Source of the DNA: Candidatus Nomurabacteria bacterium
GTDB lineage: Bacteria; Patescibacteriota; Minisyncoccia; Phycocordibacterales; UBA9973
DNA length: 64,000 bases
Direction: 5' to 3'
Assembly (NCBI GenBank): GCA_943354905.1
Contig: CALRDL010000001.1
Location: forward strand, 29,520-93,519
This document shows positions 1 to 64,000 of the stretch, one piece after another (the first letter of the stretch is position 1; every line of letters begins with the position of its first letter). The position numbers and the translations under genes were made by a program. The notes under the pieces were generated by a model. That model ran no database searches. It was not told the DNA's origin and worked only from the letters and a program-made list of their open reading frames with translations.

Positions 1-1679
1 TCCGGCAAGTCGAGCCCTTCACGAAGTAAATTTACTCCGACTAAAACATCAATCTCTCCTTTTCGAAACTGAGTCAAAATTTTTATTCTATCCATGGTCT
101 TAATGTCACTATGCAAATATTCAGCTTTGATTTTCTTTTCTTTTAAATAGACAGAAAGATCTTCGGCCATTTTTTTTGTAAGTGTCGTTGCTAAAACCCG
201 AAAACCTTTTTTAATTGTTTTCTCTGCCTCAGAAATAAAATCTTGGACTTGTCCCGCGTAGCCTTGGCGTAGTGGGATCTGCCCCCCTTCGCTAAAGCTT
301 CGAGAGGGCGTTACTGGTCTTACAACCAGTAACGGATCTACTAGTCCAGTCGGACGAATAATCTGCTCCACAATTTGCTCACTCGTCGTGCGTTCCATTT
401 CGCTTGGTGTCGCAGTTGTATATACCACCTGACCAATTCTTTCTTCAAATTCATTGTATGTAAGTGGTCTATTGTCCTTTGCTGAAGGCAAGCGAAAACC
501 ATATTCGACAAGTGTTTTTTTGCGTGAAGCATCCCCAGCATACATACCACTCAGCTGAGGTAGGGTGACATGTGATTCATCAACTATAGTAAGAAAATCT
601 GGTACCAGATTTTCTTTTCCACCTTGCCTCCCCCTTAATAAGGGGGAGGTGCCGAAGGCGGAGGGGGTATGCGGAAAGTAAGACATGAGTGTTTCTGGTG
701 GCTCACCTTCTTTTTTGTCTGACAAATGTCTGGAATAATTTTCAATCCCACTGCAATAACCCACCTCTTTTATCATAGCCAAATCATAATTCGTTCTTCT
801 TTTAATTCTCTCTGCTTCTAATAGTTTTCCCTCTTTCCCAAACTTTTTTAACTGGACAGCTAATTCTTTTTTAATTTCTACTAAAGCTTTTTTCTTTTTT
901 ACATCTTCAGTTATGAAATGTTTAGCTGGAAAAATAAAAATACCTGCCCGTCCTTTGGCGGGTTTTATTTCTTCAATTATATGCGAAGAAATTGGATCAA
1001 CTTTTATTATTTTTGAAATTTCTCCCCCTTCCATTTCTATCTGATACATCACTTTCTCTGATACCGGCATGAATTCGACTCGCGTGCCAATGGAACGGAA
1101 AGTTCCGGGGTTTAGATCAGCATTTGTTCTTTCAAAATGTATAGCAATCAATTTTTTCATCAAAGTCATCCTATCCATCTTCATACCTATTTCGAGTTTT
1201 AAATTTACTTTTTCATATTCTAGAGGAGAACCTAAACCGTAAATACAAGAAACAGAAGCCACAATAATAACATCCGGCCTAGAGAGCAAAGCTTGAGTAC
1301 TCGCATGCCTAAGCATATCTATCTCTTTGTTTATAGACGCATCTTTTTCAATATAAGTATCCGACGCCGGCATATAGGCCTCTGGTTGATAATAGTCATA
1401 ATAAGAAACAAAATAATGCACTGCGGAATCAGGAAAAAATAATTTAAATTCTTGAGCCAATTGAGCAGCCAGAGTTTTATTGTGAGCTATCACCAGGGTC
1501 GGCTTATTATATTGAGCTATCACGTTAGCCATAGTAAAAGTCTTCCCCGTGCCTGTAGCCCCGAGTAAAGTTTGCTTCTTCATCCCACTCTCGAGCCCTT
1601 GCACGAGCTTAGAAATAGCCTCTGGTTGATCTCCAGCAGGTTCAAATGGGCTATGTAATTTAAATATAGGTTTAGGCAT
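1..1679 (-). CDS. uvrB: Excinuclease ABC subunit B, N-terminal ~560 aa; the C-terminus lies beyond the window edge. Carries an in-frame 63-nt palindromic insert.
   Basis: Reverse-strand translation from the ATG at 1679 gives MPKPIFKLHSPFEPAGDQPEAI..., a Walker A motif (GATGTGKTFTMA) and ...DFLTIVDESHVTLPQ. No stop codon occurs before position 1. Confidence 0.85.
   Translation of the reverse strand, partial: MPKPIFKLHSPFEPAGDQPEAISKLVQGLESGMKKQTLLGATGTGKTFTMANVIAQYNKPTLVIAHNKTLAAQLAQEFKLFFPDSAVHYFVSYYDYYQPEAYMPASDTYIEKDASINKEIDMLRHASTQALLSRPDVIIVASVSCIYGLGSPLEYEKVNLKLEIGMKMDRMTLMKKLIAIHFERTNADLNPGTFRSIGTRVEFMPVSEKVMYQIEMEGGEISKIIKVDPISSHIIEEIKPAKGRAGIFIFPAKHFITEDVKKKKALVEIKKELAVQLKKFGKEGKLLEAERIKRRTNYDLAMIKEVGYCSGIENYSRHLSDKKEGEPPETLMSYFPHTPSAFGTSPLLRGRQGGKENLVPDFLTIVDESHVTLPQLSGMYAGDASRKKTLVEYGFRLPSAKDNRPLTYNEFEERIGQVVYTTATPSEMERTTSEQIVEQIIRPTGLVDPLLVVRPVTPSRSFSEGGQIPLRQGYAGQVQDFISEAEKTIKKGFRVLATTLTKKMAEDLSVYLKEKKIKAEYLHSDIKTMDRIKILTQFRKGEIDVLVGVNLLREGLDLP
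619..669. repeat. Family B GC-rich palindromic element, in frame inside uvrB
   Basis: Sequence ccaccttgcctcccccttaataagggggaggtgccgaaggcggagggggta. It is translated as ...YFPHTPSAFGTSPLLRGRQGGKEN..., between the conserved YFP and DFL(T)IDESH motifs. Confidence 0.7.
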
Positions 1680-1843
1680 AAGTTGCAACCCGCACAAAAT
1701 TGTACTTGTGGTCAGGAATAATTTTTTAGTCGTCACTAAAAAATTTTCACGACCCTGCCTCAGTTGTTTTGTTTACTAACAAAACATACTTCCGGCTCAC
1801 ACAAGCTGGAAAAAATCTAAAGCAGTTTAAATTTTTTCGCTTG

Positions 1844-1916
1844 TGCGCCCAGTTGGAATCGAACCAACGACCTTATCCTTAAAAGGGATCTGCTCTACCA
1901 GCTGAGCTATAGGCGC
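1844..1916 (-). tRNA. tRNA-Lys (anticodon UUU)
   Basis: The reverse complement is GCGCCTATAGCTCAGCTGGTAGAGCAGATCC-CTTTTAA-GGATAAGGTCGTTGGTTCGATTCCAACTGGGCGCA. It folds as a cloverleaf with anticodon loop CUUUUAA. CCA is not encoded. Confidence 0.8.
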
Positions 1917-2021
1917 ATATATATTTAGTTTTTAAACAAAACTTATCTTAATAATAATCCATCGACCTACCAAAACAGCTATAGGCGCATAAGTAGCATA
2001 GTAACACATTTTTTTAAAAAT

Positions 2022-3534
2022 TCCAGTAAATAGCTCGTAACCCCTCACACCCCTAAATACTCCAAAAAGAAATTATCCTGAAATCGTTGTTTCATAGACA
2101 TTAAAACTGAAAGCAGTACCGCCAGATTATCAGCCGTTCTTTTAGTCAAAGAGCCGAAAGATATTTTGCGTTTTAAGACAAGATGTCGGAGCGATCTCTC
2201 CGCTTGATTGTTAGTCAAGGGAATTCTAAGGTCAGAAAGACAAGTCAGATATTTAGAAATGTTTTTTGCGAGGGTTGTCTTAATCCGAATCAATTTCTTT
2301 GGATCAAGTCGTTTGATTTCTGAGAGTTCATTTAGTTTCAAAGAAAATTCATCATATCGTTCAATTCTTCTATCGTTTTTCAATTCATCATAAATCAAAC
2401 ATAATCTTTGGTACTCAGCCTTGCAATGCAGTCTGGTTTTTTCATCAAGCTCGCTTGATTTGGCAAGATCTCTAAACTTTCTAATCAGATGAGCGAAGCA
2501 TAATTGATGTCTACTTAACTTTCTGTAGACTCCGTAATCATCTGACACTACAAAACCGTTAAAGTCTTCTCCAACTAAGCTTTCCATATTACCTTTACCT
2601 CTTGATTCTCCCACCAGAAAAACACTTTCTTTGGATTCTCCACCACTCATCACCCAAGAGTAACTTGTATCTCCGCCAATGAATATTTTCCAGCTTGTTT
2701 CGTCCAAATGAATGACGGGTTCTCCACGTATTTTCACTTTCAATTGTTCGTAAAAAGGTCGCAGTTTGATTGCTTCTCTTTCTAATATTTTAGCGATTTC
2801 TCCTTGGGATATGTGAATTTGGTATGTGTCTTTTAGAATTTCCTGTATTTGAGAAAAAGAAAGCCTGCACATTACAGACAAGTAGCAGGTGTATTTTTGA
2901 ATATTTGAACCAAGAATGACCTTACAAGGTGGCAGTGGAATACTCGTCTGCCATTTTTTGCAATTGGAACAGTATGATTTTTCAACTACGTGTTTTGTAA
3001 CAATTTTCTTGGCAGGAATCGGAATATCTTCTTCGTAGAAAATTATCGTTTTCTTTTTGACTGTTTTCTCTCCGCAGGAACATTAATCGAGCGGATGGTG
3101 TTTGATTTCGGTTAATTCGTTTTCTTTGGGTATCAGTCTTTTATATGAATCGTTTGTTCTTGGTATTTTTTCTTTTGGAGGTGTTAAATCCTCATCATCA
3201 ATTTCTTCTTTTTTCTTTTTCTTTCCAAAAACCATTACTCGGAGCTCTTCAATTTGAAGTTTAAAGTCCTCGATGGTTTTAGACAAAGATTCATTGGTTA
3301 AGCGAAGCAGTTGGTTTTCTTCTTTTAGTAACTTGATTTCTTCTTCTAAAAATCCGACTCTTCTTTTTTGTTGCGTATGCAACCTTTCTAGATTTTGCAA
3401 ACGAATTAATCGTTTTTTAATCTCTATTTTAGACAATCCAGCCTTGGACATATCTATATATTACCATTGTTTTGTAGTGGTTTCTTTAGAGTTATCCACA
3501 TTGGGGTGTGAGGGGTTACAATAGCTCTATACAG
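2022..3534 (-). mobile_element. IS66-family insertion sequence, ~1.5 kb, with a degenerate transposase
   Basis: Terminal inverted repeats: ccagtaaatagctcgtaacccctcacacccc at 2022-2052 and ggggtgtgaggggttacaatagctctatacag at 3503-3534 share the 17-nt core ggggtgtgaggggttac in inverted orientation. The interior encodes IS66-type transposase motifs. Confidence 0.6.
2045..3451 (-). pseudogene. IS66-family transposase (TnpC-like), split into two ORFs by frame disruption
   Basis: ORF 3083-3451 is a coiled-coil leucine-zipper N-terminus. The 2882-3082 gap carries a CxxC zinc finger in another frame. ORF 2045-2881 contains HLDETSWK (the DET motif), YSWVMSG, a DDYGVY region and CFAHLIRKF (the CwAHxRRKF signature). 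Confidence 0.6.
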
Positions 3535-4054
3535 CAACAGGAGGTCTCTCTTTTTTTGACTTCGGATTTGTATGCCAATCCGGCTCCTCTACAGGTCTCG
3601 GGGCTTTTACTTTATTAATTTCAAAAATTTCTTCTGCAATTTTTATATTTCTTTTTAAAACTTCAATGAATAATTTATCTACATTATTTACTTTTCTTAT
3701 CACAAACAAGACCTCGATTTCTTGTTTATGATATGCTTGAATTGGTTTATTTCTCTCAATAGGTTTTGATTCGAGTCCGATTAAAAGACTTGAAATATCC
3801 TCGTCTGTTAGATTTATATCTAGTATATTATTAATATAATTTGTGATTTTATCTTTAATTTCTTCAGTGATTTCTATTTGCACATATCCTGCATCTTTTT
3901 TCTCATCGTATTTTATAGTCGCGAGACTACCTACTGCCGCAACAACACCCTCAACAAGCAAGGCTTCCTTTAAAAAATCTCTCCTACTTGGTTGTTTTGG
4001 TGGACTAATTTTTTTATTACCCAAACCAATTACATTTAAATTATTGTCCTCCAT
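3527..4054 (-). CDS. Hypothetical protein; its 3' end overlaps the IS66 right inverted repeat
   Basis: Complete 175-aa ORF. The stop codon and last codons lie inside the IS terminal repeat. No family recognised. Confidence 0.4.
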   Translation of the reverse strand: MEDNNLNVIGLGNKKISPPKQPSRRDFLKEALLVEGVVAAVGSLATIKYDEKKDAGYVQIEITEEIKDKITNYINNILDINLTDEDISSLLIGLESKPIERNKPIQAYHKQEIEVLFVIRKVNNVDKLFIEVLKRNIKIAEEIFEINKVKAPRPVEEPDWHTNPKSKKERPPVAV

Positions 4055-4069
4055 ATATAAACATATACT

Positions 4070-4762
4070 CTAAAAAACTTTTAATAAAAATCTCTCGAAA
4101 GCACTCTCAGCATCAAGTCCAACACTGCGAGCTTCGGGTAAAAGATAACTCAGTTTTTTAGAGATATCTATAAGTTCTTTTTTAGAAAACTTATGAAAAT
4201 CTCCCGCCCGAACGGCCGAACTCATTCGGTCGGGCGGGTTTTTCAAGATCATATCTTTTATTTTCCAGAACAGTATCCCTATCAGCTCTTCCATCACCAC
4301 CCCTTTATCCACTGCTTGCCTAAAATAAATCCAAAGATTTATCTTGTCTTTTTGTCCAAAAGCATCGGCCAGTAAAAAATTGTTGAATTTCTCTTTTTTT
4401 TCTTTTGATAATGCGAACATATTTATCTCCGCCCGAGCTTTTTTAAAAGCATCCAGTATTGGCTTATTTAATTTCCCTTCCAAAAAGATGAAAGAATTTT
4501 TTGATTCACCCATGAATGTCAATTTTTCTAAAATAAATTCCTCACTATCTTCACTGATTTCATTGGCTAAAACGTTTTCTAAAATTATATTTGAAAGAGG
4601 AGAAAACATACTGTAACCAGAATACAGGCTTTCTATCTCCATTTTATTAAAATTATTTCTATTTACAAAAAAAGTTTGAGCCTCACTTTCTATAGACTTT
4701 AGAAATTTCTCATAACTCGTCCGTTTAGCTTTGGCATCATCTCCAGTAAAAAGATATATCAT
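4070..4762 (-). CDS. holA: DNA polymerase III delta subunit-like (short form)
   Basis: The MIYLFTGDD... N-terminus is typical of HolA. Length is 230 aa. Contains an in-frame Family A palindrome. Confidence 0.5.
   Translation of the reverse strand: MIYLFTGDDAKAKRTSYEKFLKSIESEAQTFFVNRNNFNKMEIESLYSGYSMFSPLSNIILENVLANEISEDSEEFILEKLTFMGESKNSFIFLEGKLNKPILDAFKKARAEINMFALSKEKKEKFNNFLLADAFGQKDKINLWIYFRQAVDKGVVMEELIGILFWKIKDMILKNPPDRMSSAVRAGDFHKFSKKELIDISKKLSYLLPEARSVGLDAESAFERFLLKVF
4203..4238. repeat. Family A palindromic element (CCCGCCCGAAC...TCGGGCGGG), in frame in holA
   Basis: Sequence cccgcccgaacggccgaactcattcggtcgggcggg, translated as ...MSSAVRAGDF... Confidence 0.65.
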
Positions 4763-4777
4763 AGTTTAATTTATGGT

Positions 4778-5245
4778 CTAAAATTTAACTCGATGTATAT
4801 ATTCGATATAGGCACTGCCATATTTTTCAGCTAGAATTCTCTGATGTTTGCCCATAAATACGAATTTGGAAATAAAAAAAGCGAGAACAGTAAAAATAAT
4901 TACAAAAAATGAGTTGGTAATTATTCCAAAACCAAGTAAGAGAATAAAGAGTCCCAATTGGGTAGGTATCTGAGTATAGTAATACGGTCCACGACAAAAA
5001 TGTTCAGCTTTTAATTCTTGCCTGATTTCTCTAAAATCTCTTCCAGTTTTCTGGGCCCAGATGATCAAAATAGTCGCTAGCATCAAGAAAACAAACCCGA
5101 CTGGAACCATCACAAAATAATTAAAAATCTTAAAATCAAAAATAATATCGAGTATTATCCCAACCAGAAGCAAAATGAAATAAACCAAATAAGAATGGGC
5201 CAGCGTATGGTGTACAGTGTGCTTTTTTAGCTCTTGATCTTCCAT
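4778..5245 (-). CDS. Isoprenylcysteine carboxyl methyltransferase / phospholipid methyltransferase family membrane protein
   Basis: Multi-transmembrane protein with RGPYYYTQIPTQLG and EKYGSAYIEYIHRVKF at the C-terminus, characteristic of the ICMT/PEMT family. Confidence 0.5.
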   Translation of the reverse strand: MEDQELKKHTVHHTLAHSYLVYFILLLVGIILDIIFDFKIFNYFVMVPVGFVFLMLATILIIWAQKTGRDFREIRQELKAEHFCRGPYYYTQIPTQLGLFILLLGFGIITNSFFVIIFTVLAFFISKFVFMGKHQRILAEKYGSAYIEYIHRVKF

Positions 5246-5305
5246 TGCTAGAGTATAACATAATATTTATAATTTCTTTCCTAAAGAGACGAGAATATGA
5301 CTTTT

Positions 5306-7858
5306 TTACGAAGTATTGGAATTCGATGAATTTAATTTCAAGACAATAACTTCATTAATAAGTTCTAAATCATCCATCATAGTTTGAGTAGCTCCCACTC
5401 TAGCACAAAGCATATAATCTTGCATAGATTTTACTACCCAAACTTGTGATTGAAGTCCTTTTTTGTTCAACTCATATACAATTTTACGAAATGATTCCTC
5501 GCCCCATTTATTCATTGCAAATTGCATCAAAGAAACAACTTTGGCATTGATCTGTGGTGCATAGTGGTTAATATATTCTAAAAATATATCTGGCATTAAA
5601 TCTGTATCCATCAATCCATAAGCCATTAAATAATTTACAGTTTCGACAGTGTTGAGCTCAAAAGGTAATGTGGGTTCTAGTTTATGAATACGTTCAACAA
5701 CATCACCTGATCCGGAGGTCATTAAAATATTATTAATAGGTGTCTGGCTATTGCGTATTATATCAACAAGTTCCTTTTCCCCCACCCCAATAGAATATTT
5801 TACATCAATCTTAATTGTAGTTTGATAATTATCTTTCTTGTGATATTTCCCTATTAAATCTAAAGCTTCTTCTAAAGACAAAAGGCTCTCGCCTGTGAGA
5901 TCTCCATCGACTGTACGAATGTATACATTTTTTAAATCTTCCCAAGTTTTCTCAATCGTTAGCCCGGTTGCATTTGTTGTGAGGTCTAATTTTATATCAT
6001 GAGAAACCACCCACTTACCATCCTTGGTGGGAACAACATCTATTTCAATAGTGTTTATATTTCTTTCGAGAGCTGCGAGAAAACTTGCTCGAGAATTTTC
6101 AGGGAAGCCACCAACAGTTTCGTGTATAGATATTCCACCGTGAGCGACGATGTCTGGTAGTTTTCCTTCACGTGATTCATTCTCTACTTCATTTTTATCA
6201 ACAAAAGGATCCTCTTGGTTTTTAAAAGGTTTATTAGTAAAACTCACCCATACTTTTCGCATTTGTTTAATAATTTCTTCCTTACAAATTTGCTTATTTT
6301 GTTCGTCAGCGTGATAATATTCTTCCATTAATATCTTGACGGAAATTGCAATATTGTGTTGAAATTTATCATATGCATACAAACGTTTTGCAAAGGGTTT
6401 ATCTTGGACATCTGGTTTTATAATAAAATTACATTGATTTGGTAAAGGTCGCCAATAAATATCTTCAAATTTTATTTGATCAAAATATGAACCAGTGTGT
6501 AAATCAAAACATCTAAGAGATCCGTTGGATAGCTTGACCATATTTATAGTCTGAAGTGGTAAATCAGGTTTATTATATTGCACTGGCATAATTTTAACTT
6601 CAAGCCCCAATAATTTTCCAAAAATAAAAGGAATAATGTAGTTGAGGTAACTTCTATCACCATCAAAATTAGCTCTAATATGAGTTAGAACTTCCATAAA
6701 TTCGCCTAGAATCTGGCATTCGATTTTTGTCATTTCCTCAACAGATAATTCAAAACGACTCTCAAGCATTTTTTTCCATCCCAACAGCTTAGATGACTCC
6801 TTGTCCCATTTTATAATTGCTTTCAACATATCAGAAGACTTTTTTCTCACTAATTCAGGAAAACCTAAAAATTCCTTGCTGAGTTTATTGAGTTGTATTG
6901 GTTTTGTTCTATTTCGGTCAATAATTCCTGTAGATGACATCCATTCAGGAGCTAGATCGTGTCTAATAGCTGGCAAAACTTTTGTCTCTCCACCTTTTTC
7001 AACTACCTTACTCATTTCTTCTTTCACACTAACACTGTCGACATCCTTTTCCGTTTTTACATACACAATAGCTGGTAATTGTTCTAATATAGATAGAATA
7101 TTATCGGTATTAAATGCAGAAACATGGTCAACTATATTCAGACTAGCTAACACTTGCAACCTTTCAACTAATGGGTGTATTGGACGATCTCCATTCTTGT
7201 TTTTATTTTGTAAAGATACTGAATAATCACTATTTACTAAAATTATAATAATGTCGCCTACTTTTTTAGCTTGCTCAATAAAATTTATATGTCCTTCGTG
7301 AACCACATCAAAAACACCCCCTATTACAACAACTTTTTTTCCACTAGTTTGATATTGTTGAACAAGATCTGGTAAATCTATTTCTGGTATAAATTTATCA
7401 TTAGAAATACTGTCTTGTTCATATCTATTTAAATATGGAGATTTTTTCTCTCTTCTTATTCTTTCCACAGTCACTTTATCTATTCCTTCATTTACAAAAT
7501 AGGTATTGCTATAAAGAGAAAAGGGGTTGTTTTTTAGCGTAAAATCTTCTTCTCCACTACTGTTAGTTCTAATAATACCAGAAATACATTCTATGTGAGA
7601 AATAAAATGATCCACTCTTTGGCTTTCTCTAAAATCATTCAGAGAGTTAGGATCGTGAACATTAATATAGACAGGTAGATTTTTATCAGCTAGTTTGTGT
7701 AAAAAAGTTATGAGACGCATATCTAGTTGATCCATCTTTTCTATTTCTAGATATGTTATTTCTCCTCTTTCTATTTTCAACAACGCTTCAGCTGGAGACA
7801 AATATCTTTCAGGGTTATGCCTCATAAATTCATAAATATTGTTTTGTGGATTTTCCAT
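5306..7858 (-). CDS. Multidomain protein: N-terminal cytidylyltransferase-like domain (HxGH), uncharacterised middle region, C-terminal glycerophosphodiester phosphodiesterase (GDPD) domain
   Basis: KKVVVIGGVFDVVHEGHINFIEQAKKVGD matches the GxFDxxHxGH nucleotidyltransferase motif. VAHGGISIHETVGGFPENSRASFLAALERNINTIEIDVVPTKDGKWVVSHD matches the GDPD signature. Confidence 0.6.
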   Translation of the reverse strand: MENPQNNIYEFMRHNPERYLSPAEALLKIERGEITYLEIEKMDQLDMRLITFLHKLADKNLPVYINVHDPNSLNDFRESQRVDHFISHIECISGIIRTNSSGEEDFTLKNNPFSLYSNTYFVNEGIDKVTVERIRREKKSPYLNRYEQDSISNDKFIPEIDLPDLVQQYQTSGKKVVVIGGVFDVVHEGHINFIEQAKKVGDIIIILVNSDYSVSLQNKNKNGDRPIHPLVERLQVLASLNIVDHVSAFNTDNILSILEQLPAIVYVKTEKDVDSVSVKEEMSKVVEKGGETKVLPAIRHDLAPEWMSSTGIIDRNRTKPIQLNKLSKEFLGFPELVRKKSSDMLKAIIKWDKESSKLLGWKKMLESRFELSVEEMTKIECQILGEFMEVLTHIRANFDGDRSYLNYIIPFIFGKLLGLEVKIMPVQYNKPDLPLQTINMVKLSNGSLRCFDLHTGSYFDQIKFEDIYWRPLPNQCNFIIKPDVQDKPFAKRLYAYDKFQHNIAISVKILMEEYYHADEQNKQICKEEIIKQMRKVWVSFTNKPFKNQEDPFVDKNEVENESREGKLPDIVAHGGISIHETVGGFPENSRASFLAALERNINTIEIDVVPTKDGKWVVSHDIKLDLTTNATGLTIEKTWEDLKNVYIRTVDGDLTGESLLSLEEALDLIGKYHKKDNYQTTIKIDVKYSIGVGEKELVDIIRNSQTPINNILMTSGSGDVVERIHKLEPTLPFELNTVETVNYLMAYGLMDTDLMPDIFLEYINHYAPQINAKVVSLMQFAMNKWGEESFRKIVYELNKKGLQSQVWVVKSMQDYMLCARVGATQTMMDDLELINEVIVLKLNSSNSNTS

Positions 7859-8015
7859 AGATCTTTATATTATTTATTGTATCCAATACAACCCCAACTA
7901 GAAGCAAAATAAAATAAACCGAGTAAGAATGGGCTAGCAGGTGGTGTACAGTATGCTTTTTTGTACTTTCGTCCTTCATGGCTTGATTATAACATAATAA
8001 ATTATTTGATTTCAT
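7830..8015 (-). pseudogene. Duplicated 5' fragment of the ICMT-like gene (pseudo-N-terminus)
   Basis: ...KKHTVHHLLAHSYSVYFILLLVGVVLD is about 80% identical to residues 8-40 of ORF 4778-5245. The DNA at 7880-8000 matches 5130-5250. Confidence 0.5.
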
Positions 8016-8016
8016 A

Positions 8017-8047
8017 CACGGGTGAGGGCTTTAGACTCTCACTGAGG
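8017..8047. repeat. REP-like palindrome overlapping the RAYT stop codon
   Basis: Sequence cacgggtgagggctttagactctcactgagg. Its reverse complement matches the CTCAGTGAGAG-TCTAAAGC-CTCTCACTGAG consensus. Confidence 0.6.
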
Positions 8048-8713
8048 CAATTCATCTGGCTCTTGCAATGAAGTACAGCCTCGTTCTTCTCGAATAATAG
8101 ATATTATTTCTTTGCAATGTTCTTTTAAATTATTTTTTCCTTGAAAAACTTCCAACATGCTCTGCCCTTCTTTTTTAGAAACAAAGTTAAAAAGTCCACT
8201 ATCATATTCCTTATCACTAGAAAATATAAAATGAAGCTTACTTTTCGGCATATCATGTACTAAATAATTTTGATTGACATACCCAAATGTTTTTCTAAAA
8301 TAATTATCGTTTTTAATTAATTTAGATTTAAATGTTCCTTGAAATAAAGAACCTGAACGCTTATTTTTTTCATTAAAGTAAGAAGTATACCCGCCTTGGA
8401 ATTTTTGCATAAATTTTGATATCCCACCATCTACTAATTGTTTTAAAAGAAAATGAAAATGATTTGGATTAATACAAAAAGCAACAATAGCAACAAGTGG
8501 TTCTTTCTTGATTCGCGGGTGAGGTTCTAAAGCCCTCTCTGAGATAGACTTGTAGTACATTTCTAAACTTCCTATCGCCTCAACTTGATTAAACTGTTTT
8601 ATACTTTCCTTAAAGCGTTCCAGATCTTTCAGATCACCGAAAATATCACGCTTATCTACACCTCTATTATATATATGATAATACTCCCCTGTTACGAGTG
8701 GCTCTTTTCTCAT
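8039..8713 (-). CDS. REP-associated tyrosine transposase (RAYT, IS200/IS605 Y1-transposase-like)
   Basis: YHIYNRGVDKRDIF is near the N-terminus. The HuH motif NPNHFHFLL is present, followed by the region GGYTSYFNEKNKRSGSLFQGTFKSKLIKNDNYF, which resembles the catalytic-Tyr segment of the RayT family. Confidence 0.7.
   Translation of the reverse strand: MRKEPLVTGEYYHIYNRGVDKRDIFGDLKDLERFKESIKQFNQVEAIGSLEMYYKSISERALEPHPRIKKEPLVAIVAFCINPNHFHFLLKQLVDGGISKFMQKFQGGYTSYFNEKNKRSGSLFQGTFKSKLIKNDNYFRKTFGYVNQNYLVHDMPKSKLHFIFSSDKEYDSGLFNFVSKKEGQSMLEVFQGKNNLKEHCKEIISIIREERGCTSLQEPDELPQ
8515..8552. repeat. REP-like copy inside the RAYT coding sequence
   Basis: Sequence cgcgggtgaggttctaaagccctctctgagata. 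Confidence 0.5.
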
Positions 8714-8727
8714 ATATTTAGTATATC

Positions 8728-8758
8728 ACAATGAGAGTCTAAAGCTCTCACTGAGATA
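8728..8758. repeat. REP-like palindrome upstream of the RAYT start
   Basis: Sequence acaatgagagtctaaagctctcactgagata. Confidence 0.6.
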
Positions 8759-8760
8759 CA

Positions 8761-9297
8761 TTAGATCTTTGTTATCTCATAAAAATACCTCCAAGGCTTA
8801 TTTGGTAGAGGATGTTTTGACACTTTTAATGATTCATTTTTTTGCAATGTTTGTAAAAACGGTTCGTATTCTTCATTTATGTTACCTACGCTTTCAATAA
8901 TTAATATTTTCCCATCTATTTTAATAACTCTCAATGCTTCATTCATAAAATCCTGAGTTCTTCCCTCTACCCTATCGGCATTCAAAATATTTGTAAAAGC
9001 TAATTCATCAACTGATCCATCAGGAAAGGGAAGACTTCCTGCATCTGCCCTTATAACTATAGCCTGATAATCCCCCTTCGAACTTTCAATTCCTTTCTTA
9101 ACAGTATAAGTTTTATGCCGCTCCAACTCAACAGCATAGTATTTGTCTCCTGTTTGTGGAAGTTTTCCAGCAGGTGAATTTTCATGAATACTAGGATTCT
9201 CCCCAACACCAATTTCTACAACCACTCTTTTTGGTTGTGTCTCGAGTTTATCTACTGGACCCTGCACTGATATTTTAGTTGGGCCTGATTCGTCCAT
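8761..9297 (-). CDS. Putative class I SAM-dependent methyltransferase
   Basis: VVVEIGVGENP resembles methyltransferase motif I. Length is 178 aa. No stronger signature. Confidence 0.4.
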   Translation of the reverse strand: MDESGPTKISVQGPVDKLETQPKRVVVEIGVGENPSIHENSPAGKLPQTGDKYYAVELERHKTYTVKKGIESSKGDYQAIVIRADAGSLPFPDGSVDELAFTNILNADRVEGRTQDFMNEALRVIKIDGKILIIESVGNINEEYEPFLQTLQKNESLKVSKHPLPNKPWRYFYEITKI

Positions 9298-9333
9298 ACT
9301 TCAATGCTATCATTTTATCCTTCTTGTGTAAAT

Positions 9334-9364
9334 CTAGTGAGGGTCTAAAGCGCTCACTGAAATA
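9334..9364. repeat. REP-like palindrome
   Basis: Sequence ctagtgagggtctaaagcgctcactgaaata. Confidence 0.6.
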
Positions 9365-9367
9365 TCT

Positions 9368-11977
9368 TTATTTCACTTCCCCAAAATTGTCTCCGGAGCC
9401 TGAGTGGACTATGAGCGGGATGTCGGTCTTGTATTCTAAATACGATCTCGAAAGAACCGTTTGCATAGCATTTTTAATTATCTTTTCTGCTTGGTCTAAA
9501 ACTCCTTCTTCGACTTCGTACACGAGTTCATCATGAATCTGCAAAACTAGATGCACTCTATCAAGTAGGCCAGCACTTTTCAAATCTTCATGAGAATATC
9601 TGATGGCTAGTTTAATAATGTCGGCGGTGGCTGTGCCCTGGATGGGTGCATTTGTGGCTGTACGCTCGGCCATGTTTTTCAAAAATGGAATCCTAGAATT
9701 TATATTTGGAAAATATCTCCGCCGTCCAAACAAAGTTTCCGTAAAACCATTTTTAGTGACATCAACTTTTACTTTTTCTAAATAATCTCGCACCCCAGAG
9801 AATTGATTGAAATAATTATCATAAAACTTTTGGGCTTCTTCTCTAGTTCCACCCAAATTTTTCCGCAGAGAGGAAACTCCCATACCATAAATAATTCCGA
9901 AGTTTATTACCTTAGCCTTGCGACGCATTTCGTGGTCAACTTTGTCGATAGGCACTCCAAAAACAAAAGACGCCACTCCAGAATGAATATCTTTCCCCTC
10001 TTTGAAAATCTCAGTCATTTTTTTATCTCCAGAAAGCATCGCTGCGACACGCAACTCTATCTGACTATAATCAAAAGTACAAAGCTTGTAACCCTTTTGG
10101 GCTATAAAACCTGCTCGAATCCTCTTGCCGAGCTCGGATTTTATTGGAAGATTTTGTAAGTTTGGATCGATAGAAGAAAACCTACCGGTGGTAGTAGCAT
10201 TTTGTAAAAATTTAGAATGAAGTCTATTATCTACTCCGACCATTTTTGGAATCACATCGATATATGTCGAAAGCAATTTTTGAAGTTCTCGATAAGAAAG
10301 TATTTCTGTAATAATCGGATTTTCTTCTTCAAGTTCTTCAAGAACTGAAACTTTAGTAGATAAATTTCCACTGGCTCCTTTTTTCTTGGACTTCATCCCC
10401 ATCTTCTCAAAGAGAACAACGCCTAATTGCTTCGGGGAATTAATGTTAAATTCCGTACCAGCCATTTCATATATTTTTTTGGTTAAAATATCTAGTTCAA
10501 TATGATATTCTTTTGAGAGTTTTTCAAAATATTTTTGATCGAGCATTATGCCGTGATCTTCCATCTCTTTGACTATAGGAATTATTGGATGCTCGATCTC
10601 TTCATAAACTTTTTCAAGTTTTTTTTCACTCAATTTCTTAAAAACATATTCGCGAGCTTTTTCGAAATCACTTGTATTGGCCTGCCCGACTGAATAGTCG
10701 TTCGGGCGGGAGAAATTTAAAATATCCTCCAAGCTTGGATTGGAGATATCAGAGTTCACTAGCCAGAGAGCTATGCTGGTTTCTTGAAGCTTAAGAGGAT
10801 CCGCAGGAAGACGCTCGGGAATAGCAGAATACGAATTTAGCAGAATTTTCTCGGGTCCTCGGGTCGCCCCTAGGATTCTCCGTCGGGGCTCAACCAGACC
10901 AGCTCGAAAATTCTCTAAATTCGTATTCTGCTGACTTGAAAAAAAACTTTTCAATCTTGAAAACAAAGACCTAAATTCAAAGAAATTAAATATTTGTTCA
11001 ATTTTTTTAAAATCTGCATTTTCCCAAAAAGTTTTTTCTGGAATTTTAAAATTGATCGGTGCATCTCTGCGTATTGTCGCTAAAGTTTTCGAAAAAAGTG
11101 CTTCTTCTTCGTTGTTTTTTAAAAGCTCAATCATCCGTGGACTAATACCCGCTTTTAAAAAATCTTCATCCCCGCCCGAACGACCGTCCGGTCGGGCGGG
11201 TTTTTTTAATTTTTTATAAATATCTTCGATGGTTCCAAATTTACTGATTAAAATTTCTGCAGTTTTTTCGCCTATGCCTTTGATGCCGATGATATTGTCT
11301 GACGGATCTCCGCGAAGTCCCTTGTAGTCTGGCAAAAAAACCGGTTTAAAATTAAAACGTTCTACGACTTTTTCTTCATCATACAAAATAGTGTCGTTAA
11401 TACCTTTTTTAAGAGTGTAGACTTGAACCTTTTTATCATCGATGAGTTGCATCGTATCCATATCTCCGGAAGCAATGATGATATTTATACCCCCTCCGCC
11501 CTTCGTCAAGCTCAGGGTACCTCCCCTATTTTTGGAGGGGACATAGGGGGAGGTCAAGTGGGGGCGCAATTGCGCCACTATAGTACCAAGCACATCATCC
11601 GCCTCGAAACCCGGTGCATCATAAATCGGAATATTAAAAGCTTCGAAGATTTGGCGAGAATTTTTTAGTTGCGTTATGAGAGCTTCATCGGTCTTGGCTC
11701 TCCCTTTTTTATATCCATCATAAGCCTCATGCCGAAAAGTTTTTTGTGGTAGATCATAACAAGCCACGATATAGTCTGGCTTCAAATCTACAATGATCTT
11801 CATCAACATTGTAGACAACCCATACAAAGCCCCAGTCGGCTCACCTTTAGAAGATAGAAAGTCGGGAAGGGCATGATAGGCTCGATGAATTATCGCGTGC
11901 GAATCCAAAAGGACTAAAGTTTTGGGCTGTTTACTATTTTGCTCATTTTCTTTAATTTCTTTAGTTTCTTTGGACAT
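9368..11977 (-). CDS. polA: DNA polymerase I (5'-3' exonuclease plus polymerase domains)
   Basis: 869 aa. The N-terminus LVLLDSHAIIHRAYHAL and the C-terminus ...RVHLVLQIHDELVYEV with YGMG and IIKLAI motifs fit PolA. It hosts three in-frame palindromic inserts. Confidence 0.9.
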   Translation of the reverse strand: MSKETKEIKENEQNSKQPKTLVLLDSHAIIHRAYHALPDFLSSKGEPTGALYGLSTMLMKIIVDLKPDYIVACYDLPQKTFRHEAYDGYKKGRAKTDEALITQLKNSRQIFEAFNIPIYDAPGFEADDVLGTIVAQLRPHLTSPYVPSKNRGGTLSLTKGGGGINIIIASGDMDTMQLIDDKKVQVYTLKKGINDTILYDEEKVVERFNFKPVFLPDYKGLRGDPSDNIIGIKGIGEKTAEILISKFGTIEDIYKKLKKPARPDGRSGGDEDFLKAGISPRMIELLKNNEEEALFSKTLATIRRDAPINFKIPEKTFWENADFKKIEQIFNFFEFRSLFSRLKSFFSSQQNTNLENFRAGLVEPRRRILGATRGPEKILLNSYSAIPERLPADPLKLQETSIALWLVNSDISNPSLEDILNFSRPNDYSVGQANTSDFEKAREYVFKKLSEKKLEKVYEEIEHPIIPIVKEMEDHGIMLDQKYFEKLSKEYHIELDILTKKIYEMAGTEFNINSPKQLGVVLFEKMGMKSKKKGASGNLSTKVSVLEELEEENPIITEILSYRELQKLLSTYIDVIPKMVGVDNRLHSKFLQNATTTGRFSSIDPNLQNLPIKSELGKRIRAGFIAQKGYKLCTFDYSQIELRVAAMLSGDKKMTEIFKEGKDIHSGVASFVFGVPIDKVDHEMRRKAKVINFGIIYGMGVSSLRKNLGGTREEAQKFYDNYFNQFSGVRDYLEKVKVDVTKNGFTETLFGRRRYFPNINSRIPFLKNMAERTATNAPIQGTATADIIKLAIRYSHEDLKSAGLLDRVHLVLQIHDELVYEVEEGVLDQAEKIIKNAMQTVLSRSYLEYKTDIPLIVHSGSGDNFGEVK
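10681..10710. repeat. Family A palindromic element, in frame in polA
   Basis: Sequence cctgcccgactgaatagtcgttcgggcggg. Confidence 0.6.
11171..11200. repeat. Family A palindromic element, in frame in polA
   Basis: Sequence cccgcccgaacgaccgtccggtcgggcggg, translated as KKPARPDGRSGGDE. Confidence 0.65.
11491..11577. repeat. Family B compound palindromic element, in frame in polA
   Basis: Sequence ccccctccgcccttcgtcaagctcagggtacctcccctatttttggaggggacatagggggaggtcaagtgggggcgcaattgcgcc, translated as ...PYVPSKNRGGTLSLTKGGGG... Confidence 0.65.
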
Positions 11978-12014
11978 TATGTAAATTATAGCACTTACGT
12001 TATAATTACCTCTA

Positions 12015-13712
12015 ATGTCTACATTTGACGAGGAAAAACAAAATAAACAACTTGATGATATTCATCGACAACAAGAAGAAGAACTCATATTGAGTCTAGC
12101 CGAGTCTAAATACCACATACCTTATGCTGACTTATATCATTTAGAAATAGACAACGAATCTCTGCGAATGGTTTCTGAAAAAGAAGCTTTAGAAATGAAA
12201 ATCGCTCCATTTAAACTTTTTGGAAAGAATATTTTCATTGCTCTGCGTACTCCGACTCCCGAGATAATGGAAAATTTGAAAGAAAAAATGCTCCGATACA
12301 ATCTAGAACCTGTTTTTTATATGGCATCAGAAGCAAGTTTAAAAAAAGTCTGGAGTAGATATCAAGAAATTTCAATGTCTCAAAATGTACAAGTCGGTGG
12401 TATAGAAATCTCTGGCGAAGTTTTAACTGAAACCAAGAAAAAAGTAAATCACATAGAAGACATAGAAAAATTGGTAACCGAAGTTTTAGAAGGAAACAAG
12501 ACTCACAAGATATCTCACCTACTCGAGATCATCTTAGCTGGAGCGATAGCCATCAAAGCTTCCGATATACACATCGAACCAGAAAAAGATCGGAGCAAAC
12601 TTCGTCTCCGACTCGATGGAATTCTGCAAGATATAAATTTCTTTGGACTCGATATATACCGACTTTTAAATTCCCGAATCAAGCTCCTCTCTGGCATGAA
12701 ACTAACCTCCAAAATAGCTCAGGACGGACGATTCAGTATCATGGAAAGTGACTCAGAGATAAATATCCGTACTTCGCTCATCCCTGGATCATATGGCGAG
12801 TCTATTGTCATGCGTATTCTCGATCCAAAATCCATCCGAGTGGGATTTGAAAAGTTGGGAATCGAACCATACCTCTTGAGTATAGTCGAAGAAGCCATCA
12901 AGAAACCAAACGGACTCATCTTGATCACAGGACCGACAGGTTCGGGCAAGACGACGACTCTGTATGCATTTTTGCAAAAAATATATTCAGATGAAATAAA
13001 AATAATTACTATCGAAGACCCTGTCGAATACCATCTAATAGGAGTAACTCAAACTCAGGTGAATATAAAGAGAGGTTATACTTTTGTAGAAGGACTGCGT
13101 TCTGCTTTGCGCCAAGATCCAGACGTGATCATGGTCGGAGAAATTCGTGATGACGACACCGCAGGTACTGCTGTCCAATCCTCCCTCACAGGACATATGG
13201 TTTTCTCTACTTTACATACCAATAATGCGGCTGGAGTCATTCCTCGTCTAATAGATCTTAAAGTCAATCCAAAGATTCTCGTGTCAGCTTTGTCACTCTC
13301 TATCGCTCAACGTCTAGTGCGAATCTTGTGCGACAACTGCAAAATAAAAAAGGAACTTTCAGAAACAGAAAATAAAATAGTGCAATCCATAATAGATGGA
13401 ATGAAATTAGAGGGGAAAGATTTAGCAAAATATAACATCAGTATTGATGTCCCTTTCAAATTCTTCTCCCCTGTTGGTTGTAATAGTTGCAACAAGACTG
13501 GCTTCAAGGGGCGAATCGGAATTTTTGAAGCCATCAAAACAGATGAGTTTATTGAAAAAATTATTTTAGAAAACCCAAGCGAAAGAGAAATAAAAAAAGT
13601 AGCCAAAAATCAAGGCACCCTCTCTATGCGTCAAGACGGACTAGTCAAAATGTTTCAGGGGGTTACTTCTTACGAAGAAGTCTTGAGCGTGGTGGATTTG
13701 ACGGAAGAATAA
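12015..13712 (+). CDS. pilB: Type IV pilus / type II secretion assembly ATPase (PilB/GspE family)
   Basis: Walker A LITGPTGSGKTTTLYAFL, Asp box, His box FSTLHTNNAAG and a tetracysteine motif CDNCK...CNSCNKTG. Confidence 0.85.
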   Translation: MSTFDEEKQNKQLDDIHRQQEEELILSLAESKYHIPYADLYHLEIDNESLRMVSEKEALEMKIAPFKLFGKNIFIALRTPTPEIMENLKEKMLRYNLEPVFYMASEASLKKVWSRYQEISMSQNVQVGGIEISGEVLTETKKKVNHIEDIEKLVTEVLEGNKTHKISHLLEIILAGAIAIKASDIHIEPEKDRSKLRLRLDGILQDINFFGLDIYRLLNSRIKLLSGMKLTSKIAQDGRFSIMESDSEINIRTSLIPGSYGESIVMRILDPKSIRVGFEKLGIEPYLLSIVEEAIKKPNGLILITGPTGSGKTTTLYAFLQKIYSDEIKIITIEDPVEYHLIGVTQTQVNIKRGYTFVEGLRSALRQDPDVIMVGEIRDDDTAGTAVQSSLTGHMVFSTLHTNNAAGVIPRLIDLKVNPKILVSALSLSIAQRLVRILCDNCKIKKELSETENKIVQSIIDGMKLEGKDLAKYNISIDVPFKFFSPVGCNSCNKTGFKGRIGIFEAIKTDEFIEKIILENPSEREIKKVAKNQGTLSMRQDGLVKMFQGVTSYEEVLSVVDLTEE

Positions 13713-13744
13713 ATAAGTTTGTGAGGTCTTTCCTCATAAACAAA

Positions 13745-13905
13745 AAAACACTAATCTCTAAACAATCCTTTCAGGGCTGGGCCCCAAGAGTAACAAATTA
13801 TTATAGGATAGATCCAGTGAACTAATAAAAGTACCAGAACGTCCTACGCAAACCCGTATAACCGGTGGCTGATTGCTTAGAGATTAGTATTTTCTTTTAA
13901 CCTTT
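13745..13905. ncRNA. Candidate structured RNA, unassigned. An 18-bp closing stem (cactaatctctaaacaatc / gattgcttagagattagt) encloses ~120 nt.
   Basis: Long-range complementarity seen directly. Lies between the pilB terminator hairpin and the ruvB promoter. Identity (6S-like or other) not established. Confidence 0.25.
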
Positions 13906-14040
13906 TCTCTAAAAAAACTAAATACATTTTACTACATACAAAATAGTGTAAATGCTATACTGTGGATAGTAATGTTTATAGTGTGTTGATAGGATGTGTA
14001 TAACCTATCACATATACGAATATAGCATAATTTAATCACA

Positions 14041-15060
14041 ATGTCAAGTACTAAACCAAAGGAAACAAACAAAAAGACAGACGAAAGTCATTTAGACCAA
14101 ACTCTCCGTCCGAGAGCTTGGGATGAATATATTGGTCAAAAACACATCAAAGACAATCTAAAAATCCTTCTCGAAGCGGCTGAGGGTCGTGGACACATTC
14201 CTGAACATATTTTATTCTATGGACCTCCAGGTCTCGGCAAGACTACCTTGGCACACTTGATAGCCAAGGAAACCGGACGACAAATGAAAATCACTTCTGG
14301 TCCGGCTATTGAAAAAATCGGTGACCTGGCTTCGATACTGACCAACCTTTCTGTCGGAGATATTCTCTTCATCGACGAGATTCATAGATTAAATAAAATG
14401 GTGGAAGAGATTCTCTATCCAGCTATGGAGTCTGGAGTGCTCGACATCATCATAGGCAAAGGTCCTTCGGCACGGACAATCCAGCTTGACCTACCACCAT
14501 TTACACTGATCGCCGCGACGACGCGTGTAGCCATGGTATCTTCTCCCCTTCGTTCTCGTTTTTCGGGTGGAGTTTTTCGACTGGAGTTTTATTCCAACGA
14601 AGAGATTGCTCGCATAGTAGATAGATCTAGTAAACTTTTGGAAATAAGTTTTGAAAAAGATGCCCTAGAAGAAATAGCCAAGAGAAGCCGATTTACTCCG
14701 CGCACGGCAAATTATTTTTTAAAAAGAGTACGAGACTTTGCGCAAGTAAACCAAAAATCTAGCGTTAGGCAAGACCTAACGCAAAAGACAGTCAAAGATG
14801 CGCTAAATATGCTAGCCATAGATGAGATAGGACTGAATTCTTCAGATCGAAAATTTTTAGAAATACTTATTGAAAAATTTAATGGTGGACCAGTCGGACT
14901 CAAGACCATCGGCGCAGCTATGAGTGAAGAAGAAGCTACAGTGGAAGAAGTCATCGAGCCGTACCTGATCCAGCTCGGACTCCTCGAACGCACCGCTCGT
15001 GGACGGGTAGCAACAAAAAAAGCATATGAGCATCTGGGTTTTAATTTCCCCTCTCCTTAA
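14041..15060 (+). CDS. ruvB: Holliday junction branch migration ATPase RuvB
   Basis: GPPGLGKTTLAHLIA Walker A, sensor motifs, 339 aa. Confidence 0.95.
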   Translation: MSSTKPKETNKKTDESHLDQTLRPRAWDEYIGQKHIKDNLKILLEAAEGRGHIPEHILFYGPPGLGKTTLAHLIAKETGRQMKITSGPAIEKIGDLASILTNLSVGDILFIDEIHRLNKMVEEILYPAMESGVLDIIIGKGPSARTIQLDLPPFTLIAATTRVAMVSSPLRSRFSGGVFRLEFYSNEEIARIVDRSSKLLEISFEKDALEEIAKRSRFTPRTANYFLKRVRDFAQVNQKSSVRQDLTQKTVKDALNMLAIDEIGLNSSDRKFLEILIEKFNGGPVGLKTIGAAMSEEEATVEEVIEPYLIQLGLLERTARGRVATKKAYEHLGFNFPSP

Positions 15061-15075
15061 ACCCAATAATAATGG

Positions 15076-15108
15076 GAGACCTGCCTGCGCAGGCAGGTCT
15101 GGAGGTGT
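15076..15108 (+). terminator. GC-rich hairpin after ruvB
   Basis: gacctgcctgcgcaggcaggtc, a perfect 9-bp stem. Confidence 0.5.
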
Positions 15109-15136
15109 TGTGTTCTAAACATGCTAAAATAAAATT

Positions 15137-15652
15137 ATGCGAATTTTGGGAATCGATCCGGGTTTTGAACGACTTGGGATTGCTATATTAGAAAAGCCTA
15201 GCATAGGAGTTTCCTATGACTCCATAGGAAACTCCTATGCGAAACATAAAGAGAAAGTTATTTTTTCTACTTGCTTCAAAACTTCAGCTAAGTTGGAATT
15301 TTCAGAACGTTTGAAATTGATCGGTGAAGAAGTGAAAAAAGTAATTCAAGAATACAAACCAGATGTACTCTCCATCGAAACTTTATTTTTAAATACAAAT
15401 CAAAAGACAGTGATGCGGGTCGCCGAAGCACGGGGTGTATGTATTTATGAAGCCAAACTTGCAAATTTGCAAATCTTTGAGGCCACCCCACTCCAGATCA
15501 AGGTAGCCATCACTGGCTATGGACGATCTGACAAAAATCAAATAAATAAAATGGTACATATGCTCGTCGATATCGACAAAAAAACAAAATCAGACGACGA
15601 ACTAGATGCTATCGCTATCGCATTAACAGCTTTTGCACACCTAAAGTATTGA
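15137..15652 (+). CDS. ruvC: Crossover junction endodeoxyribonuclease RuvC, with an in-frame palindromic insert
   Basis: MRILGIDPGFERLGIAIL... and DAIAIALT motifs. Confidence 0.85.
   Translation: MRILGIDPGFERLGIAILEKPSIGVSYDSIGNSYAKHKEKVIFSTCFKTSAKLEFSERLKLIGEEVKKVIQEYKPDVLSIETLFLNTNQKTVMRVAEARGVCIYEAKLANLQIFEATPLQIKVAITGYGRSDKNQINKMVHMLVDIDKKTKSDDELDAIAIALTAFAHLKY
15201..15240. repeat. Family C perfect palindrome (CATAGGAGTTTCCTATG-N-CATAGGAAACTCCTATG), in frame in ruvC
   Basis: Sequence gcataggagtttcctatgactccataggaaactcctatgc, translated as SIGVSYDSIGNSYA. Confidence 0.75.
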
Positions 15653-15824
15653 CAAGTATTTTTTATTTTGTTACAAAGTAATAAATTATAAGTAATCAAA
15701 AAAAATTTTATGGATGAAGAAGAAACAAAAGAAGAAGATGCTGATTTAGATATGGGTATTGGTGATGATCCTACTCCTCCGATGGATATACCTAGTGACG
15801 ACGACGAAGACCCAGAAAATAGAT

Positions 15825-17036
15825 TTAGCTAAGAGTTATTTTAATAAACTTTTTCTTACCTATTTTAAGTATTAGATTTTTCTCTATTTTAAAATTCACA
15901 TTTAGAATTTTGACTTTATTTTCTAGATCATGAATAGCATTTTCGAGTACCAGTCTACGCCATTCACTCTTTGAAGAAAGAATTTTATTTTTTACTAAAA
16001 CTTCGCTCAAGAGTTCACCAATTTTTGTTTTGATTTCTTCCATCTCGAGAGGAATTTCTTTTTTTTGGAAAGTGTTTATGAAATTATCTTGCGCTTCTTT
16101 GGCTAAAACTTCATCGTGTAATTGAGTGACTATAATCGAAGCCACCTTTTTCTTTAAACTCATGGCATCTTTTTTAATATTGAAAGTTTCTATCTCGCTC
16201 ATCGGGATATCGGTCAATAATGTAAACATGGGGATGATAGCTTCGTCACCGAGAGACATGATCTTACCAAAAAGATCATCTGGCTCATCAGTGAGTCCAA
16301 TAACATTGCCTTCACTCTTGCCTATCTTTACTCCTTTTGAATCTGAAAGAAGTGGAGTCGTCATGACAAATTTTTCTTTTTGCACCATCTCACGCATAAG
16401 CATTCGTCCAGCGAGCATGTTGAAAGTCTGATCGCTTCCCCCAAGCTCCAAATCGACATCCATAGCCACAGAATCGTAACCTTGAAGAAGCGGATATAAA
16501 AATTCACGTAGGTTTATCGGCTCACCCTTCTTGAGCCGTTCTTGAAACATATCACGTTCGATGAGCTGTTGCACAGTAAAATGCTCAGCAATGTTTAAAA
16601 TTTCAGTTTTGGTAAGTTTGTTCAACCAATCCCCGTTGTGCATGATCTTGATAGCATTCGGACCATCAAAACGCACAACCTTGGAAGCTTGTTCTAAATA
16701 ACCTCGAGCATTTTCTCGCAATTCTGCACTAGTGAAAAATCTTTCGCGAGTTTTCTTTTTACCTGTCGGGTCACCAGCTTCTCCAGTACCATCACCAATC
16801 AAGAAAATAACTTCATGACCCAAGTCCTGCCACTGTCGGTGCTTTTTTAAACCCACCATGTGTCCTATGTGCAGTCTATCTCCAGTCGGATCAAAGCCTT
16901 GATAGAGACGAAGCTTCTTACCAGAACGCAACACTTCTTCGAGTTTTTCTTTGGATGGGTAAATTTTATCTACTCCCCGAGTTAAGAGTTCTTGTATTTT
17001 ATTCTCTAGCTTATCCTCATCTTTGGTAGCTTTCAT
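15825..17036 (-). CDS. tyrS: Tyrosyl-tRNA synthetase
   Basis: GFDPTGDRLHIGHMVG (HIGH motif), a KIGKSEGN KMSKS-like motif, and a C-terminal S4-like domain. Confidence 0.85.
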   Translation of the reverse strand: MKATKDEDKLENKIQELLTRGVDKIYPSKEKLEEVLRSGKKLRLYQGFDPTGDRLHIGHMVGLKKHRQWQDLGHEVIFLIGDGTGEAGDPTGKKKTRERFFTSAELRENARGYLEQASKVVRFDGPNAIKIMHNGDWLNKLTKTEILNIAEHFTVQQLIERDMFQERLKKGEPINLREFLYPLLQGYDSVAMDVDLELGGSDQTFNMLAGRMLMREMVQKEKFVMTTPLLSDSKGVKIGKSEGNVIGLTDEPDDLFGKIMSLGDEAIIPMFTLLTDIPMSEIETFNIKKDAMSLKKKVASIIVTQLHDEVLAKEAQDNFINTFQKKEIPLEMEEIKTKIGELLSEVLVKNKILSSKSEWRRLVLENAIHDLENKVKILNVNFKIEKNLILKIGKKKFIKITLS

Positions 17037-17074
17037 CCTCGAATAATAACATATTTTCTGTTATTATTGTAGTA

Positions 17075-19606
17075 ATGAGAAAATTATTTAATTTATACAA
17101 GAAACACAAAAAAAACCACATATTGAGAAATACACTTTTTGTTTGCCTCAGTCTTGGAATCATTTTTATTGGAATAATCCTCATCTGGATATCATCATTC
17201 AAAATCCCAGATCTTAACTCCTTTGAGGAACGTAGAGTAGAGAATTCGACCAAGATATATGACCGCACTGGAGAGATTATTTTGTATGATATCCATAAAA
17301 ATGCCAAAAGAACTGATATTCGTTTTAACGAGATGGGAGTAAATATAAAAAACGCTACGGTCGCTATCGAAGATGCTGAATTTTACAATCACAATGGTAT
17401 TCGGATCACCTCTATCATTCGAGCTATCTTGGCCAACCTGCTCGGCACAAGTCGAACTCAAGGTGGATCGACTATAACTCAACAATTGATAAAAAATACT
17501 CTACTGACTCAAGAAAAATCTTATACTCGTAAAATAAAAGAATGGGTACTAGCAGTCAAACTAGATAAAGCTATGTCGAAAGAAAAAATTCTAGAATATT
17601 ATTTAAATGAAGCGCCATACGGGGGAAATGTTTACGGTATTCAAGAAGCCAGCCGAACATATTTTAATAAAGATGCTATCAATCTCTCTTTGGCCGAAGC
17701 TGGATATCTGGCAGCTATACCGCAGTCCCCTACTAGTTTGTCTCCTTTTCGAAAAAATAGAGATAAACTCGAAGCTAGGAAAAATTTAGTATTTTCTAGA
17801 ATGTTTGAACTCGGTTTTATAACCGAAGAAGAATATAATATAGCAAAAAGTGAAGTAGTAACATTTATTCCACAAAATACTCAAGGTATAAAAGCTCCTC
17901 ACTTTGTATTTTTTATTAAAGAATATTTAGAAGAAAAATATGGGACCGAAATCGTCGAAAAAGGTGGACTAAAAGTTACCACAACCTTGGATTACACCCT
18001 CCAAGAAAAAGGAGAACAAATAGTAAAAAACGGTGCATTAAAAAATGCTAAGGATTGGAATGGAGAAAACGCTGCCCTTGTCGCCATAGACCCAAAAACT
18101 GGACAGATAATCACAATGATAGGTTCGAGAGATTATTTTGATAAAGAAATCGATGGAAATTTTAACGTAACTACTGCAAGTAGACAACCAGGGTCTTCTT
18201 TTAAGCCTTTTATTTACGCTACAGCTTTCAACAAAGGTTTTACTTCCGACACTGTACTCTTTGACCTAGCTACAGAATTTCAAACCACCTGTGACGCATA
18301 TGGCAAAGCCTTCCCTGATAAAAGCCAAGCTGATTGTTATATGCCTCAAAATTACGATGGAAAGTTTCGTGGCCCAATGACTCTCCGTGATGCCCTCGGA
18401 CAATCCATAAACGTTATCGCTGTAAAACTTCTATATTTAGCTGGATTAAAAGATTCATTAAAAACAGCAGAGGATATGGGAATAAATACTTTGACTGATC
18501 CTGGAAGATATGGACTCACTTTGGTTATCGGTGGTGGCGAAGTTACACTTCTCGAGATAACTTCTGCTTACAGTGTCTTTGCAAATGACGGAAATAGAAA
18601 TCCTTATACAGGAATTTTAAAAGTTGAAGATCCAAGTGGAAATATTCTGGAAGAATTTACAGCAAAACCACAAAATATCTTGCCAAAAAACACAGCTTTG
18701 ACTATTTCCAATATTTTAAATGATGAGAAGGCTCGTATACCAACTTTTGGAATACGCTCTGTACTCTATATACCAAACAGAGATGTAGCTGTAAAAACTG
18801 GAACTACAAACAACAACAAAGATGCTTGGACTATAGGATACACTCCATCTATCTCAGTCGGAGTATGGGCTGGAAACAACGACAATACACCAATGAAAAA
18901 AGGAGGTGTCTCTATGGCCGGACCTATTTGGAATAAATTTATAAATGAGGCTTTAAAAACTCTACCAAATGAAAAATTTGAAAATCCTGATCTAGGAGTA
19001 GACCCTGTAACTACAAAACCAGTTTTGCGTGGGAGCTGGCTTGGTAATGACAATTTTTTCATAGATAAAATTTCTGGAAAATTAGCGACTGAATTTACTC
19101 CGAGAGAAACTTTAGAAGAAAAAATAATAACTAATGTGCATTCTATATTATATTGGGTAGATAAAAATAATATCACCGGCCCAGCACCAAAAAATGATAA
19201 CGATAGACAATTTTCTCATTTTGATATTCCTATCCAAAATTGGTGGGCACAAAATAGATATAAATATAAGGTAGTCACTGAAAATGAAAAACCAAGTATG
19301 TCTGATGACGTCCATACCGAATCAAACAAGCCAGTAGTCAAGATCATTGAACCAAATCAAGAAACAACCTACCTAGCCAGCCAAAAAATAAATATAAAGT
19401 TAACTAGTGCTGGAAATTACCCTCTTTTAAAAGCTGATATATTTATAAACGATGTTTATGTGGGAGAAAATGATCTCAGGTATGGATTTTCTTTCACTCC
19501 AAAAGATTTGGAAAATATCCAAGAAAAAAATGAGTTAAAAATCATAGTTTATGATACTGTCTACAATAGCACCATAGTAACTACTACTTTCTCGGTGAAA
19601 GACTAA
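17075..19606 (+). CDS. Class A penicillin-binding protein (bifunctional glycosyltransferase/transpeptidase) with a C-terminal extension
   Basis: GT51 motifs AIEDAEFYNHNGI and GGSTITQQ. Transpeptidase motifs SRQPGSSFKP (SxxK), SIN and KTGTT. Confidence 0.85.
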   Translation: MRKLFNLYKKHKKNHILRNTLFVCLSLGIIFIGIILIWISSFKIPDLNSFEERRVENSTKIYDRTGEIILYDIHKNAKRTDIRFNEMGVNIKNATVAIEDAEFYNHNGIRITSIIRAILANLLGTSRTQGGSTITQQLIKNTLLTQEKSYTRKIKEWVLAVKLDKAMSKEKILEYYLNEAPYGGNVYGIQEASRTYFNKDAINLSLAEAGYLAAIPQSPTSLSPFRKNRDKLEARKNLVFSRMFELGFITEEEYNIAKSEVVTFIPQNTQGIKAPHFVFFIKEYLEEKYGTEIVEKGGLKVTTTLDYTLQEKGEQIVKNGALKNAKDWNGENAALVAIDPKTGQIITMIGSRDYFDKEIDGNFNVTTASRQPGSSFKPFIYATAFNKGFTSDTVLFDLATEFQTTCDAYGKAFPDKSQADCYMPQNYDGKFRGPMTLRDALGQSINVIAVKLLYLAGLKDSLKTAEDMGINTLTDPGRYGLTLVIGGGEVTLLEITSAYSVFANDGNRNPYTGILKVEDPSGNILEEFTAKPQNILPKNTALTISNILNDEKARIPTFGIRSVLYIPNRDVAVKTGTTNNNKDAWTIGYTPSISVGVWAGNNDNTPMKKGGVSMAGPIWNKFINEALKTLPNEKFENPDLGVDPVTTKPVLRGSWLGNDNFFIDKISGKLATEFTPRETLEEKIITNVHSILYWVDKNNITGPAPKNDNDRQFSHFDIPIQNWWAQNRYKYKVVTENEKPSMSDDVHTESNKPVVKIIEPNQETTYLASQKINIKLTSAGNYPLLKADIFINDVYVGENDLRYGFSFTPKDLENIQEKNELKIIVYDTVYNSTIVTTTFSVKD

Positions 19607-19649
19607 ATCATAACACTATTCGCGATCACGATAGTGTGTTATTACTTTA

Positions 19650-19907
19650 TCATCTAAAGTTTTCTGGAGTTTTTTTACCTAGAAATTCTTGCAATCTGTA
19701 AAAAATCTCTTCTTTCTTTAAAAATATTTCATTTTTATAAATAGGCTTAATATCTAAATAAATAATATTATTTTTTATTTTTATATTTTCGAGTTTTATT
19801 TCAACTCCAATAACTTTAGAAATAATCTTTCCGACTGAATCTCTCTTGCCCTCTTCAGATAAGAGAATATTTTGAAATCTAGCTAATAAGTCTTTAATCT
19901 CTATCAC
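19650..19907 (-). CDS. Small hypothetical protein next to dnaN
   Basis: 85-aa ORF. Its position beside dnaN resembles that of DUF721-type proteins, but no motif was confirmed. Confidence 0.3.
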   Translation of the reverse strand: MIEIKDLLARFQNILLSEEGKRDSVGKIISKVIGVEIKLENIKIKNNIIYLDIKPIYKNEIFLKKEEIFYRLQEFLGKKTPENFR

Positions 19908-19935
19908 GTTTTACTTTATAACTTTATAACTACTC

Positions 19936-21033
19936 CTACCTATTCATCGGCATTATAAGATAAGTAAAAGATGGATCATTCACAGGAGAAACCACTATCG
20001 GCCCAGAGGCTAGAGAAAACTTAATAGACATACTATCTGTGGTAATGGATGGAAAACAATCCAAAAAATATTTATAATTAAAACCAAGCTCTATATTGTC
20101 TCCAGTAAGTGAAGCATCTAAATGTGTCTTATTTTCTCCAACATCGTTGTTGGCGGAAGAAAGTTCAAAAACTTTTTCTTGCGGAGAAATTTTTAAATTA
20201 ACTTGATTAAACTTATTAGAAAATATATTTGAGATTTTTAGAGCATTTAATAAATCTTGTTTCAAAACAACAGCATTTGTACCTGGATTTTTAGGTATTA
20301 TTTGACGATAATCTGGAAAAACCCCATCTATAATTCTAGAAGTCAAATAAAGATTGTCGGAAGAAAATGAAATTTGATTTTTATTAAAACACACCTTCAA
20401 AATTCCATTAAAATCTCCAAATATCCTCATAATTTCAGGAATATTTTTAAAAGGAATGAGTATACCTGAGATTTCAGGAAGATTTTTGATTTTTATTTTT
20501 TTCTCTGCCAGTCTAAAAGAATCTGTGGAAACAAAAACTAAATTTTCTTCATTTGTATAAATAAAAACACTAGATGTCTCTGGTTTTATATCTGAAACTG
20601 AGGCACTATAATATACTGATTTTATACCCTCGATTAATTTCTTAGAATCCATTTCAAAACTAACTCCTTCTACCCTAGGTATGGTAGGAAAATCATCGTG
20701 TGGTTGACCTTTTAATTTTATTTTACTTTTTTTAGCTGTAACCAAAAGATTGCCATCCACACTCTCAAGAAAAATATTTTCATTTTGGATAACGTTTGAA
20801 AATATACCTCCTAAAACTGATCCAGATATAGCTACGATCCCTTCTTTTTCTACTTTAGCTGGTATCTCAACTTCAATACCTAGACTTAGGTTAGTAGATC
20901 TTAGTTTTAAAGATTTATCAGAAGCAATGAGAAGTATAGAACTCAAAACAGGCAAAGTTAGATTCTTCCCAGTAATTCTCTCAACTTGAGAAATCTTATT
21001 TTTTAATTCTTCAATTTTACATTCGAGTTTCAT
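19936..21033 (-). CDS. dnaN: DNA polymerase III beta sliding clamp
   Basis: 365 aa. The N-terminus MKLECKIEELKNKISQVERITGKNLTLPVLSSILL is typical of the beta clamp. Confidence 0.85.
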   Translation of the reverse strand: MKLECKIEELKNKISQVERITGKNLTLPVLSSILLIASDKSLKLRSTNLSLGIEVEIPAKVEKEGIVAISGSVLGGIFSNVIQNENIFLESVDGNLLVTAKKSKIKLKGQPHDDFPTIPRVEGVSFEMDSKKLIEGIKSVYYSASVSDIKPETSSVFIYTNEENLVFVSTDSFRLAEKKIKIKNLPEISGILIPFKNIPEIMRIFGDFNGILKVCFNKNQISFSSDNLYLTSRIIDGVFPDYRQIIPKNPGTNAVVLKQDLLNALKISNIFSNKFNQVNLKISPQEKVFELSSANNDVGENKTHLDASLTGDNIELGFNYKYFLDCFPSITTDSMSIKFSLASGPIVVSPVNDPSFTYLIMPMNR

Positions 21034-21292
21034 ATGTTTATATATTATATATTTAAATTTATTAATACTATTAGTAACCTTGATAAGTGGATAAGTGGAT
21101 TTTATGTTTATTAAATAAGATTATTTTTAATATTTTTTATTTAATTAAAATCTAATAAGTTTGGGTATGAAATTATTTTTTGTTTATTATTTTATTTCTT
21201 TGGTTTTTTATTAGATTTAATTAACATTTTTTCTAACACTTTTCCACATTTTTTCTGCACTTATCTCTGAGTTTTCAGATAGTTGTAAACGT
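21034..21292. promoter_or_regulatory. AT-rich dnaA-dnaN spacer with DnaA-box-like repeats (oriC candidate)
   Basis: gataagtggataagtggat contains two TTATCCACT boxes in tandem. ttttccaca is a further box. Long AT runs are present. Confidence 0.4.
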
Positions 21293-22642
21293 TTATTTAA
21301 ACATAATTCTGATTTGTTCTAATTCTTGTAATAATTGCGGGTCATCTTTTAAGTCGTTTTTTATTTTTAAACATGAATGAATGACTGTGGTGTGGTCTTT
21401 CCCCCCTAGTTTTTGTCCAATGAGTGGATAAGAAACATTGAAATCTTCTCGTAGAAGATACATAACCACTTGTCTAGCTTTGACTATCTCCTTTTTTCTA
21501 GTTTTTTCATAAACAGACTCTTCTTCTAGTTTATAATACTCACTAACCATCTTTACAACATCTTTGATAGCTATGTTTTTCTTTGGTCGCATATTGTTCT
21601 TTAGAAGATTTTTTACTTCAGCCAGTGTGAGAGGTTTATTTCTAAGACGATATTGGCAGACTATTGTATTTAAACTCCCTTCAAGTTCTCGAATACTGCC
21701 ATCTATTGTAGAAGCTATGTATTCTAGGATTTCTTGATCTAGCTCGATGTTAAATTCCCTTAACTTAACTTTCAAAATGGCCAAACGAGGCTCGTATTCT
21801 GGTGGAGATATGTCTACTATCATTCCTGCAGAAAAACGCGTTTTCAAGCGATCTGCGAGCTCTGGGATGTAGTTTGGGTGCTTGTCTGAAGAAAATATAA
21901 TTTGTTTATTGTTTTCATGGAAAGTATTAAAAGTATGAAACAATTCTTCTTGAATTTTTTCCATTTTTCCAATAAATTGTATATCGTCAATAATAAGAAG
22001 ATCATATTTTCTATATTTTTCTTTGAAAGAGTTCGCTTTATTATTTTGGAGAGAGTTTATAAAATCTGTAGCGAACTTCTCTAAAGTCATATAATGAACT
22101 TTTTTATTTGGGTGTTTTTCTTTAATTCCGTTCCCCACAGCTTGAATAAGGTGGGTTTTACCGAGTCCAGTCGGACCATAAATGAAAAAAGGGTTATATT
22201 TGGTACCCGGGTTTTCTATTATGGCTTGGGCGGCGGCATATGCTAATTCATTAAAAGAACCAACAATGAAAGAATTGAAGTGATATCTAGGGTTTAGGTT
22301 GTCGTCTGGATTGATATATAAGTCTTTTAGTGGTAATTCTTTATTTACATAAGGTTCGTTTGTTGTTGGAAGCATTTCTTCTTCTTTATTATTTTCTATT
22401 TTTATAATGATGTATTCCACCGCTCGCATATTCTCATAAGCATCAGCGATGGTCTTGGTGATAAGTTTGTGGTATTTGTTTATAAGCCAGTCGCGAACAA
22501 ATTCATTTGGTACTCCAATATAAATAATACCCACATCTTCTCTTACGATTGATGTGTTTTTAAACCAAGTGCTAAAGTTGGCTTTTGACATACCAGCCTC
22601 AATCTCTACTAGACAGTTTTTCCAAAGCTGTTTTATATTCAT
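21293..22642 (-). CDS. dnaA: Chromosomal replication initiator DnaA
   Basis: GPTGLGKTHL Walker A, AAA+ domains and the C-terminal DNA-binding domain. Confidence 0.95.
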   Translation of the reverse strand: MNIKQLWKNCLVEIEAGMSKANFSTWFKNTSIVREDVGIIYIGVPNEFVRDWLINKYHKLITKTIADAYENMRAVEYIIIKIENNKEEEMLPTTNEPYVNKELPLKDLYINPDDNLNPRYHFNSFIVGSFNELAYAAAQAIIENPGTKYNPFFIYGPTGLGKTHLIQAVGNGIKEKHPNKKVHYMTLEKFATDFINSLQNNKANSFKEKYRKYDLLIIDDIQFIGKMEKIQEELFHTFNTFHENNKQIIFSSDKHPNYIPELADRLKTRFSAGMIVDISPPEYEPRLAILKVKLREFNIELDQEILEYIASTIDGSIRELEGSLNTIVCQYRLRNKPLTLAEVKNLLKNNMRPKKNIAIKDVVKMVSEYYKLEEESVYEKTRKKEIVKARQVVMYLLREDFNVSYPLIGQKLGGKDHTTVIHSCLKIKNDLKDDPQLLQELEQIRIMFK

Positions 22643-22717
22643 GATTCAATATTATACTATTTGTGTCATAAATAAAACTAACTAAAACCTTATTAACTCT
22701 GTTGATAATCTGTGCAT

Positions 22718-22788
22718 AAACCTCACCCCCAGCCCCTCTCCTTGAAAAGGAGAGGGTGGCCCAGATTCTTCTGGGTCGGGTGAGGTTT
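22718..22788. repeat. Compound GC-rich palindromic element in the dnaA-rpmH intergenic region
   Basis: aaacctcacccccagcccctctccttgaaaaggagagggtggcccagattcttctgggtcgggtgaggttt shows nested inverted repeats. Confidence 0.55.
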
Positions 22789-22825
22789 ATTTGCTTAAAG
22801 TGTAATTTTATTATAGACTAACTAT

Positions 22826-22960
22826 ATGTCATTTACATACCAACCTAAAAAAAGAAAGAGAGCCAGATCTCATGGATTTCTGGTTCGATCTCGCATCAAG
22901 ACAGGAAAAAAGGTCATAAAAAGAAGACGCCAGAAAGGTAGAAAGAAACTGGCTGTTTAA
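22826..22960 (+). CDS. rpmH: Ribosomal protein L34
   Basis: [44 protein letters not shown]. Confidence 0.85.
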
Positions 22961-22972
22961 TCTCGCCCTTAA

Positions 22973-23293
22973 ATGCTTTCAAAGAAAAATAGAGTGAGTT
23001 CGAAGGACGTAGACTTGATTTTTAAGTCGGGGAAGTTTATATCTTCTCCAACTTTCAATTTTAAATTTATTAAAACCCCTTCAAATCAGTGGAAGATATC
23101 TTTTATCGCACCCAAAAGTGTGGCTAAGTCAGCAGTACGGAGGAATCTTCTCCGTAGACTTGGGTATTCTGTTTTAAAAAAGATAAATCAATCCCCTTTT
23201 GGTATTATCGGTGTATTTCTTTTTAAGAAAAATGAAGATGATGTCGTAGTTATAGAAAATGAAATTAAAAACATTTTTAGTAAAATTTATTAG
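22973..23293 (+). CDS. rnpA: RNase P protein component
   Basis: Follows rpmH. Basic 106-aa protein with an RRNLLRR motif. Confidence 0.75.
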   Translation: MLSKKNRVSSKDVDLIFKSGKFISSPTFNFKFIKTPSNQWKISFIAPKSVAKSAVRRNLLRRLGYSVLKKINQSPFGIIGVFLFKKNEDDVVVIENEIKNIFSKIY

Positions 23294-23504
23294 TTTATAT
23301 CAGAGATTTCTCTCACCTATCAATAAATATTTTGTTTATTTGGGTTTTTTTAATTTTTCTGGTTGTGTTTTTTATCCGACTTGTTCTGAGTATACGAAAA
23401 CAGCAATTCATAAATATGGGCTACTAAAAGGTGTTTATCTAGGTTTTCTTCGTATTTTGCGTTGTCATCCGTGGCAAAAGAATCATATTGACCCATTAAG
23501 CTAA
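23259..23504 (+). CDS. yidD: Membrane protein insertion efficiency factor YidD
   Basis: LISLYQRFLSP...CVFYPTCSEYT...ILRCHPW. Confidence 0.8.
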   Translation: MKLKTFLVKFISLYQRFLSPINKYFVYLGFFNFSGCVFYPTCSEYTKTAIHKYGLLKGVYLGFLRILRCHPWQKNHIDPLS

Positions 23505-23582
23505 AATCTGCAAGGCAAACCATTGCAGGTTTTAAAAACGATGAGATTTTGCTAAAAATCTCACTTCAAGGTAAGATAGAGA

Positions 23583-24335
23583 ATGCTTTCAAATATATGG
23601 AACACTGTTTTATATGGACCACTACTAAATGCTTTAGCCTTTTTAGTCTCTGTTGTGCCTGGAGGAGATGTCGGTTTAGCCGTGATAATCTTGACTATTT
23701 TAGTTAAATTACTAATCTTTCCTCTTTCTCAGAAATCTATTGAAAGTCAGGTGGCCATGAATTTACTTGCTCCAGAGATCAATAAAATCAAAGAAAGTGG
23801 AGCCAGTAAAGAAGAACAAGCCAAGATGACTTTTGAACTTTATAAAAGACACAAAACTAATCCTTTTTCTGGATGTCTGCTCATCCTAATTCAACTACCT
23901 ATTATCTTTGCTTTATACTATGTCTTTTTTAAGGGTATAAATTTTGACAGTGAACTATTATATTCTTTTATTAAGGTTCCAGAAAAAATGAATATGCTTT
24001 TCTTGGGATTTTTAGAGATAAGTGGAAAGAGTTTATTTTTAGCTCTCTTGGCTGGAGTTTCGCAATACCTGCAAGCATATTTTATGCCGAAACCTCCGGC
24101 AATAAAAAACTCCTCCTCCCCTACTTTCGCTGAGAGCTTTGGGAAAAGTATGAATATGCAAATGAAATATGTTTTTCCTTTCGTGGTAGCTTTTATTGCT
24201 TATACTATTTCTGGAGCCGTAGCGCTTTACTGGATTACCAGCAACCTTTTTGCTGTAGGTCAGCAAATATATGTGAACAAAAATGAGAAGAGTGTTTTAG
24301 ATGAAGAAGTAAAAGTTCTTATTTCTAAAAAGTAA
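23583..24335 (+). CDS. yidC: Membrane protein insertase YidC (short form)
   Basis: 250 aa, five predicted transmembrane segments, in the rnpA-yidD-yidC context. Confidence 0.8.
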   Translation: MLSNIWNTVLYGPLLNALAFLVSVVPGGDVGLAVIILTILVKLLIFPLSQKSIESQVAMNLLAPEINKIKESGASKEEQAKMTFELYKRHKTNPFSGCLLILIQLPIIFALYYVFFKGINFDSELLYSFIKVPEKMNMLFLGFLEISGKSLFLALLAGVSQYLQAYFMPKPPAIKNSSSPTFAESFGKSMNMQMKYVFPFVVAFIAYTISGAVALYWITSNLFAVGQQIYVNKNEKSVLDEEVKVLISKK

Positions 24336-24342
24336 AAAGTAT

Positions 24343-24843
24343 ATGAATGATCAAGATATTCAAAATTTAATAAAAGAATTACTTGAAAAAATAAAAGTGA
24401 ATGTAGAAAGTATTTCTTTAGAAGAAAAAGACGGTTTAAATAAATGGTTTTCTATTGAAGTAAAAGAACCACATTTTTTTATTTCAAATGATGCTGAAGC
24501 TCTTTATGCACTCAATCATCTTGTGCGTAGGATGGTGGAAAAGAATCTCTCAGGAAATCCTCTCCAAGACTCGGAGAGAGGCGAAGGGGTGAGGCCAGAG
24601 GGTTCGATCTTAATCGATATAAATGGTTTTCAAAAAAAACGGGTAGAAAATACTCAAGCTATTGCTCATATGATGTCGGAGCGAGCTAGATATTTCAAGG
24701 CTAATGTCGAAGTCGACCCTATGTCAGCTTTTGAGCGAAGAATAGTCCATGAATTTTTATCTAATGCTACAGATCTAAAAACTGAATCTATGGGTTTTGG
24801 CCCATCTCGTCGGGTGGTTATAAAGTACGTTGGAACAATTTAG
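24343..24843 (+). CDS. jag: Jag/KhpB-like KH plus R3H RNA-binding protein
   Basis: C-terminal R3H motif FERRIVHEFL. Follows yidC. Confidence 0.65.
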   Translation: MNDQDIQNLIKELLEKIKVNVESISLEEKDGLNKWFSIEVKEPHFFISNDAEALYALNHLVRRMVEKNLSGNPLQDSERGEGVRPEGSILIDINGFQKKRVENTQAIAHMMSERARYFKANVEVDPMSAFERRIVHEFLSNATDLKTESMGFGPSRRVVIKYVGTI

Positions 24844-24887
24844 AATTACGAATGATCAATTACGATTTAAATTCGTAATCCGTAATT
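24844..24887. terminator. Palindrome built from ATTACGA/TCGTAAT heptads between convergent genes
   Basis: Sequence aattacgaatgatcaattacgatttaaattcgtaatccgtaatt. Confidence 0.4.
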
Positions 24888-24899
24888 TCTAATTTTTAA

Positions 24900-26330
24900 T
24901 TATTTAAGATCCAATTTCCACAAATAAGAATCTTTTTTGTTTACAAAAAGTAAATAATTTTCATTTTCATCTATTGCGAGTTTAATACCATCAATCTCTT
25001 CTCCTGCCAATATCGGATCTGCTAGTATGGTTGCATTCCCAGTTTTAATATTAATTTTCCATAATTCATCACTAAAAGATACTTCTCCTTGATACCAAGT
25101 CTCTGGATATTGACCAGATGGTATGACTTTTGGTACAGCACAATAGATATTATCCCCTATTTTATTCCAAACACACTTTTCTGGGAGAGTTCTAACTCCG
25201 AGCAAAATAGAATTTCTTGTGTCGGTCTGATATGCATTTAAAGCTAGGTCAGTACCACTAAAAAGGATTATTTTCCCATCAGGACCACTGAGAGTCGTGA
25301 GTCCATTTATGTCACCCAAAGCTCTGGTTGGATTTTTTTTGTTTGGATCCATTGTATACACGTGTCCTGTGGCTCTAGAATCAGCTTTAGTAGTCAAGGT
25401 GATGAGTTTATCATTTGGCCAGAGAGATAACCATTCAGTAAAATCAGAATCAAATATTTGAACTTTTTTATTGTCTACTAAGTTTAAAATCGTACCTATT
25501 ATATTTTCTCCAGAAGTATTTCCGTTTGTGAATAGATAAAAAGCTTTTAAAGTATCAGGTGAAATACTTATATCTTGCACATTGTCTGGTAAGAATGTTC
25601 CTTTTATTTCTTTATCCCCTGTTTCTGTTTCACTTACTATTTCTTTGGGTAAATTACCAACAAAAGTTGATATGGTGTCACCATATATTTTTAGATAACG
25701 CAAAATGACTGTTTGTCCATGATTGCCAAAATACGCTTCGTATACTTTCGGTATTGTTGGTAAAGAAAATTTTCGTTCAGAGATTTTGTCTAGAAAAGTT
25801 TGATAAATCGAACCATCTGATCGAGCTACGTATCGGACAGCTTCTGTAAATTCTGTTGGTTTTGGAGTTGGAGGCATTGGAGGAGTTAGTGAAGCTGGTG
25901 TTTTCTTTTTTTCTGTAGTCGTATTTTCTGGAGGTGCTGGAGGAGTCGCGGTTTTTCCCTCTCCTTTGGGGAGGGTTGGGGAGGGGTTATTTTGATCTAG
26001 GGTTAATTCTATTATTGGTATCTCTTTAAATCTTTCCTTAGAAAAAATTCCATAACCAGCTATCGGCATAGTGGAAATTTTTCTTAATTTTGGAATTGGA
26101 CTATCTGGTATAATTACCTCGCCATCTATATTTATTGGTGGAAGGTCTTTATCAGGATTTGAAGGAGGTGTATTATCTTTTCTAAATGGATTAAATCTTG
26201 AAAGAAAATTTGTGCCACCACTGTCAGGAACCCCAGATGTGTCCCCTCTCGGTTGCATATACAAGAACAAAACGACTAGGGCTATCACTAGACTCAAGAT
26301 TATTATTAAAAGTATAAAATTTCTTTTTGA
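24900..26330 (-). CDS. Membrane-anchored hypothetical protein with a Pro/Thr-rich linker and a C-terminal repeat-like domain
   Basis: Probable start at MSKRNFILLIIILSLVIALVVLF (signal anchor). The ORF table extends it to 26435 through an alternative upstream start. Confidence 0.4.
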   Translation of the reverse strand, partial: SKRNFILLIIILSLVIALVVLFLYMQPRGDTSGVPDSGGTNFLSRFNPFRKDNTPPSNPDKDLPPINIDGEVIIPDSPIPKLRKISTMPIAGYGIFSKERFKEIPIIELTLDQNNPSPTLPKGEGKTATPPAPPENTTTEKKKTPASLTPPMPPTPKPTEFTEAVRYVARSDGSIYQTFLDKISERKFSLPTIPKVYEAYFGNHGQTVILRYLKIYGDTISTFVGNLPKEIVSETETGDKEIKGTFLPDNVQDISISPDTLKAFYLFTNGNTSGENIIGTILNLVDNKKVQIFDSDFTEWLSLWPNDKLITLTTKADSRATGHVYTMDPNKKNPTRALGDINGLTTLSGPDGKIILFSGTDLALNAYQTDTRNSILLGVRTLPEKCVWNKIGDNIYCAVPKVIPSGQYPETWYQGEVSFSDELWKINIKTGNATILADPILAGEEIDGIKLAIDENENYLLFVNKKDSYLWKLDLK

Positions 26331-26337
26331 CATAGAA

Positions 26338-27624
26338 TTAACTTCTAGAACTACCACTAGCATGCCAATGATTCCCTTCATCCAAATACCACATACCATC
26401 TTTTTGACACCACTTATCAGTACTACACTGCCCACTTCGTATATAGCTATTTAATGCAGGGTTTGTTATTCCAAGATCCACTGTCGGACTACCAATTTGG
26501 TGTGTGGTACCCCTAGGGCTTCCACCATGCAACCAGAATTCTGTGGCACCTTGAATTGATAGTGTTCTACAATCTCGGCAGTTGGTTAATATGTGGTTTA
26601 TTACAGCAAGACTGAATCCCCTAATAGAGGTACAACTTGGTTGCCCAACTTTAATACATTTAGAAGGATTTAATACAGTTACTCCAGCTGGTAGAGGTGT
26701 TTCTTGTCCTGCTCTTGCTACCCAATCAATACTATTGGCATTTGCAGTATCATAAACTTGACCACCTCTGTCAGTGTACTTACCATTTACTGGTGTTTGT
26801 GGTGTACTATCAGCACTCAAATCTGCATATATTGTAACATCTTGTATTTCAACATCCGAATTTAGTAAGTCTGGATTTATGGTATACAGAAGAGCGTATG
26901 ACCCGAGAACTATGATTAAACCCAGAATTGCATTAGTCATTCTATTTTTTCCGTCTTCTTTACTACTCATGAGTTCACTCGTCATATACTGTATTCCACC
27001 GATTACTATCATAGCCACAGCTGCTACCGCAGACAAACCAATAATTATTCTTATCATTATATTTAAATATTTACCTAAATTTGTATTGGCTTCACCTTTT
27101 TTACTTTCAGGGTCAAAAGTTATGAGTTTTCCACTCACACAACCAGGCATGCCATCTTCGCAAGGTAGTGGAGCTAAAAAATTATATTTAAAATCATCTA
27201 AAGATGAAGCCCAAGTCCCAGAGCTTAAATCACAAGCCATTTTTGACCAGCCCGAGTTCCTGATGGGATTGTCTGGAAGGACGCAGACACCCTTCGGCAT
27301 ATCTGATGGTTCCCATTTCGCACTAGAGTTATTATTTTTACAACTTTGTTCCTCCCAGCCATAATATGTAACTGATTTTCCACTCGCGTCTTTGCTATAG
27401 CAAGTTCCACGTATTACTGGCGCTGTTGGCGTTATTACTGGCGCTGTTGGTTTCCAATAAACTCTGTTAAACGAACACCTATTTTGATCAGTAATCGTGG
27501 AGTGCTCTGTGTTGGTTAGTTTCCAATAACATTTTCCAGTTGCTTGTGCATTTGCGTATTCAGTCGTTCCAAATACTCCGACAAGAGCTATGATTATTAA
27601 AATATATTTGAATAATTTTTTCAT
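26338..27624 (-). CDS. Secreted Cys-rich protein with an internal transmembrane hairpin (possible type IV secretion-associated)
   Basis: Signal peptide MKKLFKYILIIIALVGVFG...ANA. Two transmembrane helices (IIIGLSAVAAVAMIVIGGIQYM and AILGLIIVLGSYALLY). Cys-rich ectodomains. Confidence 0.4.
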   Translation of the reverse strand: MKKLFKYILIIIALVGVFGTTEYANAQATGKCYWKLTNTEHSTITDQNRCSFNRVYWKPTAPVITPTAPVIRGTCYSKDASGKSVTYYGWEEQSCKNNNSSAKWEPSDMPKGVCVLPDNPIRNSGWSKMACDLSSGTWASSLDDFKYNFLAPLPCEDGMPGCVSGKLITFDPESKKGEANTNLGKYLNIMIRIIIGLSAVAAVAMIVIGGIQYMTSELMSSKEDGKNRMTNAILGLIIVLGSYALLYTINPDLLNSDVEIQDVTIYADLSADSTPQTPVNGKYTDRGGQVYDTANANSIDWVARAGQETPLPAGVTVLNPSKCIKVGQPSCTSIRGFSLAVINHILTNCRDCRTLSIQGATEFWLHGGSPRGTTHQIGSPTVDLGITNPALNSYIRSGQCSTDKWCQKDGMWYLDEGNHWHASGSSRS

Positions 27625-27634
27625 TTTCTATGAT

Positions 27635-28603
27635 TTAAAATTCTATACTCAATTCTTTACTATCTGTTTGGAAAATTCTGTCCATATTTTCTATGGTTAA
27701 TTTTAATCTGGAAGTTCCTGAAGTTCCAGACTGGATTTGTAGGGGCATCTCATTTGGTTTGAAAGATAGAACATCGACAGAATTATCATTGATTGACCAA
27801 TTCCAGATAAGGCTCGGGTGATTTATTTGTTTTGGAGAAATAAAATAAGGTACAGCTATTATTATTTCTTTCTCTGTGATTCGATATGGAGTTACAATTT
27901 CTTTTTCAAAAATGGTCCCTAGTTTTGGATCGTTTTTGTAAAACAATATTTTTGAATCGATCGTTCCGACGTCGATATTTGCTTCGGAAGAATATTTTTG
28001 GTCTATTGTTGACGCTACTACCGAGACATTGTTGTAATCTTCTAAATAATCATTTACATAAAGATAAGAATTCTTACCATAACCCGAAGCGTCTTGGTCA
28101 TTTGTATAATCTTTCTTCCAAAAATAAGTCATATTTTTAGGGTTGCCTATCTCAGGCATAGCCACTATCTTTATCTCACTGTCTAAAGTCGGCATAGCCT
28201 TGCCTTTATAAAATGGTGGGACATATGAATCCGTAGCTTGCCAAAATAAAGTCATCACAGATGGTCGTATTGTTATATTTTTTTCTATCACACCTTCTGG
28301 TAGAGAGATGGTAATTGTAACCCTATTTTGACTCCCAACTCCTCCAGCTTTTAACATAAAAGATTTTTTACCTATTCCTGAGGCTTTGGTGTTGCCATCG
28401 ACAGACCAATTTATACCTACACTATCCAAGTTGTTCGCATAGCTATTTATAGTGATAGTCACGTCTTCGTATGGCTTTGGGTTTGTAGGAATTACATCAA
28501 CCAAAATACTACTCGGAGAAGCAGCATATACATTTGAAGCTGAAATTATAAAAAGTATTCCAAGAAAAAGAAATAGCTTTAGGGAAAAATTTCTGAAACT
28601 CAT
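27635..28603 (-). CDS. Secreted hypothetical protein
   Basis: Signal peptide FLFLGILFIISASNVYAAS. Confidence 0.4.
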   Translation of the reverse strand: MSFRNFSLKLFLFLGILFIISASNVYAASPSSILVDVIPTNPKPYEDVTITINSYANNLDSVGINWSVDGNTKASGIGKKSFMLKAGGVGSQNRVTITISLPEGVIEKNITIRPSVMTLFWQATDSYVPPFYKGKAMPTLDSEIKIVAMPEIGNPKNMTYFWKKDYTNDQDASGYGKNSYLYVNDYLEDYNNVSVVASTIDQKYSSEANIDVGTIDSKILFYKNDPKLGTIFEKEIVTPYRITEKEIIIAVPYFISPKQINHPSLIWNWSINDNSVDVLSFKPNEMPLQIQSGTSGTSRLKLTIENMDRIFQTDSKELSIEF

Positions 28604-28640
28604 ATTTTAATTATAGCATTTTATTTACTAAAGCCTATGT

Positions 28641-30500
28641 CTAAAACCTAGAGCCTGTGCTATTCATTTCTGCTTCTTCGTGTTCCTCCTTGGCTTTTCT
28701 GTTTATAAGTATTTGTGAAGGATCGGAGGTTATGATCTGGTCTTCGGTATATGAAGATATGATCTTGATAGCCACATGTTTTAATCCAGCAAAGAATATA
28801 CCCTCCCCCACATCTGATTCTAGGAGTAGATATTTTTCTTCGTCTGTTAGGTTAAAAGTTTTTTGCAATATATCTATCGTAGTCGGCGATTGTTTCAAGA
28901 GTATCTGGATAGAAGAGTTTGTAATTATGGGTACTCCATAAGGAGATTTCATAAAGTCCGCAGCGTCCTGAGTGATGGTCGCTAGTCCGAGATAATATTT
29001 TCTACCTCTTTTGGCAATAGAGTATAAGAAAGAAGCTGTGTCTTCAGATTTCATCATCCACCAGGCCTCGTCTACTACGAGTAATCTTTTTTTGAGGTTT
29101 TTGCGTATAGTATTCCAGATATAGTGCATGATGATATACATAGCTATAGGTTTTAATTCATCTTCCATATCACGTATTGAAAAGACCACAAACTTTTTGT
29201 TTATATCTACATTGCTTGGCCTATTTAAAAATGTAGACCAAGATCCCCTAGTGTATTTTGCTAGACGTTGGACTACAGAGTCGCTGTTGTCCATACCTGC
29301 CAATACCATCTCAAAATCTGAGAGAAGTGGAGGCTCAATGTTTGAAAAATCTGATTCGGGTGTGATATCTTTCATGGCGTAAGTTTCAGATATAGCCCGA
29401 TCCACCATAGAATCTTCTTCTGGGGTAAGTCCACCCAACATCAATCTGAAAAGTCCTACTAGATTTATGATATTTGATCGCAAAACATCTTCAGCTGTCT
29501 CGTCTTCACGAGGGATAGGCAGGTCAAAAGGATTCATATGGTGGTCGGAAGAAAGTGAAATATTAAAATATCTACCACCCACAGCTTCTGATAAAAATTC
29601 ATATTCTTTTTCTGGGTCAATGACGATGACATCAATGTCAAACATCAGAGATCTCAATATTTCGAGTTTTGTGGCGTAAGATTTTCCTGATCCGGATTTA
29701 GCAAAAGTTACTGAATTGTAATTTTCTAGACTGAATCTGTCGAAGATAACGAGGGACGAATTATGTCTATTTATACCATACAAAATTCCTTTATCAGAAG
29801 TGAGGTCAAAAGAAATAAATGGGAAAACACTAGAGAGTGGTTGTGAATTTAATTTTTGATGAATATTTAATAGGTCAGTATTTATAGGTATGACACTTTT
29901 AAAACCGTCTTCTTGTTGGAAAAGAGCTGGTTTGATATAGATCAATTTAGATTCCAGCATGGATTTTATCTCATTTTCTATCTTAAAGAGTTCCATCTCA
30001 TTGTCTGCATAGATGGTGATATATATTCCCACATCAAACATTTTTTCTTGAGCTTGGATCAAGTTGTCGCGAAGTTCTTCTAGATTTTGATAAGCTGTAT
30101 CGAGCATAGGATCACGCACCATGCCTTTAGCCTGGCGTACATTTATTTGACTTTGCACTTCGGCAACTTTTTTTTGAAATTGTCGCAATATGATCGCTGT
30201 ATCTATCGGATGGACAAAAATTGAAATATCAAAAATTTTGTCTAAGTTTATTATCGGAGAAAACCAATTGTCGGTCAAATATCTCGGATAGGATATTATA
30301 AAAAATGTGCGGGCTATTTTATCCCCCAAATTTATTGACTTAGATTCTATTTTTAAAGCTGATGGAGCGATGACATCTTGAAGTTCCAAGCTTGCTTTTT
30401 CATAGATCTGTTCTGGTAGAACTGGAGGAATAGAAACATTCATACTACCTCCTCCAAAACCACTTTCTTTTTTTTTAAATAATGTGTCTAAGATTCCCAT
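28641..30500 (-). CDS. VirB4/TrbE-family type IV secretion ATPase
   Basis: Walker A VTFAKSGSGKSYATK. The C-terminal RLLVVDEAWWMM...LGLATITQDAADF matches the VirB4 (CagE/TrbE) family. The N-terminus FFIISYPRYL resembles Gram-positive VirB4 homologues. Confidence 0.8.
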   Translation of the reverse strand: MGILDTLFKKKESGFGGGSMNVSIPPVLPEQIYEKASLELQDVIAPSALKIESKSINLGDKIARTFFIISYPRYLTDNWFSPIINLDKIFDISIFVHPIDTAIILRQFQKKVAEVQSQINVRQAKGMVRDPMLDTAYQNLEELRDNLIQAQEKMFDVGIYITIYADNEMELFKIENEIKSMLESKLIYIKPALFQQEDGFKSVIPINTDLLNIHQKLNSQPLSSVFPFISFDLTSDKGILYGINRHNSSLVIFDRFSLENYNSVTFAKSGSGKSYATKLEILRSLMFDIDVIVIDPEKEYEFLSEAVGGRYFNISLSSDHHMNPFDLPIPREDETAEDVLRSNIINLVGLFRLMLGGLTPEEDSMVDRAISETYAMKDITPESDFSNIEPPLLSDFEMVLAGMDNSDSVVQRLAKYTRGSWSTFLNRPSNVDINKKFVVFSIRDMEDELKPIAMYIIMHYIWNTIRKNLKKRLLVVDEAWWMMKSEDTASFLYSIAKRGRKYYLGLATITQDAADFMKSPYGVPIITNSSIQILLKQSPTTIDILQKTFNLTDEEKYLLLESDVGEGIFFAGLKHVAIKIISSYTEDQIITSDPSQILINRKAKEEHEEAEMNSTGSRF

Positions 30501-30515
30501 AAATTTAGTATAACA

Positions 30516-31172
30516 CTACTCCATCTGTATCTTCCCCTCTACCTCGCCGGGATTGAAAACTTTATAAAAAACTTCTACGATTTCTTCACTACCCAATTGA
30601 GCTGACTTTATCCCACATCTACTCAAACCTTGGCGAATAACCCCCACTCTTTGTTCTAGCTGTGATCTTTTTTCTTCAAAATCTTCTTGCTTTTCCACTC
30701 TTGCTTCTTCTTTATTTTTTCCACTAAATATACCAGATATTTTTGCAAATATTCCAGAATCTGATTTTAATATGGTGTCCGTGTAAGGTACAACTACAAA
30801 AAAGTTCTTTGTCATTATGCTGACTGTTTCAGTGAAATTCCTGATAAAGTCTATGTATTCTTTGGTTTGTAGTTTGAGTAAAGACTCACTTTGTAGTTTC
30901 ATTCGTTCTTCCAAAGTAAGTAGATATGGTCTAATGTCTAACTTTCTGGACTGGACGGATATTTGGATTGGGAAATCAAGAGTATTCAAGAAATCTTGGA
31001 ATTGGATTATGGTAGCCTTTTGTTCATCACTTGATTTCAAAGATAAATTCACAGAAGTTGCCAATACTATCCCTCGGAGCTCACCATTTTTGAGTATGAT
31101 AATACCATCACGGACTTCCTTGATCGGTACAAACTCTTGAGTTGCTTTTGCGTTTAAGGCCATATAAATCAA
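30516..31172 (-). CDS. Hypothetical protein immediately upstream of the VirB4-like gene (type IV secretion-associated by context)
   Basis: 218 aa. Only a 15-nt gap separates it from the VirB4-like ORF. Confidence 0.4.
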   Translation of the reverse strand: MIYMALNAKATQEFVPIKEVRDGIIILKNGELRGIVLATSVNLSLKSSDEQKATIIQFQDFLNTLDFPIQISVQSRKLDIRPYLLTLEERMKLQSESLLKLQTKEYIDFIRNFTETVSIMTKNFFVVVPYTDTILKSDSGIFAKISGIFSGKNKEEARVEKQEDFEEKRSQLEQRVGVIRQGLSRCGIKSAQLGSEEIVEVFYKVFNPGEVEGKIQME

Positions 31173-31177
31173 TTTAA

Positions 31178-31243
31178 AATTACGAATTACGAATTACGAA
31201 TTTTTGTTCAAATATTTTATTATTAATTGTTAATTCGTAATTG
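31178..31243. repeat. Heptad array (ATTACGA)3 followed by an inverted TCGTAAT copy
   Basis: aattacgaattacgaattacgaattttt ... taattcgtaattg. Confidence 0.6.
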
Positions 31244-31250
31244 TTCATTC

Positions 31251-31682
31251 TTAATTATTGTTGTGTTTGTTTAAGTCTAGTATATCCAGACTCCAAGCCA
31301 AATCTCGCAATCTGTTTCCCCCGAATTTTACTTTATTTTCTAACATTTGTTTACTTTTTTCTTCCTCATTCGTAATTCGTAATTGATCATTTTTAATTAA
31401 ATTCTCTCTCCTTTTCCAAATATAAAGTTTATCGCGTAAAAAATAATAGAATCCAGATTCTATCATATTTATGAAGGGCTTGTTATTTGGTCGGTAAAAA
31501 ATAAGTGAGGCAGAAAATCCTCCGATCAAAAGTATTGGTATTGCCCCTAGAGTGAGTCCAAGCAATTTATAGAGAACAAAACACAAGCCCCCTCCTCCAG
31601 CTAGATATATGAATTCTCTAAAGGTGAATGGCCCAAATATTTTGTCTTCTATATCTAAAAATTGTGGAACTTTAAATTGCAT
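31251..31682 (-). CDS. Small two-transmembrane protein, possibly VirB3-like
   Basis: 143 aa with FGPFTFREFIYLAGGGGLCFVLYKLLGL...LLIGGFSASLIFY. Contains an in-frame heptad repeat (NDQLRITNEE). Confidence 0.35.
   Translation of the reverse strand: MQFKVPQFLDIEDKIFGPFTFREFIYLAGGGGLCFVLYKLLGLTLGAIPILLIGGFSASLIFYRPNNKPFINMIESGFYYFLRDKLYIWKRRENLIKNDQLRITNEEEKSKQMLENKVKFGGNRLRDLAWSLDILDLNKHNNN
31367..31398. repeat. TTCGTAA heptad repeat inside a CDS
   Basis: Sequence cattcgtaattcgtaattgatcatttttaatt. Confidence 0.55.
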
Positions 31683-31687
31683 TGAGT

Positions 31688-31720
31688 CAATTACGAATTA
31701 ACAATTACGAATTTCGAATT
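31688..31720. repeat. ATTACGA heptad repeats (intergenic)
   Basis: Sequence caattacgaattaacaattacgaatttcgaatt. Confidence 0.55.
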
Positions 31721-31771
31721 ATTAACTCATAAATTATAAATTATCAATCGACTATTTTATTATAACATTAA

Positions 31772-32134
31772 TTACTCATTTGCCATTCTTGATTTTACGG
31801 TTTTCTGTATTTTTCCTATTATTTTTAGTATTTCTTCGCAGTCATTAAAAACAGGAGAAAGTTCTTCTTGAGTCATGTATTTCGCTTCTCTTAATAGAGA
31901 AAGCCAATATTTTGTTTCTCGAGCTTCTTTGTAGGCTATGGATAATTTTGAGATGAAGTCTTTTTTCGATTGACCACCTAGTGCTTCTTCTATGTTTGCA
32001 CCGATTGATGTTCCACTTCTTAAAAGCTGTTTAGATAAAATAAATTCTTTTTTTATTCCAATTAAATATTTATATAATTCAATAATTCTTACTGCAAATT
32101 TATAGCTTTTTTGTTGTATTATGTTTTCTTTCAA
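31772..32134 (-). CDS. Four-helix-bundle protein (23S rRNA intervening-sequence protein family)
   Basis: QLLRSGTSIGANIEEA...AYKEARETKYWLSLL. Apparent TTG start lying within the heptad repeat. Confidence 0.55.
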   Translation of the reverse strand: MKENIIQQKSYKFAVRIIELYKYLIGIKKEFILSKQLLRSGTSIGANIEEALGGQSKKDFISKLSIAYKEARETKYWLSLLREAKYMTQEELSPVFNDCEEILKIIGKIQKTVKSRMANE

Positions 32135-32165
32135 TTCGTAATTCGTAATTATTAATTCGTAATTT
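32132..32165. repeat. TTCGTAA heptad repeats
   Basis: Sequence caattcgtaattcgtaattattaattcgtaattt. Confidence 0.55.
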
Positions 32166-32175
32166 AGAATCTTTC

Positions 32176-33045
32176 CTATTCAGGTATTTCCCTATAGGGG
32201 TCTATGTAAGGCACCGTGTTTGTTTTCGTTGCTGTACTTTCTTTTGTGCTAGAGGAAAGATTCTTCAAGGTGTGTTCTGTTTCTACCGTTTTGTTGTGCA
32301 TTATTCCAGATAATTTTTGGATGAGTATCGGTTGGGCTGGCTGTTCAAGCAACATTGTCTTCTCTCTGATTTTTTTGAAAATTTCTTCGTTGACATCGCC
32401 CACCATACCTTTCAATTTCTCTCTAGATATATCCAAGTGGTCATTTAAATAATCTTCCAATCTCTCAGGGCTGATGGAGCCAATGATCAAATTCGTAACT
32501 GCTTTTTCAAAAACTCCCATTTGAGATACATTTAAATTGTACTTTTTGGATATATTGTAAACTGTAGCTTGATAATTTGAATCCGAAACGACTTTCAATA
32601 TTTCTTTTGGAAGTTTGGAAAATCTTTCGTTTTTCTCTTCATCTATGTTTATATTTGTTTCGTTCACATTTTCTTCTGAAATATCTTCTCCTCCACTTTC
32701 CTCTACTACATCAGCCAAGTTTGCGTTATAACTTTTAACCAAATCACCACGAACATTTTTTATTACTAAGTCATTTATTTCGAAAAGCATTTGGTCTAGT
32801 TTTTCGCTAGAGATAGAAATTTCTTTTTTTAAGACTTCTTGATATTCATCCGGATGAATGATGCCCAAGAGAACCAAAGTTGTATTAGAACCCAAAATTC
32901 CAATTTGTTCCTCATTCAAAGAATATTTCGCACTGATTGTCTTTAAACTTTCCAACCAAATCATACTGGAAAAAACTTCTTGCACGTTTGGTGGAAGTTT
33001 TGAGTAATATAGGGCTATTTTTTGTTGTAATTCTTGTTTATCCAT
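32176..33045 (-). CDS. Hypothetical protein with an internal duplication
   Basis: Two related ~90-aa halves. No family recognised. Confidence 0.4.
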   Translation of the reverse strand: MDKQELQQKIALYYSKLPPNVQEVFSSMIWLESLKTISAKYSLNEEQIGILGSNTTLVLLGIIHPDEYQEVLKKEISISSEKLDQMLFEINDLVIKNVRGDLVKSYNANLADVVEESGGEDISEENVNETNINIDEEKNERFSKLPKEILKVVSDSNYQATVYNISKKYNLNVSQMGVFEKAVTNLIIGSISPERLEDYLNDHLDISREKLKGMVGDVNEEIFKKIREKTMLLEQPAQPILIQKLSGIMHNKTVETEHTLKNLSSSTKESTATKTNTVPYIDPYREIPE

Positions 33046-33158
33046 CCCGTTAGAAATAGGACGCGTACGCTTGCACTACGTTCCTGTTAATTTTATTAAT
33101 AATATTTATTCTGATTTTCATAATATTTTTATTATATGCGTTCGCGATTTCTAACGGG
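33046..33158. repeat. ~113-bp AT-rich segment bounded by perfect 12-bp inverted repeats (CCCGTTAGAAAT / ATTTCTAACGGG)
   Basis: Seen directly in the sequence. The left repeat abuts the start codon of ORF 32176-33045. Confidence 0.5.
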
Positions 33159-33211
33159 ATCCATTTATTTTTTAACTTTAAGAACTTGATAACTTTAAAA
33201 ACTTTTCACTA

Positions 33212-35806
33212 CTAATGATGCGCACCTCCGCCTCCGTGAGAAGTATCTTTTTTGACTTCTGTTGCGCTAGATAGATCTACATTAATTTTAACACCCTTTA
33301 AGGACTCAGTAATCAAACTACCAATATCTTTTAAAGCATTTCCTTCACCTTTTCCATAGTTTACATTTAGTTGTTTAAATCCAGCACGCAAACCTATCGC
33401 AAGCCCTGCAGTCATCATTGTAGCAACTTTAGCCAATGTTTTGCTATTTGTTTTAGCTACCAGTTCCGCAATATTTCGTATATCGTAATTTCCACCTGTT
33501 GAAGCTGCAGTTACTCTTTCTCTTATACCTACCTTTTCTTTTGCTTCGTTTGCTATGTGACCAAACCTATTTTTAGCTATTACTTCAGACAATTGTCTTA
33601 ATCTTTCATTCCATTTATCGTTTAATGTTTCTAAAACTATAGATTCTCCTTGTTTAGTCAAGTCAAGAGTTATAGGGTCTACCATACCTGGCATAGCCCT
33701 TACACTTGTTTCAACAGCTGTACGTTTATTTGTTCTAAACTGGCTCTCAGTTTCCATTGGTATTCCTGTTCTTGGGTCAATCAGTACCCTACCTTTTTCA
33801 TCAGAACCTCTCTTTACATCTTTTTCTATTTGAGGACGATTTTCTTTAGCAAAGGTTTCTAGCATTTTACTATCTTGCATACCACTGAGTCTATCATTGC
33901 TTACTCCTTCTGCTCCTACTTTTTTCTTTAGTTCATCCCACTCAGTTGTAGCATGAGCAGTTTCCTCTCTTTTTAATTGAGCGGCATTTATTCTTCCACC
34001 TATTCGGTCTTTTAAATTGGTAGGAGCAGTAATTGTTGATGTATAAGTTTCTAATTTTGGTTTAGCGCCTCGTCCAGCTCTTGGAGTACTCTTCCAGCTA
34101 TTCAAGTCTTTGCTGAAGTTTCCAGATGCGGTACGATATTCTTTACCATATTTTAAGGCCTCAGTACTTCTTGAAAAACCAGCTACAGTAGATCCGATAC
34201 CTTTTCTCATGCCTGCTGCAGCTAAAAGACTAGCACCACCTAGGGCTAATCCTCCAACTACTCCAACTGCTTTCATCGCACCCATAGCCACTTCTGCAAA
34301 TTTTCCTCCTCCCTTTTTTGCGAAATCAGTTGCTTTCATTAGAAGTATTAAAATGAAAAGTGCTGGAATTATGATAAACAAAACTGTTTCCATAGTGGAA
34401 GCTTCGGCAGGATTTCGCATCAATCCACTAAATATATTTGCATTTATCAATCTAAATATAAAATATAAAAAGAACATAAATATCGGGGCCATAAAGGATA
34501 CCTCGATCAATCTTTTTAACCAAGAATCCCATCCTACATACTCTATTCCAGCTAATTTAGGCAAGGATAAAGACATAAACGCAAAAGGAGAAAATATTAT
34601 TAAAAGCCAGAGTTCTATGAGTCTTCCGAGGAAACTTATCCCAGCAATAAAAAATGCGTATGTGGCAAAAAGCATTATCGCTCCAGAGATTACGATCATA
34701 CCAAACAGTAATGCTATCGGTACTTCCTTACTCGGTATAAAATAATATACAAGACCCCCCACCGCACCAATCACCGCACCAGGTACCGCACCAATCCCAG
34801 CAAATGGTGAACCAGCAGCTGCACCAGCAGCTGCACCAGTCCCAGCACTAGCTAACACACCAGCTGTAGTTGCCTCAGCTATCGTATCTGTTCTTTTTTT
34901 TGCATTCTCAAAGAATTCGTTCGACAATAATTTCCCCGGATTAAAAGCATTTACCATACCACCCGATATATCTTTTTCTGTTCCGGTATTTGTGGCTGGT
35001 AAATATGCTTTCTTTACTCCATCTACGGTCGTCTCGGTGTTTATTTTATTATAGAAAATTAGGGCAAGAACATTTGAAGTGTCTATGACAATTTTCGTAA
35101 AGAACATTGAAAAGTTGATGAGTAATGCCATGATTATAACTTGAACCACCATCTTTTTTGCGTGGTCACTTATACCAAGTATAGTTTGAATACCTACATA
35201 TAATAAGATAAGAATAAAAAATATATTGGAAAGATCTCGGACTACGGCCCAAGCTGTGGGTATAAAAGTAGAACCACTAATCATTTTACCACTTAAGGTT
35301 AATGCCACAATAGCATTAAAAAACATCGCCGAATAAGTGAGCAAAAAAGATGGTAAGACATTCAGAAGAAAATAAGATATTTTGACTAAACATCCTGCAA
35401 TATTTGGAATAGGAAATATACAATCTGGTAGGTTGTTTCCTATACCAGTGTCGTCTGGGGGTTTGTCTGCCACTTTCTCACCCCCTCCTTCAATTGCATT
35501 TCCAATAGTACCAGGTGTCAAAAACCTTACAGTGGACGAACCAGGTATGTTTCCTGAGGTACATTCACCTCGCTTTCTTTGATCTTCCATGGGGTCTCCC
35601 CTGCTATTGGTCCAAGCACATCTTCCCATTTGATTAGGATCTGCTGGTGCTGGTGTCTGTGCCTGTGTTTTAGAAAAATACCCAACCCCCCCAGCTAAAA
35701 CCAGAATCAAGAGTAGATATGGAATTATCCTAGTAGTAGAAAATAGCCACATTTTTTTGGATGGTATTTTCACTACGGGGATTGTTTTTCTAAAATTTGA
35801 ATTCAT
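33212..35806 (-). CDS. VirB6/TrbL-like polytopic membrane protein of the type IV secretion system
   Basis: 864 aa. Signal anchor, at least eight predicted transmembrane helices, a Gly/Ala-rich segment and a long charged C-terminal domain. Assigned by architecture and context, not by a motif. Confidence 0.5.
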   Translation of the reverse strand: MNSNFRKTIPVVKIPSKKMWLFSTTRIIPYLLLILVLAGGVGYFSKTQAQTPAPADPNQMGRCAWTNSRGDPMEDQRKRGECTSGNIPGSSTVRFLTPGTIGNAIEGGGEKVADKPPDDTGIGNNLPDCIFPIPNIAGCLVKISYFLLNVLPSFLLTYSAMFFNAIVALTLSGKMISGSTFIPTAWAVVRDLSNIFFILILLYVGIQTILGISDHAKKMVVQVIIMALLINFSMFFTKIVIDTSNVLALIFYNKINTETTVDGVKKAYLPATNTGTEKDISGGMVNAFNPGKLLSNEFFENAKKRTDTIAEATTAGVLASAGTGAAAGAAAGSPFAGIGAVPGAVIGAVGGLVYYFIPSKEVPIALLFGMIVISGAIMLFATYAFFIAGISFLGRLIELWLLIIFSPFAFMSLSLPKLAGIEYVGWDSWLKRLIEVSFMAPIFMFFLYFIFRLINANIFSGLMRNPAEASTMETVLFIIIPALFILILLMKATDFAKKGGGKFAEVAMGAMKAVGVVGGLALGGASLLAAAGMRKGIGSTVAGFSRSTEALKYGKEYRTASGNFSKDLNSWKSTPRAGRGAKPKLETYTSTITAPTNLKDRIGGRINAAQLKREETAHATTEWDELKKKVGAEGVSNDRLSGMQDSKMLETFAKENRPQIEKDVKRGSDEKGRVLIDPRTGIPMETESQFRTNKRTAVETSVRAMPGMVDPITLDLTKQGESIVLETLNDKWNERLRQLSEVIAKNRFGHIANEAKEKVGIRERVTAASTGGNYDIRNIAELVAKTNSKTLAKVATMMTAGLAIGLRAGFKQLNVNYGKGEGNALKDIGSLITESLKGVKINVDLSSATEVKKDTSHGGGGAHH

Positions 35807-35839
35807 TATGTTTTTTTAACTTGACATTTCTTTTCCATT

Positions 35840-35885
35840 TGTTAGTATGTATATATTCAGACGAAAAGGGATCCGAACGGCTAAC
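35840..35885 (-). terminator. Hairpin plus T-tract downstream of the NYN gene
   Basis: On the minus strand: aagggctccttaggtagttagccgttcggatccctttt. Confidence 0.4.
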
Positions 35886-35888
35886 TAC

Positions 35889-36425
35889 CTAAGGAGCCCT
35901 TTTCTTTTTTAGCTCGATCTTTTCTTTTATATGATTGTTTTCTAAATAATCAAAATATTCGGATCCTAATTTTTGATATAAAGAAGAAGCAAATTTTCTA
36001 TCAGGAAATAATATTTTTTCAAATTTATTTTCTTCAATCAAAAAATCCACCAACATTTTATAATCTCCATCACCTGAAACCAAAATAATCTTTCCAAAAT
36101 CCTCTTTTTTATACAAACGCTTCATTGCAGAAAAAATAATATCAGAATCAACATTTCCCTTTTTTAGTCCAACCATAGCTTCACTATGTTGTTTGAATAC
36201 TATAATAAAACCAGCTTTTTGTATTTTTTCATATAAATCTTGGTATTTTTTATCTGTATATCCGAGATGGTAGTATGCTCTATCAACATTATACTTTTTT
36301 TCTAAATAAATTCTAAAACGACCCAGTTCAATTTTCCACGGATCAATATCTTTTTTTGCTGTATTCATATACAGATTCTGTCCATCTACAAAGGCAATAT
36401 TTTTATTTTCTTTTTCAATCATCAT
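35889..36425 (-). CDS. NYN-domain (LabA/PIN-like) ribonuclease family protein
   Basis: IAFVDGQNLY...DVDSDIIFSAM...ILVSGDGDYKMLV, the acidic residues typical of NYN domains. Confidence 0.6.
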   Translation of the reverse strand: MMIEKENKNIAFVDGQNLYMNTAKKDIDPWKIELGRFRIYLEKKYNVDRAYYHLGYTDKKYQDLYEKIQKAGFIIVFKQHSEAMVGLKKGNVDSDIIFSAMKRLYKKEDFGKIILVSGDGDYKMLVDFLIEENKFEKILFPDRKFASSLYQKLGSEYFDYLENNHIKEKIELKKKRAP

Positions 36426-36429
36426 AAGA

Positions 36430-36572
36430 TATTATATCACAACCTCATCCCAAAAATCCCAGCCAAAACCAGAATCAAGAGTAGATATGGGATTATCCTA
36501 GTAGTAGAAAATGACCACATTTTTTTTATTGATGTTTTCACTACGGGACTAGTTTTTCTAAAATTATTTTGC
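36430..36572 (-). repeat. Copy 2 of the VirB6-like 5' leader module (45-codon pseudo-N-terminus plus upstream region)
   Basis: Encodes MQNNFRKTSPVVKTSIKKMWSFSTTRIIPYLLLILVLAGIFGMRL, to be compared with the VirB6-like start MNSNFRKTIPVVKIPSKKMWLFSTTRIIPYLLLILVLAGG. Confidence 0.7.
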
Positions 36573-36665
36573 ATTTTATCTTTTTTACCTCATTTTTTGA
36601 ATACTTATTTTATTTTAACATTATATTGACAAAAAATCTTCTTAATATATACTTTATTAGTCATT

Positions 36666-36695
36666 AGAAAACGCCGGCCTGTACGGCGTTTTCCT
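36666..36695 (-). terminator. Rho-independent terminator-like hairpin
   Basis: aaacgccggcctgtacggcgtttt followed by a T-tract. Confidence 0.5.
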
Positions 36696-36699
36696 TTTT

Positions 36700-37305
36700 C
36701 TAGACATCACTCTTGATTTGCATCTTCCAGTCATTTATATCAATAAAAAATACTTGATTTCTTTTTTCTGCTACTAAATTTCGCAACTTTAAAGAAAGTC
36801 TCGAAGTAAAGTATCTAGGAGCAGTTCTTATTTTCTTGGCACTTGAAATTATATAAACTTTTACACCTTTCTCGACTACATTGCGAGCCAGATATTCAAA
36901 ATCTCCATCGCCAGTAAAAAACAAATACCCCACATTTTTTTCTATTTGATTTATTACATCAACAGCAAATTCTACATCACAATTTGATTTCCACTTTACT
37001 CCCCTACTTACTTTATGAGTTATTCCTGTGTTGCAATTAGGGCATAAAATTTTAATAATCTGATCTTGATTTTTGTAAATAAAATATGGTTTTGCGTGTA
37101 CGGTATATCCTAACTTGGACAATTCTTCGTATTCTGAAGCTTTAACATTATCACCATTTTGAATACCAGAATAAAAAAATATCTTTTCACAGTTCCATTT
37201 TTCTCTTAAATATTTAAACATTTTTTTCCAATCAATCACAAAACCAAGAAGCTGATTAGTAGTGCTTTCTGTGTTCTGTACATCAATAAATGCGTATCGT
37301 TTCAT
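36700..37305 (-). CDS. NYN-domain protein with an inserted zinc ribbon
   Basis: YAFIDVQN...CPNCNTG...WKSNCDVEFAVDVI...FFTGDGDFEYL. Confidence 0.55.
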   Translation of the reverse strand: MKRYAFIDVQNTESTTNQLLGFVIDWKKMFKYLREKWNCEKIFFYSGIQNGDNVKASEYEELSKLGYTVHAKPYFIYKNQDQIIKILCPNCNTGITHKVSRGVKWKSNCDVEFAVDVINQIEKNVGYLFFTGDGDFEYLARNVVEKGVKVYIISSAKKIRTAPRYFTSRLSLKLRNLVAEKRNQVFFIDINDWKMQIKSDV

Positions 37306-37344
37306 AATTTTAATTTTATATCTATACGTTCTCCCTTTATATAA

Positions 37345-37500
37345 ATCCCCCAGCTAAAACTAGAAATAAGAGTAGATATGGGATTATTCTAGTAGAAGAA
37401 AATAACCATATTTTTTTTATTGGTGTTTTCACTACGGGGATTGTTTTGCTAAAATTTGAATTCATTTATTTTCTTCGTTTTATTATAGCATTAGTTATAT
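37345..37500 (-). repeat. Copy 3 of the VirB6-like leader module with a consensus -10 box
   Basis: Encodes MNSNFSKTIPVVKTPIKKIWLFSSTRIIPYLLLFLVLAGGFI. Preceded on the minus strand by gctataataaaacgaagaaaataaATG. Confidence 0.7.
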
Positions 37501-37527
37501 GAATTTAGCTGTGTATTTTATTTTTGT

Positions 37528-37556
37528 TTGACATTGTTTTTAATTTCTACTATACT
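37528..37556 (+). promoter_or_regulatory. Consensus sigma70-type promoter: TTGACA, 17-nt spacer, TATACT
   Basis: ttgaca at 37528-37533, then a 17-nt spacer, then tatact at 37551-37556. Confidence 0.5.
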
Positions 37557-37562
37557 ATGCGT

Positions 37563-37647
37563 AGGTGTTTGTAGGGTTCGCCCTCTTACGGCACTAAGCT
37601 GTTAACAAACACTCACAAAGAACCCACCTTTTTGGTGGATTTTTTGT
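37563..37647 (+). ncRNA. Candidate ~85-nt small RNA with its own promoter and an intrinsic terminator
   Basis: An internal stem (gtgtttgt...acaaacac), then the terminator cccacc-tttt-ggtgg followed by ATTTTTTG. Lies in the 3' flank of ORF 37650-38126. Confidence 0.35.
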
Positions 37648-37649
37648 TT

Positions 37650-38126
37650 CTAATCTTCTTCCGGGTTGCCATCATGAAATATTCTAGTCATTGTTTCTCT
37701 ATTCATTCCCCAAAATGGAATAATACTCCAGAAAATTCTTTTACCATCTTCTATTTGTTTTATAATAATTTTAACCCTATTTCTTTTAATTATCGCTATA
37801 AATTCATAGTACGTGACATTTTTTAGGATTTTGTCCAGCCTACTATGAACTTTTATGTGTTCAAATTTTTTCGTTTCCCATATTCCTTGTAAGCTAGATG
37901 ATATTTTTATGACTTCGGGTGCTAAATTTATGAGTTTGAAACGCATATATTGATCTTGTTCCAATCGTGATTTTCCTCGATATTTATATTTTAAATGTTC
38001 AAGCCCTTGAGCATTAAATGCTATTTTTTCCTTAAAATATGGACAATAAACTTCCGTAATGGATTTATAAAAGGATTCTCCATTTATTTTAATTTTTTCA
38101 AATTCTTCATTACTAAATTTTAGCAT
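37650..38126 (-). CDS. Hypothetical protein (158 aa) preceded by a truncated leader copy
   Basis: No family recognised. Confidence 0.35.
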   Translation of the reverse strand: MLKFSNEEFEKIKINGESFYKSITEVYCPYFKEKIAFNAQGLEHLKYKYRGKSRLEQDQYMRFKLINLAPEVIKISSSLQGIWETKKFEHIKVHSRLDKILKNVTYYEFIAIIKRNRVKIIIKQIEDGKRIFWSIIPFWGMNRETMTRIFHDGNPEED

Positions 38127-38215
38127 ATTTTTTTTATTGGTATTTTCATTACGAGACTAGTTTTTCTAAATTCTAAGCTCATTTATTTTCTTCGTTTTAT
38201 TATAGCATTAGTTTT
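38127..38215 (-). repeat. Copy 4 (truncated) of the VirB6-like leader module
   Basis: Encodes MSLEFRKTSLVMKIPIKK. Shares the promoter gctataataaaacgaagaaaataaATG. Confidence 0.6.
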
Positions 38216-38218
38216 TAA

Positions 38219-39376
38219 CTAACTTCCAAGAAAGTCTGTGTAATTCTCTACTGTAATAACCTTAAAATTGATCTGGAGATTCTTGTTGGTCTCGATAAAT
38301 ACTTTCGGAGTTTTTTTCTTCTGCATATTATTAAGAGTAAATTCATAAACATCAGCATTTTGATTCCACTTTTCAATATAATCAATCTCTTTACCCTCGA
38401 TATTTCTCCAGAAGAACGTTTGATACAATTTTCCATTGTACGCGTTACTTTTAAGTTTCTCTATGATGGCAAAGTTTTCAAACAAGTTGCCGAGATCTCT
38501 GCGCATTAAACCATTTTTATTAATGTTTGTTTCTGTAAAATCATTGATTATGGCATTACGAATACCGAGGTCGTAGAAATACAGCTTGTTCTTTTTACGT
38601 ATTTCGGTGCGGAGATTGTTGTTATAACTTTTCAGTCTAAATACAACAAATGATTGTTCTAATAGATAAATATATCTTTGTATTGTCTTACTACTCGTTC
38701 CCAATTCTTTACTTATTTTATTTATACTAATTTCATTACCTATTTGATAAGCGAGTGTGCGGAGTAAATTTAGCAATATTTCTGGTTTTTTTAGATTTTC
38801 AAATTTAAGAATATCTTTGAGTAGAAATGATTCAGCTAGATTTTTAACTTTGGCTATTTTCTCTTCGATGGTGCCCTGCAGGATGACTTCTGGATAGCTA
38901 CCAAAACGGAGTATGTAATCGAGATGTGTTGTGGGGTTGAAGTATTCAGAATTCCTGATTTCATAGTCGGTGAGTGGGTACATATTAAGTAAAATATTTC
39001 TACCCATTAACGGCTCTCCGATTTGACCAGCAAGTTCGAAAGAGGATGACCCTGTTACTACAATTTTGAGGTTTGGGTAGGCATCGATAATGATTTTGAG
39101 ATTTATTCCGATATTTTTTATATTCTGTGCTTCATCGATAAACAAGAGGTCGAGGTCCTCGACATGTTCTTTTAGTTTTTCTAGTCTTTGAGATGAAAAT
39201 ATTTCTTGGGTAGTTATACTATCACCAGCATAGACTCTATACTTGTCTTTGAATTGCTCAAGGAAACTATTTATTATAGTTGTTTTACCTACCTGTCGTG
39301 GACCATAGATGATCAAAACCTTACCGTTTTGGACAAAGCTTCCGATGTCTATTTGTCTTTTAACTAAATTCTTCAC
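38219..39376 (-). CDS. AAA-family ATPase (COG1373-like, ATPase domain plus DUF4143-type C-terminus)
   Basis: Walker A GPRQVGKTT, Walker B LLFIDEAQ, and a C-terminal winged-helix-like region. Confidence 0.65.
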   Translation of the reverse strand: MKNLVKRQIDIGSFVQNGKVLIIYGPRQVGKTTIINSFLEQFKDKYRVYAGDSITTQEIFSSQRLEKLKEHVEDLDLLFIDEAQNIKNIGINLKIIIDAYPNLKIVVTGSSSFELAGQIGEPLMGRNILLNMYPLTDYEIRNSEYFNPTTHLDYILRFGSYPEVILQGTIEEKIAKVKNLAESFLLKDILKFENLKKPEILLNLLRTLAYQIGNEISINKISKELGTSSKTIQRYIYLLEQSFVVFRLKSYNNNLRTEIRKKNKLYFYDLGIRNAIINDFTETNINKNGLMRRDLGNLFENFAIIEKLKSNAYNGKLYQTFFWRNIEGKEIDYIEKWNQNADVYEFTLNNMQKKKTPKVFIETNKNLQINFKVITVENYTDFLGS

Positions 39377-39495
39377 AATATAATTATATACTAAGGTAAA
39401 AAATAAGTCAATATAATTTACCTTTAAGTCATAATTTATGGAATAAAAGGTCAGGTTTTGTATTTTTTCACTCCATAAAACACGAAAATTAATTA

Positions 39496-42400
39496 CTAAT
39501 TTTCATTATTTGTTGTTGGTTCTGTCTGACTTTGTATCCACGTACTACCATTTACTGAATCACAATCTTCCTTTGATACTTCCGATTCGGTGAATTTTTG
39601 TTCAGGAGTGACTGGATTAGAAAGAGTACAAGTACCTAATCTTATTCCAATGTCAGTATCGTTTACGATGATTGGTGCTTCGATGACTGGTGTTAATCCA
39701 GGGAGGTCTTTTTTGTAGTCCACTATCTGTGTATTATAAATAAGATCACAACTTAGTTTCATAGTAGCAGAATGTCCAAATACCCCAAGGGATCCACGCC
39801 ATTTCAATACATCTTTGGCATTTACATAAGGAACATCAGGGTGTGTTACAATTCCATCTGGTTTGTTGCCCAATGCTCTACCTATAAGTATTCCTGGAAT
39901 TATGCCTATTCCTCCGGTGATGGCACCTAAATATCCACCCAGTATTGCACCAAAAGCACCACTACTTCCGTCGTTTTCATGTGTAAAAGATTTATGGTTA
40001 TATCCACCTTTGATCGGTGCATCACAGAATATGTCTTGTTCTGTGCCAGATGTGGTAGGAAATTTATCTGCAATACCAGAAGCAGTAAGGTTGCTATTTG
40101 GTCCACCCTTTTCTTCCCATCCTTTAGCTTTTCTTTCTTGTCTACATTTTGTGACCAAGGCTATAGTTTTTTCGTATTTATTTTTTGCCATACTCAATTC
40201 GTTTAGAGTATTTTCTATAGTTGAACTATTTGAGATAGATATCTTGATCGGGTTGTACTTTTTTCGCAGGTCTACCAGATATTTTTCTTCGTTTGAACCG
40301 ACTTCTGGTTGATCTGTCAATTTATCCAAGTCGGCTTTTATTGACAGCAATCTAGCCAGTGCCTGATTTTTTATTCTCTTACTATCAATAATCTCCTTTG
40401 ATTGTTGATAGAGTGTGTCGATTTCGTCTATGGCGTCCATATAAATTTGGGAATCTCCTAGGGACATTAGCATTTTATTATCGATCCAATCCTTGAAAGA
40501 TTTTACGGCAAATTCTAATTCATTATAGACGAGTCGAGCAGCAGCAGCTTTTTCTCCATTTTGCTCGTTCATTCTTCCCTGTAACTTGCTACTGTTTCTA
40601 TCCATTTCTTCTGTTAATCTATCCTTCCATCCCATGTTTGGTCCTGGCATACACATATCGAGTTCACGTATCTCTGGCCAAGTTTTACTGATCATTTGAA
40701 TGATGCCGGGATCGTTTATAGCGCGATTGTCTATAAGTGCGATTTCTCTTTGGGTGTTTACAATATCTCCGGGGATGTATTTTTTACCATTTCCATCGGT
40801 CCATTCTCCTGGTGGGTAGATTTCATCATTTGCATCTTTTAAGTTTCTACTCACATTGTCACAATCAGCTTTACTGACTTGCACTGTTTTTTCTCGAGTG
40901 CTACATGAACCAAGTCCAATAGTGTTTCTGGTGTCTCCTACTTCAATTACTATTTGTCCTGCAACTGAAACATTTCTTTCTGAACCATCTTCATCTTTTT
41001 CTATTATGCTCCCTACACGTACCCTCTGTGTATATCCATCCAGTTGTTTTTTGAAAACATCCAAAGAGATTTCTTCATCTGGACCAGTGCTCCAAGGCTT
41101 ATTTACGTCATCGTCTGCGACTCCGAGTCTCTGTCCTTCATATTCAAAGTCTTCTTCTACAGGTTTCCGATTTGTCTTAGTAGCCAGAGCATTTAATCCT
41201 TCACCCAAGAATTTATTAAATAAAGCATCAAAAATAGCGGACAATCCAGTAATGCTGTCACCTACTACACTACCAAGTACGGTTTGATCCGCTCTTGCTC
41301 CCATAGCTTTTGCTATCTGATTTGCTATTACAGAACCCGGAGTGGTAGCGACGAGTCCACCTGGACAATTGTTGTTTACATCCCACATTATTTTTTCTAC
41401 TGCACGAGCGTTATTAAATCTTATGGTTTCTGCACGATATCCTGCTTCTCTTTCTGGATCTCTAGTTCCACCACCAGCAAATGTATCATCATCAAAATTA
41501 TACCCTCTAGGGAGAGTTGTTCTATTTCTTTGTGAAGGTGTTGTAGTGGGAGGTAAAGGTAGTCCTGAAGGTAATGTTAAAGGTGGTAATGGAGGTATAA
41601 TATTAGGAGCAGGAGGGCGAGGAGCGACTGCAAGAAGTAAGCCATCAAGAGCAGATGCAGATCCAGTACCTCGTGGTGGTGGTGGAAATGGTGATGGTGG
41701 TAGGTTTACGGGTGGTAATCCTCTCGGTGGGGGTGTTGTTAGATCTGGTGGGGGTGGTAACTCAGGGACTGCAACACTGGAATAATTTTCATTAAACTTT
41801 GTTTTAGGTTGGAAACTTGGCTTCTGAAATTCATTTTTACCATTATTATAATTAGGATTTGAAGGACAAGTTTGCGGAGACAAAAATCCCATACCTTGAT
41901 CTAGGACTTTTTTTACTTTATTTGCACTAGTTTCGACCACACCTTCTAGTTTTCTGGCGAGCCGTTCGGTGGCTAGCATCTGATAACCGATATAATTATT
42001 TTGGGGATACATAGTATTGGTCAAAAATCCATTCCATCCCCCGACGTTAAAATCAGTCCTGTATCTTTGCAATAGTGCTGGGTCGTTTATGACTTTACTG
42101 AGGGTGTATTGTGCGTTGTCTTCAAATTTTTGTTTATAAGATCCTATAATATTTAATGCAAAACCTTTTCCAAAAGGAAAACGATTTGAGTCGTAGCCTG
42201 TCATTGTAATGAAATTCTTGATCTCATATTTTCCTACATCTCGAAAGAAAGATGTTGGATTTTCCAAGAAAAGTGGCGCACCGTGAAATCCAGCGTTGAT
42301 CCAGTTTATTGTACTTTTTGTCATTTCAGCCATGAGCCTTTTATTTACAGTTATAACCATTTGTTTCAATATTGCTATACTTGTCTCTTTAATTTTAAAG

Positions 42401-42600
42401 CCCAGACTTGTTGCATTTACTTTTGCATTTACCTTCCCCGCCACCGCCCCCACCACCGCCGCCTTCGTTGCACCAGGATCACTTACAACTGCTTGAGCAT
42501 GGGATTTTTCAGGTTTTAAAAATAAAAAACTCGGCATTAGTATTGCAATAATTAAAAAAGATGAGATGAGTTTTATAATTTTATTATTTTTAGTTTGCAT
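39496..42600 (-). CDS. Large secreted protein (1034 aa) with a Pro-rich low-complexity segment and a C-terminal Gly-zipper transmembrane region
   Basis: Signal peptide. PPPP..LPP runs at about 41500-41800. C-terminal GAILGGYLGAITGGIGIIPGILIG. Confidence 0.45.
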   Translation of the reverse strand: MQTKNNKIIKLISSFLIIAILMPSFLFLKPEKSHAQAVVSDPGATKAAVVGAVAGKVNAKVNATSLGFKIKETSIAILKQMVITVNKRLMAEMTKSTINWINAGFHGAPLFLENPTSFFRDVGKYEIKNFITMTGYDSNRFPFGKGFALNIIGSYKQKFEDNAQYTLSKVINDPALLQRYRTDFNVGGWNGFLTNTMYPQNNYIGYQMLATERLARKLEGVVETSANKVKKVLDQGMGFLSPQTCPSNPNYNNGKNEFQKPSFQPKTKFNENYSSVAVPELPPPPDLTTPPPRGLPPVNLPPSPFPPPPRGTGSASALDGLLLAVAPRPPAPNIIPPLPPLTLPSGLPLPPTTTPSQRNRTTLPRGYNFDDDTFAGGGTRDPEREAGYRAETIRFNNARAVEKIMWDVNNNCPGGLVATTPGSVIANQIAKAMGARADQTVLGSVVGDSITGLSAIFDALFNKFLGEGLNALATKTNRKPVEEDFEYEGQRLGVADDDVNKPWSTGPDEEISLDVFKKQLDGYTQRVRVGSIIEKDEDGSERNVSVAGQIVIEVGDTRNTIGLGSCSTREKTVQVSKADCDNVSRNLKDANDEIYPPGEWTDGNGKKYIPGDIVNTQREIALIDNRAINDPGIIQMISKTWPEIRELDMCMPGPNMGWKDRLTEEMDRNSSKLQGRMNEQNGEKAAAARLVYNELEFAVKSFKDWIDNKMLMSLGDSQIYMDAIDEIDTLYQQSKEIIDSKRIKNQALARLLSIKADLDKLTDQPEVGSNEEKYLVDLRKKYNPIKISISNSSTIENTLNELSMAKNKYEKTIALVTKCRQERKAKGWEEKGGPNSNLTASGIADKFPTTSGTEQDIFCDAPIKGGYNHKSFTHENDGSSGAFGAILGGYLGAITGGIGIIPGILIGRALGNKPDGIVTHPDVPYVNAKDVLKWRGSLGVFGHSATMKLSCDLIYNTQIVDYKKDLPGLTPVIEAPIIVNDTDIGIRLGTCTLSNPVTPEQKFTESEVSKEDCDSVNGSTWIQSQTEPTTNNEN

Positions 42601-42626
42601 TTTCTTTATATTATATAGTTTTTTCT

Positions 42627-43526
42627 TTAGTTATTCAATTTTTGTATCATTGCATTCCCTAGATTCTTAGTAGCCATATCTAACATCTCAATATTTTTTT
42701 CGTATTGGCTTATTCCACTTAATGCCATGATTGCGTCACTGTCATAAAGCTTTATGTTAATTATATTTTCTAATATTTGTTGGATAGAATTTATAAAATT
42801 TAAGTGAAGTACAGATAAAGATTGTGGTGTATTTATTTCGATTAGTCCTCCTATTACATTTTGTGTTTGCAATATTATTGGGTCAAGTTCGAGTAATATT
42901 GTCGGATCAATATTATTTTGATCAGCCAGGAATTCTTCTAGGATATCAATAGCCGTACGTTTTGTTTGGTGTTTATTGATAGTGCTGCTCATTATATTTT
43001 TGTAACTCTGCACAGCTCGTACACTCTCATCTTTTATGATTTTTAAATCAGAAAGTTTGTAAACTTTTTCTACTGGCATATTTTTGACTTGTTCTGCCAG
43101 AGAAATGCCTATCTTATCGATGGTTTCTTGGTCTACCCCACCATTTTGGCTGAGGGTGGCTACGGTGGCTATGAGTTCTCGAGAGAATTTATCCGTCTTT
43201 GTCAGATTCGCTTCATCCCAGACTAGAGAAGACTCACCTTTGGCACTTAAATTCTGTTCAGCTTTTAGTCTGGCTATTTCTTTACCATCTTCTATCCCGT
43301 CATCGTTCGTGTCCTTTTTATTTGGGTTCGTTCCCCAGAGATTTTCTTCCCAGTCTACTATGCCGTCACCATCTGCATCTTTGGATATCAGATTTGCGAG
43401 CGGTTCCGTGTCGTATACTAGCCCATCACCACCCTCTTGCAAACTTTCGGTGATTATATTTTTTATAGATGTTTTATTCTTTACGAAAAAAAGTACAGAT
43501 AAAAAAACTACTGCAAAAGCAATCAA
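42627..43526 (-). CDS. Secreted protein with thrombospondin-type-3-like Ca-binding motifs
   Basis: DADGDGIVDWEENLWGTNPNKKDTNDDGIEDGKE. Confidence 0.4.
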   Translation of the reverse strand: MIAFAVVFLSVLFFVKNKTSIKNIITESLQEGGDGLVYDTEPLANLISKDADGDGIVDWEENLWGTNPNKKDTNDDGIEDGKEIARLKAEQNLSAKGESSLVWDEANLTKTDKFSRELIATVATLSQNGGVDQETIDKIGISLAEQVKNMPVEKVYKLSDLKIIKDESVRAVQSYKNIMSSTINKHQTKRTAIDILEEFLADQNNIDPTILLELDPIILQTQNVIGGLIEINTPQSLSVLHLNFINSIQQILENIINIKLYDSDAIMALSGISQYEKNIEMLDMATKNLGNAMIQKLNN

Positions 43527-43640
43527 AAGAATCCTCTTTTTATATTTGAACCAAATTAATTTATTTATGATTGAATTATAACAAATATAAAGTATAATAC
43601 TAGTATTAGTACGGTGTTAACTTACTTTAAATAATTCTTT

Positions 43641-46181
43641 ATGAAAAAAATAATATTTAGATACTTTTTTTTAGTTATATTTGCCCTAGTTCCGGTTTTA
43701 TCTGCTAACGCTGTGTTTTCTACTTGCACTTATACAGGTACTTGTAATTTACCTCAGAGTTCAGGTTGTCCGAGTGGTCAATATTGGAATTCCTCACTAA
43801 ACAGTTGTGCCATTAATCCAGTTGCTGTTTCTAGCAATACTCCCCCTGCTACCCCTACTCCCCCTGCTACTCCTCCTACCCCTACCCCAGCAAGCGATGT
43901 TTGTACTGGTGAAATTCGTACAGATATGGTTGCCGCTCAAAAATGTGCTGATTTAGCGATTACTAAAGGAAAAGCATTGGGATATGAAATAGATTGCAAG
44001 GTTATACAGTCTGGTTTGGCAGGATTTAGAGATCCAACATCAGGTCAAGGTTATGTTTTAAGTACTGATTGTACAGTCAATGGATCACCAGGTCACGGCG
44101 CGTATCTGCTTGCAGGATTTAAAGCAGCTCCAGCTTGTACTCCTGCACAAATGCAACGCATCGTTGCTTCAGGTTCTTCTAATACTGCTACAACTGAGGG
44201 GTGTAGCAATGCGATCGTTTCAAATGTTAATCCAGGATGGAATATCTTAGCAACAGAGCTTAGATATAGAGGTGCGGTTACTGATCCAAATCCTACACGT
44301 ACTCCCGCTACCATCCCTAACTGCACGACTAATTTTAGTGTGATTACAGGGAGTCCTTGCAGGGGAAATGTTGGAAGTGCAGGTAATACTACAGGTGGTA
44401 CGAGCGGAGACAGGATACTAGGTTGTGCCAGTACTTCTGGGGTCAGCACTATCACAGGTCAATCTTGTTCTGGGACTGTCTATTCTCTCGATAAAGACAA
44501 TGATGGTATTCCAGACGAGATAGATGACGAAGTGGATTTCATAGACAATGGCATAACAGCTCGCCCTCCTATATTTAGAACCACGAGAACAAATCCCCAA
44601 TGTTATGTTTTTACTCAGACATTACAAAATAACAGTACGGGTATTGAAGTATTTGCACTCACCTATGCTCTCAAACAAGAGGGATTTTTGTCCCAAACAA
44701 GTAGAGTGTTTGACACGACTGTAATGGTAGCTGTCAAAAGATTACAAGAAGCAAATAAAACTGAAATATTGAGTTTTCTCGGTCTTACCCAAGGAACAGG
44801 TGTAGTAGCAGAAAAGACTCGTGCATATTTGAATTCAAAATGTATCGTGCCTATGTCAGTGGTAACTGCAGAACAACAAGGTGGTTCCACTTCATGTGTA
44901 GCTCCTAAATCTGCTATTAAAAATGGCAAATATCAGTACACATTTACTAAAAATGTTGGAGGAAATTGGGTAGTTACACTCAATAACCCAGCATACAGTA
45001 CACCAAGTGATCCATATTATGTTCCAGCAAATATTTCTTTCACTGCGACCAATGCTCTTGATTTAAACAGACAAAATCAAGGTAAATTTAATTATCTACA
45101 AACATTACCAGGTACAGCTGTCGGAAACACTGAGTACCAAAATATCTTCGGCTCCTTCAATAATGCATATTATGACTGGGGCACGATGACAAAAGATGTG
45201 GTATGTACTACAACAGTAGCAATCGTAGTATTACCTGTTATTCCTCTCTCTCGATATGTAAAAGTTTCTATCGCAGATTGGGATACACTTCCTCTTGGAA
45301 TTCGTGAGATCACAGTATTAGGAGCAAATAACACTAAAGTTAGCCCTATATCTGTGAATATAACAAATATGGATGAATCGGGGTACCAAACCCCCTCCAA
45401 TCTAACCGACCGCAATGAAAATACTTACTGGAGGGCTATAAAGCATGTCTCCACCTGTGCTGTAAATACAGACTCGACAGCAGGTCGAGGTGCTGATACG
45501 AGCCCAGGTCGTGCCTGTGAAGTGTTAGGAGATTTACAAGTTATCACTCTCGATCTTGGTCAACTTGTAGCATTGGATCGAATAGCAGTAATGAATTACG
45601 GTCTCACTAATACACGAGTATTTGTGATTGAAGTAAGTAAAGATGGAAATTCATATACTCAGATTGCCGAAGTGCGTGCGCAAGTAAATGCACCAATTGC
45701 AGACAAAGGAATGGTCATTGGATTTATGAAGGACGCTGGCACTGTAGGTCCTCTTCCTTCCCTCCGCACTCTCACATCCATAAACGGTACTGCAGGAATT
45801 ATTGGTAATACCGTCACACTTACAGGTACAGGATTTACTCCTACTGGAAATAAAATTAAGTTTGGTAATTTAGGAAGTGAAAATAATCCTCAATATTCTG
45901 TACGGTCTACTGATGGAAAAACCTTGACATTTGCTGTTCCGGTTAGCAATTACGAGTCTTGTTGGAGACCTGTGATTGGAGCTGCTTGCGCGTTACCTAT
46001 CATACCTACTCAAACAGGTATTTACGATGTGTCCATAACAAATATTAATGGAACCAGTAATACACTACCGTTTGATGTTATTCCTGAGTGTCGTTATGGT
46101 GGTGCACAACGATTTGGTGAGAGTGAACTGATTTGCGGAAGGAGTGATAGAGCAATAGATGATAGATTCAGGCCCCAATAG
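43641..46181 (+). CDS. Secreted surface protein with a Pro/Thr-rich linker, a peptidoglycan-binding-like domain, an F5/8-type-C (discoidin)-like domain and an IPT/TIG-like domain
   Basis: Signal peptide. ALTYALKQEGFLSQ...VKRLQEAN resembles PG-binding domain 1. NENTYWRA...ITLDLGQLVALDRIAV resembles a discoidin domain. Confidence 0.45.
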   Translation: MKKIIFRYFFLVIFALVPVLSANAVFSTCTYTGTCNLPQSSGCPSGQYWNSSLNSCAINPVAVSSNTPPATPTPPATPPTPTPASDVCTGEIRTDMVAAQKCADLAITKGKALGYEIDCKVIQSGLAGFRDPTSGQGYVLSTDCTVNGSPGHGAYLLAGFKAAPACTPAQMQRIVASGSSNTATTEGCSNAIVSNVNPGWNILATELRYRGAVTDPNPTRTPATIPNCTTNFSVITGSPCRGNVGSAGNTTGGTSGDRILGCASTSGVSTITGQSCSGTVYSLDKDNDGIPDEIDDEVDFIDNGITARPPIFRTTRTNPQCYVFTQTLQNNSTGIEVFALTYALKQEGFLSQTSRVFDTTVMVAVKRLQEANKTEILSFLGLTQGTGVVAEKTRAYLNSKCIVPMSVVTAEQQGGSTSCVAPKSAIKNGKYQYTFTKNVGGNWVVTLNNPAYSTPSDPYYVPANISFTATNALDLNRQNQGKFNYLQTLPGTAVGNTEYQNIFGSFNNAYYDWGTMTKDVVCTTTVAIVVLPVIPLSRYVKVSIADWDTLPLGIREITVLGANNTKVSPISVNITNMDESGYQTPSNLTDRNENTYWRAIKHVSTCAVNTDSTAGRGADTSPGRACEVLGDLQVITLDLGQLVALDRIAVMNYGLTNTRVFVIEVSKDGNSYTQIAEVRAQVNAPIADKGMVIGFMKDAGTVGPLPSLRTLTSINGTAGIIGNTVTLTGTGFTPTGNKIKFGNLGSENNPQYSVRSTDGKTLTFAVPVSNYESCWRPVIGAACALPIIPTQTGIYDVSITNINGTSNTLPFDVIPECRYGGAQRFGESELICGRSDRAIDDRFRPQ

Positions 46182-46258
46182 ACAGTGTTTTTGGAAATAA
46201 TGTCTGGTTTGTGTCTACTAATGGAAGTTATATTTGGTCCGGGGGTACGAGAAAAGTT

Positions 46259-47122
46259 TCACCTTAAAGTTTTTACAAATTCTATCCAATCTTTGAGAGT
46301 TAATTCTTCCGCTCTTTTGTTCCCTAATAACACATAGGAGTTTCCTATGCCATAGGAAACTCCTATGTGTTTGAGGTTGCCAGACAGTTTTTTGCGCTTG
46401 TGAGCGAAGCCAGCTTTGACTATTTCCCAAAATTTTTGCTCAAATTCCAGACTGTTCAAAGCTTTATTTTGAACTTCGCTCCGTCCTCCCCCTTGCGAAG
46501 GGGGAGGTGTCCTGAGTTCATCGAAGGGCGGAGGGGGTAAAGTAATGAAATTTTTTCTTGAAATATTATTTATACTGATGACTGCCGAGTCTACCTTTGG
46601 TGCAGGAGAGAAATATCTGGCTGGAACTTTCATAATAAGTTTCGGATCACCATAAGCTTTTACAGAAATAGAAAGAATACTTTCCTTGCCATCGCGAGCC
46701 ACTATTCTTTTTGCCACTTCATTTTGGACCATCAGCACCATGCTAGTAGGCTGATGTTTGTCTGTTAAAAACTTTTTCAAAATCGCTCCAGTTATATTAT
46801 ACGGAATGTTGGCGATGATTTTATATTGCGTTAGGTCTTGCCTAACGCAATCAAAGTCGAGAATATCTTCATGTACTAGTACGAGAGAACGAGACTCTAT
46901 TTCTTTTGCAAATTTATCTTTCAAAAATTCAAAAAGATCATTATCTTTTTCTACGGCTATAACTTTTGCTCCTGTTTGTAAAAGTTTCTCAGTGAGTGCG
47001 CCCTTACCAGGACCTATTTCCAAGATTACATCATCTTTTTTTATCTCTCCTGCTTTGACTATATTATTCAAGGCTGGAACCGATTTTAAGAAATTTTGTC
47101 CCAATGATTTTTTTATTTTCAT
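46259..47122 (-). CDS. rsmA: 16S rRNA (adenine1518/1519-N6)-dimethyltransferase, with two in-frame palindromic inserts near the C-terminus
   Basis: LGQNFLKS and LEIGPGKGALT motifs. Confidence 0.85.
   Translation of the reverse strand: MKIKKSLGQNFLKSVPALNNIVKAGEIKKDDVILEIGPGKGALTEKLLQTGAKVIAVEKDNDLFEFLKDKFAKEIESRSLVLVHEDILDFDCVRQDLTQYKIIANIPYNITGAILKKFLTDKHQPTSMVLMVQNEVAKRIVARDGKESILSISVKAYGDPKLIMKVPARYFSPAPKVDSAVISINNISRKNFITLPPPPFDELRTPPPSQGGGRSEVQNKALNSLEFEQKFWEIVKAGFAHKRKKLSGNLKHIGVSYGIGNSYVLLGNKRAEELTLKDWIEFVKTLR
46332..46368. repeat. Family C palindrome, in frame in rsmA
   Basis: Sequence acataggagtttcctatgccataggaaactcctatgt, translated as HIGVSYGIGNSYV. Confidence 0.7.
46482..46539. 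repeat. Family B palindromic element, in frame in rsmA
   Basis: Sequence cgtcctcccccttgcgaagggggaggtgtcctgagttcatcgaagggcggagggggta. Confidence 0.7.
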
Positions 47123-47141
47123 TGTTTGTATATTAGCATAA

Positions 47142-47308
47142 AAAACTTGTTGCAGGCGTGTTTTTTAGATTTTAAATTACAAAACTTGTCGTAGGCGCAC
47201 TTTTCAAAGGGTCTTTCGCAGGACGTCGGTCCGAGAAGGAGCAAAAAATCAACAGATTTTTATGCGACCCTTTGAAAAGTTGGGTCAAGAAAGAGTTTTG
47301 TAATTTAA
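47142..47308. repeat. Nested direct- and inverted-repeat structured element between rsmA and pcrA
   Basis: Direct repeats aaaacttgttgcaggcgtg and aaaacttgtcgtaggcgcac. Inverted repeats ttttcaaagggtc / gaccctttgaaaag and ttaaattacaaaac / gttttgtaatttaa. Inner palindrome ggacgtcggtcc. Confidence 0.5.
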
Positions 47309-47311
47309 ATT

Positions 47312-49462
47312 CTATATATAAATTGTTTTTATTCCACCTTTCTCCCCTTCTTTTTCGAGTAGGTCTGCTGGAATGTCAGAAATAAATTCTGAAGGAGCAT
47401 TTATATTTCTTGATCCAAATATTGTACGGAAATTCGCAAAAGAAAGGAATAATTTTTCTTTGGCTCGAGTGACAGCGACGTAGAAGAGCCGGCGTTCTTC
47501 CTCCCTGTCTGCGCCAGCTTCCTCATTGCGTCTTTCATGTGGGAAGAGTCCATTTTCAAGACCGGTAACAAAAACATATTTGAATTCGAGACCTTTGGAG
47601 GCATGCACAGTCATGAGTTTCACCCCCTCTTTTTTTTCTTTTTTATTTTCTTCATTCATCAAAGAATCTTGATCGGAAGCGAGTGAAGCATCTTCGAGAA
47701 GTTTCTCTACCCCTTTTCCATCTTCTAAATTGTCATATTTGAGTGCCAGAGTTGCAAGCTCTTTTATGTTTTCTAGTCTTTCCAAGTCTTCATCAGTGCC
47801 ATTTTTTAATTCCGACTCTATACCAGACTTTCTGATGACGAATTTTATGATGTCACTTGCTTTGGATTTTCCTATCTCTGTTTTTATTTCATCTAAGATG
47901 TCATAAAAACTATTTAATTTTATTTGCATTTTTATCGGCAAGTTTCCTGTCTCTCCAGCGAAAATTTTTACCAAAGTAACTTTACCTATACCTCTCGCTG
48001 GGAAATTTATAATTCTTTTTATATCTGACAAACTATCTCTATTTAAAGCTACTCGCAGATAAGCCAAAGTGTCTTTGATTTCTTTTCTTTCAAAGAATTT
48101 CACACCTAAAACTTGGTATGGGATATTGTAACGAAGCATAGCCTCCTCGAGTACGCGAGATTGAAAGTTTGCTCGATATAGTATTGCAATTTCAGAAAAG
48201 GCAGGCAGAAGTGTCTCCGAGGGAACCCTTGGTAGGAGCGACGGCGACGGACAGAGAAAATTTTCAGCAGAAAATTTTCGTGGTGAGTCCGGAGACACTT
48301 CTGCCGAACTGTCTTGCAATTCTAAAATCTTCGTCGCCACAAAATCCGCCTCCTCTGTTTCATCAAGAGCTTCATACAGACCTATCTTCTCCCCTACTGC
48401 GTTATTTGTAAATAAATTTTTGTCGGGACGATATTTATTTTTCTTGATTATTTCATTCGCAGCCTCGAGGATATTTTTTGTAGATCGATAATTTTGTTCA
48501 AGCATCACTATTTTTGCATTTGGATAATCCTTTTCAAAACTCAAAATGTTTTTCAAGTTTGCTCCTCTCCAACTATAGATCAATTGATCGCTGTCCCCGA
48601 CTACGGCTATATTTTTATGATTCTCGGCGAGCATTTTCGACATCAAATATTGCACCTCATTCGTGTCTTGATACTCATCTATGTGAATATGGGACCAACG
48701 TTCTTGGTATATTTTTCTAATTTCCTCGTTATCTTTTAATAGTTTAGTTGCTTTCAATAAAAGATCGTCAAAATCTAGAGAATTTTCTTTATTTTTTTTC
48801 TCTTCATATATTCGCCAGACATTTGCCACCAATTCTTGAAAAGAGTTTGTAATATTTTCTCGATATTTTTCTAAAGTATTAAATTTTCCTTTTTCAATAC
48901 TGATAATATTTTTGATTTTCGCTGGAGGGTGTTCCTTCGGGTCAAAGTTGAGTTCTTTTAAAGCGTCTTTGATTAAGCTTTTCGCGTCGGGTTCATCCAT
49001 GATGGTAAAATATTTTGTCAGTCCGAGCAGGCGTGCATTTTCTTTGATGATATATACTCCGAGTGAGTGAAATGTAGAAACAAAAGGAGTGGGGCCGAGA
49101 TGTTGGGCTCTGTCACCACGAAAATTTTCTGCTGAAAATTTTCTCTGTCCGTCGTCGTTCAGAAATGTACCTCCGGGTACATTTCTGCTCCCAAGGGTTC
49201 CATATCCCAACATCTCGGCCCCACCGACGAAATTCTCCTGTATGGCTCCAAGTATTCTCTCTCGCATTTCTTTGGCCGCTTTGTTGGTAAATGTTACAGC
49301 CAAAATTCTTTCTGGGGCGATGCCGTTTTTGATCAAGTTTACTATGCGGTGAGTGATAGTCTTCGTCTTCCCCGCTCCCGCGCCAGCAATTATCAAAAGC
49401 GGCCCATCCATATGCATAGCCGCTTCCTTTTGTTCTTTATTTAGACCTTCTAGGTGTTTCAC
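47312..49462 (-). CDS. pcrA: UvrD/PcrA-family ATP-dependent DNA helicase, with two in-frame TIR-bounded inserts
   Basis: GAGAGKTKTITHRI Walker A, TFTNKAAKEMRERI, and the motifs VSTFHSLG, VGDSDQ, YRST and VHASKGLEF. Confidence 0.9.
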   Translation of the reverse strand: MKHLEGLNKEQKEAAMHMDGPLLIIAGAGAGKTKTITHRIVNLIKNGIAPERILAVTFTNKAAKEMRERILGAIQENFVGGAEMLGYGTLGSRNVPGGTFLNDDGQRKFSAENFRGDRAQHLGPTPFVSTFHSLGVYIIKENARLLGLTKYFTIMDEPDAKSLIKDALKELNFDPKEHPPAKIKNIISIEKGKFNTLEKYRENITNSFQELVANVWRIYEEKKNKENSLDFDDLLLKATKLLKDNEEIRKIYQERWSHIHIDEYQDTNEVQYLMSKMLAENHKNIAVVGDSDQLIYSWRGANLKNILSFEKDYPNAKIVMLEQNYRSTKNILEAANEIIKKNKYRPDKNLFTNNAVGEKIGLYEALDETEEADFVATKILELQDSSAEVSPDSPRKFSAENFLCPSPSLLPRVPSETLLPAFSEIAILYRANFQSRVLEEAMLRYNIPYQVLGVKFFERKEIKDTLAYLRVALNRDSLSDIKRIINFPARGIGKVTLVKIFAGETGNLPIKMQIKLNSFYDILDEIKTEIGKSKASDIIKFVIRKSGIESELKNGTDEDLERLENIKELATLALKYDNLEDGKGVEKLLEDASLASDQDSLMNEENKKEKKEGVKLMTVHASKGLEFKYVFVTGLENGLFPHERRNEEAGADREEERRLFYVAVTRAKEKLFLSFANFRTIFGSRNINAPSEFISDIPADLLEKEGEKGGIKTIYI
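48203..48305. repeat. Family D element, in frame in pcrA
   Basis: TIRs ggcagaagtgtctccg and cggagacacttctgcc. Core gaaaattttcagcagaaaattttc. Confidence 0.65.
49091..49222. repeat. Family D element, in frame in pcrA between the ERIL and VSTFHS motifs
   Basis: TIRs ggggccgagatgttggg and cccaacatctcggcccc. Core gaaaattttctgctgaaaattttc plus the palindrome cagaaatgtacctccgggtacatttctg. Confidence 0.7.
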
Positions 49463-49496
49463 TTTTCTAGTCTAACATATTCTTTTAAATAAGAGC

Positions 49497-49910
49497 CTAT
49501 TCTAAACTAAAATCAATTAATTTTTGTTTTACCAAATCATCTGGAACTTCAAAACCCGGCATATATTCCACCTTTTCTGTGTAGTTGATATCATCAAAGT
49601 AGGCTAATTGATTACGAAAAATTTTCGCATTAAATTCCCCAGCAAAAAGCTCTTCAGCTTTTTGAGATATTTCTTTCACAGTAAAATGATCTTTTAGTAT
49701 AAAATATAAATCAACATAATCTTTCCATTTATTGCGTCTGCTCAAGGCAAATGCCTTCATCGCAGCTAGTGTCAAAAGAGTAGGGAGCTTTAAATAATAT
49801 CCAAATTTTTCTGGATAAGAAATCTCGTAATTAAATTCTTTCAATAAAGATAATAGATTTGATTGTTCTTCAGTTAAAATTTCTTTATGTGATGCTTGAA
49901 TATTTATCAA
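49497..49910 (-). CDS. Hypothetical protein, possibly the C-terminal part of a nucleotidyltransferase-like (AbiEii-like) protein
   Basis: SRRNKWKDYVDLYFIL motif. Overlaps the upstream ORF by 26 nt, suggesting a split gene. Confidence 0.3.
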   Translation of the reverse strand: MINIQASHKEILTEEQSNLLSLLKEFNYEISYPEKFGYYLKLPTLLTLAAMKAFALSRRNKWKDYVDLYFILKDHFTVKEISQKAEELFAGEFNAKIFRNQLAYFDDINYTEKVEYMPGFEVPDDLVKQKLIDFSLE

Positions 49911-50190
49911 AATATAGTTGAAAATAATTCCTAACTTGTTTATCGTAATTCTGTCGATTAAATTTATCAGGTTTAGATTTTTCGCGAAAAATTGAAGCTA
50001 CCTTCGACATACTTAGGATTTGAATCATTTTCTGGACATCATCCCAATTGCCATAATTGAGGACATGTTCTACGATCGATGCTTCATCGAGCTTGTCCAA
50101 ATTTTCTTTGCTAACATACCAAATCAAATATGGCCTTTGTTTTATAAATTCGTGTATGGTCATAACACATACATTATACCATTTTTCCAC
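49885..50190 (-). CDS. Hypothetical protein (101 aa), possibly the N-terminal part of a frameshifted gene
   Basis: Overlaps the downstream ORF. No family recognised. Confidence 0.3.
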   Translation of the reverse strand: MEKWYNVCVMTIHEFIKQRPYLIWYVSKENLDKLDEASIVEHVLNYGNWDDVQKMIQILSMSKVASIFREKSKPDKFNRQNYDKQVRNYFQLYFDKYSSIT

Positions 50191-50204
50191 TAAAAATCCA
50201 AAGT

Positions 50205-50255
50205 AAATATCAAGGTGAAACCTTAAGAATTCAAAAAGGTTTCACCTTGATATTT
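50205..50255. repeat. Perfect 20-bp inverted repeat with an 11-nt loop
   Basis: aaatatcaaggtgaaacctt-aagaattcaaa-aaggtttcaccttgatattt. Confidence 0.6.
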
Positions 50256-50270
50256 ATTAACACAAAAAAC

Positions 50271-50298
50271 AAAAAGTCCCCTTCGGGACTTTTTTTAG
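50271..50298. terminator. Bidirectional rho-independent terminator
   Basis: aaaaagtcccc-ttcg-ggggacttttttt. Confidence 0.6.
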
Positions 50299-50313
50299 CT
50301 ACGTTAAGTTTTA

Positions 50314-53300
50314 TTAGAATACATCTTCTGCTCTTCCTCGTAGAATTTTTGTTGTCACTGTGTCATCAAAAAGTATTCCTTTCTCTGCTAATTCAGCATG
50401 GTGTGCTACAAACCAAGTAGATAGTTCTTTATTATTATTTATAATCGAAGTTATTTCTGAAGACGATAAATGTTCCGAATTTGAGAGAGCTTGTAACATT
50501 ATTGTAGGATTGTTAAATACACTAGATAGATGTATCACATCCCCGGGATTAAGAATTCTAATATCTCCACTTGCCCACCCCAAATTTTTCAGTTCTGTGG
50601 GTGTCATTTTTGCATAAATGTCTTTTATTGCATCAATAACATGAGTTCTCTTTCCTTCATCCATCCCTTCCAATAAATGTTCTGCGTCCAATTGATTTTC
50701 AATGATTTTCCAAGTACTGTCGCCATAGGCAACAGTATGATCAATGAGAGTTGGCGTTGGGGCAAATACAGGCAGGCCTGGATATGTTAGCGTTGGTGGT
50801 GTAATGGTGGGTGTATCAAATAATTTTCCTCCGATCAGCCACCCGACAGATCCACCAGCCAAGGCAGCTGTCGTTTTTCTAAACATTTTCTTTATTCTTT
50901 CTTTATCTACTTCTGATTCCACTGTCTCATTCATACCATTTATTTCTGTGGCTAATCTGTTCGATAGACGATTTGAAAATCTCAGTGTTGGGTTGTCTAA
51001 ACGCGCCCCAGCCACAACTTCTCTGGCTGTTAAAGCATTATCTCTTTCTAGGATCATCAAAGCGATTTTTCCTTCATCTCCGCGTGTATGTAAGTTTTTT
51101 ATTGCCACACCCTTTTCTACTTGGAGCATTCGTAGTCTCGCTGCTTCTTTTTTGATTTCTTCAGGGGTAATAGAATTTAAGTACATATCTCGAGCGTCAT
51201 CTGTGATGAAATTTCTGTTTTTCAATTCTTTACTCATTTTTTGTACTAGATTTCCTTTGTGTCCTAAGAGTTTTGTAAATTGTTCCAATCCAGCCTCTAC
51301 TCCCACATAAGTACCTACTCCACCCATGACTGCTCGAGCTCCTACGATACCAGCACCTACTGCAGTACCTCCAGTAAGAATACTAGCACCACCTAAAAGC
51401 AAGCCAGTGACCAAGCGAGTCTTGGTAAGCTGTCTCCATTTAGTTTTCATTTTTTCGAAAATATTTTTCTCAATACCATTTACAGATCTGTTGTCTATGT
51501 TGTCTTGCTCTTTGCTTAAAAGATCCACAATTTTTTGAGTTATTTGTTCACGGCCTTGTTCTGCTGTCATCTCTCCTTTTTTTATTTTCTGAACTATTTC
51601 ATCTTCATGTTTTCTGATTTCCAAGATTCTATATTTAGAAAGCTTTTCTTGGTATTCTTTTCTTATTTTTTCAATTTCTAAAAGACCTTCTTTTCCGCCA
51701 AAATCCATTTTCTTCCCATCGAATTCCAATTTTCTTCCAAACATTTTACCAAACAACCCTCTAAACACGTTTCCACGCATTCTCTTTGCTTTTAGATATA
51801 AGTCTCTCAGTTCATCGAGTTTTTTTAGATCCTCAGACGTAAAAATCGGCATAGGTTCTACTACTATCGGTGGTGGTGGTCCAGGAGGAGTTTCTTGTGG
51901 TGTTGTATTCGGCGTTACTTCTGTTACTTTTGATATTTCGGTTTGGTGTAGATTTATGAATATAATTAAATTTTTTATAGCTAATTCATCTCCTTGTTCT
52001 GCTGTCTCTAATAGAATTATGAGTTGAGCTTTGAGATTTTCACCCATTGGCAATATCTCATGCTTTTTCATAGTGTCTGCTCGACTATTTATCAATATAA
52101 GTAAAGTATTGATGGCCCCACTATCTCCATTTTTAATTTGCCCTAACAATAATACAACTGTTATTCTTAGAGATTCGATTTTCTTTTTTTCTTTATCGTC
52201 TGGCTTTGTTTCTGGTACAGTTTTTGTTTCAGGAGTTGTTTCTTTATTCTTTTTACTATTCTTACTATCTAATTTTTCCTCAAGTTTTGTACGTTCCTTT
52301 TTTTTTGCCTCTAGCGAGCTGTATAAGGCAGCTTGATCTTCTTTTTGTGTAGAAGATTTATATTTTTCATCCAGCTTAAGAATTTCTTCCTTAAGTTTTT
52401 TCAGTTTAGCCATATCTAATTCTTCCTCAAGTTTATCATATTTCTCTTGTTTTGCATTTATCACGCTGTATAAGGCAGCTTTTTCAATCACTTTGTCTCT
52501 GGCAAGCAATTTATATGTTTCATCCAGCTCAAGAATTTCTTCCTTAAGTTTTTTCAACTTATCCATCTTCTTTTTATTTTTTTCAGCCTCATCTTCTTCA
52601 GCTTTGACTGGAGTTGTTTCTTTTTCAGGTACAATGGATATAGGTGTTTTAGTCGCCTCACTTTTCTCAGCTTTTTCATTATTATTCTCATCTTCTAATT
52701 CTTTCTCAAGTTTATCATATTCCCCTTGTGCCAGCTTTTTCATTTCCTTGAAGGTAATTTTTGAATTCCTTCCTAAAGAATGTTTAATCAGACTATCCAG
52801 CTCAAGAATTTCTTCCTTAAGTTTTTTCAACTTATCCATCTTCTCTTTACTTTTTTCAACCTCATCTTCTTTAGCTTTGTCTGGATCTGCTTTTTTTTCA
52901 GATTCAGTGGTTGCAGGTGTTTTAGTCGCCCCACTTTCTTCATCTTCTTTTTTTTGTTCGAGTCTAGTTAGTTCAAATTTAGCAAGTGCAAGCTTTCCTT
53001 TATTTTTTGTTTTTTTGGAATGATTCCTGCCAATATTCTTTTTTTTTAATGTTTCAATTGTTGTTTTAAGATTAGAGATCTCTAAATCAATACTACTAGG
53101 AGCTTCTCTAGGAACTTCCTTTGTATTTTCAGCTGGATTTTTATTTTCCTGTTTTGTTGGTTCAGGTTCTGTTCCAACTTGTGGAGACTTTGGCAGAGTT
53201 TCTTCTTCCTCAGGCTCTGGTTTTGATTCAGCTTCTATTCCTTCTTCTGTTTGAGGTTTTGCAGGCGTTTTAGCCGCCTCACTTTCTTCAGCTTCTTTTT

Positions 53301-53523
53301 TTTGTTCGAGTCTAATTAGTTCAAATTGAGCAAGCGTAAGCTTTTGTTCATTTTCTGCTGTTGAGAAAGGATTCCCGCTAGTATTCTTTTTTTCTAATGT
53401 TTGAATTTGTGCTTTCTGAGCAGCGATCTGTGAAGCGATATTAGGAGTTTCTTTTGTTGTTGTTTCAGCTTTTGTAGACGTTGGGGTCGTCTCTTTTTTT
53501 TGTTGTTGTGGTTGTCTGTCCAT
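50314..53523 (-). CDS. Giant repetitive coiled-coil membrane protein (1069 aa) with a C-terminal LysM-like domain
   Basis: Repeated LT(L)AQFEL(I/T)RLEQKKE(A/D)EESEA(A/T)KTPA and MDKLKKLKEEILELD modules. Transmembrane segment GLLLGGASILTGGTAVGAGIVGA. HTVAYGDSTWKII...LNPGDVIHL resembles LysM. Confidence 0.5.
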   Translation of the reverse strand: MDRQPQQQKKETTPTSTKAETTTKETPNIASQIAAQKAQIQTLEKKNTSGNPFSTAENEQKLTLAQFELIRLEQKKEAEESEAAKTPAKPQTEEGIEAESKPEPEEEETLPKSPQVGTEPEPTKQENKNPAENTKEVPREAPSSIDLEISNLKTTIETLKKKNIGRNHSKKTKNKGKLALAKFELTRLEQKKEDEESGATKTPATTESEKKADPDKAKEDEVEKSKEKMDKLKKLKEEILELDSLIKHSLGRNSKITFKEMKKLAQGEYDKLEKELEDENNNEKAEKSEATKTPISIVPEKETTPVKAEEDEAEKNKKKMDKLKKLKEEILELDETYKLLARDKVIEKAALYSVINAKQEKYDKLEEELDMAKLKKLKEEILKLDEKYKSSTQKEDQAALYSSLEAKKKERTKLEEKLDSKNSKKNKETTPETKTVPETKPDDKEKKKIESLRITVVLLLGQIKNGDSGAINTLLILINSRADTMKKHEILPMGENLKAQLIILLETAEQGDELAIKNLIIFINLHQTEISKVTEVTPNTTPQETPPGPPPPIVVEPMPIFTSEDLKKLDELRDLYLKAKRMRGNVFRGLFGKMFGRKLEFDGKKMDFGGKEGLLEIEKIRKEYQEKLSKYRILEIRKHEDEIVQKIKKGEMTAEQGREQITQKIVDLLSKEQDNIDNRSVNGIEKNIFEKMKTKWRQLTKTRLVTGLLLGGASILTGGTAVGAGIVGARAVMGGVGTYVGVEAGLEQFTKLLGHKGNLVQKMSKELKNRNFITDDARDMYLNSITPEEIKKEAARLRMLQVEKGVAIKNLHTRGDEGKIALMILERDNALTAREVVAGARLDNPTLRFSNRLSNRLATEINGMNETVESEVDKERIKKMFRKTTAALAGGSVGWLIGGKLFDTPTITPPTLTYPGLPVFAPTPTLIDHTVAYGDSTWKIIENQLDAEHLLEGMDEGKRTHVIDAIKDIYAKMTPTELKNLGWASGDIRILNPGDVIHLSSVFNNPTIMLQALSNSEHLSSSEITSIINNNKELSTWFVAHHAELAEKGILFDDTVTTKILRGRAEDVF

Positions 53524-53558
53524 TTTTATAATTAATATTTAAAGTTATTAAGAATTAT

Positions 53559-53861
53559 TTAGATTGTTGTTGCTTGCTTCATTTCCAGCATTTCTTTTTT
53601 AAAATTTGCTATTGTTTCAGCTATTGTGAAATCAAAATTAGGGATTTTACTTCTTAAAAATCCAACCATATCACCATTAGAGTCCAAAACTTTGTCCAAT
53701 TCTTTTTTCTCGTCTTCTGTTAAGATAGATAGAACTTCGAGATTGATTCTATTTTCTACCACTTGTGACATTTGGTTTACTAGCATTTCTTTTTTTTCAG
53801 CTGGTAGTGAGTCCAAGCCCAATTCTTGCACTAGATTTATATTTAAAAATTCAGTTATCAT
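53559..53861 (-). CDS. Hypothetical protein
   Basis: 100-aa ORF. No family recognised. Confidence 0.35.
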   Translation of the reverse strand: MITEFLNINLVQELGLDSLPAEKKEMLVNQMSQVVENRINLEVLSILTEDEKKELDKVLDSNGDMVGFLRSKIPNFDFTIAETIANFKKEMLEMKQATTI

Positions 53862-54005
53862 ATTTTTTTATTTAAGCTAATAAATTATTGTTTATATTAT
53901 ACACCAATTAAATATGTTTTAGATATTTGTAATACCATTATACCATAAAGATGTGCATTTTGTCAAGTATTTATTTTTAGATTTTTTAAATCAAAACGCA
54001 AAAAG

Positions 54006-54050
54006 GCCGTACGCTGGAGTTGGGAATACCAACGGCGTACGGCCTTTCGA
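54006..54050. terminator. GC-rich hairpin at the left edge of the high-GC island
   Basis: aggccgtacgctggagttgggaataccaacggcgtacggcct. Confidence 0.45.
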
Positions 54051-54106
54051 TTGATTTGGTTGATGTGTGTGCCGGCCCACGATTGTAGGTCGGCAATAAA
54101 GAACAA

Positions 54107-55141
54107 TTAAAAGGCTTCGATTTTCACCTGAGCCCCGGCTTTTTTTAGCCGGTTTTCAAGGTACTTGAGCCCCTTTTCCATCAGCGCTGGTCGTGAGACC
54201 GGGAGCGGATGGAGGTGGACAGTGAGTCCTTTCAAGTTGAGTGCGCCGATGTCGGCGATCTGGTCTAACTTTGACCAGTTCGCCTCCTCAAGAAGCTCTG
54301 GGTTTTTGTAAACCGAGGCTTCAGGAAGATTTTCGAGCCCATCTGTAAAAATGTGGAGCTTAGGACGTGAGTCCTTGTTCTCCATCATTTCTTTTAGGAT
54401 GGGCATGAGGCCACGCAGGACGGAGCTCTTGGGCTTTGCTTTCCCTTCCACTAGCCAGTCTGTGCTGGCTTTTACTTCGGCTTCCATACCAAGATTTGGA
54501 CGTTGCCGTCCCCCTTGGTAAGGGTCCTCGGAAATGTGATATAGGTTAAGCGCGATTTTGTTTTTGCCGTCAGCTCCGAGCTGTACGGCTCGGGTCTCGT
54601 CAACAATCTGACGAACCCGTTTGGCTAAGTCGTCACTGACACCCTCGGTGGTGTCGAGCGCGACTCCAAACGCCCGCTTGATCGCGACCGGGCCGGTGAA
54701 GGCCTCGATCGCTTTTGCCAATTCGGGCTGGGAGCCGGTGAGCTCTTTCCTCCGATTCGGCCGGGTCGTTTGCTCGAACTTTAGCCAGCCTTTCAGCTGG
54801 AAAATGTTCGAGGATAGGATCTTGTCACCGTCCTTTGTGACGAAGGTCAGTTTCAGTCCATACCCACCCGGCTCTTCCGGCGTGGGGCGTTCGGCGCCGT
54901 AGCGTTTGAGGCTTTTGGCGCTGAACTTCTTTGATTCTTGCAAGAAGATGTCCGTTAAGCGGACACCTTCCGTGGAAACGAGGGTGCTGGCGTCGATCGC
55001 CAACCCCCCGTCCGCTTCGACTTCCCGTTCGAAAACGAGGAAGTCTTCTTTGGGGGTGTACTTCTCCCCCCAAAGGAACATCGTGAGTCCGATCGCCGCA
55101 GCCAGTATGGCTACGGACGACAGGACCAGTTTTTTGTTCAT
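54107..55141 (-). CDS. GC-rich hypothetical exported protein, possibly vWA-like
   Basis: N-terminal anchor LVLSSVAILAAAIGLTMFLW. PKLHIFTDGLEN resembles a vWA segment. Assignment weak. Confidence 0.45.
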   Translation of the reverse strand: MNKKLVLSSVAILAAAIGLTMFLWGEKYTPKEDFLVFEREVEADGGLAIDASTLVSTEGVRLTDIFLQESKKFSAKSLKRYGAERPTPEEPGGYGLKLTFVTKDGDKILSSNIFQLKGWLKFEQTTRPNRRKELTGSQPELAKAIEAFTGPVAIKRAFGVALDTTEGVSDDLAKRVRQIVDETRAVQLGADGKNKIALNLYHISEDPYQGGRQRPNLGMEAEVKASTDWLVEGKAKPKSSVLRGLMPILKEMMENKDSRPKLHIFTDGLENLPEASVYKNPELLEEANWSKLDQIADIGALNLKGLTVHLHPLPVSRPALMEKGLKYLENRLKKAGAQVKIEAF

Positions 55142-55162
55142 TGCTTCTGTTCCTTTCCGCCC

Positions 55163-56773
55163 CTAGAACTTAGGGGCCCTCCACGCTTTTACCGGCGCGG
55201 GGGCGGGTGGTGGTGGAGGTGCGGGTTTTGCAACCTCAAGGGCCGCTTTCTCCGCCTCCGCTTTTTTTCCTGCAATCAGTTCTTCCGTGATTTTTGCAAG
55301 GGTTTTTTCCGTTTCCGCTATCGTCATGACGCGGACTGAAATGTTTTCGTTTGCCGGCGTCGTCGTGACGGCTTCCATGTCGGCGATAAGGCCGGCAGGG
55401 AGATCGATCGAGAACACCGGCTTGTTGGCGTTGAAATTGGCGACGAGTTCGTCGTCGCTTTCCGTTGAGTTGCTGGTTCTTGCCACCATTTTTTCAATGG
55501 CTTCGCCGAATTCATCGACGAACCACTTGGGTGACTGGCCGAACTCATGTGCGAGCCGGCGAATCGTGGCGATGCCGTGGTTGTGGGTCTCTTTGGCTTC
55601 TTTTGCCAGCGCGAGCTGGTGCTGGAATTCTGTGTGGTAGACATTGTAAGCGCCCTGTGCGTCCGGAGACGTGACAGTCGCTTCCAATTCCACTAACTGC
55701 TTTGCCAACGCTTCCGCCTCTACCTTCTTGGCCATGGCGGACTCGGCTTGCGGGTGGGTGGTGGTTGAAAACACCGCTTCCCAAGCGTACAATACCGCGA
55801 ACACTAACACTACACCAAACGATCCGGCGATGTCGCCAGTCTGAGTCATCATAACCCAGCGGATGCCGAGGGTTCCGAGGATAGTCATGGCCATTAGCCA
55901 GAACCACATCCTGTGCTTAAACTCCGCGTCGCCAGACAGAGTGAAAACCGAGACTGACTTACCCGTCAAGGGGTCTACCCCGTTCGGAAAAGTTTCTCTC
56001 AGTTGCTGAGTAGCGTTGCAAAGGTCGAGTTCCACCTTCATGGCGGAACCAGCGAAGTAGGTGGTTATGGATCCCGCCATGCTCACTAGGAGCGAGAAGG
56101 CGAGGGCCATCGATTGGTTTCCTTGGTCTTGAAGTATTGGTGCGTTGAACACCACTTCAAAAAACAAGGATATCGCGAATGCCGCGGTCACGGGGAGCCA
56201 AGATGCTGGTCCAGTTTCCGGAGCATTGATTGCGAGGTTTGGGTTGCCGTTGATGCCGATTGCCAACCGGCGTGCCTCAAGGAAGGCATCTTTTGCCTTG
56301 ACCTGGAGGGTGTCGATGGCGGCGAGGCCCGCCTGGGCGAAGCCTTTTAGCTTGCTGGCGAAGTCCGTGGTGAGTTGGTTGGGGTTCGGTGTTGGCACAT
56401 CCTGTGCCTGACGAACCTTTTGAATCGCGTTGCCGAGCGTCTGCTCGGCAAAGGCTTTGTATCCAGCGAAGAGATCGCTGAACATCTGGGCCACTTCTTC
56501 GAACAGAACCGATATTTGACCCGGGGCATACGTGCCCCCGAGCCCCTCTACTGCCTGGACGAGTGCTGGCATGTGCGGGGTGACGACGACCTGAGGGTCG
56601 AGGGTTACCACACTTCTAACGACGGGCTGGATGTTGTTGTTTTCGGTCACTGCGGCCGGAGCCGAGGTGCCGATTTTTAAGGACGTAGTGCCCCGTCCGG
56701 GCACCAGCTGGAGCAGTCGCCTGCTCCAGCTTTTGAGTTTTTCTCTCATTTTTTTTACCTTTTCTTTTGTCAA
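55163..56773 (-). CDS. GC-rich hypothetical membrane protein with four predicted transmembrane helices and a poly-Pro C-terminus
   Basis: 536-aa ORF with transmembrane segments at ~200-330. C-terminal PAPPPPPAPAP. Confidence 0.45.
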   Translation of the reverse strand: MTKEKVKKMREKLKSWSRRLLQLVPGRGTTSLKIGTSAPAAVTENNNIQPVVRSVVTLDPQVVVTPHMPALVQAVEGLGGTYAPGQISVLFEEVAQMFSDLFAGYKAFAEQTLGNAIQKVRQAQDVPTPNPNQLTTDFASKLKGFAQAGLAAIDTLQVKAKDAFLEARRLAIGINGNPNLAINAPETGPASWLPVTAAFAISLFFEVVFNAPILQDQGNQSMALAFSLLVSMAGSITTYFAGSAMKVELDLCNATQQLRETFPNGVDPLTGKSVSVFTLSGDAEFKHRMWFWLMAMTILGTLGIRWVMMTQTGDIAGSFGVVLVFAVLYAWEAVFSTTTHPQAESAMAKKVEAEALAKQLVELEATVTSPDAQGAYNVYHTEFQHQLALAKEAKETHNHGIATIRRLAHEFGQSPKWFVDEFGEAIEKMVARTSNSTESDDELVANFNANKPVFSIDLPAGLIADMEAVTTTPANENISVRVMTIAETEKTLAKITEELIAGKKAEAEKAALEVAKPAPPPPPAPAPVKAWRAPKF

Positions 56774-57252
56774 GTTCTGCCAAAGACTGCTGGGTTCTTC
56801 TTCCAGTCACCTTTGAAGTAGTACAAGATATTAGTACTATGAATTAACCCATATTTATAGTATAGCACTTATTTATCTAAATGTCAAGCTGAATATTGCT
56901 ATGTTTTATAAAATGTAGTGTAATAAAGACCATTGAGTTATCCCCACATTCCCTCTTTTCGATTGACTTTCGACCCTCTTTTGTTATCATATAGGAGTAC
57001 CCATACACCTAAATAAATAGGTGTTCGGGTATAGTTCTGAATAGAGGAGATGGTACAAGATGGCAGATAAGCGGACCCGACAGTAACCATCGTAAGAATC
57101 TTTTTTTACAGCACAATTTCGGTCGTACTGTATTCTAGCCTTACATTAAAAGGTCAGAAAGGAAATCTTACGGTAAATTTGTTTGTTTTATAAAAAACCT
57201 ATTTAACATATACAGTGCTACGCAGACTAAATCTTTTGCCCTAAAGGGTATT

Positions 57253-58272
57253 TTGATTTGTGTACTCACTCTTTCTCCTTTGTGGCAAGCAGAAGCAGGT
57301 CTATGGTCTTCTGTGTTGGGTAGCGAGGCAAGTGCCCAGAATTTGACTATAAACTCTGTAGAGTTAAATAAAAATTCGCAAACTTTACCTATTTTACAAG
57401 CTGATGTTCCCTTTTTTACTATTACTAATGACAAAAAAGGTTTTAAAGTGTCTCCAGATCTTCAAGGTGATATCGTGGAAAACACAGCTCTCTTGCCTGC
57501 TATGGGTCCTGCGAGTGTCTTTGGTGGTCCTGAAGTAGAAGATTTTTCTTTGGAAGATACCAGTATATATGTAGTTCACAAAGGTGATACTGTGCAGATC
57601 GTCGCGGATATGTTTGGTGTTTCTGTCGATACTATCCTATCAAGTAATGGTATGAAGAAGGGAGATGCTCTTAAAGAAGGTGATGTCCTTTTGATTTTAC
57701 CTTTTTCAGGAGTGGAGCATACGGTAGCAAGTGGGGAAACTTTAAATGGTCTTGCCAATAAATATAAAGTTGATGTTGAAGATATTCTTTATGCAAATGA
57801 CTTACACGAAGATGTCAAACTCGCAATCGGTGATAAATTGATGATTCCTGGGGCTAGAATGCTCAGTGAAATAAAACCAAAGGTTTCTACGGTAGCCAAG
57901 GGCGGGTCTTTTTCTGTGCCGAGTGTGGCTGGTTATTTTAAAAATCCAGTTCCTGGAGCAATAAAAAGTAGGGGGATTAAGCCTGGTCATAAAGGCGTAG
58001 ACTTTGCCGCTCCTATCGGCACACCCATCTATTCCTCAGTTTCTGGTACAGTTTTGATAGCCAGAAATGGTTTTAATGGAGGCTTCGGAAATTATGTCGT
58101 GGTTCAACATTCAAATGGTGTGAAGACTCTATATGCTCATATGTCAAAATTAGGTACGACTTCTGGGGCTAAGGTGGCTCAGGGAGAAGTCATCGGTTAT
58201 GTCGGATCAACAGGTAAATCTACCGGACCACATTTACACTTCGAGACAATAGGTACCAAAAATCCTTTCTAA
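57253..58272 (+). CDS. LysM-domain M23-family peptidoglycan endopeptidase
   Basis: Two LysM repeats (YVVHKGDTVQIVADMFGV; HTVASGETLNGLANKY) and M23 motifs (HKGVDFAAPIGTPIY; GSTGKSTGPHLHFE). Confidence 0.8.
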   Translation: MICVLTLSPLWQAEAGLWSSVLGSEASAQNLTINSVELNKNSQTLPILQADVPFFTITNDKKGFKVSPDLQGDIVENTALLPAMGPASVFGGPEVEDFSLEDTSIYVVHKGDTVQIVADMFGVSVDTILSSNGMKKGDALKEGDVLLILPFSGVEHTVASGETLNGLANKYKVDVEDILYANDLHEDVKLAIGDKLMIPGARMLSEIKPKVSTVAKGGSFSVPSVAGYFKNPVPGAIKSRGIKPGHKGVDFAAPIGTPIYSSVSGTVLIARNGFNGGFGNYVVVQHSNGVKTLYAHMSKLGTTSGAKVAQGEVIGYVGSTGKSTGPHLHFETIGTKNPF

Positions 58273-58276
58273 TTTT

Positions 58277-59026
58277 TTATTCTAATGCCATCAGTGCAAC
58301 CATCAAGAGTATTCCTATGGTTAAAAAAACGAATTGTAAAAGTGAATATTTTATTTCTTTGGTTTTGTGTAATTCTGGAATTAAATCCGCAATTGCAATG
58401 TAAATAAACCCTCCGCTAGCTATCGGTATAAAGTATATGATGAAATTTTCCGCAATTCCTCCTAAAATAAATACAAAAATCAATCCAGCGATAGACAAAA
58501 GTCCCGATAAAAAATTTAACCATAATGCTCGAGTTTTGGTATAGCCTGCGTGCAATAAGACTGCAAAATCCCCTATTTCTTGAGGTATTTCATGCAAAAT
58601 GACGGCTATGGTGGTAGCGATACCTACTGGCACACTCACTAAAAAACTCGCTCCTATTATTATTCCGTCTATTAGATTGTGGACACCATCGCTAAAAAGA
58701 ATCAACTTCCCTACTGGATGAATATGATTTTCTTCTTTGTCTTCGCCATGGTGATGCCAGTGGAAAAATTTTTCTACAATAAAGAAAAAAAGTATTCCAG
58801 CAATTATGAGCAAGCTCACCAGCAAAGGGTTTGAAGAATTTTCTAAAGCCTCAGGTATGAGATGAATAAATGCATCTCCCAAGAGCGCACCCACAGCCAG
58901 ACTTATAAAAAGATTGATATATTTTTTTATAATTTCTTCTTTAAAAGAAAGTGAAAATACTCCGATCAAAGAAATAAGACTCACAGCTAGGACACTCACG
59001 AAACTATATAAATATATTATGGGCAT
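58277..59026 (-). CDS. ZIP-family divalent metal transporter
   Basis: A His-rich loop (HHHGEDKEENHIH) and HEIPQEIGDFAVLL. Confidence 0.75.
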   Translation of the reverse strand: MPIIYLYSFVSVLAVSLISLIGVFSLSFKEEIIKKYINLFISLAVGALLGDAFIHLIPEALENSSNPLLVSLLIIAGILFFFIVEKFFHWHHHGEDKEENHIHPVGKLILFSDGVHNLIDGIIIGASFLVSVPVGIATTIAVILHEIPQEIGDFAVLLHAGYTKTRALWLNFLSGLLSIAGLIFVFILGGIAENFIIYFIPIASGGFIYIAIADLIPELHKTKEIKYSLLQFVFLTIGILLMVALMALE

Positions 59027-59096
59027 AGATTTTTATCAAAAATTTTATTAGAGAGTAGAATATTTAAATTTTTTATGTTAAGATTATTTAGTCAAA

Positions 59097-59170
59097 CGGG
59101 CTGTAGTATATCGGTTGTACAAGTGCTTTGGGAGCATTTAGGCTGGGTTCGACTCCCAGCAGCCCGACCA
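59097..59170 (+). tRNA. tRNA-Pro (anticodon UGG), CCA encoded
   Basis: Cloverleaf: acceptor CGGGCTG/CAGCCCG, anticodon loop UUUGGGA, T-loop TTCGACT. Confidence 0.75.
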
Positions 59171-59193
59171 GAAAGTTGTTCATAATTAAATTT

Positions 59194-59264
59194 GCGGGAT
59201 TAGTTTATCGGTAAAATAACAGTTTTCCAAACTGTGGTGAAGGGTTCGACTCCCTTATCCCGCA
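59194..59264 (+). tRNA. tRNA-Gly (anticodon UCC)
   Basis: Acceptor GCGGGAT/ATCCCGC, anticodon stem ACAGT/ACTGT, loop UUUCCAA, T-arm AAGGG-TTCGACT-CCCTT. Confidence 0.65.
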
Positions 59265-59283
59265 CAGAACTAATGTGAGTATA

Positions 59284-59697
59284 TCATAGAATGATATCAC
59301 TTAGAATTCTTATTCTAGATTTTTTGTTTTTTATATCTATAAAAACCACCAGTAAATCCACCTGCCATTCTTTCTCTTCGTGTTTTCTATTGGACATCAG
59401 ATAAGTTTGGATTGTCCTTGAGAGTCTTTTAAGTTTCCACGGGTGCATATTGTCTTCTGGCCTAGAATCTTCATATGTTTCACGCGGAACGTCCTGAGTA
59501 CCCCCGAAGGAAGTAACACTCTTGACCTCAATGAAATATAGTTTATTTTCCTTCTCAGCCACAATATCTATCTCGCCCCATTTTTTTGTATAGTTTCTGT
59601 CTAAAATTGAAAAACCATGTTTCACGAGAAACTTTGTAGCGATATTTTCTCCTATTTCTCCAGTCTTTTGTGTTTCTGAAGTGAATACTTTAGGCAT
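59284..59697 (-). CDS. yraN: YraN-family (UPF0102) endonuclease with an in-frame Family E insert
   Basis: GEIDIVAEK...LYFIEVKS motifs. Confidence 0.6.
   Translation of the reverse strand: MPKVFTSETQKTGEIGENIATKFLVKHGFSILDRNYTKKWGEIDIVAEKENKLYFIEVKSVTSFGGTQDVPRETYEDSRPEDNMHPWKLKRLSRTIQTYLMSNRKHEEKEWQVDLLVVFIDIKNKKSRIRILSDIIL
59474..59528. repeat. Family E element (TGTTTCACGCGGAACGYCCTGAG...CGAAGG...GTAAC), in frame in yraN
   Basis: Translated as SVTSFGGTQDVPRETYED. Confidence 0.6.
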
Positions 59698-59709
59698 AAA
59701 AATGATTTA

Positions 59710-59777
59710 TTGTTTCACGCGGAACGCCCTGAGATACTCGAAGGGTGTAACTTTATTAAATATGTTTCACGTGTAAC
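59710..59777. repeat. Two further Family E copies (intergenic): one full copy and one collapsed derivative
   Basis: tgtttcacgcggaacgccctgagatactcgaagggtgtaac and atgtttcacgtgtaac. Confidence 0.6.
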
Positions 59778-59978
59778 TAAAAGGTTAAATTTAATGTCTT
59801 TTATTGAAATACCTTTATTTGACAACATATTTTGTCAAAATCTGCTTATAAAAGACAAGATTTTTTATGTCCTTTATAAACATAATTAACATAGTTATCC
59901 ACATCTGCTCGTCTTTCGGTGAGGTTTTGTGAATAATCCTTATTTGACAACATTTTAATAAAGGACAGAGATAGGGTG

Positions 59979-60050
59979 TGCACCCGGAGGGATTCGAACC
60001 CCCAACGACCGCTTCGAAGGCGGATATGATATCCATTTCACTACGGGTGC
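59979..60050 (-). tRNA. tRNA-Arg (anticodon UCG, tentative)
   Basis: The reverse complement GCACCCGTAGTGAAATGGATATCATATCCGCCTTCGAAGCGGTCGTTGGGGGTTCGAATCCCTCCGGGTGCA folds as a cloverleaf. The first anticodon-stem pair is mismatched. Confidence 0.6.
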
Positions 60051-60169
60051 AATAGAAATAATTATACATCATTTTTTATTATTAGTATAATATCCTTTAT
60101 GCATAAGTCCAAATATAAAATTGCAATTAAATGAATTTAATATATAATTAATTTATTAAATATAATTTA

Positions 60170-60240
60170 GCGGTTATGGTTTAGTGGTAGAACACGTCCT
60201 TGCCAAGGATGAGACGGGAGTCCGATTCTCCCTAACCGCA
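60170..60240 (+). tRNA. tRNA-Gly (anticodon GCC)
   Basis: GCGGTTATGGTTTAGTGGTAGAACACGTCCTTGCCAAGGATGAGACGGGAGTCCGATTCTCCCTAACCGCA. Confidence 0.8.
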
Positions 60241-60252
60241 CAAAATAGATTG

Positions 60253-61977
60253 AACACAATCAAAAAAAATTTAAAAATAGATCTACTGAATAAAATCCCA
60301 AAAGAAGTTTCACATGTAACAAGTACGCTCAGAAAAGCAGGTTTTGAGGTTTTTTTGGTTGGAGGTTGTGTAAGGGATTTATTTCTTGATAGAGAACCAA
60401 AGGATTGGGACGTCACTACTAATGCCAAACCAGAGCAGATCATAGCCCTCTTTGAAAAGACTGTATATGAGAATACTTTCGGTACAGTCGGCGTAGTTGT
60501 TTCCCGTGAAACGGCTACACCTTCAAATCTCCACCTTGTGGAGGGGGAGATGCCGAAGGCAGAGGGGGTAATAGTGGAAGTCACCCCATACAGAATTGAA
60601 GCAAAATATAGCGATTTTAGACATCCTGATGAAGTAAAGTTTAGTGATAATCTAACAGATGACCTTAAAAGACGTGACTTCACCATTAACGCAATGGCTA
60701 TAGATTCTAAAGGACCCGCCCAAAGTCTAAAGGACATTGAGTCTGGCTGGCATCTAACTGACCTTTATGAAGGTATAAAGGACATAGAAAATAAAACATT
60801 ACGGACAGTGGGGAGTGCGGATGAGAGATTTAATGAAGATGCATTGCGAATGCTTCGGGCTGTGCGTTTTGCTTGCCAATTAAATTTTTCTATTTCTTCT
60901 GAAACTACAGAAAGTATTTTAAAAAATTCTAATTTGATAAAAGAAATTTCTTCAGAAAGAATTCGAGATGAATTTATAAAAATAATTTTATCAGATAATC
61001 CGGCAAGTGGTTTAGTTATGTTGCAAAAATTTGGATTATTAAAAAATATTATTCCTGAGCTTGAAGAGGGGATAGGTTGCGAACAATTAGGAGAACATAT
61101 CTATGATGTTTGGGACCATTTGCTTCATGCTCTCCAGCATGCAGCGGACAAGAAATGGCCTTTAGAAATAAGGCTTTCTGCTCTTTTTCATGATATTGGG
61201 AAGCCAAAGACTCGACGAATCGCTTCGCAGGAAAATGCTTTCCGTCATTCGCACTCTGTCCTGGAAGTGCAAGATAGTTCTGTTCGTAGCGAAGATTCCT
61301 CCAAGCATATTCCTGCTACACTCTCTCCCCGTGAGTCCGAGAATATTTTGTCCCCCAAGAGTAAAAAGAAATATACATTTTATGGTCATGAAGTTGTCGG
61401 TGCAAGAATAACGAAAAAAATAATGGAGAGATTAAAATTTTCTAAAAAAGAAATTGATCTGGTGGAAAAACTTGTTCGCAACCACATGTTTTTTTCTGAT
61501 ACTGAGCTTATCACTCTCTCTGCCGTGCGAAGAGTCGTTACTAAAGTCGGAGTAGATAATATTTGGTTTCTAATGAATGTCCGTGAATGTGATCGAGTGG
61601 GAATGAAAAAGAAAGAAGCTCCTTATCGCTTGCGCAAATATTTTGCTATGATCGAAGAAGCCCTCCATGACCCTATTTCCGTAGGAGCCTTGAAAATAAA
61701 CGGTGAATTTATGATAAAGGACATGTCCATTAAACCCGGACCACGCATGGGTTGGATGTTGAACGCACTTCTTGAAGAAGTCCTTGAAGACCCGAAAAAA
61801 AATACGATAGAATATCTAAAGGACAAAATTTTGGAACTCGAAAAACTTTCTGACGCAGAATTGAAAGCCCTTGGGGATAAAGGGAAAGAAAAAAAAGAAG
61901 AACTCGAAGAAGAAGAAGTCGAAAAACTTCACGCTAAGCATGGAGTGAGATCGGGTAAAGGTGAAGCAAAGAAGTAA
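60253..61977 (+). CDS. cca: tRNA nucleotidyltransferase (CCA-adding enzyme, head domain plus HD domain) with two in-frame inserts and an acidic C-terminal tail. The start is uncertain (non-ATG).
   Basis: LVGGCVRDLFLDREPKDWDVTT, RDFTINAMA, HDIGKP. The ORF-table start at 60184 lies inside tRNA-Gly, so a downstream TTG near 60253 is assumed. Confidence 0.75.
   Translation, partial: NTIKKNLKIDLLNKIPKEVSHVTSTLRKAGFEVFLVGGCVRDLFLDREPKDWDVTTNAKPEQIIALFEKTVYENTFGTVGVVVSRETATPSNLHLVEGEMPKAEGVIVEVTPYRIEAKYSDFRHPDEVKFSDNLTDDLKRRDFTINAMAIDSKGPAQSLKDIESGWHLTDLYEGIKDIENKTLRTVGSADERFNEDALRMLRAVRFACQLNFSISSETTESILKNSNLIKEISSERIRDEFIKIILSDNPASGLVMLQKFGLLKNIIPELEEGIGCEQLGEHIYDVWDHLLHALQHAADKKWPLEIRLSALFHDIGKPKTRRIASQENAFRHSHSVLEVQDSSVRSEDSSKHIPATLSPRESENILSPKSKKKYTFYGHEVVGARITKKIMERLKFSKKEIDLVEKLVRNHMFFSDTELITLSAVRRVVTKVGVDNIWFLMNVRECDRVGMKKKEAPYRLRKYFAMIEEALHDPISVGALKINGEFMIKDMSIKPGPRMGWMLNALLEEVLEDPKKNTIEYLKDKILELEKLSDAELKALGDKGKEKKEELEEEEVEKLHAKHGVRSGKGEAKK
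60531..60570. repeat. Family B element (half-deleted form), in frame in cca
   Basis: Sequence ccaccttgtggagggggagatgccgaaggcagagggggta. Confidence 0.65.
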
Positions 61978-62013
61978 TTTGACAATTCTATACCAAAATA
62001 TATACTTTGGTAT

Positions 62014-62280
62014 ATGGATACAACAATGTTAATAAAAACAAATAAGGTTTTAAAAACTCGAGCTCAAAAACTTGCTAAAGAAATGGGGCTTCCTTTGGGC
62101 ACTTTGATCAATAATTATTTGAGAGATTTTATTATTGATAAGCAAGTAACATTCAATGCGCCAATGCCGAATAAAAAAACTCAAGCAGCAATTCTAGCTT
62201 CTAGGAGGGAATTAAAAGCAGGAAAGACAGCTGGACCTTTCAATTCAGTGGAGGGAATGATGAAAAGTTTAAATTCATAA
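62014..62280 (+). CDS. dinJ: RelB/DinJ-family antitoxin
   Basis: KTNKVLKTRAQKLAKEMGLPLGTLINNYLRDFI resembles the ribbon-helix-helix fold of DinJ. Confidence 0.55.
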   Translation: MDTTMLIKTNKVLKTRAQKLAKEMGLPLGTLINNYLRDFIIDKQVTFNAPMPNKKTQAAILASRRELKAGKTAGPFNSVEGMMKSLNS

Positions 62281-62283
62281 AAA

Positions 62284-62542
62284 ATGAAAGTTGATTATTC
62301 ACATTCTTTTAAAAAAGACTACAAAAAACTTCCTTTTATTATTGTGTAATAAATTTCGTGAACGAGTTGAACTTTTCAAGGAAAATCAATTTAGTCCAAT
62401 ATTAAATAATCATTCTGTGCATCACCCTTACGAAGGGTGCCAGAGTATAAATATAAGTGGCGATATACGAGCATTATTTGAAATGAATAAAGATAGTGTT
62501 CTTTTCGTTCGGGTGGGTTCTCATAGCGAACTTTACAAATAA
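62284..62542 (+). pseudogene. yafQ: YafQ/RelE-family toxin disrupted by a +1 frameshift near 62340-62350
   Basis: Frame A reads MKVDYSHSFKKDYKKLPFIIV then a stop. Frame B continues NKFRERVELFKENQFSPILNNHSVHHPYEGCQSINISGDIRALFEMNKDSVLFVRVGSHSELYK, which carries the YafQ C-terminal signature. Confidence 0.5.
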
Positions 62543-62546
62543 TTTT

Positions 62547-64000
62547 CTAGTACACCTCTTGCTGATAGCAAGTCTCACAGTAAACTATTTCTTTTCGGTC
62601 GGGGGAATAGGAAGTTTCGAATTCGTTTTCACAGGCATGGCCTTTGTGGGCATGTTCCCTTGTATTTTTGTAAATTCCATTTGAAGAAGTATTGCCCAAG
62701 CATTGGCAACGTCTTTTCCAAAGTTTTATCGGATTTCTTGTCGATATTCTTTCACAGTAACGGCAGTTATAGCATAGTCTAGGTATCGGAATATTTAATC
62801 TTTTATAAAAATTGAACTCTGACTGGGTTATCTTGTAAGCTTTGGTGCATTGATGGGTGCAATCTCCTGCATGTTTGCAACTGATAACTTTTTGAGTTAT
62901 GGTACTATCTATCTCATTTAGAGAGTCCGGTAAATCATTTGCTGTTAGATCACTCTTGTATTCTTTAGAAATTCTTTCTCTCCAGAAATACCCTTTTGCT
63001 TCGGCTTCTTTTTTAGTGAGGGGAAATATTTCTTGAGCTACTGTCTCATTGTATCCAAAAGGGGAGAGATCACTTGGAAAGAAATCTCCATATACATAGG
63101 AGTTTCCTATGTTGTCTTTGTATTGCATAGTGTTGATATGCTCTATCAATTTCGGGATGAGTGCCAAATATTCTTCCTTCGAATACTGCTTATTAAAGAT
63201 GCAATAATTTTTATTGCGAAGCCCTACACAACCAAAAAGATTTGAGCAATTGTGGCAGTTGTAAGAATAAGAAACATCATGAGATTCGATAATAAACCTT
63301 GAACATATAACATTATTTCCGGGATATATGGTCGAGGCTTGATAAGAATTTTCTGAATTTTTACCAAAATGATCGCAGTCATAGCAATTTAGTACACTAG
63401 AATAGGCTAGCCAGATATTCGAGCAATCTTTAGCTCCATCAAAAACATCAAAACAATCTTTACAATTTTTTGTTCCTTCTAGATTGTCGCCAGATGAATT
63501 TATAGATCGTATTATACGAGCAAATTTGTGTGGATATTTTAAAATAAATTCTTCAAATTCTTTTTTATATTTTTGTATCTGAGAAAAAGAATTCAAGTTC
63601 ATCGCTTTTATTTTCTCTTCATAAGTTTTTTTATCGAATTGTTCGTTCCATATACAATATTGCGTGTTGCGTAGATTTACGCACCCAAAACAATCAGTGC
63701 AATTTTTGCAATTAAATAAAAAGGCAGAATCTATGCATCCTTCGCATTGCCGGCTGTATAAAAGTCTTGAACAAGAGATGCAATCGACACTCTCATAACT
63801 CAAATCACTTTTGGAAACCCAATGTAAGTCTATACTGTCTTTGGTGTTAAAAGTAAAACTGGAATACATGACGTTTTCATTAAAATCTCCACCGACTACG
63901 AGATAGCAATTTTTATTGCCTTCTGTAATGCTACAATAATCACTATTTATTCCGTTTAAATTTGCTAATGCGAAGTCTGGAACTTTTCGCCAGAGTCTTT
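62547..64000 (-). CDS. Cys-rich repeat protein (repeated CxxCxDCFGCVxLRNxxYCIxN modules); its N-terminus extends beyond the window
   Basis: The ORF remains open to the window edge. Contains a half Family C element in frame (NIGNSYVYGDF). Confidence 0.45.
   Translation of the reverse strand, partial: RLWRKVPDFALANLNGINSDYCSITEGNKNCYLVVGGDFNENVMYSSFTFNTKDSIDLHWVSKSDLSYESVDCISCSRLLYSRQCEGCIDSAFLFNCKNCTDCFGCVNLRNTQYCIWNEQFDKKTYEEKIKAMNLNSFSQIQKYKKEFEEFILKYPHKFARIIRSINSSGDNLEGTKNCKDCFDVFDGAKDCSNIWLAYSSVLNCYDCDHFGKNSENSYQASTIYPGNNVICSRFIIESHDVSYSYNCHNCSNLFGCVGLRNKNYCIFNKQYSKEEYLALIPKLIEHINTMQYKDNIGNSYVYGDFFPSDLSPFGYNETVAQEIFPLTKKEAEAKGYFWRERISKEYKSDLTANDLPDSLNEIDSTITQKVISCKHAGDCTHQCTKAYKITQSEFNFYKRLNIPIPRLCYNCRYCERISTRNPIKLWKRRCQCLGNTSSNGIYKNTREHAHKGHACENEFETSYSPDRKEIVYCETCYQQEVY

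Follow-up and report, generated by a model that had tools for sequence, protein, structure and literature searches.

A RAYT-like Y1 HUH enzyme gene and its putative cognate palindromes in Patescibacteria

The 64-kb stretch of Candidatus Nomurabacteria DNA analysed here (the window) contains, downstream of polA, a gene resembling those of the REP-associated tyrosine transposases (RAYTs), accompanied by copies of one short palindrome; we consider it likely that this gene, present in single copy and inherited vertically, encodes a RAYT-type Y1 HUH enzyme that acts on single-stranded DNA as a nuclease/transposase and, together with a palindrome of its own, forms a RAYT/REPtron-like system of low copy number. 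The gene belongs to a large enzyme family, with at least 131 clusters at 50% identity, encountered in Patescibacteria alone; no published description of this CPR branch of the enzyme family was found, nor any paper on RAYT/REP systems in Patescibacteria. The features of the locus, including the copies of the palindrome at the promoter (U), inside the reading frame (I) and at the stop codon (D), are the following:

8021..8047: palindrome D, its loop inverted relative to U; core 8024-8040, matching GAGRGTCTAAAGCNCTC on the minus strand; one arm contains the stop codon TGA (8039-8041)
8039..8713, minus strand: RAYT-like gene, 224 aa, with ATG at 8713 and TGA at 8039-8041
8517..8543: palindrome I, a degenerate copy inside the ORF and in frame; core 8521-8537, matching GAGRGTCTAAAGCNCTC on the plus strand with 1 mismatch
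8720..8728, minus strand: extended -10 box TGaTATACT, read from the sequence, 6 nt before the ATG
8729..8753: palindrome U, directly abutting the promoter, on the coding strand CAGTGAGAG-CTTTAGA-CTCTCATTG; core 8733-8749, matching GAGRGTCTAAAGCNCTC on the plus strand
8761..9297, minus strand: methyltransferase-like ORF, 178 aa (Pfam Methyltransf_11, 24.6 bits, cut-off 21.2)
9336..9358: fourth palindrome, beginning 9 nt beyond the polA stop codon (9368-9370); core 9339-9355, matching GAGRGTCTAAAGCNCTC on the plus strand

The enzyme and its promoter

The ORF at 8039-8713 is present with the motifs that the original prediction had read in it, the strand, which had been left unstated, being minus. 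Its translation contains YYHIYNRG (residues 11-18), NPNHFHFLL (82-90) and GYVNQNY (144-150); the HuH motif corresponds to H85-F-H87, the FQ motif to residues 124-125 and the putative catalytic Tyr to Y145, while a conserved helical extension makes up the C-terminus (residues ~150-224). In a sequence alignment the HuH and FQ motifs and Y145 fall on HMH, WQ and Y115 of E. coli RayT, the last of these being the catalytic Tyr of that enzyme. None of the 138 homologues, with identities down to 33%, departs from H85, H87, Y145, N147 or N149, and the Tyr/HuH arrangement, whose loss on proper alignment had been named beforehand as an argument against the assignment, is intact. The search against Pfam Y1_Tnp (PF01797), proposed in the original prediction as a check, gave a match over residues 54-148 above the cut-off (38.9 bits, gathering score 23).

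The AF2 model obtained from the 138-sequence alignment (pLDDT 89.1, pTM 0.86) replaced one from a 20-sequence alignment, discarded at pLDDT 39.7. Its best Foldseek match in the PDB is 4ER8, that is, TnpA_REP with a REP hairpin (E 1.4e-5, TM 0.67 target-normalised), followed by the TnpA of IS608 and ISDra2; the top 11 matches at E<=1e-3 are all TnpA_REP, IS608 or ISDra2 transposases, and PDB sequence searches with the protein and its profile as queries returned nothing relevant. The evidence supports the identification of the product as a Y1 HUH enzyme with a fold closest to that of E. coli TnpA_REP. The narrower designation as a RAYT is subject to qualification: the NCBIfam equivalog REP_Tyr_transpos (NF047646) scores 35.5 bits, below its cut-off of 80, and the Y---NP signature of class-2 RAYTs (PMC6006769) is missing, the motif being YVNQNY in the window protein and YVN(K/Q)NY across the family, with Tyr in place of Pro.

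A motif of the form TGnTAnnnT begins 12-22 nt upstream of the ATG in 45/71 homologous loci, and the position of the -10 box suggests that the RAYT-like gene would be transcribed as a leaderless or near-leaderless mRNA, with a predicted start at the A of the ATG; this promoter escaped a sigma-70 scan, its -35 position being taken up by the hairpin. No terminator was found in a terminator scan, and U and D, considered as intrinsic terminators, were rejected for want of T-tracts. An Rfam scan of the window returned tRNAs only and nothing at the RAYT-like locus.

Palindromes at the locus and across the family

A scan of the 64 kb with GAGRGTCTAAAGCNCTC, allowing up to 2 mismatches, returned exactly four sites, all at the RAYT-like locus, against 0.09 expected; four sites were reached in 0/100 shuffles. 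The four palindromes originally predicted were therefore recovered in place, although the consensus with 11-bp arms by which they had been described is idealised, the actual stems being imperfect. Folded as single-stranded DNA, U forms 8/9 pairs (-7.2 kcal/mol, z -3.0), D 6/7 pairs (-2.5 kcal/mol) and I a 4-bp stem only (-2.1 kcal/mol, no better than shuffles), the fourth palindrome reaching -3.3 kcal/mol; I encodes S-E-R-A-L-E-P-H within residues ~57-66, and the AF2 model has pLDDT <50 at residues 63-66 of this region. Because its I and D copies are decayed, the window locus itself may be inactive.

The arrangement recurs in the homologous loci. The same locus-specific palindrome is present three times, at U, I and D, in 50/69 loci (46/63 when redundancy is removed), compared with 0/69 in shuffled sequences; these counts come from a GC-filtered classifier with a shuffle control, which replaced a first version that undercounted triads by choosing AT-rich low-complexity arms. 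Among the 63 non-redundant loci the U site is occupied in 50 and the I site in 49, at codons 54-66, where the model has a low-confidence loop immediately ahead of the HuH strand; D is located on the stop codon or <=10 nt from it in 41 of the 46 triad loci. The inverted orientation claimed for the flanking copies is true of the window, in that the loop of D is inverted relative to the other three, but does not hold as a family rule (28 triad loci with U and D inverted, 17 with the same orientation, of 46).

The stems vary between protein clades and agree within a locus, most palindromes being perfect with loops of 3-7 nt: 51 U hairpins comprise 30 distinct 7-nt arms, arms of the same locus share an identity of 0.81 and those of different loci one of 0.36, and 3-4 Watson-Crick pair types are in use at every position of the stem; the evidence consists of these pair types and arm identities only, percentages of stem pairing being inflated by the selection of hairpins for pairing. 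In the window clade the palindrome measures 23-25 bp, with the consensus CAGTGAGAG-TCTAAAG-CTCTCACTG; GTGAGAG, CAGATAGCGCC and TCGGGTGT are hairpin types of different clades. The hairpin foot is AGTGA in the window clade, with no conserved GT[AG]G guide; GTAG is found on both feet in some clades (L094, L097 and L098) and is absent in others. Since gene and palindrome co-vary across 63 related loci, the comparison supports regarding the palindromes as the cognate elements of the RAYT-like protein.

Beyond the locus the palindrome is scarce. The remainder of the 64-kb window contains no further GAGRGTCTAAAGCNCTC copy, an outcome that the original prediction had itself named as speaking against a RAYT/REP system, and exact copies number 1-4 per species-representative genome; a dispersed REP population of tens to hundreds of copies per genome was not found among these exact matches, nor was any REPIN/BIME population seen. 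The scan of species-representative genomes returned 25 loci, 23 of them in Patescibacteria and at least 16 without a nearby RAYT. In ~80 kb of far flanks ~1 solo copy was present, and no match was obtained in a scan of viral contigs. Some dispersed copies lie at gene 3' ends and others between genes, and some are in frame within coding sequences (atpG, purH, a glycosyltransferase-like ORF and a reverse-transcriptase-like ORF), the in-frame copies in unrelated housekeeping genes being identical over 21-25 nt; when the hairpin-bearing AtpG and PurH ORFs were aligned to solved homologues in search of a clean 8-residue insertion, both copies fell in variable loops. Partial or abutting duplicated arms were observed at several sites. 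The palindromes are not repetitive in the classical REP sense, being dispersed only at low copy in related genomes; the very low copy number, with no copy outside the locus in the window, implies that any mobilisation must be an infrequent event. Rickettsia palindromic elements, short palindromes that persist in frame in essential genes, are a case to which the CPR copies can be likened.

Among known systems the best structural match is E. coli TnpA_REP (RayT/YafM; Quentin subclass 2.2, Bertels group 2; 4ER8), whose REPtron has in common with the present system the aligned HuH, (W/F)Q and Tyr motifs, a single-copy gene, flanking hairpin-forming palindromes of its own and the co-evolution of gene and palindrome; sequence identity is however 22%, the window protein stays below the cut-off of the NCBIfam equivalog, its Y motif reads YVNQNY instead of YIxxNP, and it carries an extra C-terminal extension of ~75 residues. 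Compared with E. coli REPs, the palindromes of the window clade lack the GTAG foot, are mostly perfect with 3-7-nt loops and number a handful, not hundreds. The closest set of motifs is that of Quentin subclass 2.1 (Bertels group 1, TIRYT), with NH[YF]H, FQ, a length of ~238 aa and an added C-terminal domain; its Y motif is Y[IV]HLNP, and it has been reported to lack nearby REP-like hairpins and to possess terminal inverted repeats instead, whereas the CPR family has the hairpin triad. At one locus (L026) a canonical subclass 2.1 member (YIHLNP) lies 5 kb from the CPR-type gene. For a cognate REP in frame within the transposase gene, in a peripheral loop, the precedent is subclass 2.4 (Bertels group 4), in which symmetric, 'double-foot' REPs occur in frame inside tnpA_REP (Quentin et al. 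2018; PMC6006769) and the copy number of flanking repeats is low, about 14 (PMC5581495); here there is one insertion, at a fixed site before the HuH strand (49/63 loci) and matching U and D, the motifs are FQ and YVNxNY instead of WQ and YIxNNP, and the hosts belong to the CPR instead of the Cyanobacteria and Bacteroidetes.

Mode of action and alternative explanations

By analogy with E. coli TnpA_REP and IS608 TnpA, the protein would bind the hairpin that the palindrome forms where DNA is single-stranded (replication forks, transcription bubbles), and would cut and rejoin the strand beside it by means of Y145 and the HuH metal site; such an activity might occasionally seed new copies and keep U, I and D alike, and a hairpin beside the gene might become a hot spot for the insertion or exchange of short gene segments. 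At the promoter, U may also serve autoregulation by the protein or the protection of its gene against read-through. The identity of U, I and D could equally be kept without catalysis, whether selection maintains three binding sites or gene conversion homogenises them.

That the palindromes are instead regulatory or structural sites, either a promoter operator or gene-end hairpins terminating transcription or stabilising mRNA, and that the protein is a domesticated DNA-binding factor which no longer moves DNA, the solo copies having spread otherwise, is in our opinion unlikely, even though U adjoins the -10 box, D and many solo copies lie on or just after stop codons (including the one 9 nt past the polA stop), most palindromes are perfect, so that a dimer could read them as duplex DNA, and the helical extension at the C-terminus of the protein is conserved; in IS200, moreover, the left-end hairpin prevents read-through by terminating transcription. 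Across 138 sequences, however, the catalytic HuH and Tyr do not vary, which argues for retained chemistry; T-tract terminators were not found, the copy inside the gene has no obvious regulatory logic, and regulation alone leaves unexplained the in-frame copies in housekeeping genes and the unrelated inserts bounded by hairpins.

The gene neighbourhood bears on a second alternative, namely that the locus is an autonomous insertion sequence of the IS200/IS605 type, with the whole U-to-D segment (hairpin, tnpA, hairpin) mobile by single-strand excision and insertion. In the window the RAYT-like gene has as neighbours the methyltransferase-like ORF and a 61-aa ORF without Pfam match above cut-off; the order polA-RAYT-orf61 is kept in at least 5 genomes, and the order sigma-like gene-RAYT-DUF8128-YceG in L003 and L116, a sigma-like gene being found directly upstream of the RAYT gene in L047 too. 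This synteny, retained across genomes whose RAYT proteins are only 70-80% identical, speaks against a mobile element, as does the presence of one copy in the window and of near-identical copies in no locus examined; the gene thus appears to be single-copy and vertically inherited, its copy number having been counted within 64 kb and its synteny established in two clades. The IS200/IS605 family (IS608, ISDra2), with its transposase-less derivatives, does show the same Y1 HUH fold and likewise has subterminal hairpins that are recognised in single-stranded form, and the modelled structure matches IS608 and ISDra2 TnpA too; furthermore, the gene is bracketed exactly by hairpins from promoter to stop codon, the genomic contexts differ between distant clades, and in L114 the gene lies in the L003/L116 neighbourhood, but relocated and inverted. 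Nevertheless, the NCBIfam model transpos_IS200 (NF033573) scores 17.2 bits against a cut-off of 55, the Y---Q motif and a tnpB neighbour are absent (no TnpB-type family was matched in the Pfam listings for called genes of six homologous loci, L003, L005 and L114-L117), U and D are co-oriented in only 17/46 loci whereas IS200/IS605 ends are co-oriented, and the conserved hairpin inside the gene would split the element in two; we regard this alternative as distinctly improbable.

The original prediction went further in proposing the RAYT as the engine behind the several families of palindromic elements in the window. Other short palindrome families do occur there, some as inverted doublets and some in frame in polA, and RAYTs are, to our knowledge, the only known candidates for such dispersal of palindromes. 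These families, CATAGGA-GTT-TCCTATG, CCTCCCCCTT...AAGGGGGAGG, GCGTTAGG...CCTAACGC and CCCGCCCGA...TCGGGCGGG, have, however, no sequence in common with the RAYT palindrome and are never found at U, I or D in the ~80 RAYT loci examined, each of which has one specific palindrome, in agreement with published work that assigns to every tnpA_REP a REP family of its own (PMC6006769); with a single Y1 gene in the window, the claim is left unsupported and very improbable. As for a chance or compositional artefact, that is, similar short palindromes in AT-rich DNA beside a decayed transposase fragment, the weak stems of the window, two of the four being no more stable than shuffled sequence, would be in keeping with it, but its probability is negligible in view of the four matches against 0.09 expected, of the recurrence of the arrangement, with compensating changes in the stems, at dozens of independent loci (0/69 in shuffles), and of an intact ORF with all invariant residues present.

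The function of RAYTs and the spread of REPs have been under question since 2010, and the RAYT systems studied come from large proteobacterial genomes with REPs in the hundreds, where cause and effect are hard to separate. As a RAYT/REPtron-like association of low copy number, the CPR family would represent a minimal system, with one gene, three obligatory short perfect palindromes at fixed places and few solo copies; more than 30 natural pairs of protein and hairpin specificity can be read from sequence, and natural comparisons of empty and filled sites are available beside the gene, so that recognition rules, autoregulation and a possible capture of cassettes become directly testable. Some of the numerous short in-frame insertions in essential genes of Patescibacteria would find a concrete explanation in the system as well.

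A putative insertion slot upstream of the gene

The methyltransferase-like ORF of the window is bracketed by U and the fourth palindrome in the same orientation, the latter forming the outer boundary, and comparison with related loci suggests that it is a lineage-specific insert in a slot between polA and the RAYT-like gene. In L015/L034 this gap measures 61 nt and contains one hairpin (empty slot), the single hairpin of L015 being the same variant, GTGAGCG...CCCTCAC, as the fourth palindrome of the window; gaps of 654 nt in the window, 644 nt in L020 and 947 nt in L036 are instead enclosed by two hairpins of the same orientation, with mutually unrelated DNA between them. The methyltransferase-like inserts of the window and of L036 were considered as diverged orthologues, a possibility that was rejected (BLASTP E = 0.18, the DNA sharing the hairpins only). 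A second case of an empty slot (L047) compared with filled ones (L003 and L116) was found, and in L024 direct copies of the hairpin enclose a Phd/ParE toxin-antitoxin pair. The mobile unit of IS200/IS605 elements is likewise the segment between two co-oriented hairpins, a layout shared by the window insert, L036 and L024. Extra copies of the palindrome are located upstream of the gene in 19 cases and downstream in 3 (p = 0.0009), and the 'cassette' appearance of these arrangements is inflated by the fact that hairpins near a gene in a compact genome often fall between genes.

A tentative extension, which we hold to be possible though on the doubtful side, is a small gene-cassette system with the hairpin as its docking site. 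Genes bounded by the cognate hairpin would be excised and inserted in single-stranded form, the RAYT-like enzyme doing both, and would build up directionally on the upstream side of the enzyme gene, the copy inside that gene taking part in the same recognition or autoregulation circuit. Such a system would be a functional analogue of integrons with an HUH nuclease in place of the tyrosine recombinase. In integrons, hairpin-forming attC sites bound small promoter-less genes, toxin-antitoxin cargo among them, on one side of the enzyme gene, and the CPR inserts can be likened to these; unlike integrons, the enzyme here is a Y1 HUH nuclease and not a tyrosine recombinase of the IntI type, the arrays are short (1-3 units) and the insertions presumptive. 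The genes named as candidate cassettes comprise methyltransferases, the toxin-antitoxin pair and unknown ORFs.

The gene, its protein and its palindromes

The original prediction of a RAYT (REP-associated tyrosine transposase) at 8039-8713 with four REP-like palindromes was borne out at the sites proposed, and the strand, minus, can now be supplied; the ideal 11-bp arms were not recovered, the real stems being imperfect. Translation of the window gives an intact ORF of 224 aa on the minus strand, with YYHIYNRG, NPNHFHFLL and GYVNQNY, while a scan of the 64 kb with GAGRGTCTAAAGCNCTC (up to 2 mismatches) gave four matches, against 0.09 expected from shuffles. Three copies of the gene's own palindrome are named U, I and D among the features of the locus:

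8024-8040, minus-strand match: core of palindrome D, with the RAYT stop TGA within one arm
8521-8537, plus-strand match: core of palindrome I, in frame, codons 57-66, encoding SERALEPH
8733-8749, plus-strand match: core of palindrome U, its 3' end 15 nt ahead of the RAYT ATG on the coding strand
9339-9355, plus-strand match: core of the fourth palindrome, 9 nt past the polA stop and preceding a 178-aa methyltransferase-like ORF
8728-8720, minus strand: promoter element TGaTATACT, 6 nt from the RAYT ATG
7830-8015, minus strand: 61-aa ORF (orf61), directly past the D hairpin

The 7-nt loop of D is inverted with respect to those of the other three copies; folded as ssDNA, U reaches -7.2 kcal/mol, the fourth copy -3.3, D -2.5 and I -2.1, the last being no better than shuffles.

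The protein scores 38.9 bits with Pfam Y1_Tnp, above the gathering score of 23, and stays below the cut-offs of NCBIfam REP_Tyr_transpos (35.5 bits; cut-off 80) and IS200 (17.2 bits; cut-off 55). Its alignment to E. coli K-12 RayT is weak yet in register, pairing HFH with HMH, LFQ with IWQ and GYVNQN with DYIYIN, so that Y145 lies opposite Y115 of the E. coli protein. Across an alignment of 138 sequences, which extends to 33% identity, residues H85, H87, Y145, N147 and N149 never vary; the AlphaFold model built on this alignment (pLDDT 89.1, pTM 0.86) has a sole poorly defined stretch, residues ~50-72 (pLDDT <50 at 63-66), which is the part encoded by I. Among PDB structures Foldseek ranks 4ER8 first, TnpA_REP with a REP hairpin (E 1.4e-5, target-normalised TM 0.67), followed by the IS608, ISDra2 and IS200 transposases. 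The protein is a Y1 HUH enzyme of the RAYT type.

Homologues number 2,858 at E <= 0.001 for the window protein and 3,468 at E <= 1e-10 for a distant member from locus L108; all the named ones belong to Patescibacteria (Nomura-, Yonath-, Kaiser- and Sungbacteria, Paceibacterota, Minisyncoccia), and some are labelled 'REP element-mobilizing transposase RayT' by JGI. Clustering at 50% gave 131 clusters at E <= 1e-30, and 12,256 for the superfamily at E <= 1e-3. A literature search for RAYT/REP in Patescibacteria found no paper, its single match treating an archaeal locus.

A hairpin triad and its dispersed copies

In two homologous loci obtained by exact protein look-up, L005 and L003, hairpins occupy the same three positions as in the window; the window palindrome recurs in L005 (76% identity), and L003 (60%) has a wholly different one, CAGACAGCGCC-TTA/TAA-GGCGCTGTCTG (-14 to -16 kcal/mol), whose loop contains the TAA stop codon. 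When the comparison was generalised to 80 more loci from metagenomes, one locus-specific palindrome was found at U, I and D in nearly all of them, and the stem families track protein similarity to the query: GTGAGAG at 70-80% identity; CAGA(C/T)AGCGCC, CAGATAGAGGT, CAGAAAGGGCC and CAGATAGGGG at 58-63%; TCGGGTGT, TTCGGACGT and TGTAGACGT at 47-56%; ACTTGG(A/G)NNN at 44-46%.

A strict test, requiring a reference stem of 7 bp or more without mispairs and the same 7-nt arms elsewhere with at most 2 mismatches, detected U, I and D together in 50 of 69 complete loci and in 0 of 69 shuffled ones; with near-duplicates removed, the triad occurs in 46 of 63 loci, I in 49 and at least D in 57. Among strict-test loci the 3' end of U lies a median of 21.5 nt ahead of the ATG and I begins at codon 54-66; D is on the stop codon or within 10 nt of it in 41 of the 46 triad loci. 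Arm identity is 81% within a locus and 36% between loci, with 30 distinct 7-nt arms among 51 U hairpins and 3-4 Watson-Crick pair types per stem position; stem-pairing percentages, biased by the selection of hairpins, were left out of the evidence. The loop orientation of U relative to D is variable (inverted in 28 loci, the same in 17), and in L108 the gene contains another in-frame copy, around residue 165. The triad is therefore a character of the family and the palindrome the cognate element of the RAYT-type protein; the window locus, which fails the strict test, is a comparatively decayed example.

In 45 of 71 loci an element TGnTAnnnT begins 12-22 nt ahead of the ATG; its position in the window leaves no space for a ribosome-binding site, from which we infer a leaderless transcript, with U on that side of the promoter where the -35 region and the spacer would be. 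A check for T-tract terminators detected none.

The palindrome is also dispersed at low copy. With one genome taken per species, a scan for GTGAGRGYCTAAAGCNCTCAC gave 25 loci, 23 of them from Patescibacteria; the other two, from Pseudaeromonas and a Dehalococcoidia MAG, fit the ~4 chance matches estimated for the collection. Seven of the 25 carry the RAYT gene with hairpins at the expected places, and in at least 16 the 8-kb locus is free of Y1 genes. Solo copies are placed either at the 3' ends of genes (L018, L019, L020, L023, L027) or within long ORFs (ATP synthase gamma, PurH, a glycosyltransferase-like and a reverse-transcriptase-like ORF), where they encode (S/G)ES(L/F)(K/R)LS(L/P), sharing a frame because, on the coding strand, a single frame of the palindrome stays open with the loop in either orientation. 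Within the clade the consensus is CAGTGAGAG-TCTAAAG-CTCTCACTG, with flanks not conserved and with abutting or partial duplicated arms at several sites. Exact matches number 1-4 per genome in the species-representative scan; four 20-kb loci hold only U, I, D and one solo copy in ~80 kb, GAGRGTCTAAAGCNCTC has zero further matches beyond the RAYT locus in the 64 kb, and none of the viral contigs scanned carries the palindrome.

A variable slot upstream of a resident gene

The order polA-RAYT-orf61 is shared by the window, L020, L015/L034 and L036/L035; orf61, which has no Pfam match above cut-off, is 43-55% identical downstream of RAYT in L015, L017, L020, L034, L035 and L036. Elsewhere the order is sigma-like gene, RAYT, DUF8128, YceG (L003 and L116), and in L047 a sigma-like gene directly precedes RAYT. 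Such synteny indicates that RAYT behaves as a resident chromosomal gene. In L114 (10001-10669) its neighbours are those of L003/L116 (sigma-like gene, DUF8128, YceG, tRNA methyltransferase), with RAYT itself relocated and inverted, a hint that the hairpin-bracketed gene has moved or flipped locally.

Content of the polA-RAYT gap
L015/L034: 61 nt, single hairpin
Window: 654 nt, methyltransferase-like ORF
L020: 644 nt, small ORFs
L036: 947 nt, 270-aa Methyltransf_23 ORF

All filled gaps are bracketed by two hairpin copies in the same orientation, which are the only sequence shared by the inserts of the window, L020 and L036 (BLASTP between the methyltransferase-like proteins of the window and L036, E = 0.18). 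The empty site of L015 has the same hairpin variant, GTGAGCG...CCCTCAC, as the outer, fourth copy of the window; the inner copy, at RAYT, is the GAGAG variant. The gap after the sigma-like gene is likewise empty in L047, and holds a hairpin-bounded 284-aa ORF in L003 and an unrelated 178-aa ORF in L116; L087 has three hairpin-delimited units upstream. In L024 (5077-5758), whose 8-kb locus lacks RAYT, a Phd/YefM-ParE toxin-antitoxin pair is flanked on each side by one direct copy of the window-type palindrome, the two copies sharing 23 nt. Over equal scanned lengths, extra copies number 19 upstream (13 loci) and 3 downstream (2 loci), an excess with p = 0.0009 by copies and 0.008 by loci. The site upstream of RAYT is a variable hairpin-bounded slot.

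Mechanism, known systems and other elements

By analogy with TnpA_REP and IS608 TnpA, whose action is summarised in PMC6006769, the protein would recognise the hairpin on single-stranded DNA and cut and rejoin DNA at its foot; this would seed new copies, homogenise U, I and D, and mediate insertion or exchange at the hairpin, while U may add autoregulation or insulation of the gene. That the whole constitutes an HUH-based cassette system at the hairpin slot is rather unlikely. Among the rivals weighed, all judged improbable, an autonomous IS would fit the IS200-type structural relatives and has to be set against the conserved gene order; purely regulatory palindromes would fit U at the promoter and have to be set against the in-gene and solo copies; a general engine for all palindromes of the window has to be set against the unrelated sequences of the other families; chance is dismissed by the shuffles.

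By its motif set (NHFH / FQ / Y---NY), length and C-terminal extension the window RAYT comes closest to the proteins of subclass 2.1 in Quentin et al. 2018 (PMC6006769; NH[YF]H, FQ, Y[IV]HLNP), differing from class 2 in that the Pro of the Y motif is replaced. For subclass 2.4, REPs lying in frame within tnpA_REP and symmetric 'double-foot' REPs have been described (PMC6006769), as have low flanking-repeat counts for groups 1 and 4 (PMC5581495), so that this kind of system is known. New are the phylum-specific branch with a deviant Y motif, the fixed three-site architecture with an obligatory in-gene copy ahead of the HuH strand, the concerted stem turnover over at least 30 types, the placing of U at the promoter and D at the stop codon, and the insert slot upstream of the gene.

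One genome (L026) has two Y1 genes 5 kb apart, 1548-1964 and 6692-7354, one of the CPR type with the hairpin triad and the other canonical (YIHLNP, subclass-2.1-like), near which no hairpin of at least 8 bp was found. The window polA (9368-11977, minus) contains lineage-specific, GC-rich in-frame inserts at 11483-11566, 11159-11209, 10838-10906 and 10670-10717, which are missing from the L015 and L020 orthologues or differ there; at least three are palindromic (CCTCCCC...GGGGAGG type, and CCCGCCCGA...TCGGGCGGG twice), of families other than the RAYT-cognate one. The hairpin CATAGGA-GTT-TCCTATG has five copies in the window (15201-15240, 46329-46371, 63094-63112), four of them forming two inverted, REPIN-like doublets; it is also present in L031 and L104, at a distance from the RAYT sites there, and the window holds no Y1 gene matching it. 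Two further families are CCTCCCCCTT-NNN-AAGGGGGAGG (627-649, 46485-46507, 22734-22756; also in L005, L020 within polA, L029, L030, L045, L102 and L116) and GCGTTAGG-5nt-CCTAACGC, with two window copies of inverted loop (14762-14782, 46825-46851). At 54001-58000 the G+C is 0.55 then 0.45, against 0.29-0.41 elsewhere, with no rRNA found by Rfam and a tRNA cluster following at 59.1-60.2 kb; the stretch is possibly foreign DNA or unusual in some other way. The ORF at ~2045-2872 (minus; 7838-8665 of L001), some 5 kb from the RAYT locus, has a precomputed Pfam DDE_Tnp_IS66 match, suggesting an IS66-family transposase, whole or fragmentary.

Follow-up and report, generated by a model that had tools for sequence, protein, structure and literature searches.

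The stretch of DNA analysed here, 64,000 nucleotides long and referred to below as the window, raises the question of why the same short palindrome stands in frame within three different protein-coding genes, and of what kind of element this palindrome represents. The unit, named Family C in the first-pass annotation, occurs as an inverted, REPIN-like doublet in ruvC (gene at 15137-15652, + strand, 171 aa, Pfam RuvC at 118 bits), as a second inverted doublet in rsmA (ksgA; gene at 46259-47122, - strand, 287 aa, with a Pfam RrnaAD match of 181 bits covering residues 1-187 only), and as a single unit in the gene for a Cys-rich protein of unassigned function (62547-64000, - strand, with its 5' end beyond the window; homologues are about 590 aa). 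The closest homologues of RuvC and RsmA are from Candidatus Nomurabacteria, Paceibacterota and Minisyncoccia (Patescibacteria, candidate phyla radiation), and the host is, judging by these protein sequences, a Nomurabacteria-like member of the Patescibacteria.

All three sites were established by reading the sequence and by matches to a 17-nt core, CATAGGAGTTTCCTATG, which forms a hairpin by itself with a 7-bp stem and a 3-nt loop. The hairpin is nested within each arm of a doublet (CATAGGA-GTT-TCCTATG), making the doublet a nested palindrome, a feature that the first-pass annotation had missed. The ruvC element had been described there as a perfect 40-bp palindrome; its position at 15201-15240 (+ strand) is correct, but the sequence, GCATAGGAGTTTCCTATG-ACTC-CATAGGAAACTCCTATGC, consists of two perfect 18-bp arms (15201-15218 and 15223-15240) around a non-palindromic 4-nt spacer, ACTC (15219-15222). 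It is translated as S-IGVSY-DS-IGNSY-A and, as single-stranded DNA, forms a hairpin of 18 bp with a folding energy of -20 kcal/mol (z = -9.5). The rsmA palindrome, previously placed at 46332-46368, is real but slightly longer, extending over 46329-46371 (- strand) with arms of 21 bp each (46329-46349 and 46351-46371) separated by one base, a translation of H-IGVSY-G-IGNSY-V and a single-stranded folding energy of -20.2 kcal/mol (z = -11.4). The same gene carries a G/C-rich palindrome of a separate Family B at 46485-46539, about 120 bp away, in agreement with the earlier statement that both families occur within 200 bp of each other, and a further palindrome at 46816-46848. The copy in the Cys-rich gene is likewise present but had been placed 11 nt off, at 63084-63101; the unit occupies 63094-63112 (core 63095-63111, - strand), has an 8-bp stem (ACATAGGA / TCCTATGT), encodes N-IGNSY-V and folds at -5.7 kcal/mol as single-stranded DNA.

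Scanning the window for the 17-nt core with up to three mismatches returned 11 strand-matches at five unit positions against 0.16 expected, a total that was reached in none of 100 shuffled windows. The window palindromes are thus genuine and above chance level. An assembly artefact was ruled out for ruvC, where the insert is identical in independent Logan, ENA and NCBI assemblies. The Rfam matches in the window were five tRNAs, with nothing at the three Family C sites, and a search for a plasmid origin gave no match.

The simplest protein-level explanation, that IGVSY and IGNSY are native protein motifs and that the shared DNA sequence arises by coincidence from codon usage, can be set against the orthologues of the host proteins. 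An alignment of 30 RuvC orthologues was collinear except for one loop following the residues LEK, at which the shortest orthologues have no insert and read LEKNGGKECVIF. The IGVSY..IGNSY peptide was found in only the three closest relatives in this alignment (82-85% identity), while other orthologues fill this loop with unrelated inserts (KPFDxAQG, SAQGYG and TAFVKNSG, for example). For RsmA, the doublet was absent from all 24 of the other aligned orthologues. The native-motif explanation, which the first-pass annotation had itself named as the alternative to an inserted element, is therefore refuted for ruvC and rsmA, where orthologues beyond the closest relatives are without the motif. Given the gain in length over the insert-free orthologues, the ruvC doublet is a genuine insertion into a loop that tolerates it. 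An AlphaFold2 model of RuvC was confident overall (pLDDT 86.6), with the insert (residues 24-35) placed between the strands at residues 12-19 and 39-48 and having a pLDDT below 50. The idea that the DNA hairpin encodes a protein beta-hairpin was dismissed, as the insert is merely of low confidence or disordered in this model. In both ruvC and rsmA, the reading frames are intact and the conserved cores are kept despite the in-frame elements.

To place the three copies in a wider context, one genome per species from 185,579 species was scanned for the exact 17-mer, yielding 110 stretches, of which about 70 came from about 30 Patescibacteria genomes, often with several per genome, and about 40 were singletons in unrelated phyla; by arithmetic, some 70 chance matches would be estimated for the whole collection. 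The exact core occurs about 100 times in those Patescibacteria genomes, against roughly two copies expected in all Patescibacteria of the collection (an estimate for which the total size was assumed), and base composition predicts about 1e-5 occurrences per window. The proposal that Family C is a dispersed repeat family is thereby borne out. Copy number per genome is low, from a few to about 10 exact copies (at least nine in one metagenome-assembled genome), and on one 598-kb contig exact copies are confined to the flanks of the transposase gene described below. The unit is a hairpin of 17-21 nt with the consensus TACATAGGAGTTTCCTATGTA (extended consensus TA-CATAGGAGTTTCCTATG-TA), which in the tolerated frame reads YIGVSYV. 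In many copies, the flanks differ from one copy to the next yet are perfectly complementary.

Among 80 elements in Patescibacteria loci, 60 are single units and 20 are inverted doublets, the spacers of the latter being mostly 1, 2 or 4 nt. Fifty-four are non-coding, mostly at gene 3' ends, and 26 lie within ORFs of at least 100 aa. The coding copies are hosted by genes for LeuRS, ArgRS, PurL (two sites), GAPDH, a GT2 glycosyltransferase, DapF, MnmA, a class-V aminotransferase and an aminopeptidase; with orthologous sites grouped, there are about 12 independent coding sites in the IGxSY frame, and the HRxxLC frame occurs in three short, doubtful ORFs. The statement that the element is always translated as IGVSY..IGNSY accordingly applies to all three sites of the window but not to relatives, in which copies are mostly non-coding and some doublets, those with a 2-nt spacer, translate as IGVSYV-HRKLLC. 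The native-motif explanation retains some support from GAPDH, where the 17-mer (loci L023 and L041) encodes DIIGNSYAS in a protein of usual length and resembles the native motif, which we take to be D-[FIY]-x-G-[ND]-x-x-S-S, and from the Cys-rich protein, where a conserved G-x-x-Y lines up with the G and Y of IGNSY. Against the copy numbers above, and with the same sequence abundant in non-coding DNA and flanking a transposase gene, it is extremely improbable as an account of the family.

The clearest indication of the nature of the element comes from its neighbours. At one locus (L010), a 210-aa ORF lies between two units, and the same ORF of about 210 aa (75-83% identity) adjoins the 17-mer in 14 loci, with the core on both sides of the gene, at a distance of 30-60 nt before the ATG and of 1-90 nt (mostly 1-40) downstream. 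The flanking hairpin may be single or an inverted doublet, and the TAG stop codon of the gene often falls within it. A TATACT-like hexamer follows the hairpin upstream of the transposase start codon. The encoded protein passes the Pfam Y1_Tnp model ('Transposase IS200 like') at 30.3 bits (cut-off 23), its best NCBIfam match is REP_Tyr_transpos at 36.3 bits, below the cut-off of 80, and the NCBIfam IS200 model gave no match. It contains an HUH motif (NHFH) and the conserved tyrosine motif YIHLNP, and has thousands of close homologues in candidate-phyla-radiation metagenomes, annotated as 'transposase' and in one case as 'REP element-mobilizing transposase RayT'. Neither sequence nor profile searches of solved structures yielded a meaningful match, and an AlphaFold2 model from a 15-sequence alignment (mean pLDDT 43.5) was too poor for fold comparison. 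In the 8-kb tiles examined, the gene order dnaB-recR-transposase-rplU was found in nine of the 14 loci, with dnaB, recR and rplU named from the sequences of the neighbouring genes, and transketolase genes adjoin in four. This conserved neighbourhood indicates a vertically inherited single-copy gene rather than a hopping insertion sequence.

The cognate transposase and its dnaB-recR-rplU locus are absent from the 64-kb window. The window does contain a gene for another RAYT-like Y1/HUH transposase (8039-8713, - strand), detected by tblastn at 33-40% identity to the Family C-associated protein and matching Pfam Y1_Tnp at 38.9 bits (cut-off 23) and NCBIfam REP_Tyr_transpos at 35.5 bits (below the cut-off of 80). 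This gene is not cognate to Family C, and a palindrome of its own, GTGAGAGTCTAAAGCYCTCAC, lies around it at 8022-8042, 8731-8751 and 9337-9357. Similarly, at locus L041, a more distant homologue of the Family C transposase (53% identity) has another palindrome, CCCCATAGGTCTTGCCTCTGGGG, on its flanks. The repeat therefore covaries with the transposase clade, which is the signature of a REPtron.

Together, these observations make it likely that Family C is a REP/REPIN-type repeat, namely the flanking repeat of a RAYT/IS200-like Y1/HUH transposase of Nomurabacteria and other Paceibacteria, a link that the earlier reading of the window did not include. The REP/REPIN-RAYT ('REPtron') arrangement has been published (PMC3733652; PMC3686654; bioRxiv 10.1101/119735), and Family C resembles the systems of Proteobacteria (E. 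coli, Pseudomonas, Stenotrophomonas) in being a short palindrome, often arranged as inverted doublets that form a longer hairpin, in flanking a single-copy, vertically inherited Y1/HUH gene with transposase clades that have their own repeats, and in having non-coding copies downstream of genes together with occasional intragenic copies, notably in DNA repair genes. REPs are mainly extragenic and downstream of genes, a published distribution that the non-coding spread of Family C matches, and intragenic REPs are also known, among them dimers that encode 20-30 aa, and replication and repair genes host many of them (PMC3733652). There are also differences. A 5' GT(A/G)G tag is a defining feature of REPs (PMC3686654), whereas no such tetranucleotide is present outside the stem in the Family C consensus, which instead has ATAG inside a perfect stem with a 3-nt loop. 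REPs number hundreds per genome, whereas Family C has few to about 10 copies and is closest in this respect to the low-copy RAYT groups 1 and 4 (Bertels et al.). Further, the Family C protein of about 210 aa is below the NCBIfam RAYT cut-off, 26 of the 80 elements are inside ORFs, and the host is a member of the Patescibacteria. Family C thus has most of the defining features of REP/REPIN-RAYT systems and lacks two, the GTAG tag and a protein score above the curated cut-off.

Other known elements are less similar. Rickettsia palindromic elements are about 100-150 bp in length and encode 30-50 aa. They lie in frame in housekeeping genes, contributing a peptide at a tolerated surface position and leaving the gene intact (PMC3733652), and are therefore comparable to Family C as in-frame palindromes in the housekeeping genes of a small-genome bacterium; however, they are without a transposase gene and are unrelated to Family C in sequence and host, whereas Family C elements of 17-43 bp add 5-14 aa or none and have a transposase partner in relatives. 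A canonical IS200/IS605 element is suggested by a Pfam Y1_Tnp gene bracketed by hairpins and by the length of the whole unit, about 0.7 kb and hence IS200-sized, but the unit of gene and hairpins is not present in multiple copies and has a conserved chromosomal position, and the hairpins are dispersed without the gene. A MITE with terminal inverted repeats and target-site duplication was rejected, since the whole element is the hairpin, with no internal core, and the aligned flanks of Family C copies contained no direct duplication.

An alternative reading of the non-coding copies is that the 17-mer is a regulatory operator or a terminator or RNA stem-loop, with the adjacency to the transposase reflecting regulation and the coding copies being by-products. 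The concentration of non-coding copies at gene 3' ends would agree with this (17 lie between convergent genes, 20 between co-directional and four between divergent genes, and the TAG of the core is the stop codon of the neighbouring gene in 16 of the 54), as would the strict sequence conservation between species and the position of a hairpin 30-60 nt before the transposase start, followed by the TATACT-like hexamer. However, the hairpin stands on both sides of the transposase gene, the flanking palindromes differ by transposase clade, no Rfam family was matched at these sites, and the copies in ruvC, rsmA, PurL and tRNA-synthetase genes are hard to explain as operators or terminators. A regulatory origin is, on balance, quite unlikely.

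Under the preferred reading of Family C as a REP/REPIN-type repeat, the distribution of copies could be explained by placement followed by selection. HUH Y1 transposases, including IS608 TnpA and the E. coli RAYT, recognise a hairpin in single-stranded DNA and cleave and rejoin it. By analogy with these characterised enzymes, the Family C transposase would recognise the hairpin in single-stranded DNA and spread or maintain copies genome-wide. As the 17-mer is nearly its own reverse complement, both strands give the same three frames: ATA-GGA-xxx-TCC-TAT (IGxSY), CAT-AGG-... (HRSFLC or HRKLLC), and a third that contains TAG. The distribution of copies suggests that placement is blind to the reading frame and that selection filters afterwards, such that the TAG frame would survive only at gene 3' ends, often as the stop codon, the HR(S/K)(F/L)LC frame would rarely be tolerated, and the (Y)IG(V/N)SY(V) frame, the same on both strands, would be tolerated where a housekeeping protein, for example RuvC or RsmA, has a surface loop. 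All copies of the window are in the IGVSY/IGNSY frame and would then be survivors of such filtering. No transposition event, in the form of an empty versus a filled site in close strains, was observed.

Two of the three copies do not look, from the sequence comparisons, like simple insertions. The Cys-rich protein has 3007 homologues at E <= 0.001, typically of 550-600 aa, and no significant Pfam or NCBIfam family; against 150 representative homologues, DN-IGNSY-VYGDFFP matches the native DKKGRVYKYGEFFP column for column, with zero residues added. The first-pass annotation had suggested that half copies such as this one mark excision footprints, for which no support was found: single units are the commonest form and include those flanking the transposase, and for the copy in the Cys-rich gene a footprint is not demonstrated, since native residues are replaced, with the native columns filled exactly and the protein length unchanged. 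At the RsmA site, the native segment measures about 12 aa, and the version in the window exceeds it by only about 4 aa. In one orthologue, this position is taken by a single unit whose loop differs (TACATAGGA-CGG-TCCTATGTA at the DNA level), another has a decayed unit, TACATAGGAGTTGCCTGTGTA, and the closest relative has a different palindrome, ATGTCAAAG-AGACA-CTTTGACAT. In these organisms, the same loops of RuvC and RsmA are occupied by palindromes of several different families. A replacement of residues with no change in length or with a change of about 4 aa is not accounted for by HUH transposition as known; an insertion followed by a compensating deletion would be the conservative account of the length-neutral Cys-rich and rsmA copies.

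Further comparisons concern conservation of the element at the DNA level. Within the Cys-rich family, homologues sharing no more than 42-68% identity have the exact 17-mer at one and the same codon, and two of these homologues belong to a single metagenome-assembled genome. PurL orthologues of 73-80% identity likewise have the exact 17-mer at the same site; both sets were picked via the exact 17-mer and are thus biased and suggestive only. The ruvC genes of three lineages were gathered by protein similarity and not via the 17-mer, and in these, 10 of 10 arm codons are identical, whereas over the rest of the gene this holds for 43 of 117 codons specifying the same residue (Fisher p = 9e-5), with third-position identity among the lineages of 49-65%. 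The spacer of the doublet varies between lineages (ACTC versus CTGT), and the base pair just outside the core and arms changes in concert (G..C versus A..T). The fully conserved synonymous sites of the arms suggest a constraint at the level of DNA.

These observations bear on a further alternative, in which the coding copies are no insertions and the core was written into native coding segments, or is kept there, by a templated process, either short-patch gene conversion from copy to copy or template switching at quasi-palindromes. The unchanged length of the Cys-rich protein would be in keeping with this, as would the small net gain in rsmA with different palindromes in the same slot by lineage, the exact 17-mer at one site in divergent Cys-rich homologues including two paralogues in one metagenome-assembled genome, the invariant synonymous sites of the ruvC arms, and the flanks that differ between copies while remaining perfectly complementary. 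However, template switching alone cannot make the same 17-mer at about 100 unrelated loci, ruvC is truly longer than its insert-free orthologues, the Cys-rich and PurL comparison is biased by the choice of loci for the exact 17-mer, and insertion with compensating deletion over long times fits the same data with no new mechanism needed. A templated process is therefore very unlikely. The broader possibility that native coding segments acquire or retain the 17-mer at the level of DNA, and that it is not merely a tolerated insertion, is motivated by the length-neutral replacement, by the recurrence of one site at about 45% identity including in paralogues, and by the invariant synonymous positions, and is likewise doubtful, if less so. 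If true, it would mean that the RAYT-hairpin pair has a sequence-specific host function inside genes, or else that a mechanism of templated conversion beyond known HUH transposition is at work.

With Family C read as a REP/REPIN-type repeat, systems that have been studied almost wholly in Proteobacteria are extended to the candidate phyla radiation, whose genomes are tiny and gene-dense; none of the literature searched described REP/RAYT systems from Patescibacteria or from this radiation. What is new here is the host phylum, a repeat without the GTAG tag, a divergent RAYT-like protein of about 210 aa, the three-frame outcome and the conservation of synonymous sites. One hairpin has three fates according to frame, as a stop codon at a gene end, as a tolerated IGxSY loop, or as the rarely tolerated HRxxLC. 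The same element accounts for unusual loop peptides in the housekeeping proteins of these metagenome-assembled genomes, which matters for annotation, alignment and structure prediction.

In the relative closest to the genome under study, the rsmA gene (on locus L117, around positions 40-810, encoding the RsmA protein P0123) carries a different perfect palindrome, ATGTCAAAG-AGACA-CTTTGACAT, at the exact site occupied in the window by the Family C doublet, and this rsmA segment is of the usual length. A single rsmA slot holds different hairpins by lineage. In the alignment of RuvC orthologues (A1), the variable loop following LEK, which contains the window's Family C doublet in ruvC, carries, in other Paceibacteria, peptides of different sequence that recur (KPFDxAQG, SAQGYG, TAFVKNSG and SAVGRTKSAFGE), which suggests that this loop is a common landing site for several palindrome families.

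Other palindromes were observed in the window. The G/C-rich palindrome CCTCCCCCTT..AAGGGGGAGG, named Family B in the first-pass annotation, was present at 627-651, 11488-11526, 46485-46539 and 60528-60552, and its copy in rsmA is translated as the peptide LPPPPFDELRTPPPSQGGGRSEVQ, an insert that is absent from several orthologues and variable in others. The palindrome GCGTTAGGCAAGACCTAACGC was common to ORF 14041-15060 (14762-14794) and rsmA (46816-46848), where it encodes CVRQDLT, with the related peptides IARQDLT and VVKQDLT present there in several RsmA orthologues. A G/C-rich palindromic pair, CCTGCCCGAC...GTCGGGCGGG, at 10681-10710 and 11171-11200 within the large ORF 9368-11977, is probably a further in-frame palindrome family. 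Inverted repeats at 48188-48321 and 49089-49224 were all located within ORF 47312-49462 (716 aa), including a 46-nt inverted repeat (48241-48286 versus 49113-49158, 98% complementary) and two more inverted pairs.

Outside Patescibacteria, two Clostridium genomes each contained two copies of the 17-nt Family C hairpin core (L049 and L091 in one metagenome-assembled genome, L067 and L095 in another Clostridium sp.), central in long hairpins with A/T-rich flanks, as exemplified by AGCTTTTTATAT-core-ATATAAAAAAAG at L067. These constitute a repeat family distinct from Family C or, alternatively, a type of terminator with the same core. The 17-mer was also found within GAPDH genes (L023, 6141-6157; L041, 4395-4411), where it encodes DIIGNSYAS. 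Given that this peptide presumably resembles the native GAPDH motif and is of the usual length, these copies may reflect coincidence or conversion rather than insertion.

A second gene for a RAYT-like Y1/HUH transposase was located in the window on the minus strand at 8039-8713, with 33-40% identity to the Family C-associated transposase. This gene is bracketed by its own palindrome, GTGAGAGTCTAAAGCYCTCAC, in inverted orientation (8022-8042 and 8731-8751), and a third copy lies approximately 600 bp away, at 9337-9357.

In intergenic regions around 24.8 kb (24835-24910) and 31-32 kb (31156-31413, 31687-31725 and 32123-32170), the heptamer AATTACG/CGTAATT recurs in AT-rich runs, on either strand. 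A repeat of 90-150 nt occurs four times (35681-35837, 36449-36605, 37340-37496 and 38124-38213), at intervals of 717-891 bp. Its copies fall in the gaps separating ORFs 33212-35806, 35889-36425, 36700-37305, 37650-38126 and 38219-39376 or at the margins of these ORFs, and may reflect tandem paralogues. Five tRNA genes were present, four clustered at 59.1-60.2 kb (59097-60240) and one at 1844-1916.

What the first reader, a model, noticed from the sequence alone, without database searches (positions are those of the whole stretch)
35660..38215. The 5' module of the VirB6-like gene is repeated in tandem ahead of three unrelated genes
The ~150-bp segment carrying the start of the VirB6-like gene is re-used three more times, each time directly upstream of a different downstream gene.

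- **Unit.** The repeated segment codes the signal-anchor N-terminus MNSNFRKTIPVVKIPSKKMWLFSTTRIIPYLLLILVLAGG plus its upstream region.
- **Copies.** They lie at 36430-36572, 37345-37500 and 38127-38215.
- **Downstream genes.** NYN nuclease 1, NYN nuclease 2 (with a zinc ribbon) and a 158-aa unknown protein.
- **Copies 2 and 3.** Each is a stand-alone 42-45-codon leader ORF ending a few bases before the real start codon.
- **Copy 4.** It is truncated.
- **Copies 3 and 4.** They share a perfect TATAAT box.

This looks like a cassette array in which different payload genes were recruited behind one conserved promoter/leader, or a recombination hotspot inside the virB6 5' end. I have not seen this arrangement described for type IV secretion loci.
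Basis: seen in the sequence. Interest (0 to 1): 0.8.

Follow-up and report, generated by a model that had tools for sequence, protein, structure and literature searches.

The report
Gene-start stubs left by inserted modules
The start of an essential secretion-system gene in a Patescibacteria genome is repeated four times because three small, self-contained mobile modules (a gene plus an opposing small RNA) have settled in front of it, each leaving a dead copy of the gene's start; related genomes carry the same modules in other orders.

Summary
The repeat is real. There are three copies of about 149 nt (85-88% identical) and a fourth of 90 nt, all on the minus strand and identical in three independent assemblies.

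The copies are best read as leftover 5' stubs of the VirB6-like gene, not as a recruiting leader. Between them sit three discrete modules: NYN1, NYN2 and a 158-aa protein of unknown fold. Each module runs from its start codon to the -35 box of a convergent plus-strand promoter, which drives a short terminator-ended RNA.

The modules behave as mobile units:
- The 158-aa family (688 homologs) and the NYN1 family (3,410 homologs) are 64-93% identical across Patescibacteria.
- They lie in unrelated operons (mre, atp, pil, T4SS).
- The 158-aa module is more conserved (86-87% nt) than the surrounding core genes (65-74%).

Relatives show the same site with different contents and orders, including stubs of virB6 and of a PemK gene.

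How insertion happens is unresolved. The signature is imperfect direct repeats of the target (35-150 nt), and no recombinase lies in or next to the array (two unrelated transposase genes lie over 25 kb away).

The core of the repeat is also a hairpin that is conserved across Patescibacteria, has no Rfam family, and is of unknown function.

The "one leader recruits payloads" idea does not.

The parts
33212..35806 (-). VirB6-like polytopic membrane protein gene (864 aa). It is the only full-length owner of the repeated 5' segment.
   Evidence: ORF. 369 homologs, at most 45% identical, all Patescibacteria. It lies in an operon with PrgI (VirB3-like), a TraC-like protein, a VirB4-type ATPase and a T4SS pilin. 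There is no Pfam hit of its own.
35681..35829 (-). Leader copy 1 (functional 5' end of virB6). It contains the hairpin at 35728-35779.
35821..36430 (-). NYN1 module: NYN-domain gene 35889-36425 plus a 3' spacer. It ends at the -35 box of the convergent promoter.
   Evidence: Pfam NYN, E = 1.4e-15. Homology with L128 begins exactly at 35821. The family has 3,410 homologs, the listed ones 66-78% identical.
35821..35912 (+). Convergent promoter (TTGACA-16-TAGTAT, with TG) and a roughly 55-nt hairpin/terminator RNA that overlaps the last NYN1 codons.
   Evidence: The sequence is conserved next to NYN1 homologs in L128, L160 and L162.
36437..36597 (-). Leader copy 2: a virB6 5' stub (45-codon ORF 36437-36574). 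Hairpin at 36496-36547.
36626..37311 (-). NYN2 module: NYN gene with a zinc-ribbon insert, 36700-37305, plus a 3' spacer.
   Evidence: Pfam NYN, E = 9.9e-15. Only 22% identical to NYN1. 85-90% nt identical to the internally deleted copy in L128.
36626..36702 (+). Convergent promoter (TTGACA-16-TATACT, 11 of 12) and terminator hairpin 36667-36693, which abuts the NYN2 stop codon.
   Evidence: Conserved in L128.
37337..37496 (-). Leader copy 3: a virB6 5' stub (42-codon ORF 37337-37465) with an upstream TATAAT segment. Hairpin at about 37387-37438.
37528..38131 (-). 158-aa module: gene 37650-38126 (no known family or fold) plus a 3' spacer.
37528..37648 (+). Convergent promoter (TTGACA-17-TATACT, 11 of 12) and a roughly 86-nt structured RNA (three-way junction plus terminator 37624-37638).
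   Evidence: z = -4.7. Conserved in seven contexts, with 3 compensatory pairs. No Rfam family.
38124..38213 (-). Leader copy 4: a partial stub (upstream TATAAT segment, 5' arm and loop of the hairpin). It ends at the ATG that the 158-aa gene uses.
38219..39376 (-). AAA_14/DUF4143 ATPase (PADLOC candidate defence family PDC-S01) with its own promoter at 39383-39411. It is a further accessory gene in the same gap and is absent from the syntenic locus L149.
39496..42600 (-). 1034-aa T4SS-locus gene. In relatives it directly precedes virB6, which marks the empty site.

Best explanation
The four copies are one working 5' end of the VirB6-like gene plus three dead stubs of it. The stubs were left by serial insertion or recombination of small self-contained modules into the extreme 5' end of the gene.

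**What a module is.** Each holds one protein gene (NYN1, NYN2 or the 158-aa protein; PemK in relatives) and, facing it from its 3' end, a strong sigma-70-type promoter that drives a short, terminator-ended RNA. A module runs from about its own start codon to the -35 box of that promoter. It carries no recombinase.

**What insertion does.** It leaves the old start of virB6 upstream as a short ORF. That ORF ends 11-31 nt before the module's ATG or, for copy 4, donates its own ATG. The module gene is therefore probably expressed through the host gene's start signals. A fresh copy of the leader downstream keeps virB6 intact.

**How copies relate.** Copies within this genome resemble each other more than any foreign leader, and they are mosaics of one another. 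They therefore arose by in-genome duplication and/or gene conversion.

**Shown:** module boundaries, mobility across contexts, variable order in relatives, stubs, and conserved promoters and RNA structure.

**Inferred:**
- The small RNAs are made and control the protein, in the manner of a toxin/antisense-RNA pair.
- Insertion happens by homology-assisted or microhomology recombination of imported DNA, or by single-crossover integration of a circle carrying a piece of the target. It is not carried out by a dedicated recombinase.
For: **Boundaries.** Homology between the window and L128/L149 covers exactly 37528-38131 for the 158-aa module. For the NYN1 module it starts at 35821. Both limits are the -35 hexamers of the plus-strand promoters.

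**Mobility.**
- 158-aa homologs lie after mreC (L158), in an mreC-containing gene cluster (L180), after a DUF1653 gene (L150-157), between atpG and atpD (L170-179), and at the T4SS site (L149, L128).
- NYN1 homologs lie after pilB (L160) and before virB6 (L162-169).
- The 158-aa module is 86-87% nt identical between genomes whose flanking core genes are 65-74% identical.
- Both families have hundreds to thousands of members, the listed ones 64-93% identical, many on contigs of about 1 kb.

**Variable order and stubs.**
- L128 reads NYN1, a 52-codon hairpin-type virB6 stub, internally deleted NYN2, an 11-codon PemK stub, 158-aa, then a hairpin-less virB6.
- L149 reads a virB6 stub, 158-aa, then virB6, with a 70-nt flanking repeat 93% identical.
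- L006 has an 'MKKFLPY' stub before PemK.
- L160 has a 35-nt repeat of the pilB 3' end flanking NYN.

**Not a plain duplication.** NYN1 and NYN2 are only 22% identical, while the leaders are 85-88% identical.

**Small RNAs.**
- The three best plus-strand promoter matches in 4.1 kb fall in the three spacers, and each is followed by a plus-strand terminator.
- The sequences are conserved with each cargo type in other genomes.
- The fold z-scores are -4.7, -4.3 and -2.4, and compensatory pairs are seen.

**In-genome origin and mosaicism.**
- The window copies share a genome-specific membrane-helix segment absent from all other leaders.
- In the ATG-to-hairpin segment, copies 1 and 3 match at 26/27 positions but 1 and 2 at only 19/27. 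In the helix segment, copies 1 and 2 match at 36/38.

**No recombinase in or next to the array.** No integrase was found among the 40 window ORFs scanned, and none lies in the array. The only transposase-type genes are an IS66-family gene and an IS200/RAYT-like gene more than 25 kb away.
Against: - There are no expression data, so the small RNAs, the stub ORFs and the coupling are predictions.
- Toxicity is untested. The 158-aa protein has no recognisable fold, and NYN domains are not established toxins.
- RNA duplex prediction shows no complementarity between the 158-aa module's RNA and its translation start.
- Stubs 2 and 3 end at the same position although they precede unrelated modules. 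Random illegitimate joining does not predict this; a site preference or an exchange of cargo between fixed flanks would.
- Many insertions of the same modules have no flanking repeat at all (L150, L158, L162, L170, L180), so target duplication is not a constant property.
- The array is identical in the three datasets available, so ongoing rearrangement in this population is not shown.
Confidence: 0.6

Rival explanations
1. Hairpin-directed, integron-like or Xer-like site-specific recombination. In this reading the conserved hairpin in the leader is a recombination site used in trans by a host enzyme, and the modules are cassettes captured at it.
For: - The hairpin has a conserved lower stem with two bulged bases on one strand and a variable, covarying top (3.37 consecutive pairs observed against 0.61 in shuffles). 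This architecture is formally like integron attC sites.
- Copy 4 breaks inside the hairpin loop.
- A hairpin nested in another's loop (L015) and a 43-nt tandem array of hairpins (L113) exist.
- In L006, PemK is bracketed by two hairpins in inverted orientation.
- In L143, tandem repeats of a gene 3' end each carry the hairpin and flank an inserted segment.
- Stubs 2 and 3 end at one fixed distance from the hairpin.
Against: - Flanking repeats without any hairpin exist (L149, L160, L128 158-aa).
- The same modules insert with no hairpin nearby in L150, L158-L160, L162 and L170-L185. The relaxed hairpin search covered L149-L169 only, and none of the module-bearing loci appears among the exact-pattern hits.
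- The minimal hairpin mostly sits just upstream of housekeeping genes (dnaJ, rpoD, infB, alaS and others) or in frame inside topA, not at cassette borders.
- The duplicated segment extends 26 nt and 40 nt beyond the hairpin on either side, which a crossover inside the hairpin would not produce.
- No integrase was found among the 40 window ORFs scanned, and the integron core sequences RYYYAAC/GTTRRRY are absent.
Confidence: 0.15
2. The leader copies are kept on purpose. They would act as small membrane peptides (for example type I-like toxins or anchors) or as upstream ORFs that regulate the downstream nuclease genes.
For: - Copies 2 and 3 are intact 42-45-codon ORFs with a membrane helix, ending 11-31 nt before the next ATG.
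- In L143 a unit of hairpin, ATG in the loop and a small membrane peptide is repeated three times.
- Type I toxins are small hydrophobic peptides, often found in tandem repeats (own knowledge).
Against: - The peptides are simply the first 40 residues of VirB6, followed by a few out-of-context residues.
- Amino-acid changes between copies are about as frequent as nucleotide changes (8-9 of 40 residues differ).
- Copy 4 is truncated.
- In relatives the stubs have other lengths and origins: 7, 11, about 38 and 52 codons, and one is a PemK stub.
- The same modules work without any such ORF elsewhere.
Confidence: 0.1
3. An old tandem duplication of a leader-plus-NYN unit, followed by divergence, with no mobility involved.
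For: - Two of the three payloads are NYN-domain genes.
- The units have similar lengths (768, 891 and 717 nt spacing).
- The arrangement is fixed in three datasets.
Against: - NYN1 and NYN2 are 22% identical, with a different domain make-up, while the leaders are 85-88% identical.
- The third payload is unrelated.
- Both the NYN1 and the 158-aa payloads have close relatives (66-93% identical) in other genomes at other loci, and all three recur in another order in L128.
Confidence: 0.04

Closest known systems
Type I toxin-antitoxin loci with convergent antisense RNA sharing a bidirectional terminator (par/Fst-RNAII of pAD1; txpA/RatA and bsrG/SR4 of Bacillus subtilis); from own knowledge
   Same: A protein gene and a small RNA are transcribed towards each other and meet at one terminator hairpin. 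The unit is compact and selfish-looking, is found in many genomic contexts, and is sometimes repeated in tandem (as with the LDR and Sib repeats of E. coli).
   Different: The proteins here are 128-201 aa soluble, nuclease-type or unknown proteins, not hydrophobic peptides under 60 aa. No toxicity or RNA has been shown. No complementarity to the translation start was found. Type I systems had been reported only from a few phyla (abstract of PMC12390103).
Orphan toxin-cassette arrays of Rhs, CDI and other polymorphic toxin loci (PMC3482391)
   Same: Displaced cassettes pile up next to a main gene, each carrying a fragment of the main gene's conserved part. Order and content differ between strains, and recombination between the repeated fragments is the proposed driver.
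   Different: Those arrays lie at the 3' end, and the cassettes become the C-terminus of the main protein. Here the repeated fragment is the 5' end, the cassettes are never fused to VirB6, and they are found independently in unrelated operons.
Genomic islands and integrative elements that target the end of a gene (tRNA, tmRNA, some protein genes) and carry a replacement end, accreting in tandem; from own knowledge
   Same: The insert is flanked by imperfect direct repeats made of the target gene's end. The target gene stays intact, and several inserts accumulate in series at one site.
   Different: Those elements encode an integrase and have a fixed attachment site. Here the modules are 0.6-0.7 kb without a recombinase, the repeat length varies (0, 35, 55, 70, 90 and about 140 nt), and it differs for the same module in different genomes.
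Integron gene cassettes and attC sites; from own knowledge
   Same: Single-gene units of 0.6-0.9 kb begin close to their start codon and lie in an array. A folded imperfect palindrome with bulged bases and a variable top is present in the repeated segment.
   Different: There is no IntI, no attI and no R-box core. Each module has its own promoter. The hairpin is not at the 3' end of each cassette, and most of its copies sit in front of housekeeping genes.
REP elements with RAYT transposases (PMC3733652) and Rickettsia palindromic elements (own knowledge)
   Same: For the hairpin only: a short imperfect palindrome containing GTAG, dispersed in intergenic regions and also inserted in frame in protein genes. 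A RAYT-like gene is present in the window at 8039-8713.
   Different: The hairpin's lower stem is nearly invariant across distant Patescibacteria classes, whereas REPs are species-specific. The local RAYT-like gene is flanked by a different hairpin. The window holds only three full copies and one partial copy, all in the leaders.

Membership tests
Integron cassette array | IntI-type tyrosine recombinase gene and attI next to the array | tested here: not met
   Pfam scans of 40 window ORFs found no integrase or recombinase. The neighbours are T4SS genes and an ATPase.
Integron cassette array | attC at the 3' end of each cassette, with RYYYAAC / GTTRRRY core sites | tested here: not met
   The module 3' ends carry a terminator hairpin and a promoter. 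The conserved hairpin lies in the leader stub and lacks these cores.
Integron cassette array | Promoterless cassettes expressed from a common promoter | tested here: inconclusive
   Modules start at their ATG with no promoter of their own on the gene strand, but promoter-like boxes precede stubs 2-4. There are no expression data.
Type I toxin-antitoxin | Small (<60 aa) hydrophobic toxic peptide | tested here: not met
   The cargo proteins are 158-201 aa, either NYN or unknown fold. The hydrophobic stubs are VirB6 fragments.
Type I toxin-antitoxin | Antisense RNA overlapping the toxin mRNA | tested here: inconclusive
   Convergent promoter plus terminator are predicted and conserved. The overlap is limited to the 3' end. 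No transcripts are available.
Type II PemIK/MazEF | Protein antitoxin gene immediately upstream of the PemK toxin gene | tested here: not met
   In L006, L007 and L140, PemK follows the preceding large gene by 45-100 nt with no antitoxin ORF. A convergent promoter and RNA follow instead.
Type III toxin-antitoxin | Tandem-repeat RNA antitoxin upstream of the toxin on the same strand | tested here: not met
   The RNA is on the opposite strand, downstream, and not repetitive.
Gene-end-targeting integrative element | Imperfect direct repeats made of the target gene's end flank the insert, and the target is restored | tested here: met
   Flanking repeats: window 90-141 nt, L149 70 nt, L160 35 nt.
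Gene-end-targeting integrative element | Element-encoded integrase and a fixed attachment site | tested here: not met
   The modules hold one non-recombinase gene. Repeat length and sequence differ for the same module in different genomes, and some insertions have none.
Simple tandem gene duplication | Units homologous along their whole length with similar divergence | tested here: not met
   NYN1 and NYN2 are 22% identical at protein level. The 158-aa protein is unrelated. The leaders are 85-88% nt identical.
REP / RAYT system (for the hairpin) | RAYT gene flanked by inverted copies of the same REP, and many REP copies per genome | tested here: not met
   The RAYT-like gene at 8039-8713 is flanked by TGAGAGTCTAAAGCYCTCA hairpins, not by the leader hairpin. 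The leader hairpin's 5' arm occurs only in the three leaders and in a tRNA-Arg gene within 64 kb.
VirB6/PrgH family (for the host gene) | Match to VirB6/PrgH profiles | tested here: not met
   There is no Pfam or NCBIfam hit. The assignment rests on operon position and on PMC12102498, which reports divergent VirB6 homologs next to virB4 in Patescibacteria.

The most novel reading that the evidence does not exclude
Patescibacteria may carry a previously undescribed class of minimal mobile modules. Each would be one nuclease-type or unknown protein gene plus a convergent structured small RNA, about 0.6-0.7 kb, without a recombinase.

- The modules would spread between genomes and settle at the very ends of genes inside essential operons (T4SS, ATP synthase, Mre, pilus ATPase).
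- They would use the host gene's start signals.
- They would sometimes duplicate the invaded gene end.

In addition, the repeated leader contains a superphylum-wide structured hairpin. It lies next to start codons and in frame inside core genes, and it could be a new cis-acting RNA or single-stranded DNA signal.
Probability: 0.4. Interest if true: 0.8.

Novelty: new variant of a known kind. Interest (0 to 1): 0.68.

Why it matters
Patescibacteria have tiny genomes and depend on a host. Their T4SS is reported as essential in a cultivated member (PMC12102498). Finding that the start of its VirB6-like gene is a landing site for selfish-looking modules shows several things:

- It shows how accessory genes can enter an essential operon without killing it: the invaded end is duplicated or replaced.
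- It gives a concrete, testable set of candidate RNA-controlled toxin or defence modules in a group where almost nothing of this kind is characterised.
- The module families are very large (hundreds to thousands of near-identical members), so they probably account for many contig breaks in Patescibacteria assemblies.
- The hairpin is a separate lead. It is a structured element conserved across the whole group and absent from Rfam.

Tried and rejected
**Databases and literature**
- Rfam, at gathering and at E-value thresholds, on the window and on 18 hairpin loci. Only tRNAs and chance hits were found.
- Literal sequence search and keyword searches of the literature. No description of the hairpin or the modules was found.
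- Viral contig scans for the hairpin and for both small-RNA cores. There were 0 hits, so there is no sign of a phage vector.

**The 158-aa protein**
- The small RNA pairing with the start region of its own gene. The predicted duplex is no better than with shuffled sequence.

**Ideas about the hairpin and the leader**
- The idea that the hairpin marks cassette borders. Rejected, because most copies precede housekeeping genes.
- The idea that the hairpin-type leader always travels with the modules. Rejected, because L005, L127 and L147/L148 have it with no module upstream. L128 does show that a piece of it was imported together with NYN1.
- The idea that the local RAYT-like transposase acts on the leader hairpin. 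Not supported, because that gene is flanked by a different hairpin.

**Flanking repeats**
- Flanking repeats as a constant target-site duplication. Rejected, because several insertions have none.

Full report
**1. Observation**

All genes in the region are on the minus strand. In gene order the region reads as follows:
- a 1034-aa T4SS-locus gene (39496-42600)
- an AAA_14/DUF4143 ATPase (38219-39376)
- leader copy 4 (38124-38213)
- a 158-aa ORF (37650-38126)
- leader copy 3 (37340-37488)
- NYN2 (36700-37305)
- leader copy 2 (36449-36597)
- NYN1 (35889-36425)
- leader copy 1 fused to the 864-aa VirB6-like gene (33212-35806)

The repeat finder and MAFFT confirm the four copies. BLAST gives 84.7-88.0% identity between the copy pairs compared, and sub-motifs are far above chance.

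Copies 2 and 3 are closed ORFs of 45 and 42 codons that stop 11 and 31 nt before the next ATG. Copy 4 stops being similar in the middle of the unit, exactly at an ATG that serves as the start of the 158-aa gene.

Contigs from three other datasets are 99.97-100% identical over the array. It is therefore not a mis-assembly, and no variation is visible within this population.

**2. What lies between the copies**

NYN1 and NYN2 both match Pfam NYN but are only 22% identical. The 158-aa protein has no family in Pfam, NCBIfam, PADLOC or PHROGs. A confident AlphaFold model finds no convincing structural relative. The ATPase matches the PADLOC candidate defence family PDC-S01.

Each of the three spacers after these genes holds one of the three best plus-strand sigma-70-type promoter matches in the 4.1 kb scanned:
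- TTGACA-16-TAGTAT with TG
- TTGACA-16-TATACT
- TTGACA-17-TATACT

Each promoter is followed on the plus strand by a terminator hairpin that abuts or overlaps the stop codon of the minus-strand gene. So each gene is faced by a predicted short convergent RNA of about 40-86 nt.

**3. The genes plus their facing RNAs are discrete, mobile modules**

BLAST of related contigs against the window gives sharp limits:
- The block shared with L128 and L149 is 37528-38131 for the 158-aa unit.
- The block shared with L128 starts at 35821 for the NYN1 unit.
- Both limits are the first base of the plus-strand -35 hexamer, and the other end lies about 5 nt before the start codon.

The 158-aa family has 688 members, the listed ones 64-93% identical, carrying source names from Nomurabacteria to Gracilibacteria and Peregrinibacteria. 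The NYN1 family has 3,410 members, the listed ones 66-78% identical. Many lie on contigs of about 1 kb.

The VirB6-like host gene, by contrast, has no homolog above 45% identity. In the syntenic locus L149 the 158-aa module is 86% nt identical to the window, but the flanking UvrD, KsgA, 1034-aa and virB6 genes are only 65-74% identical.

The same modules occur in unrelated places:
- after mreC (L158), and in an mreC-containing gene cluster upstream of a TGT gene (L180)
- after a DUF1653 gene (L150-157)
- between atpG and atpD (L170-179)
- after pilB (L160)
- in front of virB6 (L149, L128, L162-169)

The facing promoter and RNA travel with each cargo type. The RNA of the 158-aa module folds into a three-way junction plus terminator (z = -4.7) and shows three compensatory pairs among seven contexts. 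None of these RNAs matches Rfam.

**4. The leader copies are stubs**

Relatives show the same logic with other contents.

L128 (2 kb) reads, in order:
- NYN1
- a spacer
- a 52-codon virB6 stub of the hairpin type
- NYN2 with an internal deletion
- a spacer
- an 11-codon stub of a PemK gene
- the 158-aa gene
- a spacer
- a virB6 with the ordinary hairpin-less start (MKKLLPYILII...)

The same three modules are thus present in another order, and a stub can come from whatever gene was invaded.

Other relatives add to this:
- L149 has a virB6 stub (about 38 codons) before the 158-aa gene and the intact virB6 after it. The two share 70 nt at 93% identity and then diverge abruptly.
- L006 has 'MKKFLPY', the usual VirB6 start, stranded before a PemK module.
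- L007 and L140 have PemK before virB6.
- L162-169 have a NYN1 homolog before virB6 without a stub.
- L005, L127 and L147/L148 have nothing there.
- At pilB (L160) the NYN module is flanked by a 35-nt imperfect repeat of the pilB 3' end.
- Other insertions have no flanking repeat.

Target duplication is therefore frequent but not obligatory, and its length differs for the same module in different genomes. This argues against a fixed attachment site or a transposase-type staggered cut.

**5. Origin of the copies in this genome**

An alignment with seven leaders from other genomes shows that window copies 1-3 share a genome-specific membrane-helix segment. They were therefore copied from the resident gene, or homogenised with it, rather than imported separately.

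They are also mosaics of one another:
- Copies 1 and 3 agree at 26/27 positions before the hairpin, against 19/27 for copies 1 and 2.
- Copies 1 and 2 agree at 36/38 positions in the helix segment.
- Copy 4 shares 'CTAGTC' with copy 2.

This pattern indicates recombination or conversion among the copies. Stubs 2 and 3 end at the same place (about +128 to +140, at a G-run). I cannot explain that by random joining. It suggests either a preferred break point or an exchange of cargo between fixed flanks. At copy 4 the junction coincides with an ATG and an A-rich microhomology.

**6. The hairpin**

The most conserved part of the unit is CCCGTAGTGAAAA-(upper stem and loop)-TTTTCTACTACTRGGA. It folds into a stem with two bulged T on the 3' arm. 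The same sequence, with co-varying upper stems, sits in the 5' coding end of VirB6-like genes in distant genomes.

Most of those are a 30-nt minimal form. The variable top is base-paired far more than in shuffled sequence (3.37 against 0.61 consecutive pairs).

Where the hairpin sits:
- In one orientation it lies 6-30 nt upstream of start codons of housekeeping genes such as dnaJ, rpoD, infB, dnaX, alaS, hisS, pyrG and ribosomal proteins.
- In the other orientation it lies in frame inside topA, and inside large ORFs that look (by eye, untested) like IleRS and GatA.
- Nested and tandem copies exist (L015, L113).
- In L143 it accompanies tandem copies of the 3' end of a gene that looks (by eye, untested) like an H+-pyrophosphatase. 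Those copies flank an inserted segment.

It is not in Rfam, and I found no paper on it. It is not needed for stub formation, because L149 and L160 lack it. I therefore treat it as a separate, unexplained element that happens to be native to this lineage's virB6 start.

**7. Mechanism, with its status**

Shown:
- discrete modules
- their presence in many contexts
- higher conservation of the 158-aa module than of the host genome
- variable order at the virB6 site
- stubs of invaded genes
- conserved convergent promoters and RNA structure

Inferred:
- (a) The modules are toxin-like or defence-like genes held in check by the facing RNA. The arrangement is like Gram-positive type I systems, but the proteins are not of that type.
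- (b) The module gene is expressed through the stub's start signals.
- (c) Insertion occurs by recombination of imported DNA that carries part of the neighbouring gene, or of a circular module-plus-flank, followed by conversion among the copies.

No recombinase is encoded in or next to the array. The 40 window ORFs scanned with Pfam contain no integrase. The only transposase-type genes are an IS66-family gene and an IS200/RAYT-like gene more than 25 kb away.

**8. Comparison and verdict**

The closest known patterns are listed below. The array fails defining features of each, so it is filed under none of them (see the membership table).
- type I toxin-antitoxin loci with a shared terminator
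- orphan cassette arrays of polymorphic toxin loci
- tandem islands at gene ends
- integron arrays

I rate it a new variant of known kinds. It is a real, reproducible and comparatively informative hotspot, but both the insertion mechanism and the function of the modules remain open.

Noticed in passing
window 35728-35779, 36496-36547, about 37387-37438; loci L005-L148: A hairpin is conserved across many Patescibacteria classes (minimal form CCCGTAGTGAGCTTTGCTCTACTACTGGGA, two bulged T, covarying top). It lies 6-30 nt before start codons of housekeeping genes in one orientation and in frame inside core genes in the other. It has no Rfam family.
   Followed up: partly
L143 4660-6900: The last 66 nt of a gene that looks (by eye) like an H+-pyrophosphatase, plus 12 nt and the hairpin, are repeated in tandem. 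A 1.5-kb insert (an 82-aa ORF and an HTH-phosphoribosyltransferase-like ORF) is flanked by copies of that 3' end. This is a 3'-end counterpart of the virB6 5' array.
   Followed up: partly
window 8023-8750 and 9338-9356: An IS200-like Y1 transposase gene (8039-8713) whose best NCBIfam match, below cut-off, is 'REP-associated tyrosine transposase'. It is flanked by inverted copies of a hairpin TGAGAGTCTAAAGCYCTCA, with a third copy 600 nt away.
   Followed up: partly
window 31772-32134; L162-L169 about 7928-8224: A 23S_rRNA_IVP (four-helix bundle) gene sits inside the T4SS operon between a 289-aa gene and PrgI. Relatives have a GIY-YIG gene in the equivalent slot, which points to a second variable slot in the operon.
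   Followed up: no
L006 2180-2730, L007 3816-4360, L140 395-910: PemK/MazF-type toxin genes have no protein antitoxin gene. Each is followed by the same kind of convergent TTGACA-N17-TATACT promoter and a short RNA, suggesting RNA-controlled PemK.
   Followed up: partly
window 59978-60050: The tRNA-Arg(TCG) gene contains the 10-mer CCCGTAGTGA (end of the acceptor stem and start of the D arm), identical to the hairpin's 5' arm. This may be coincidence or a hint at a tRNA-like origin.
   Followed up: no
L006 2690-2726, L128 760-800 (minus strand), L149 6625-6666, L162 4660-4702: 'TAAAGT'-rich 5' untranslated regions (for example GTAGAAAGTCATAAAGTTTGTAAAGTAAAATG) recur before many genes in these genomes, with no obvious Shine-Dalgarno sequence.
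   Followed up: no
window 38219-39411: The AAA_14/DUF4143 ATPase (PADLOC PDC-S01, E = 8.5e-121) has its own strong promoter (TTGACT-17-TATAAT). It occupies the same gap and is absent from the syntenic locus L149. A distant homolog (30% identical) lies near the 158-aa module in L150-156.
   Followed up: partly
window 2045-2881 and 49497-49910: An IS66-family transposase gene and a fragment of an AbiEii-type toxin gene. These are further accessory or mobile genes in a chromosomal window that also holds dnaA and dnaN (19936-22642).
   Followed up: no
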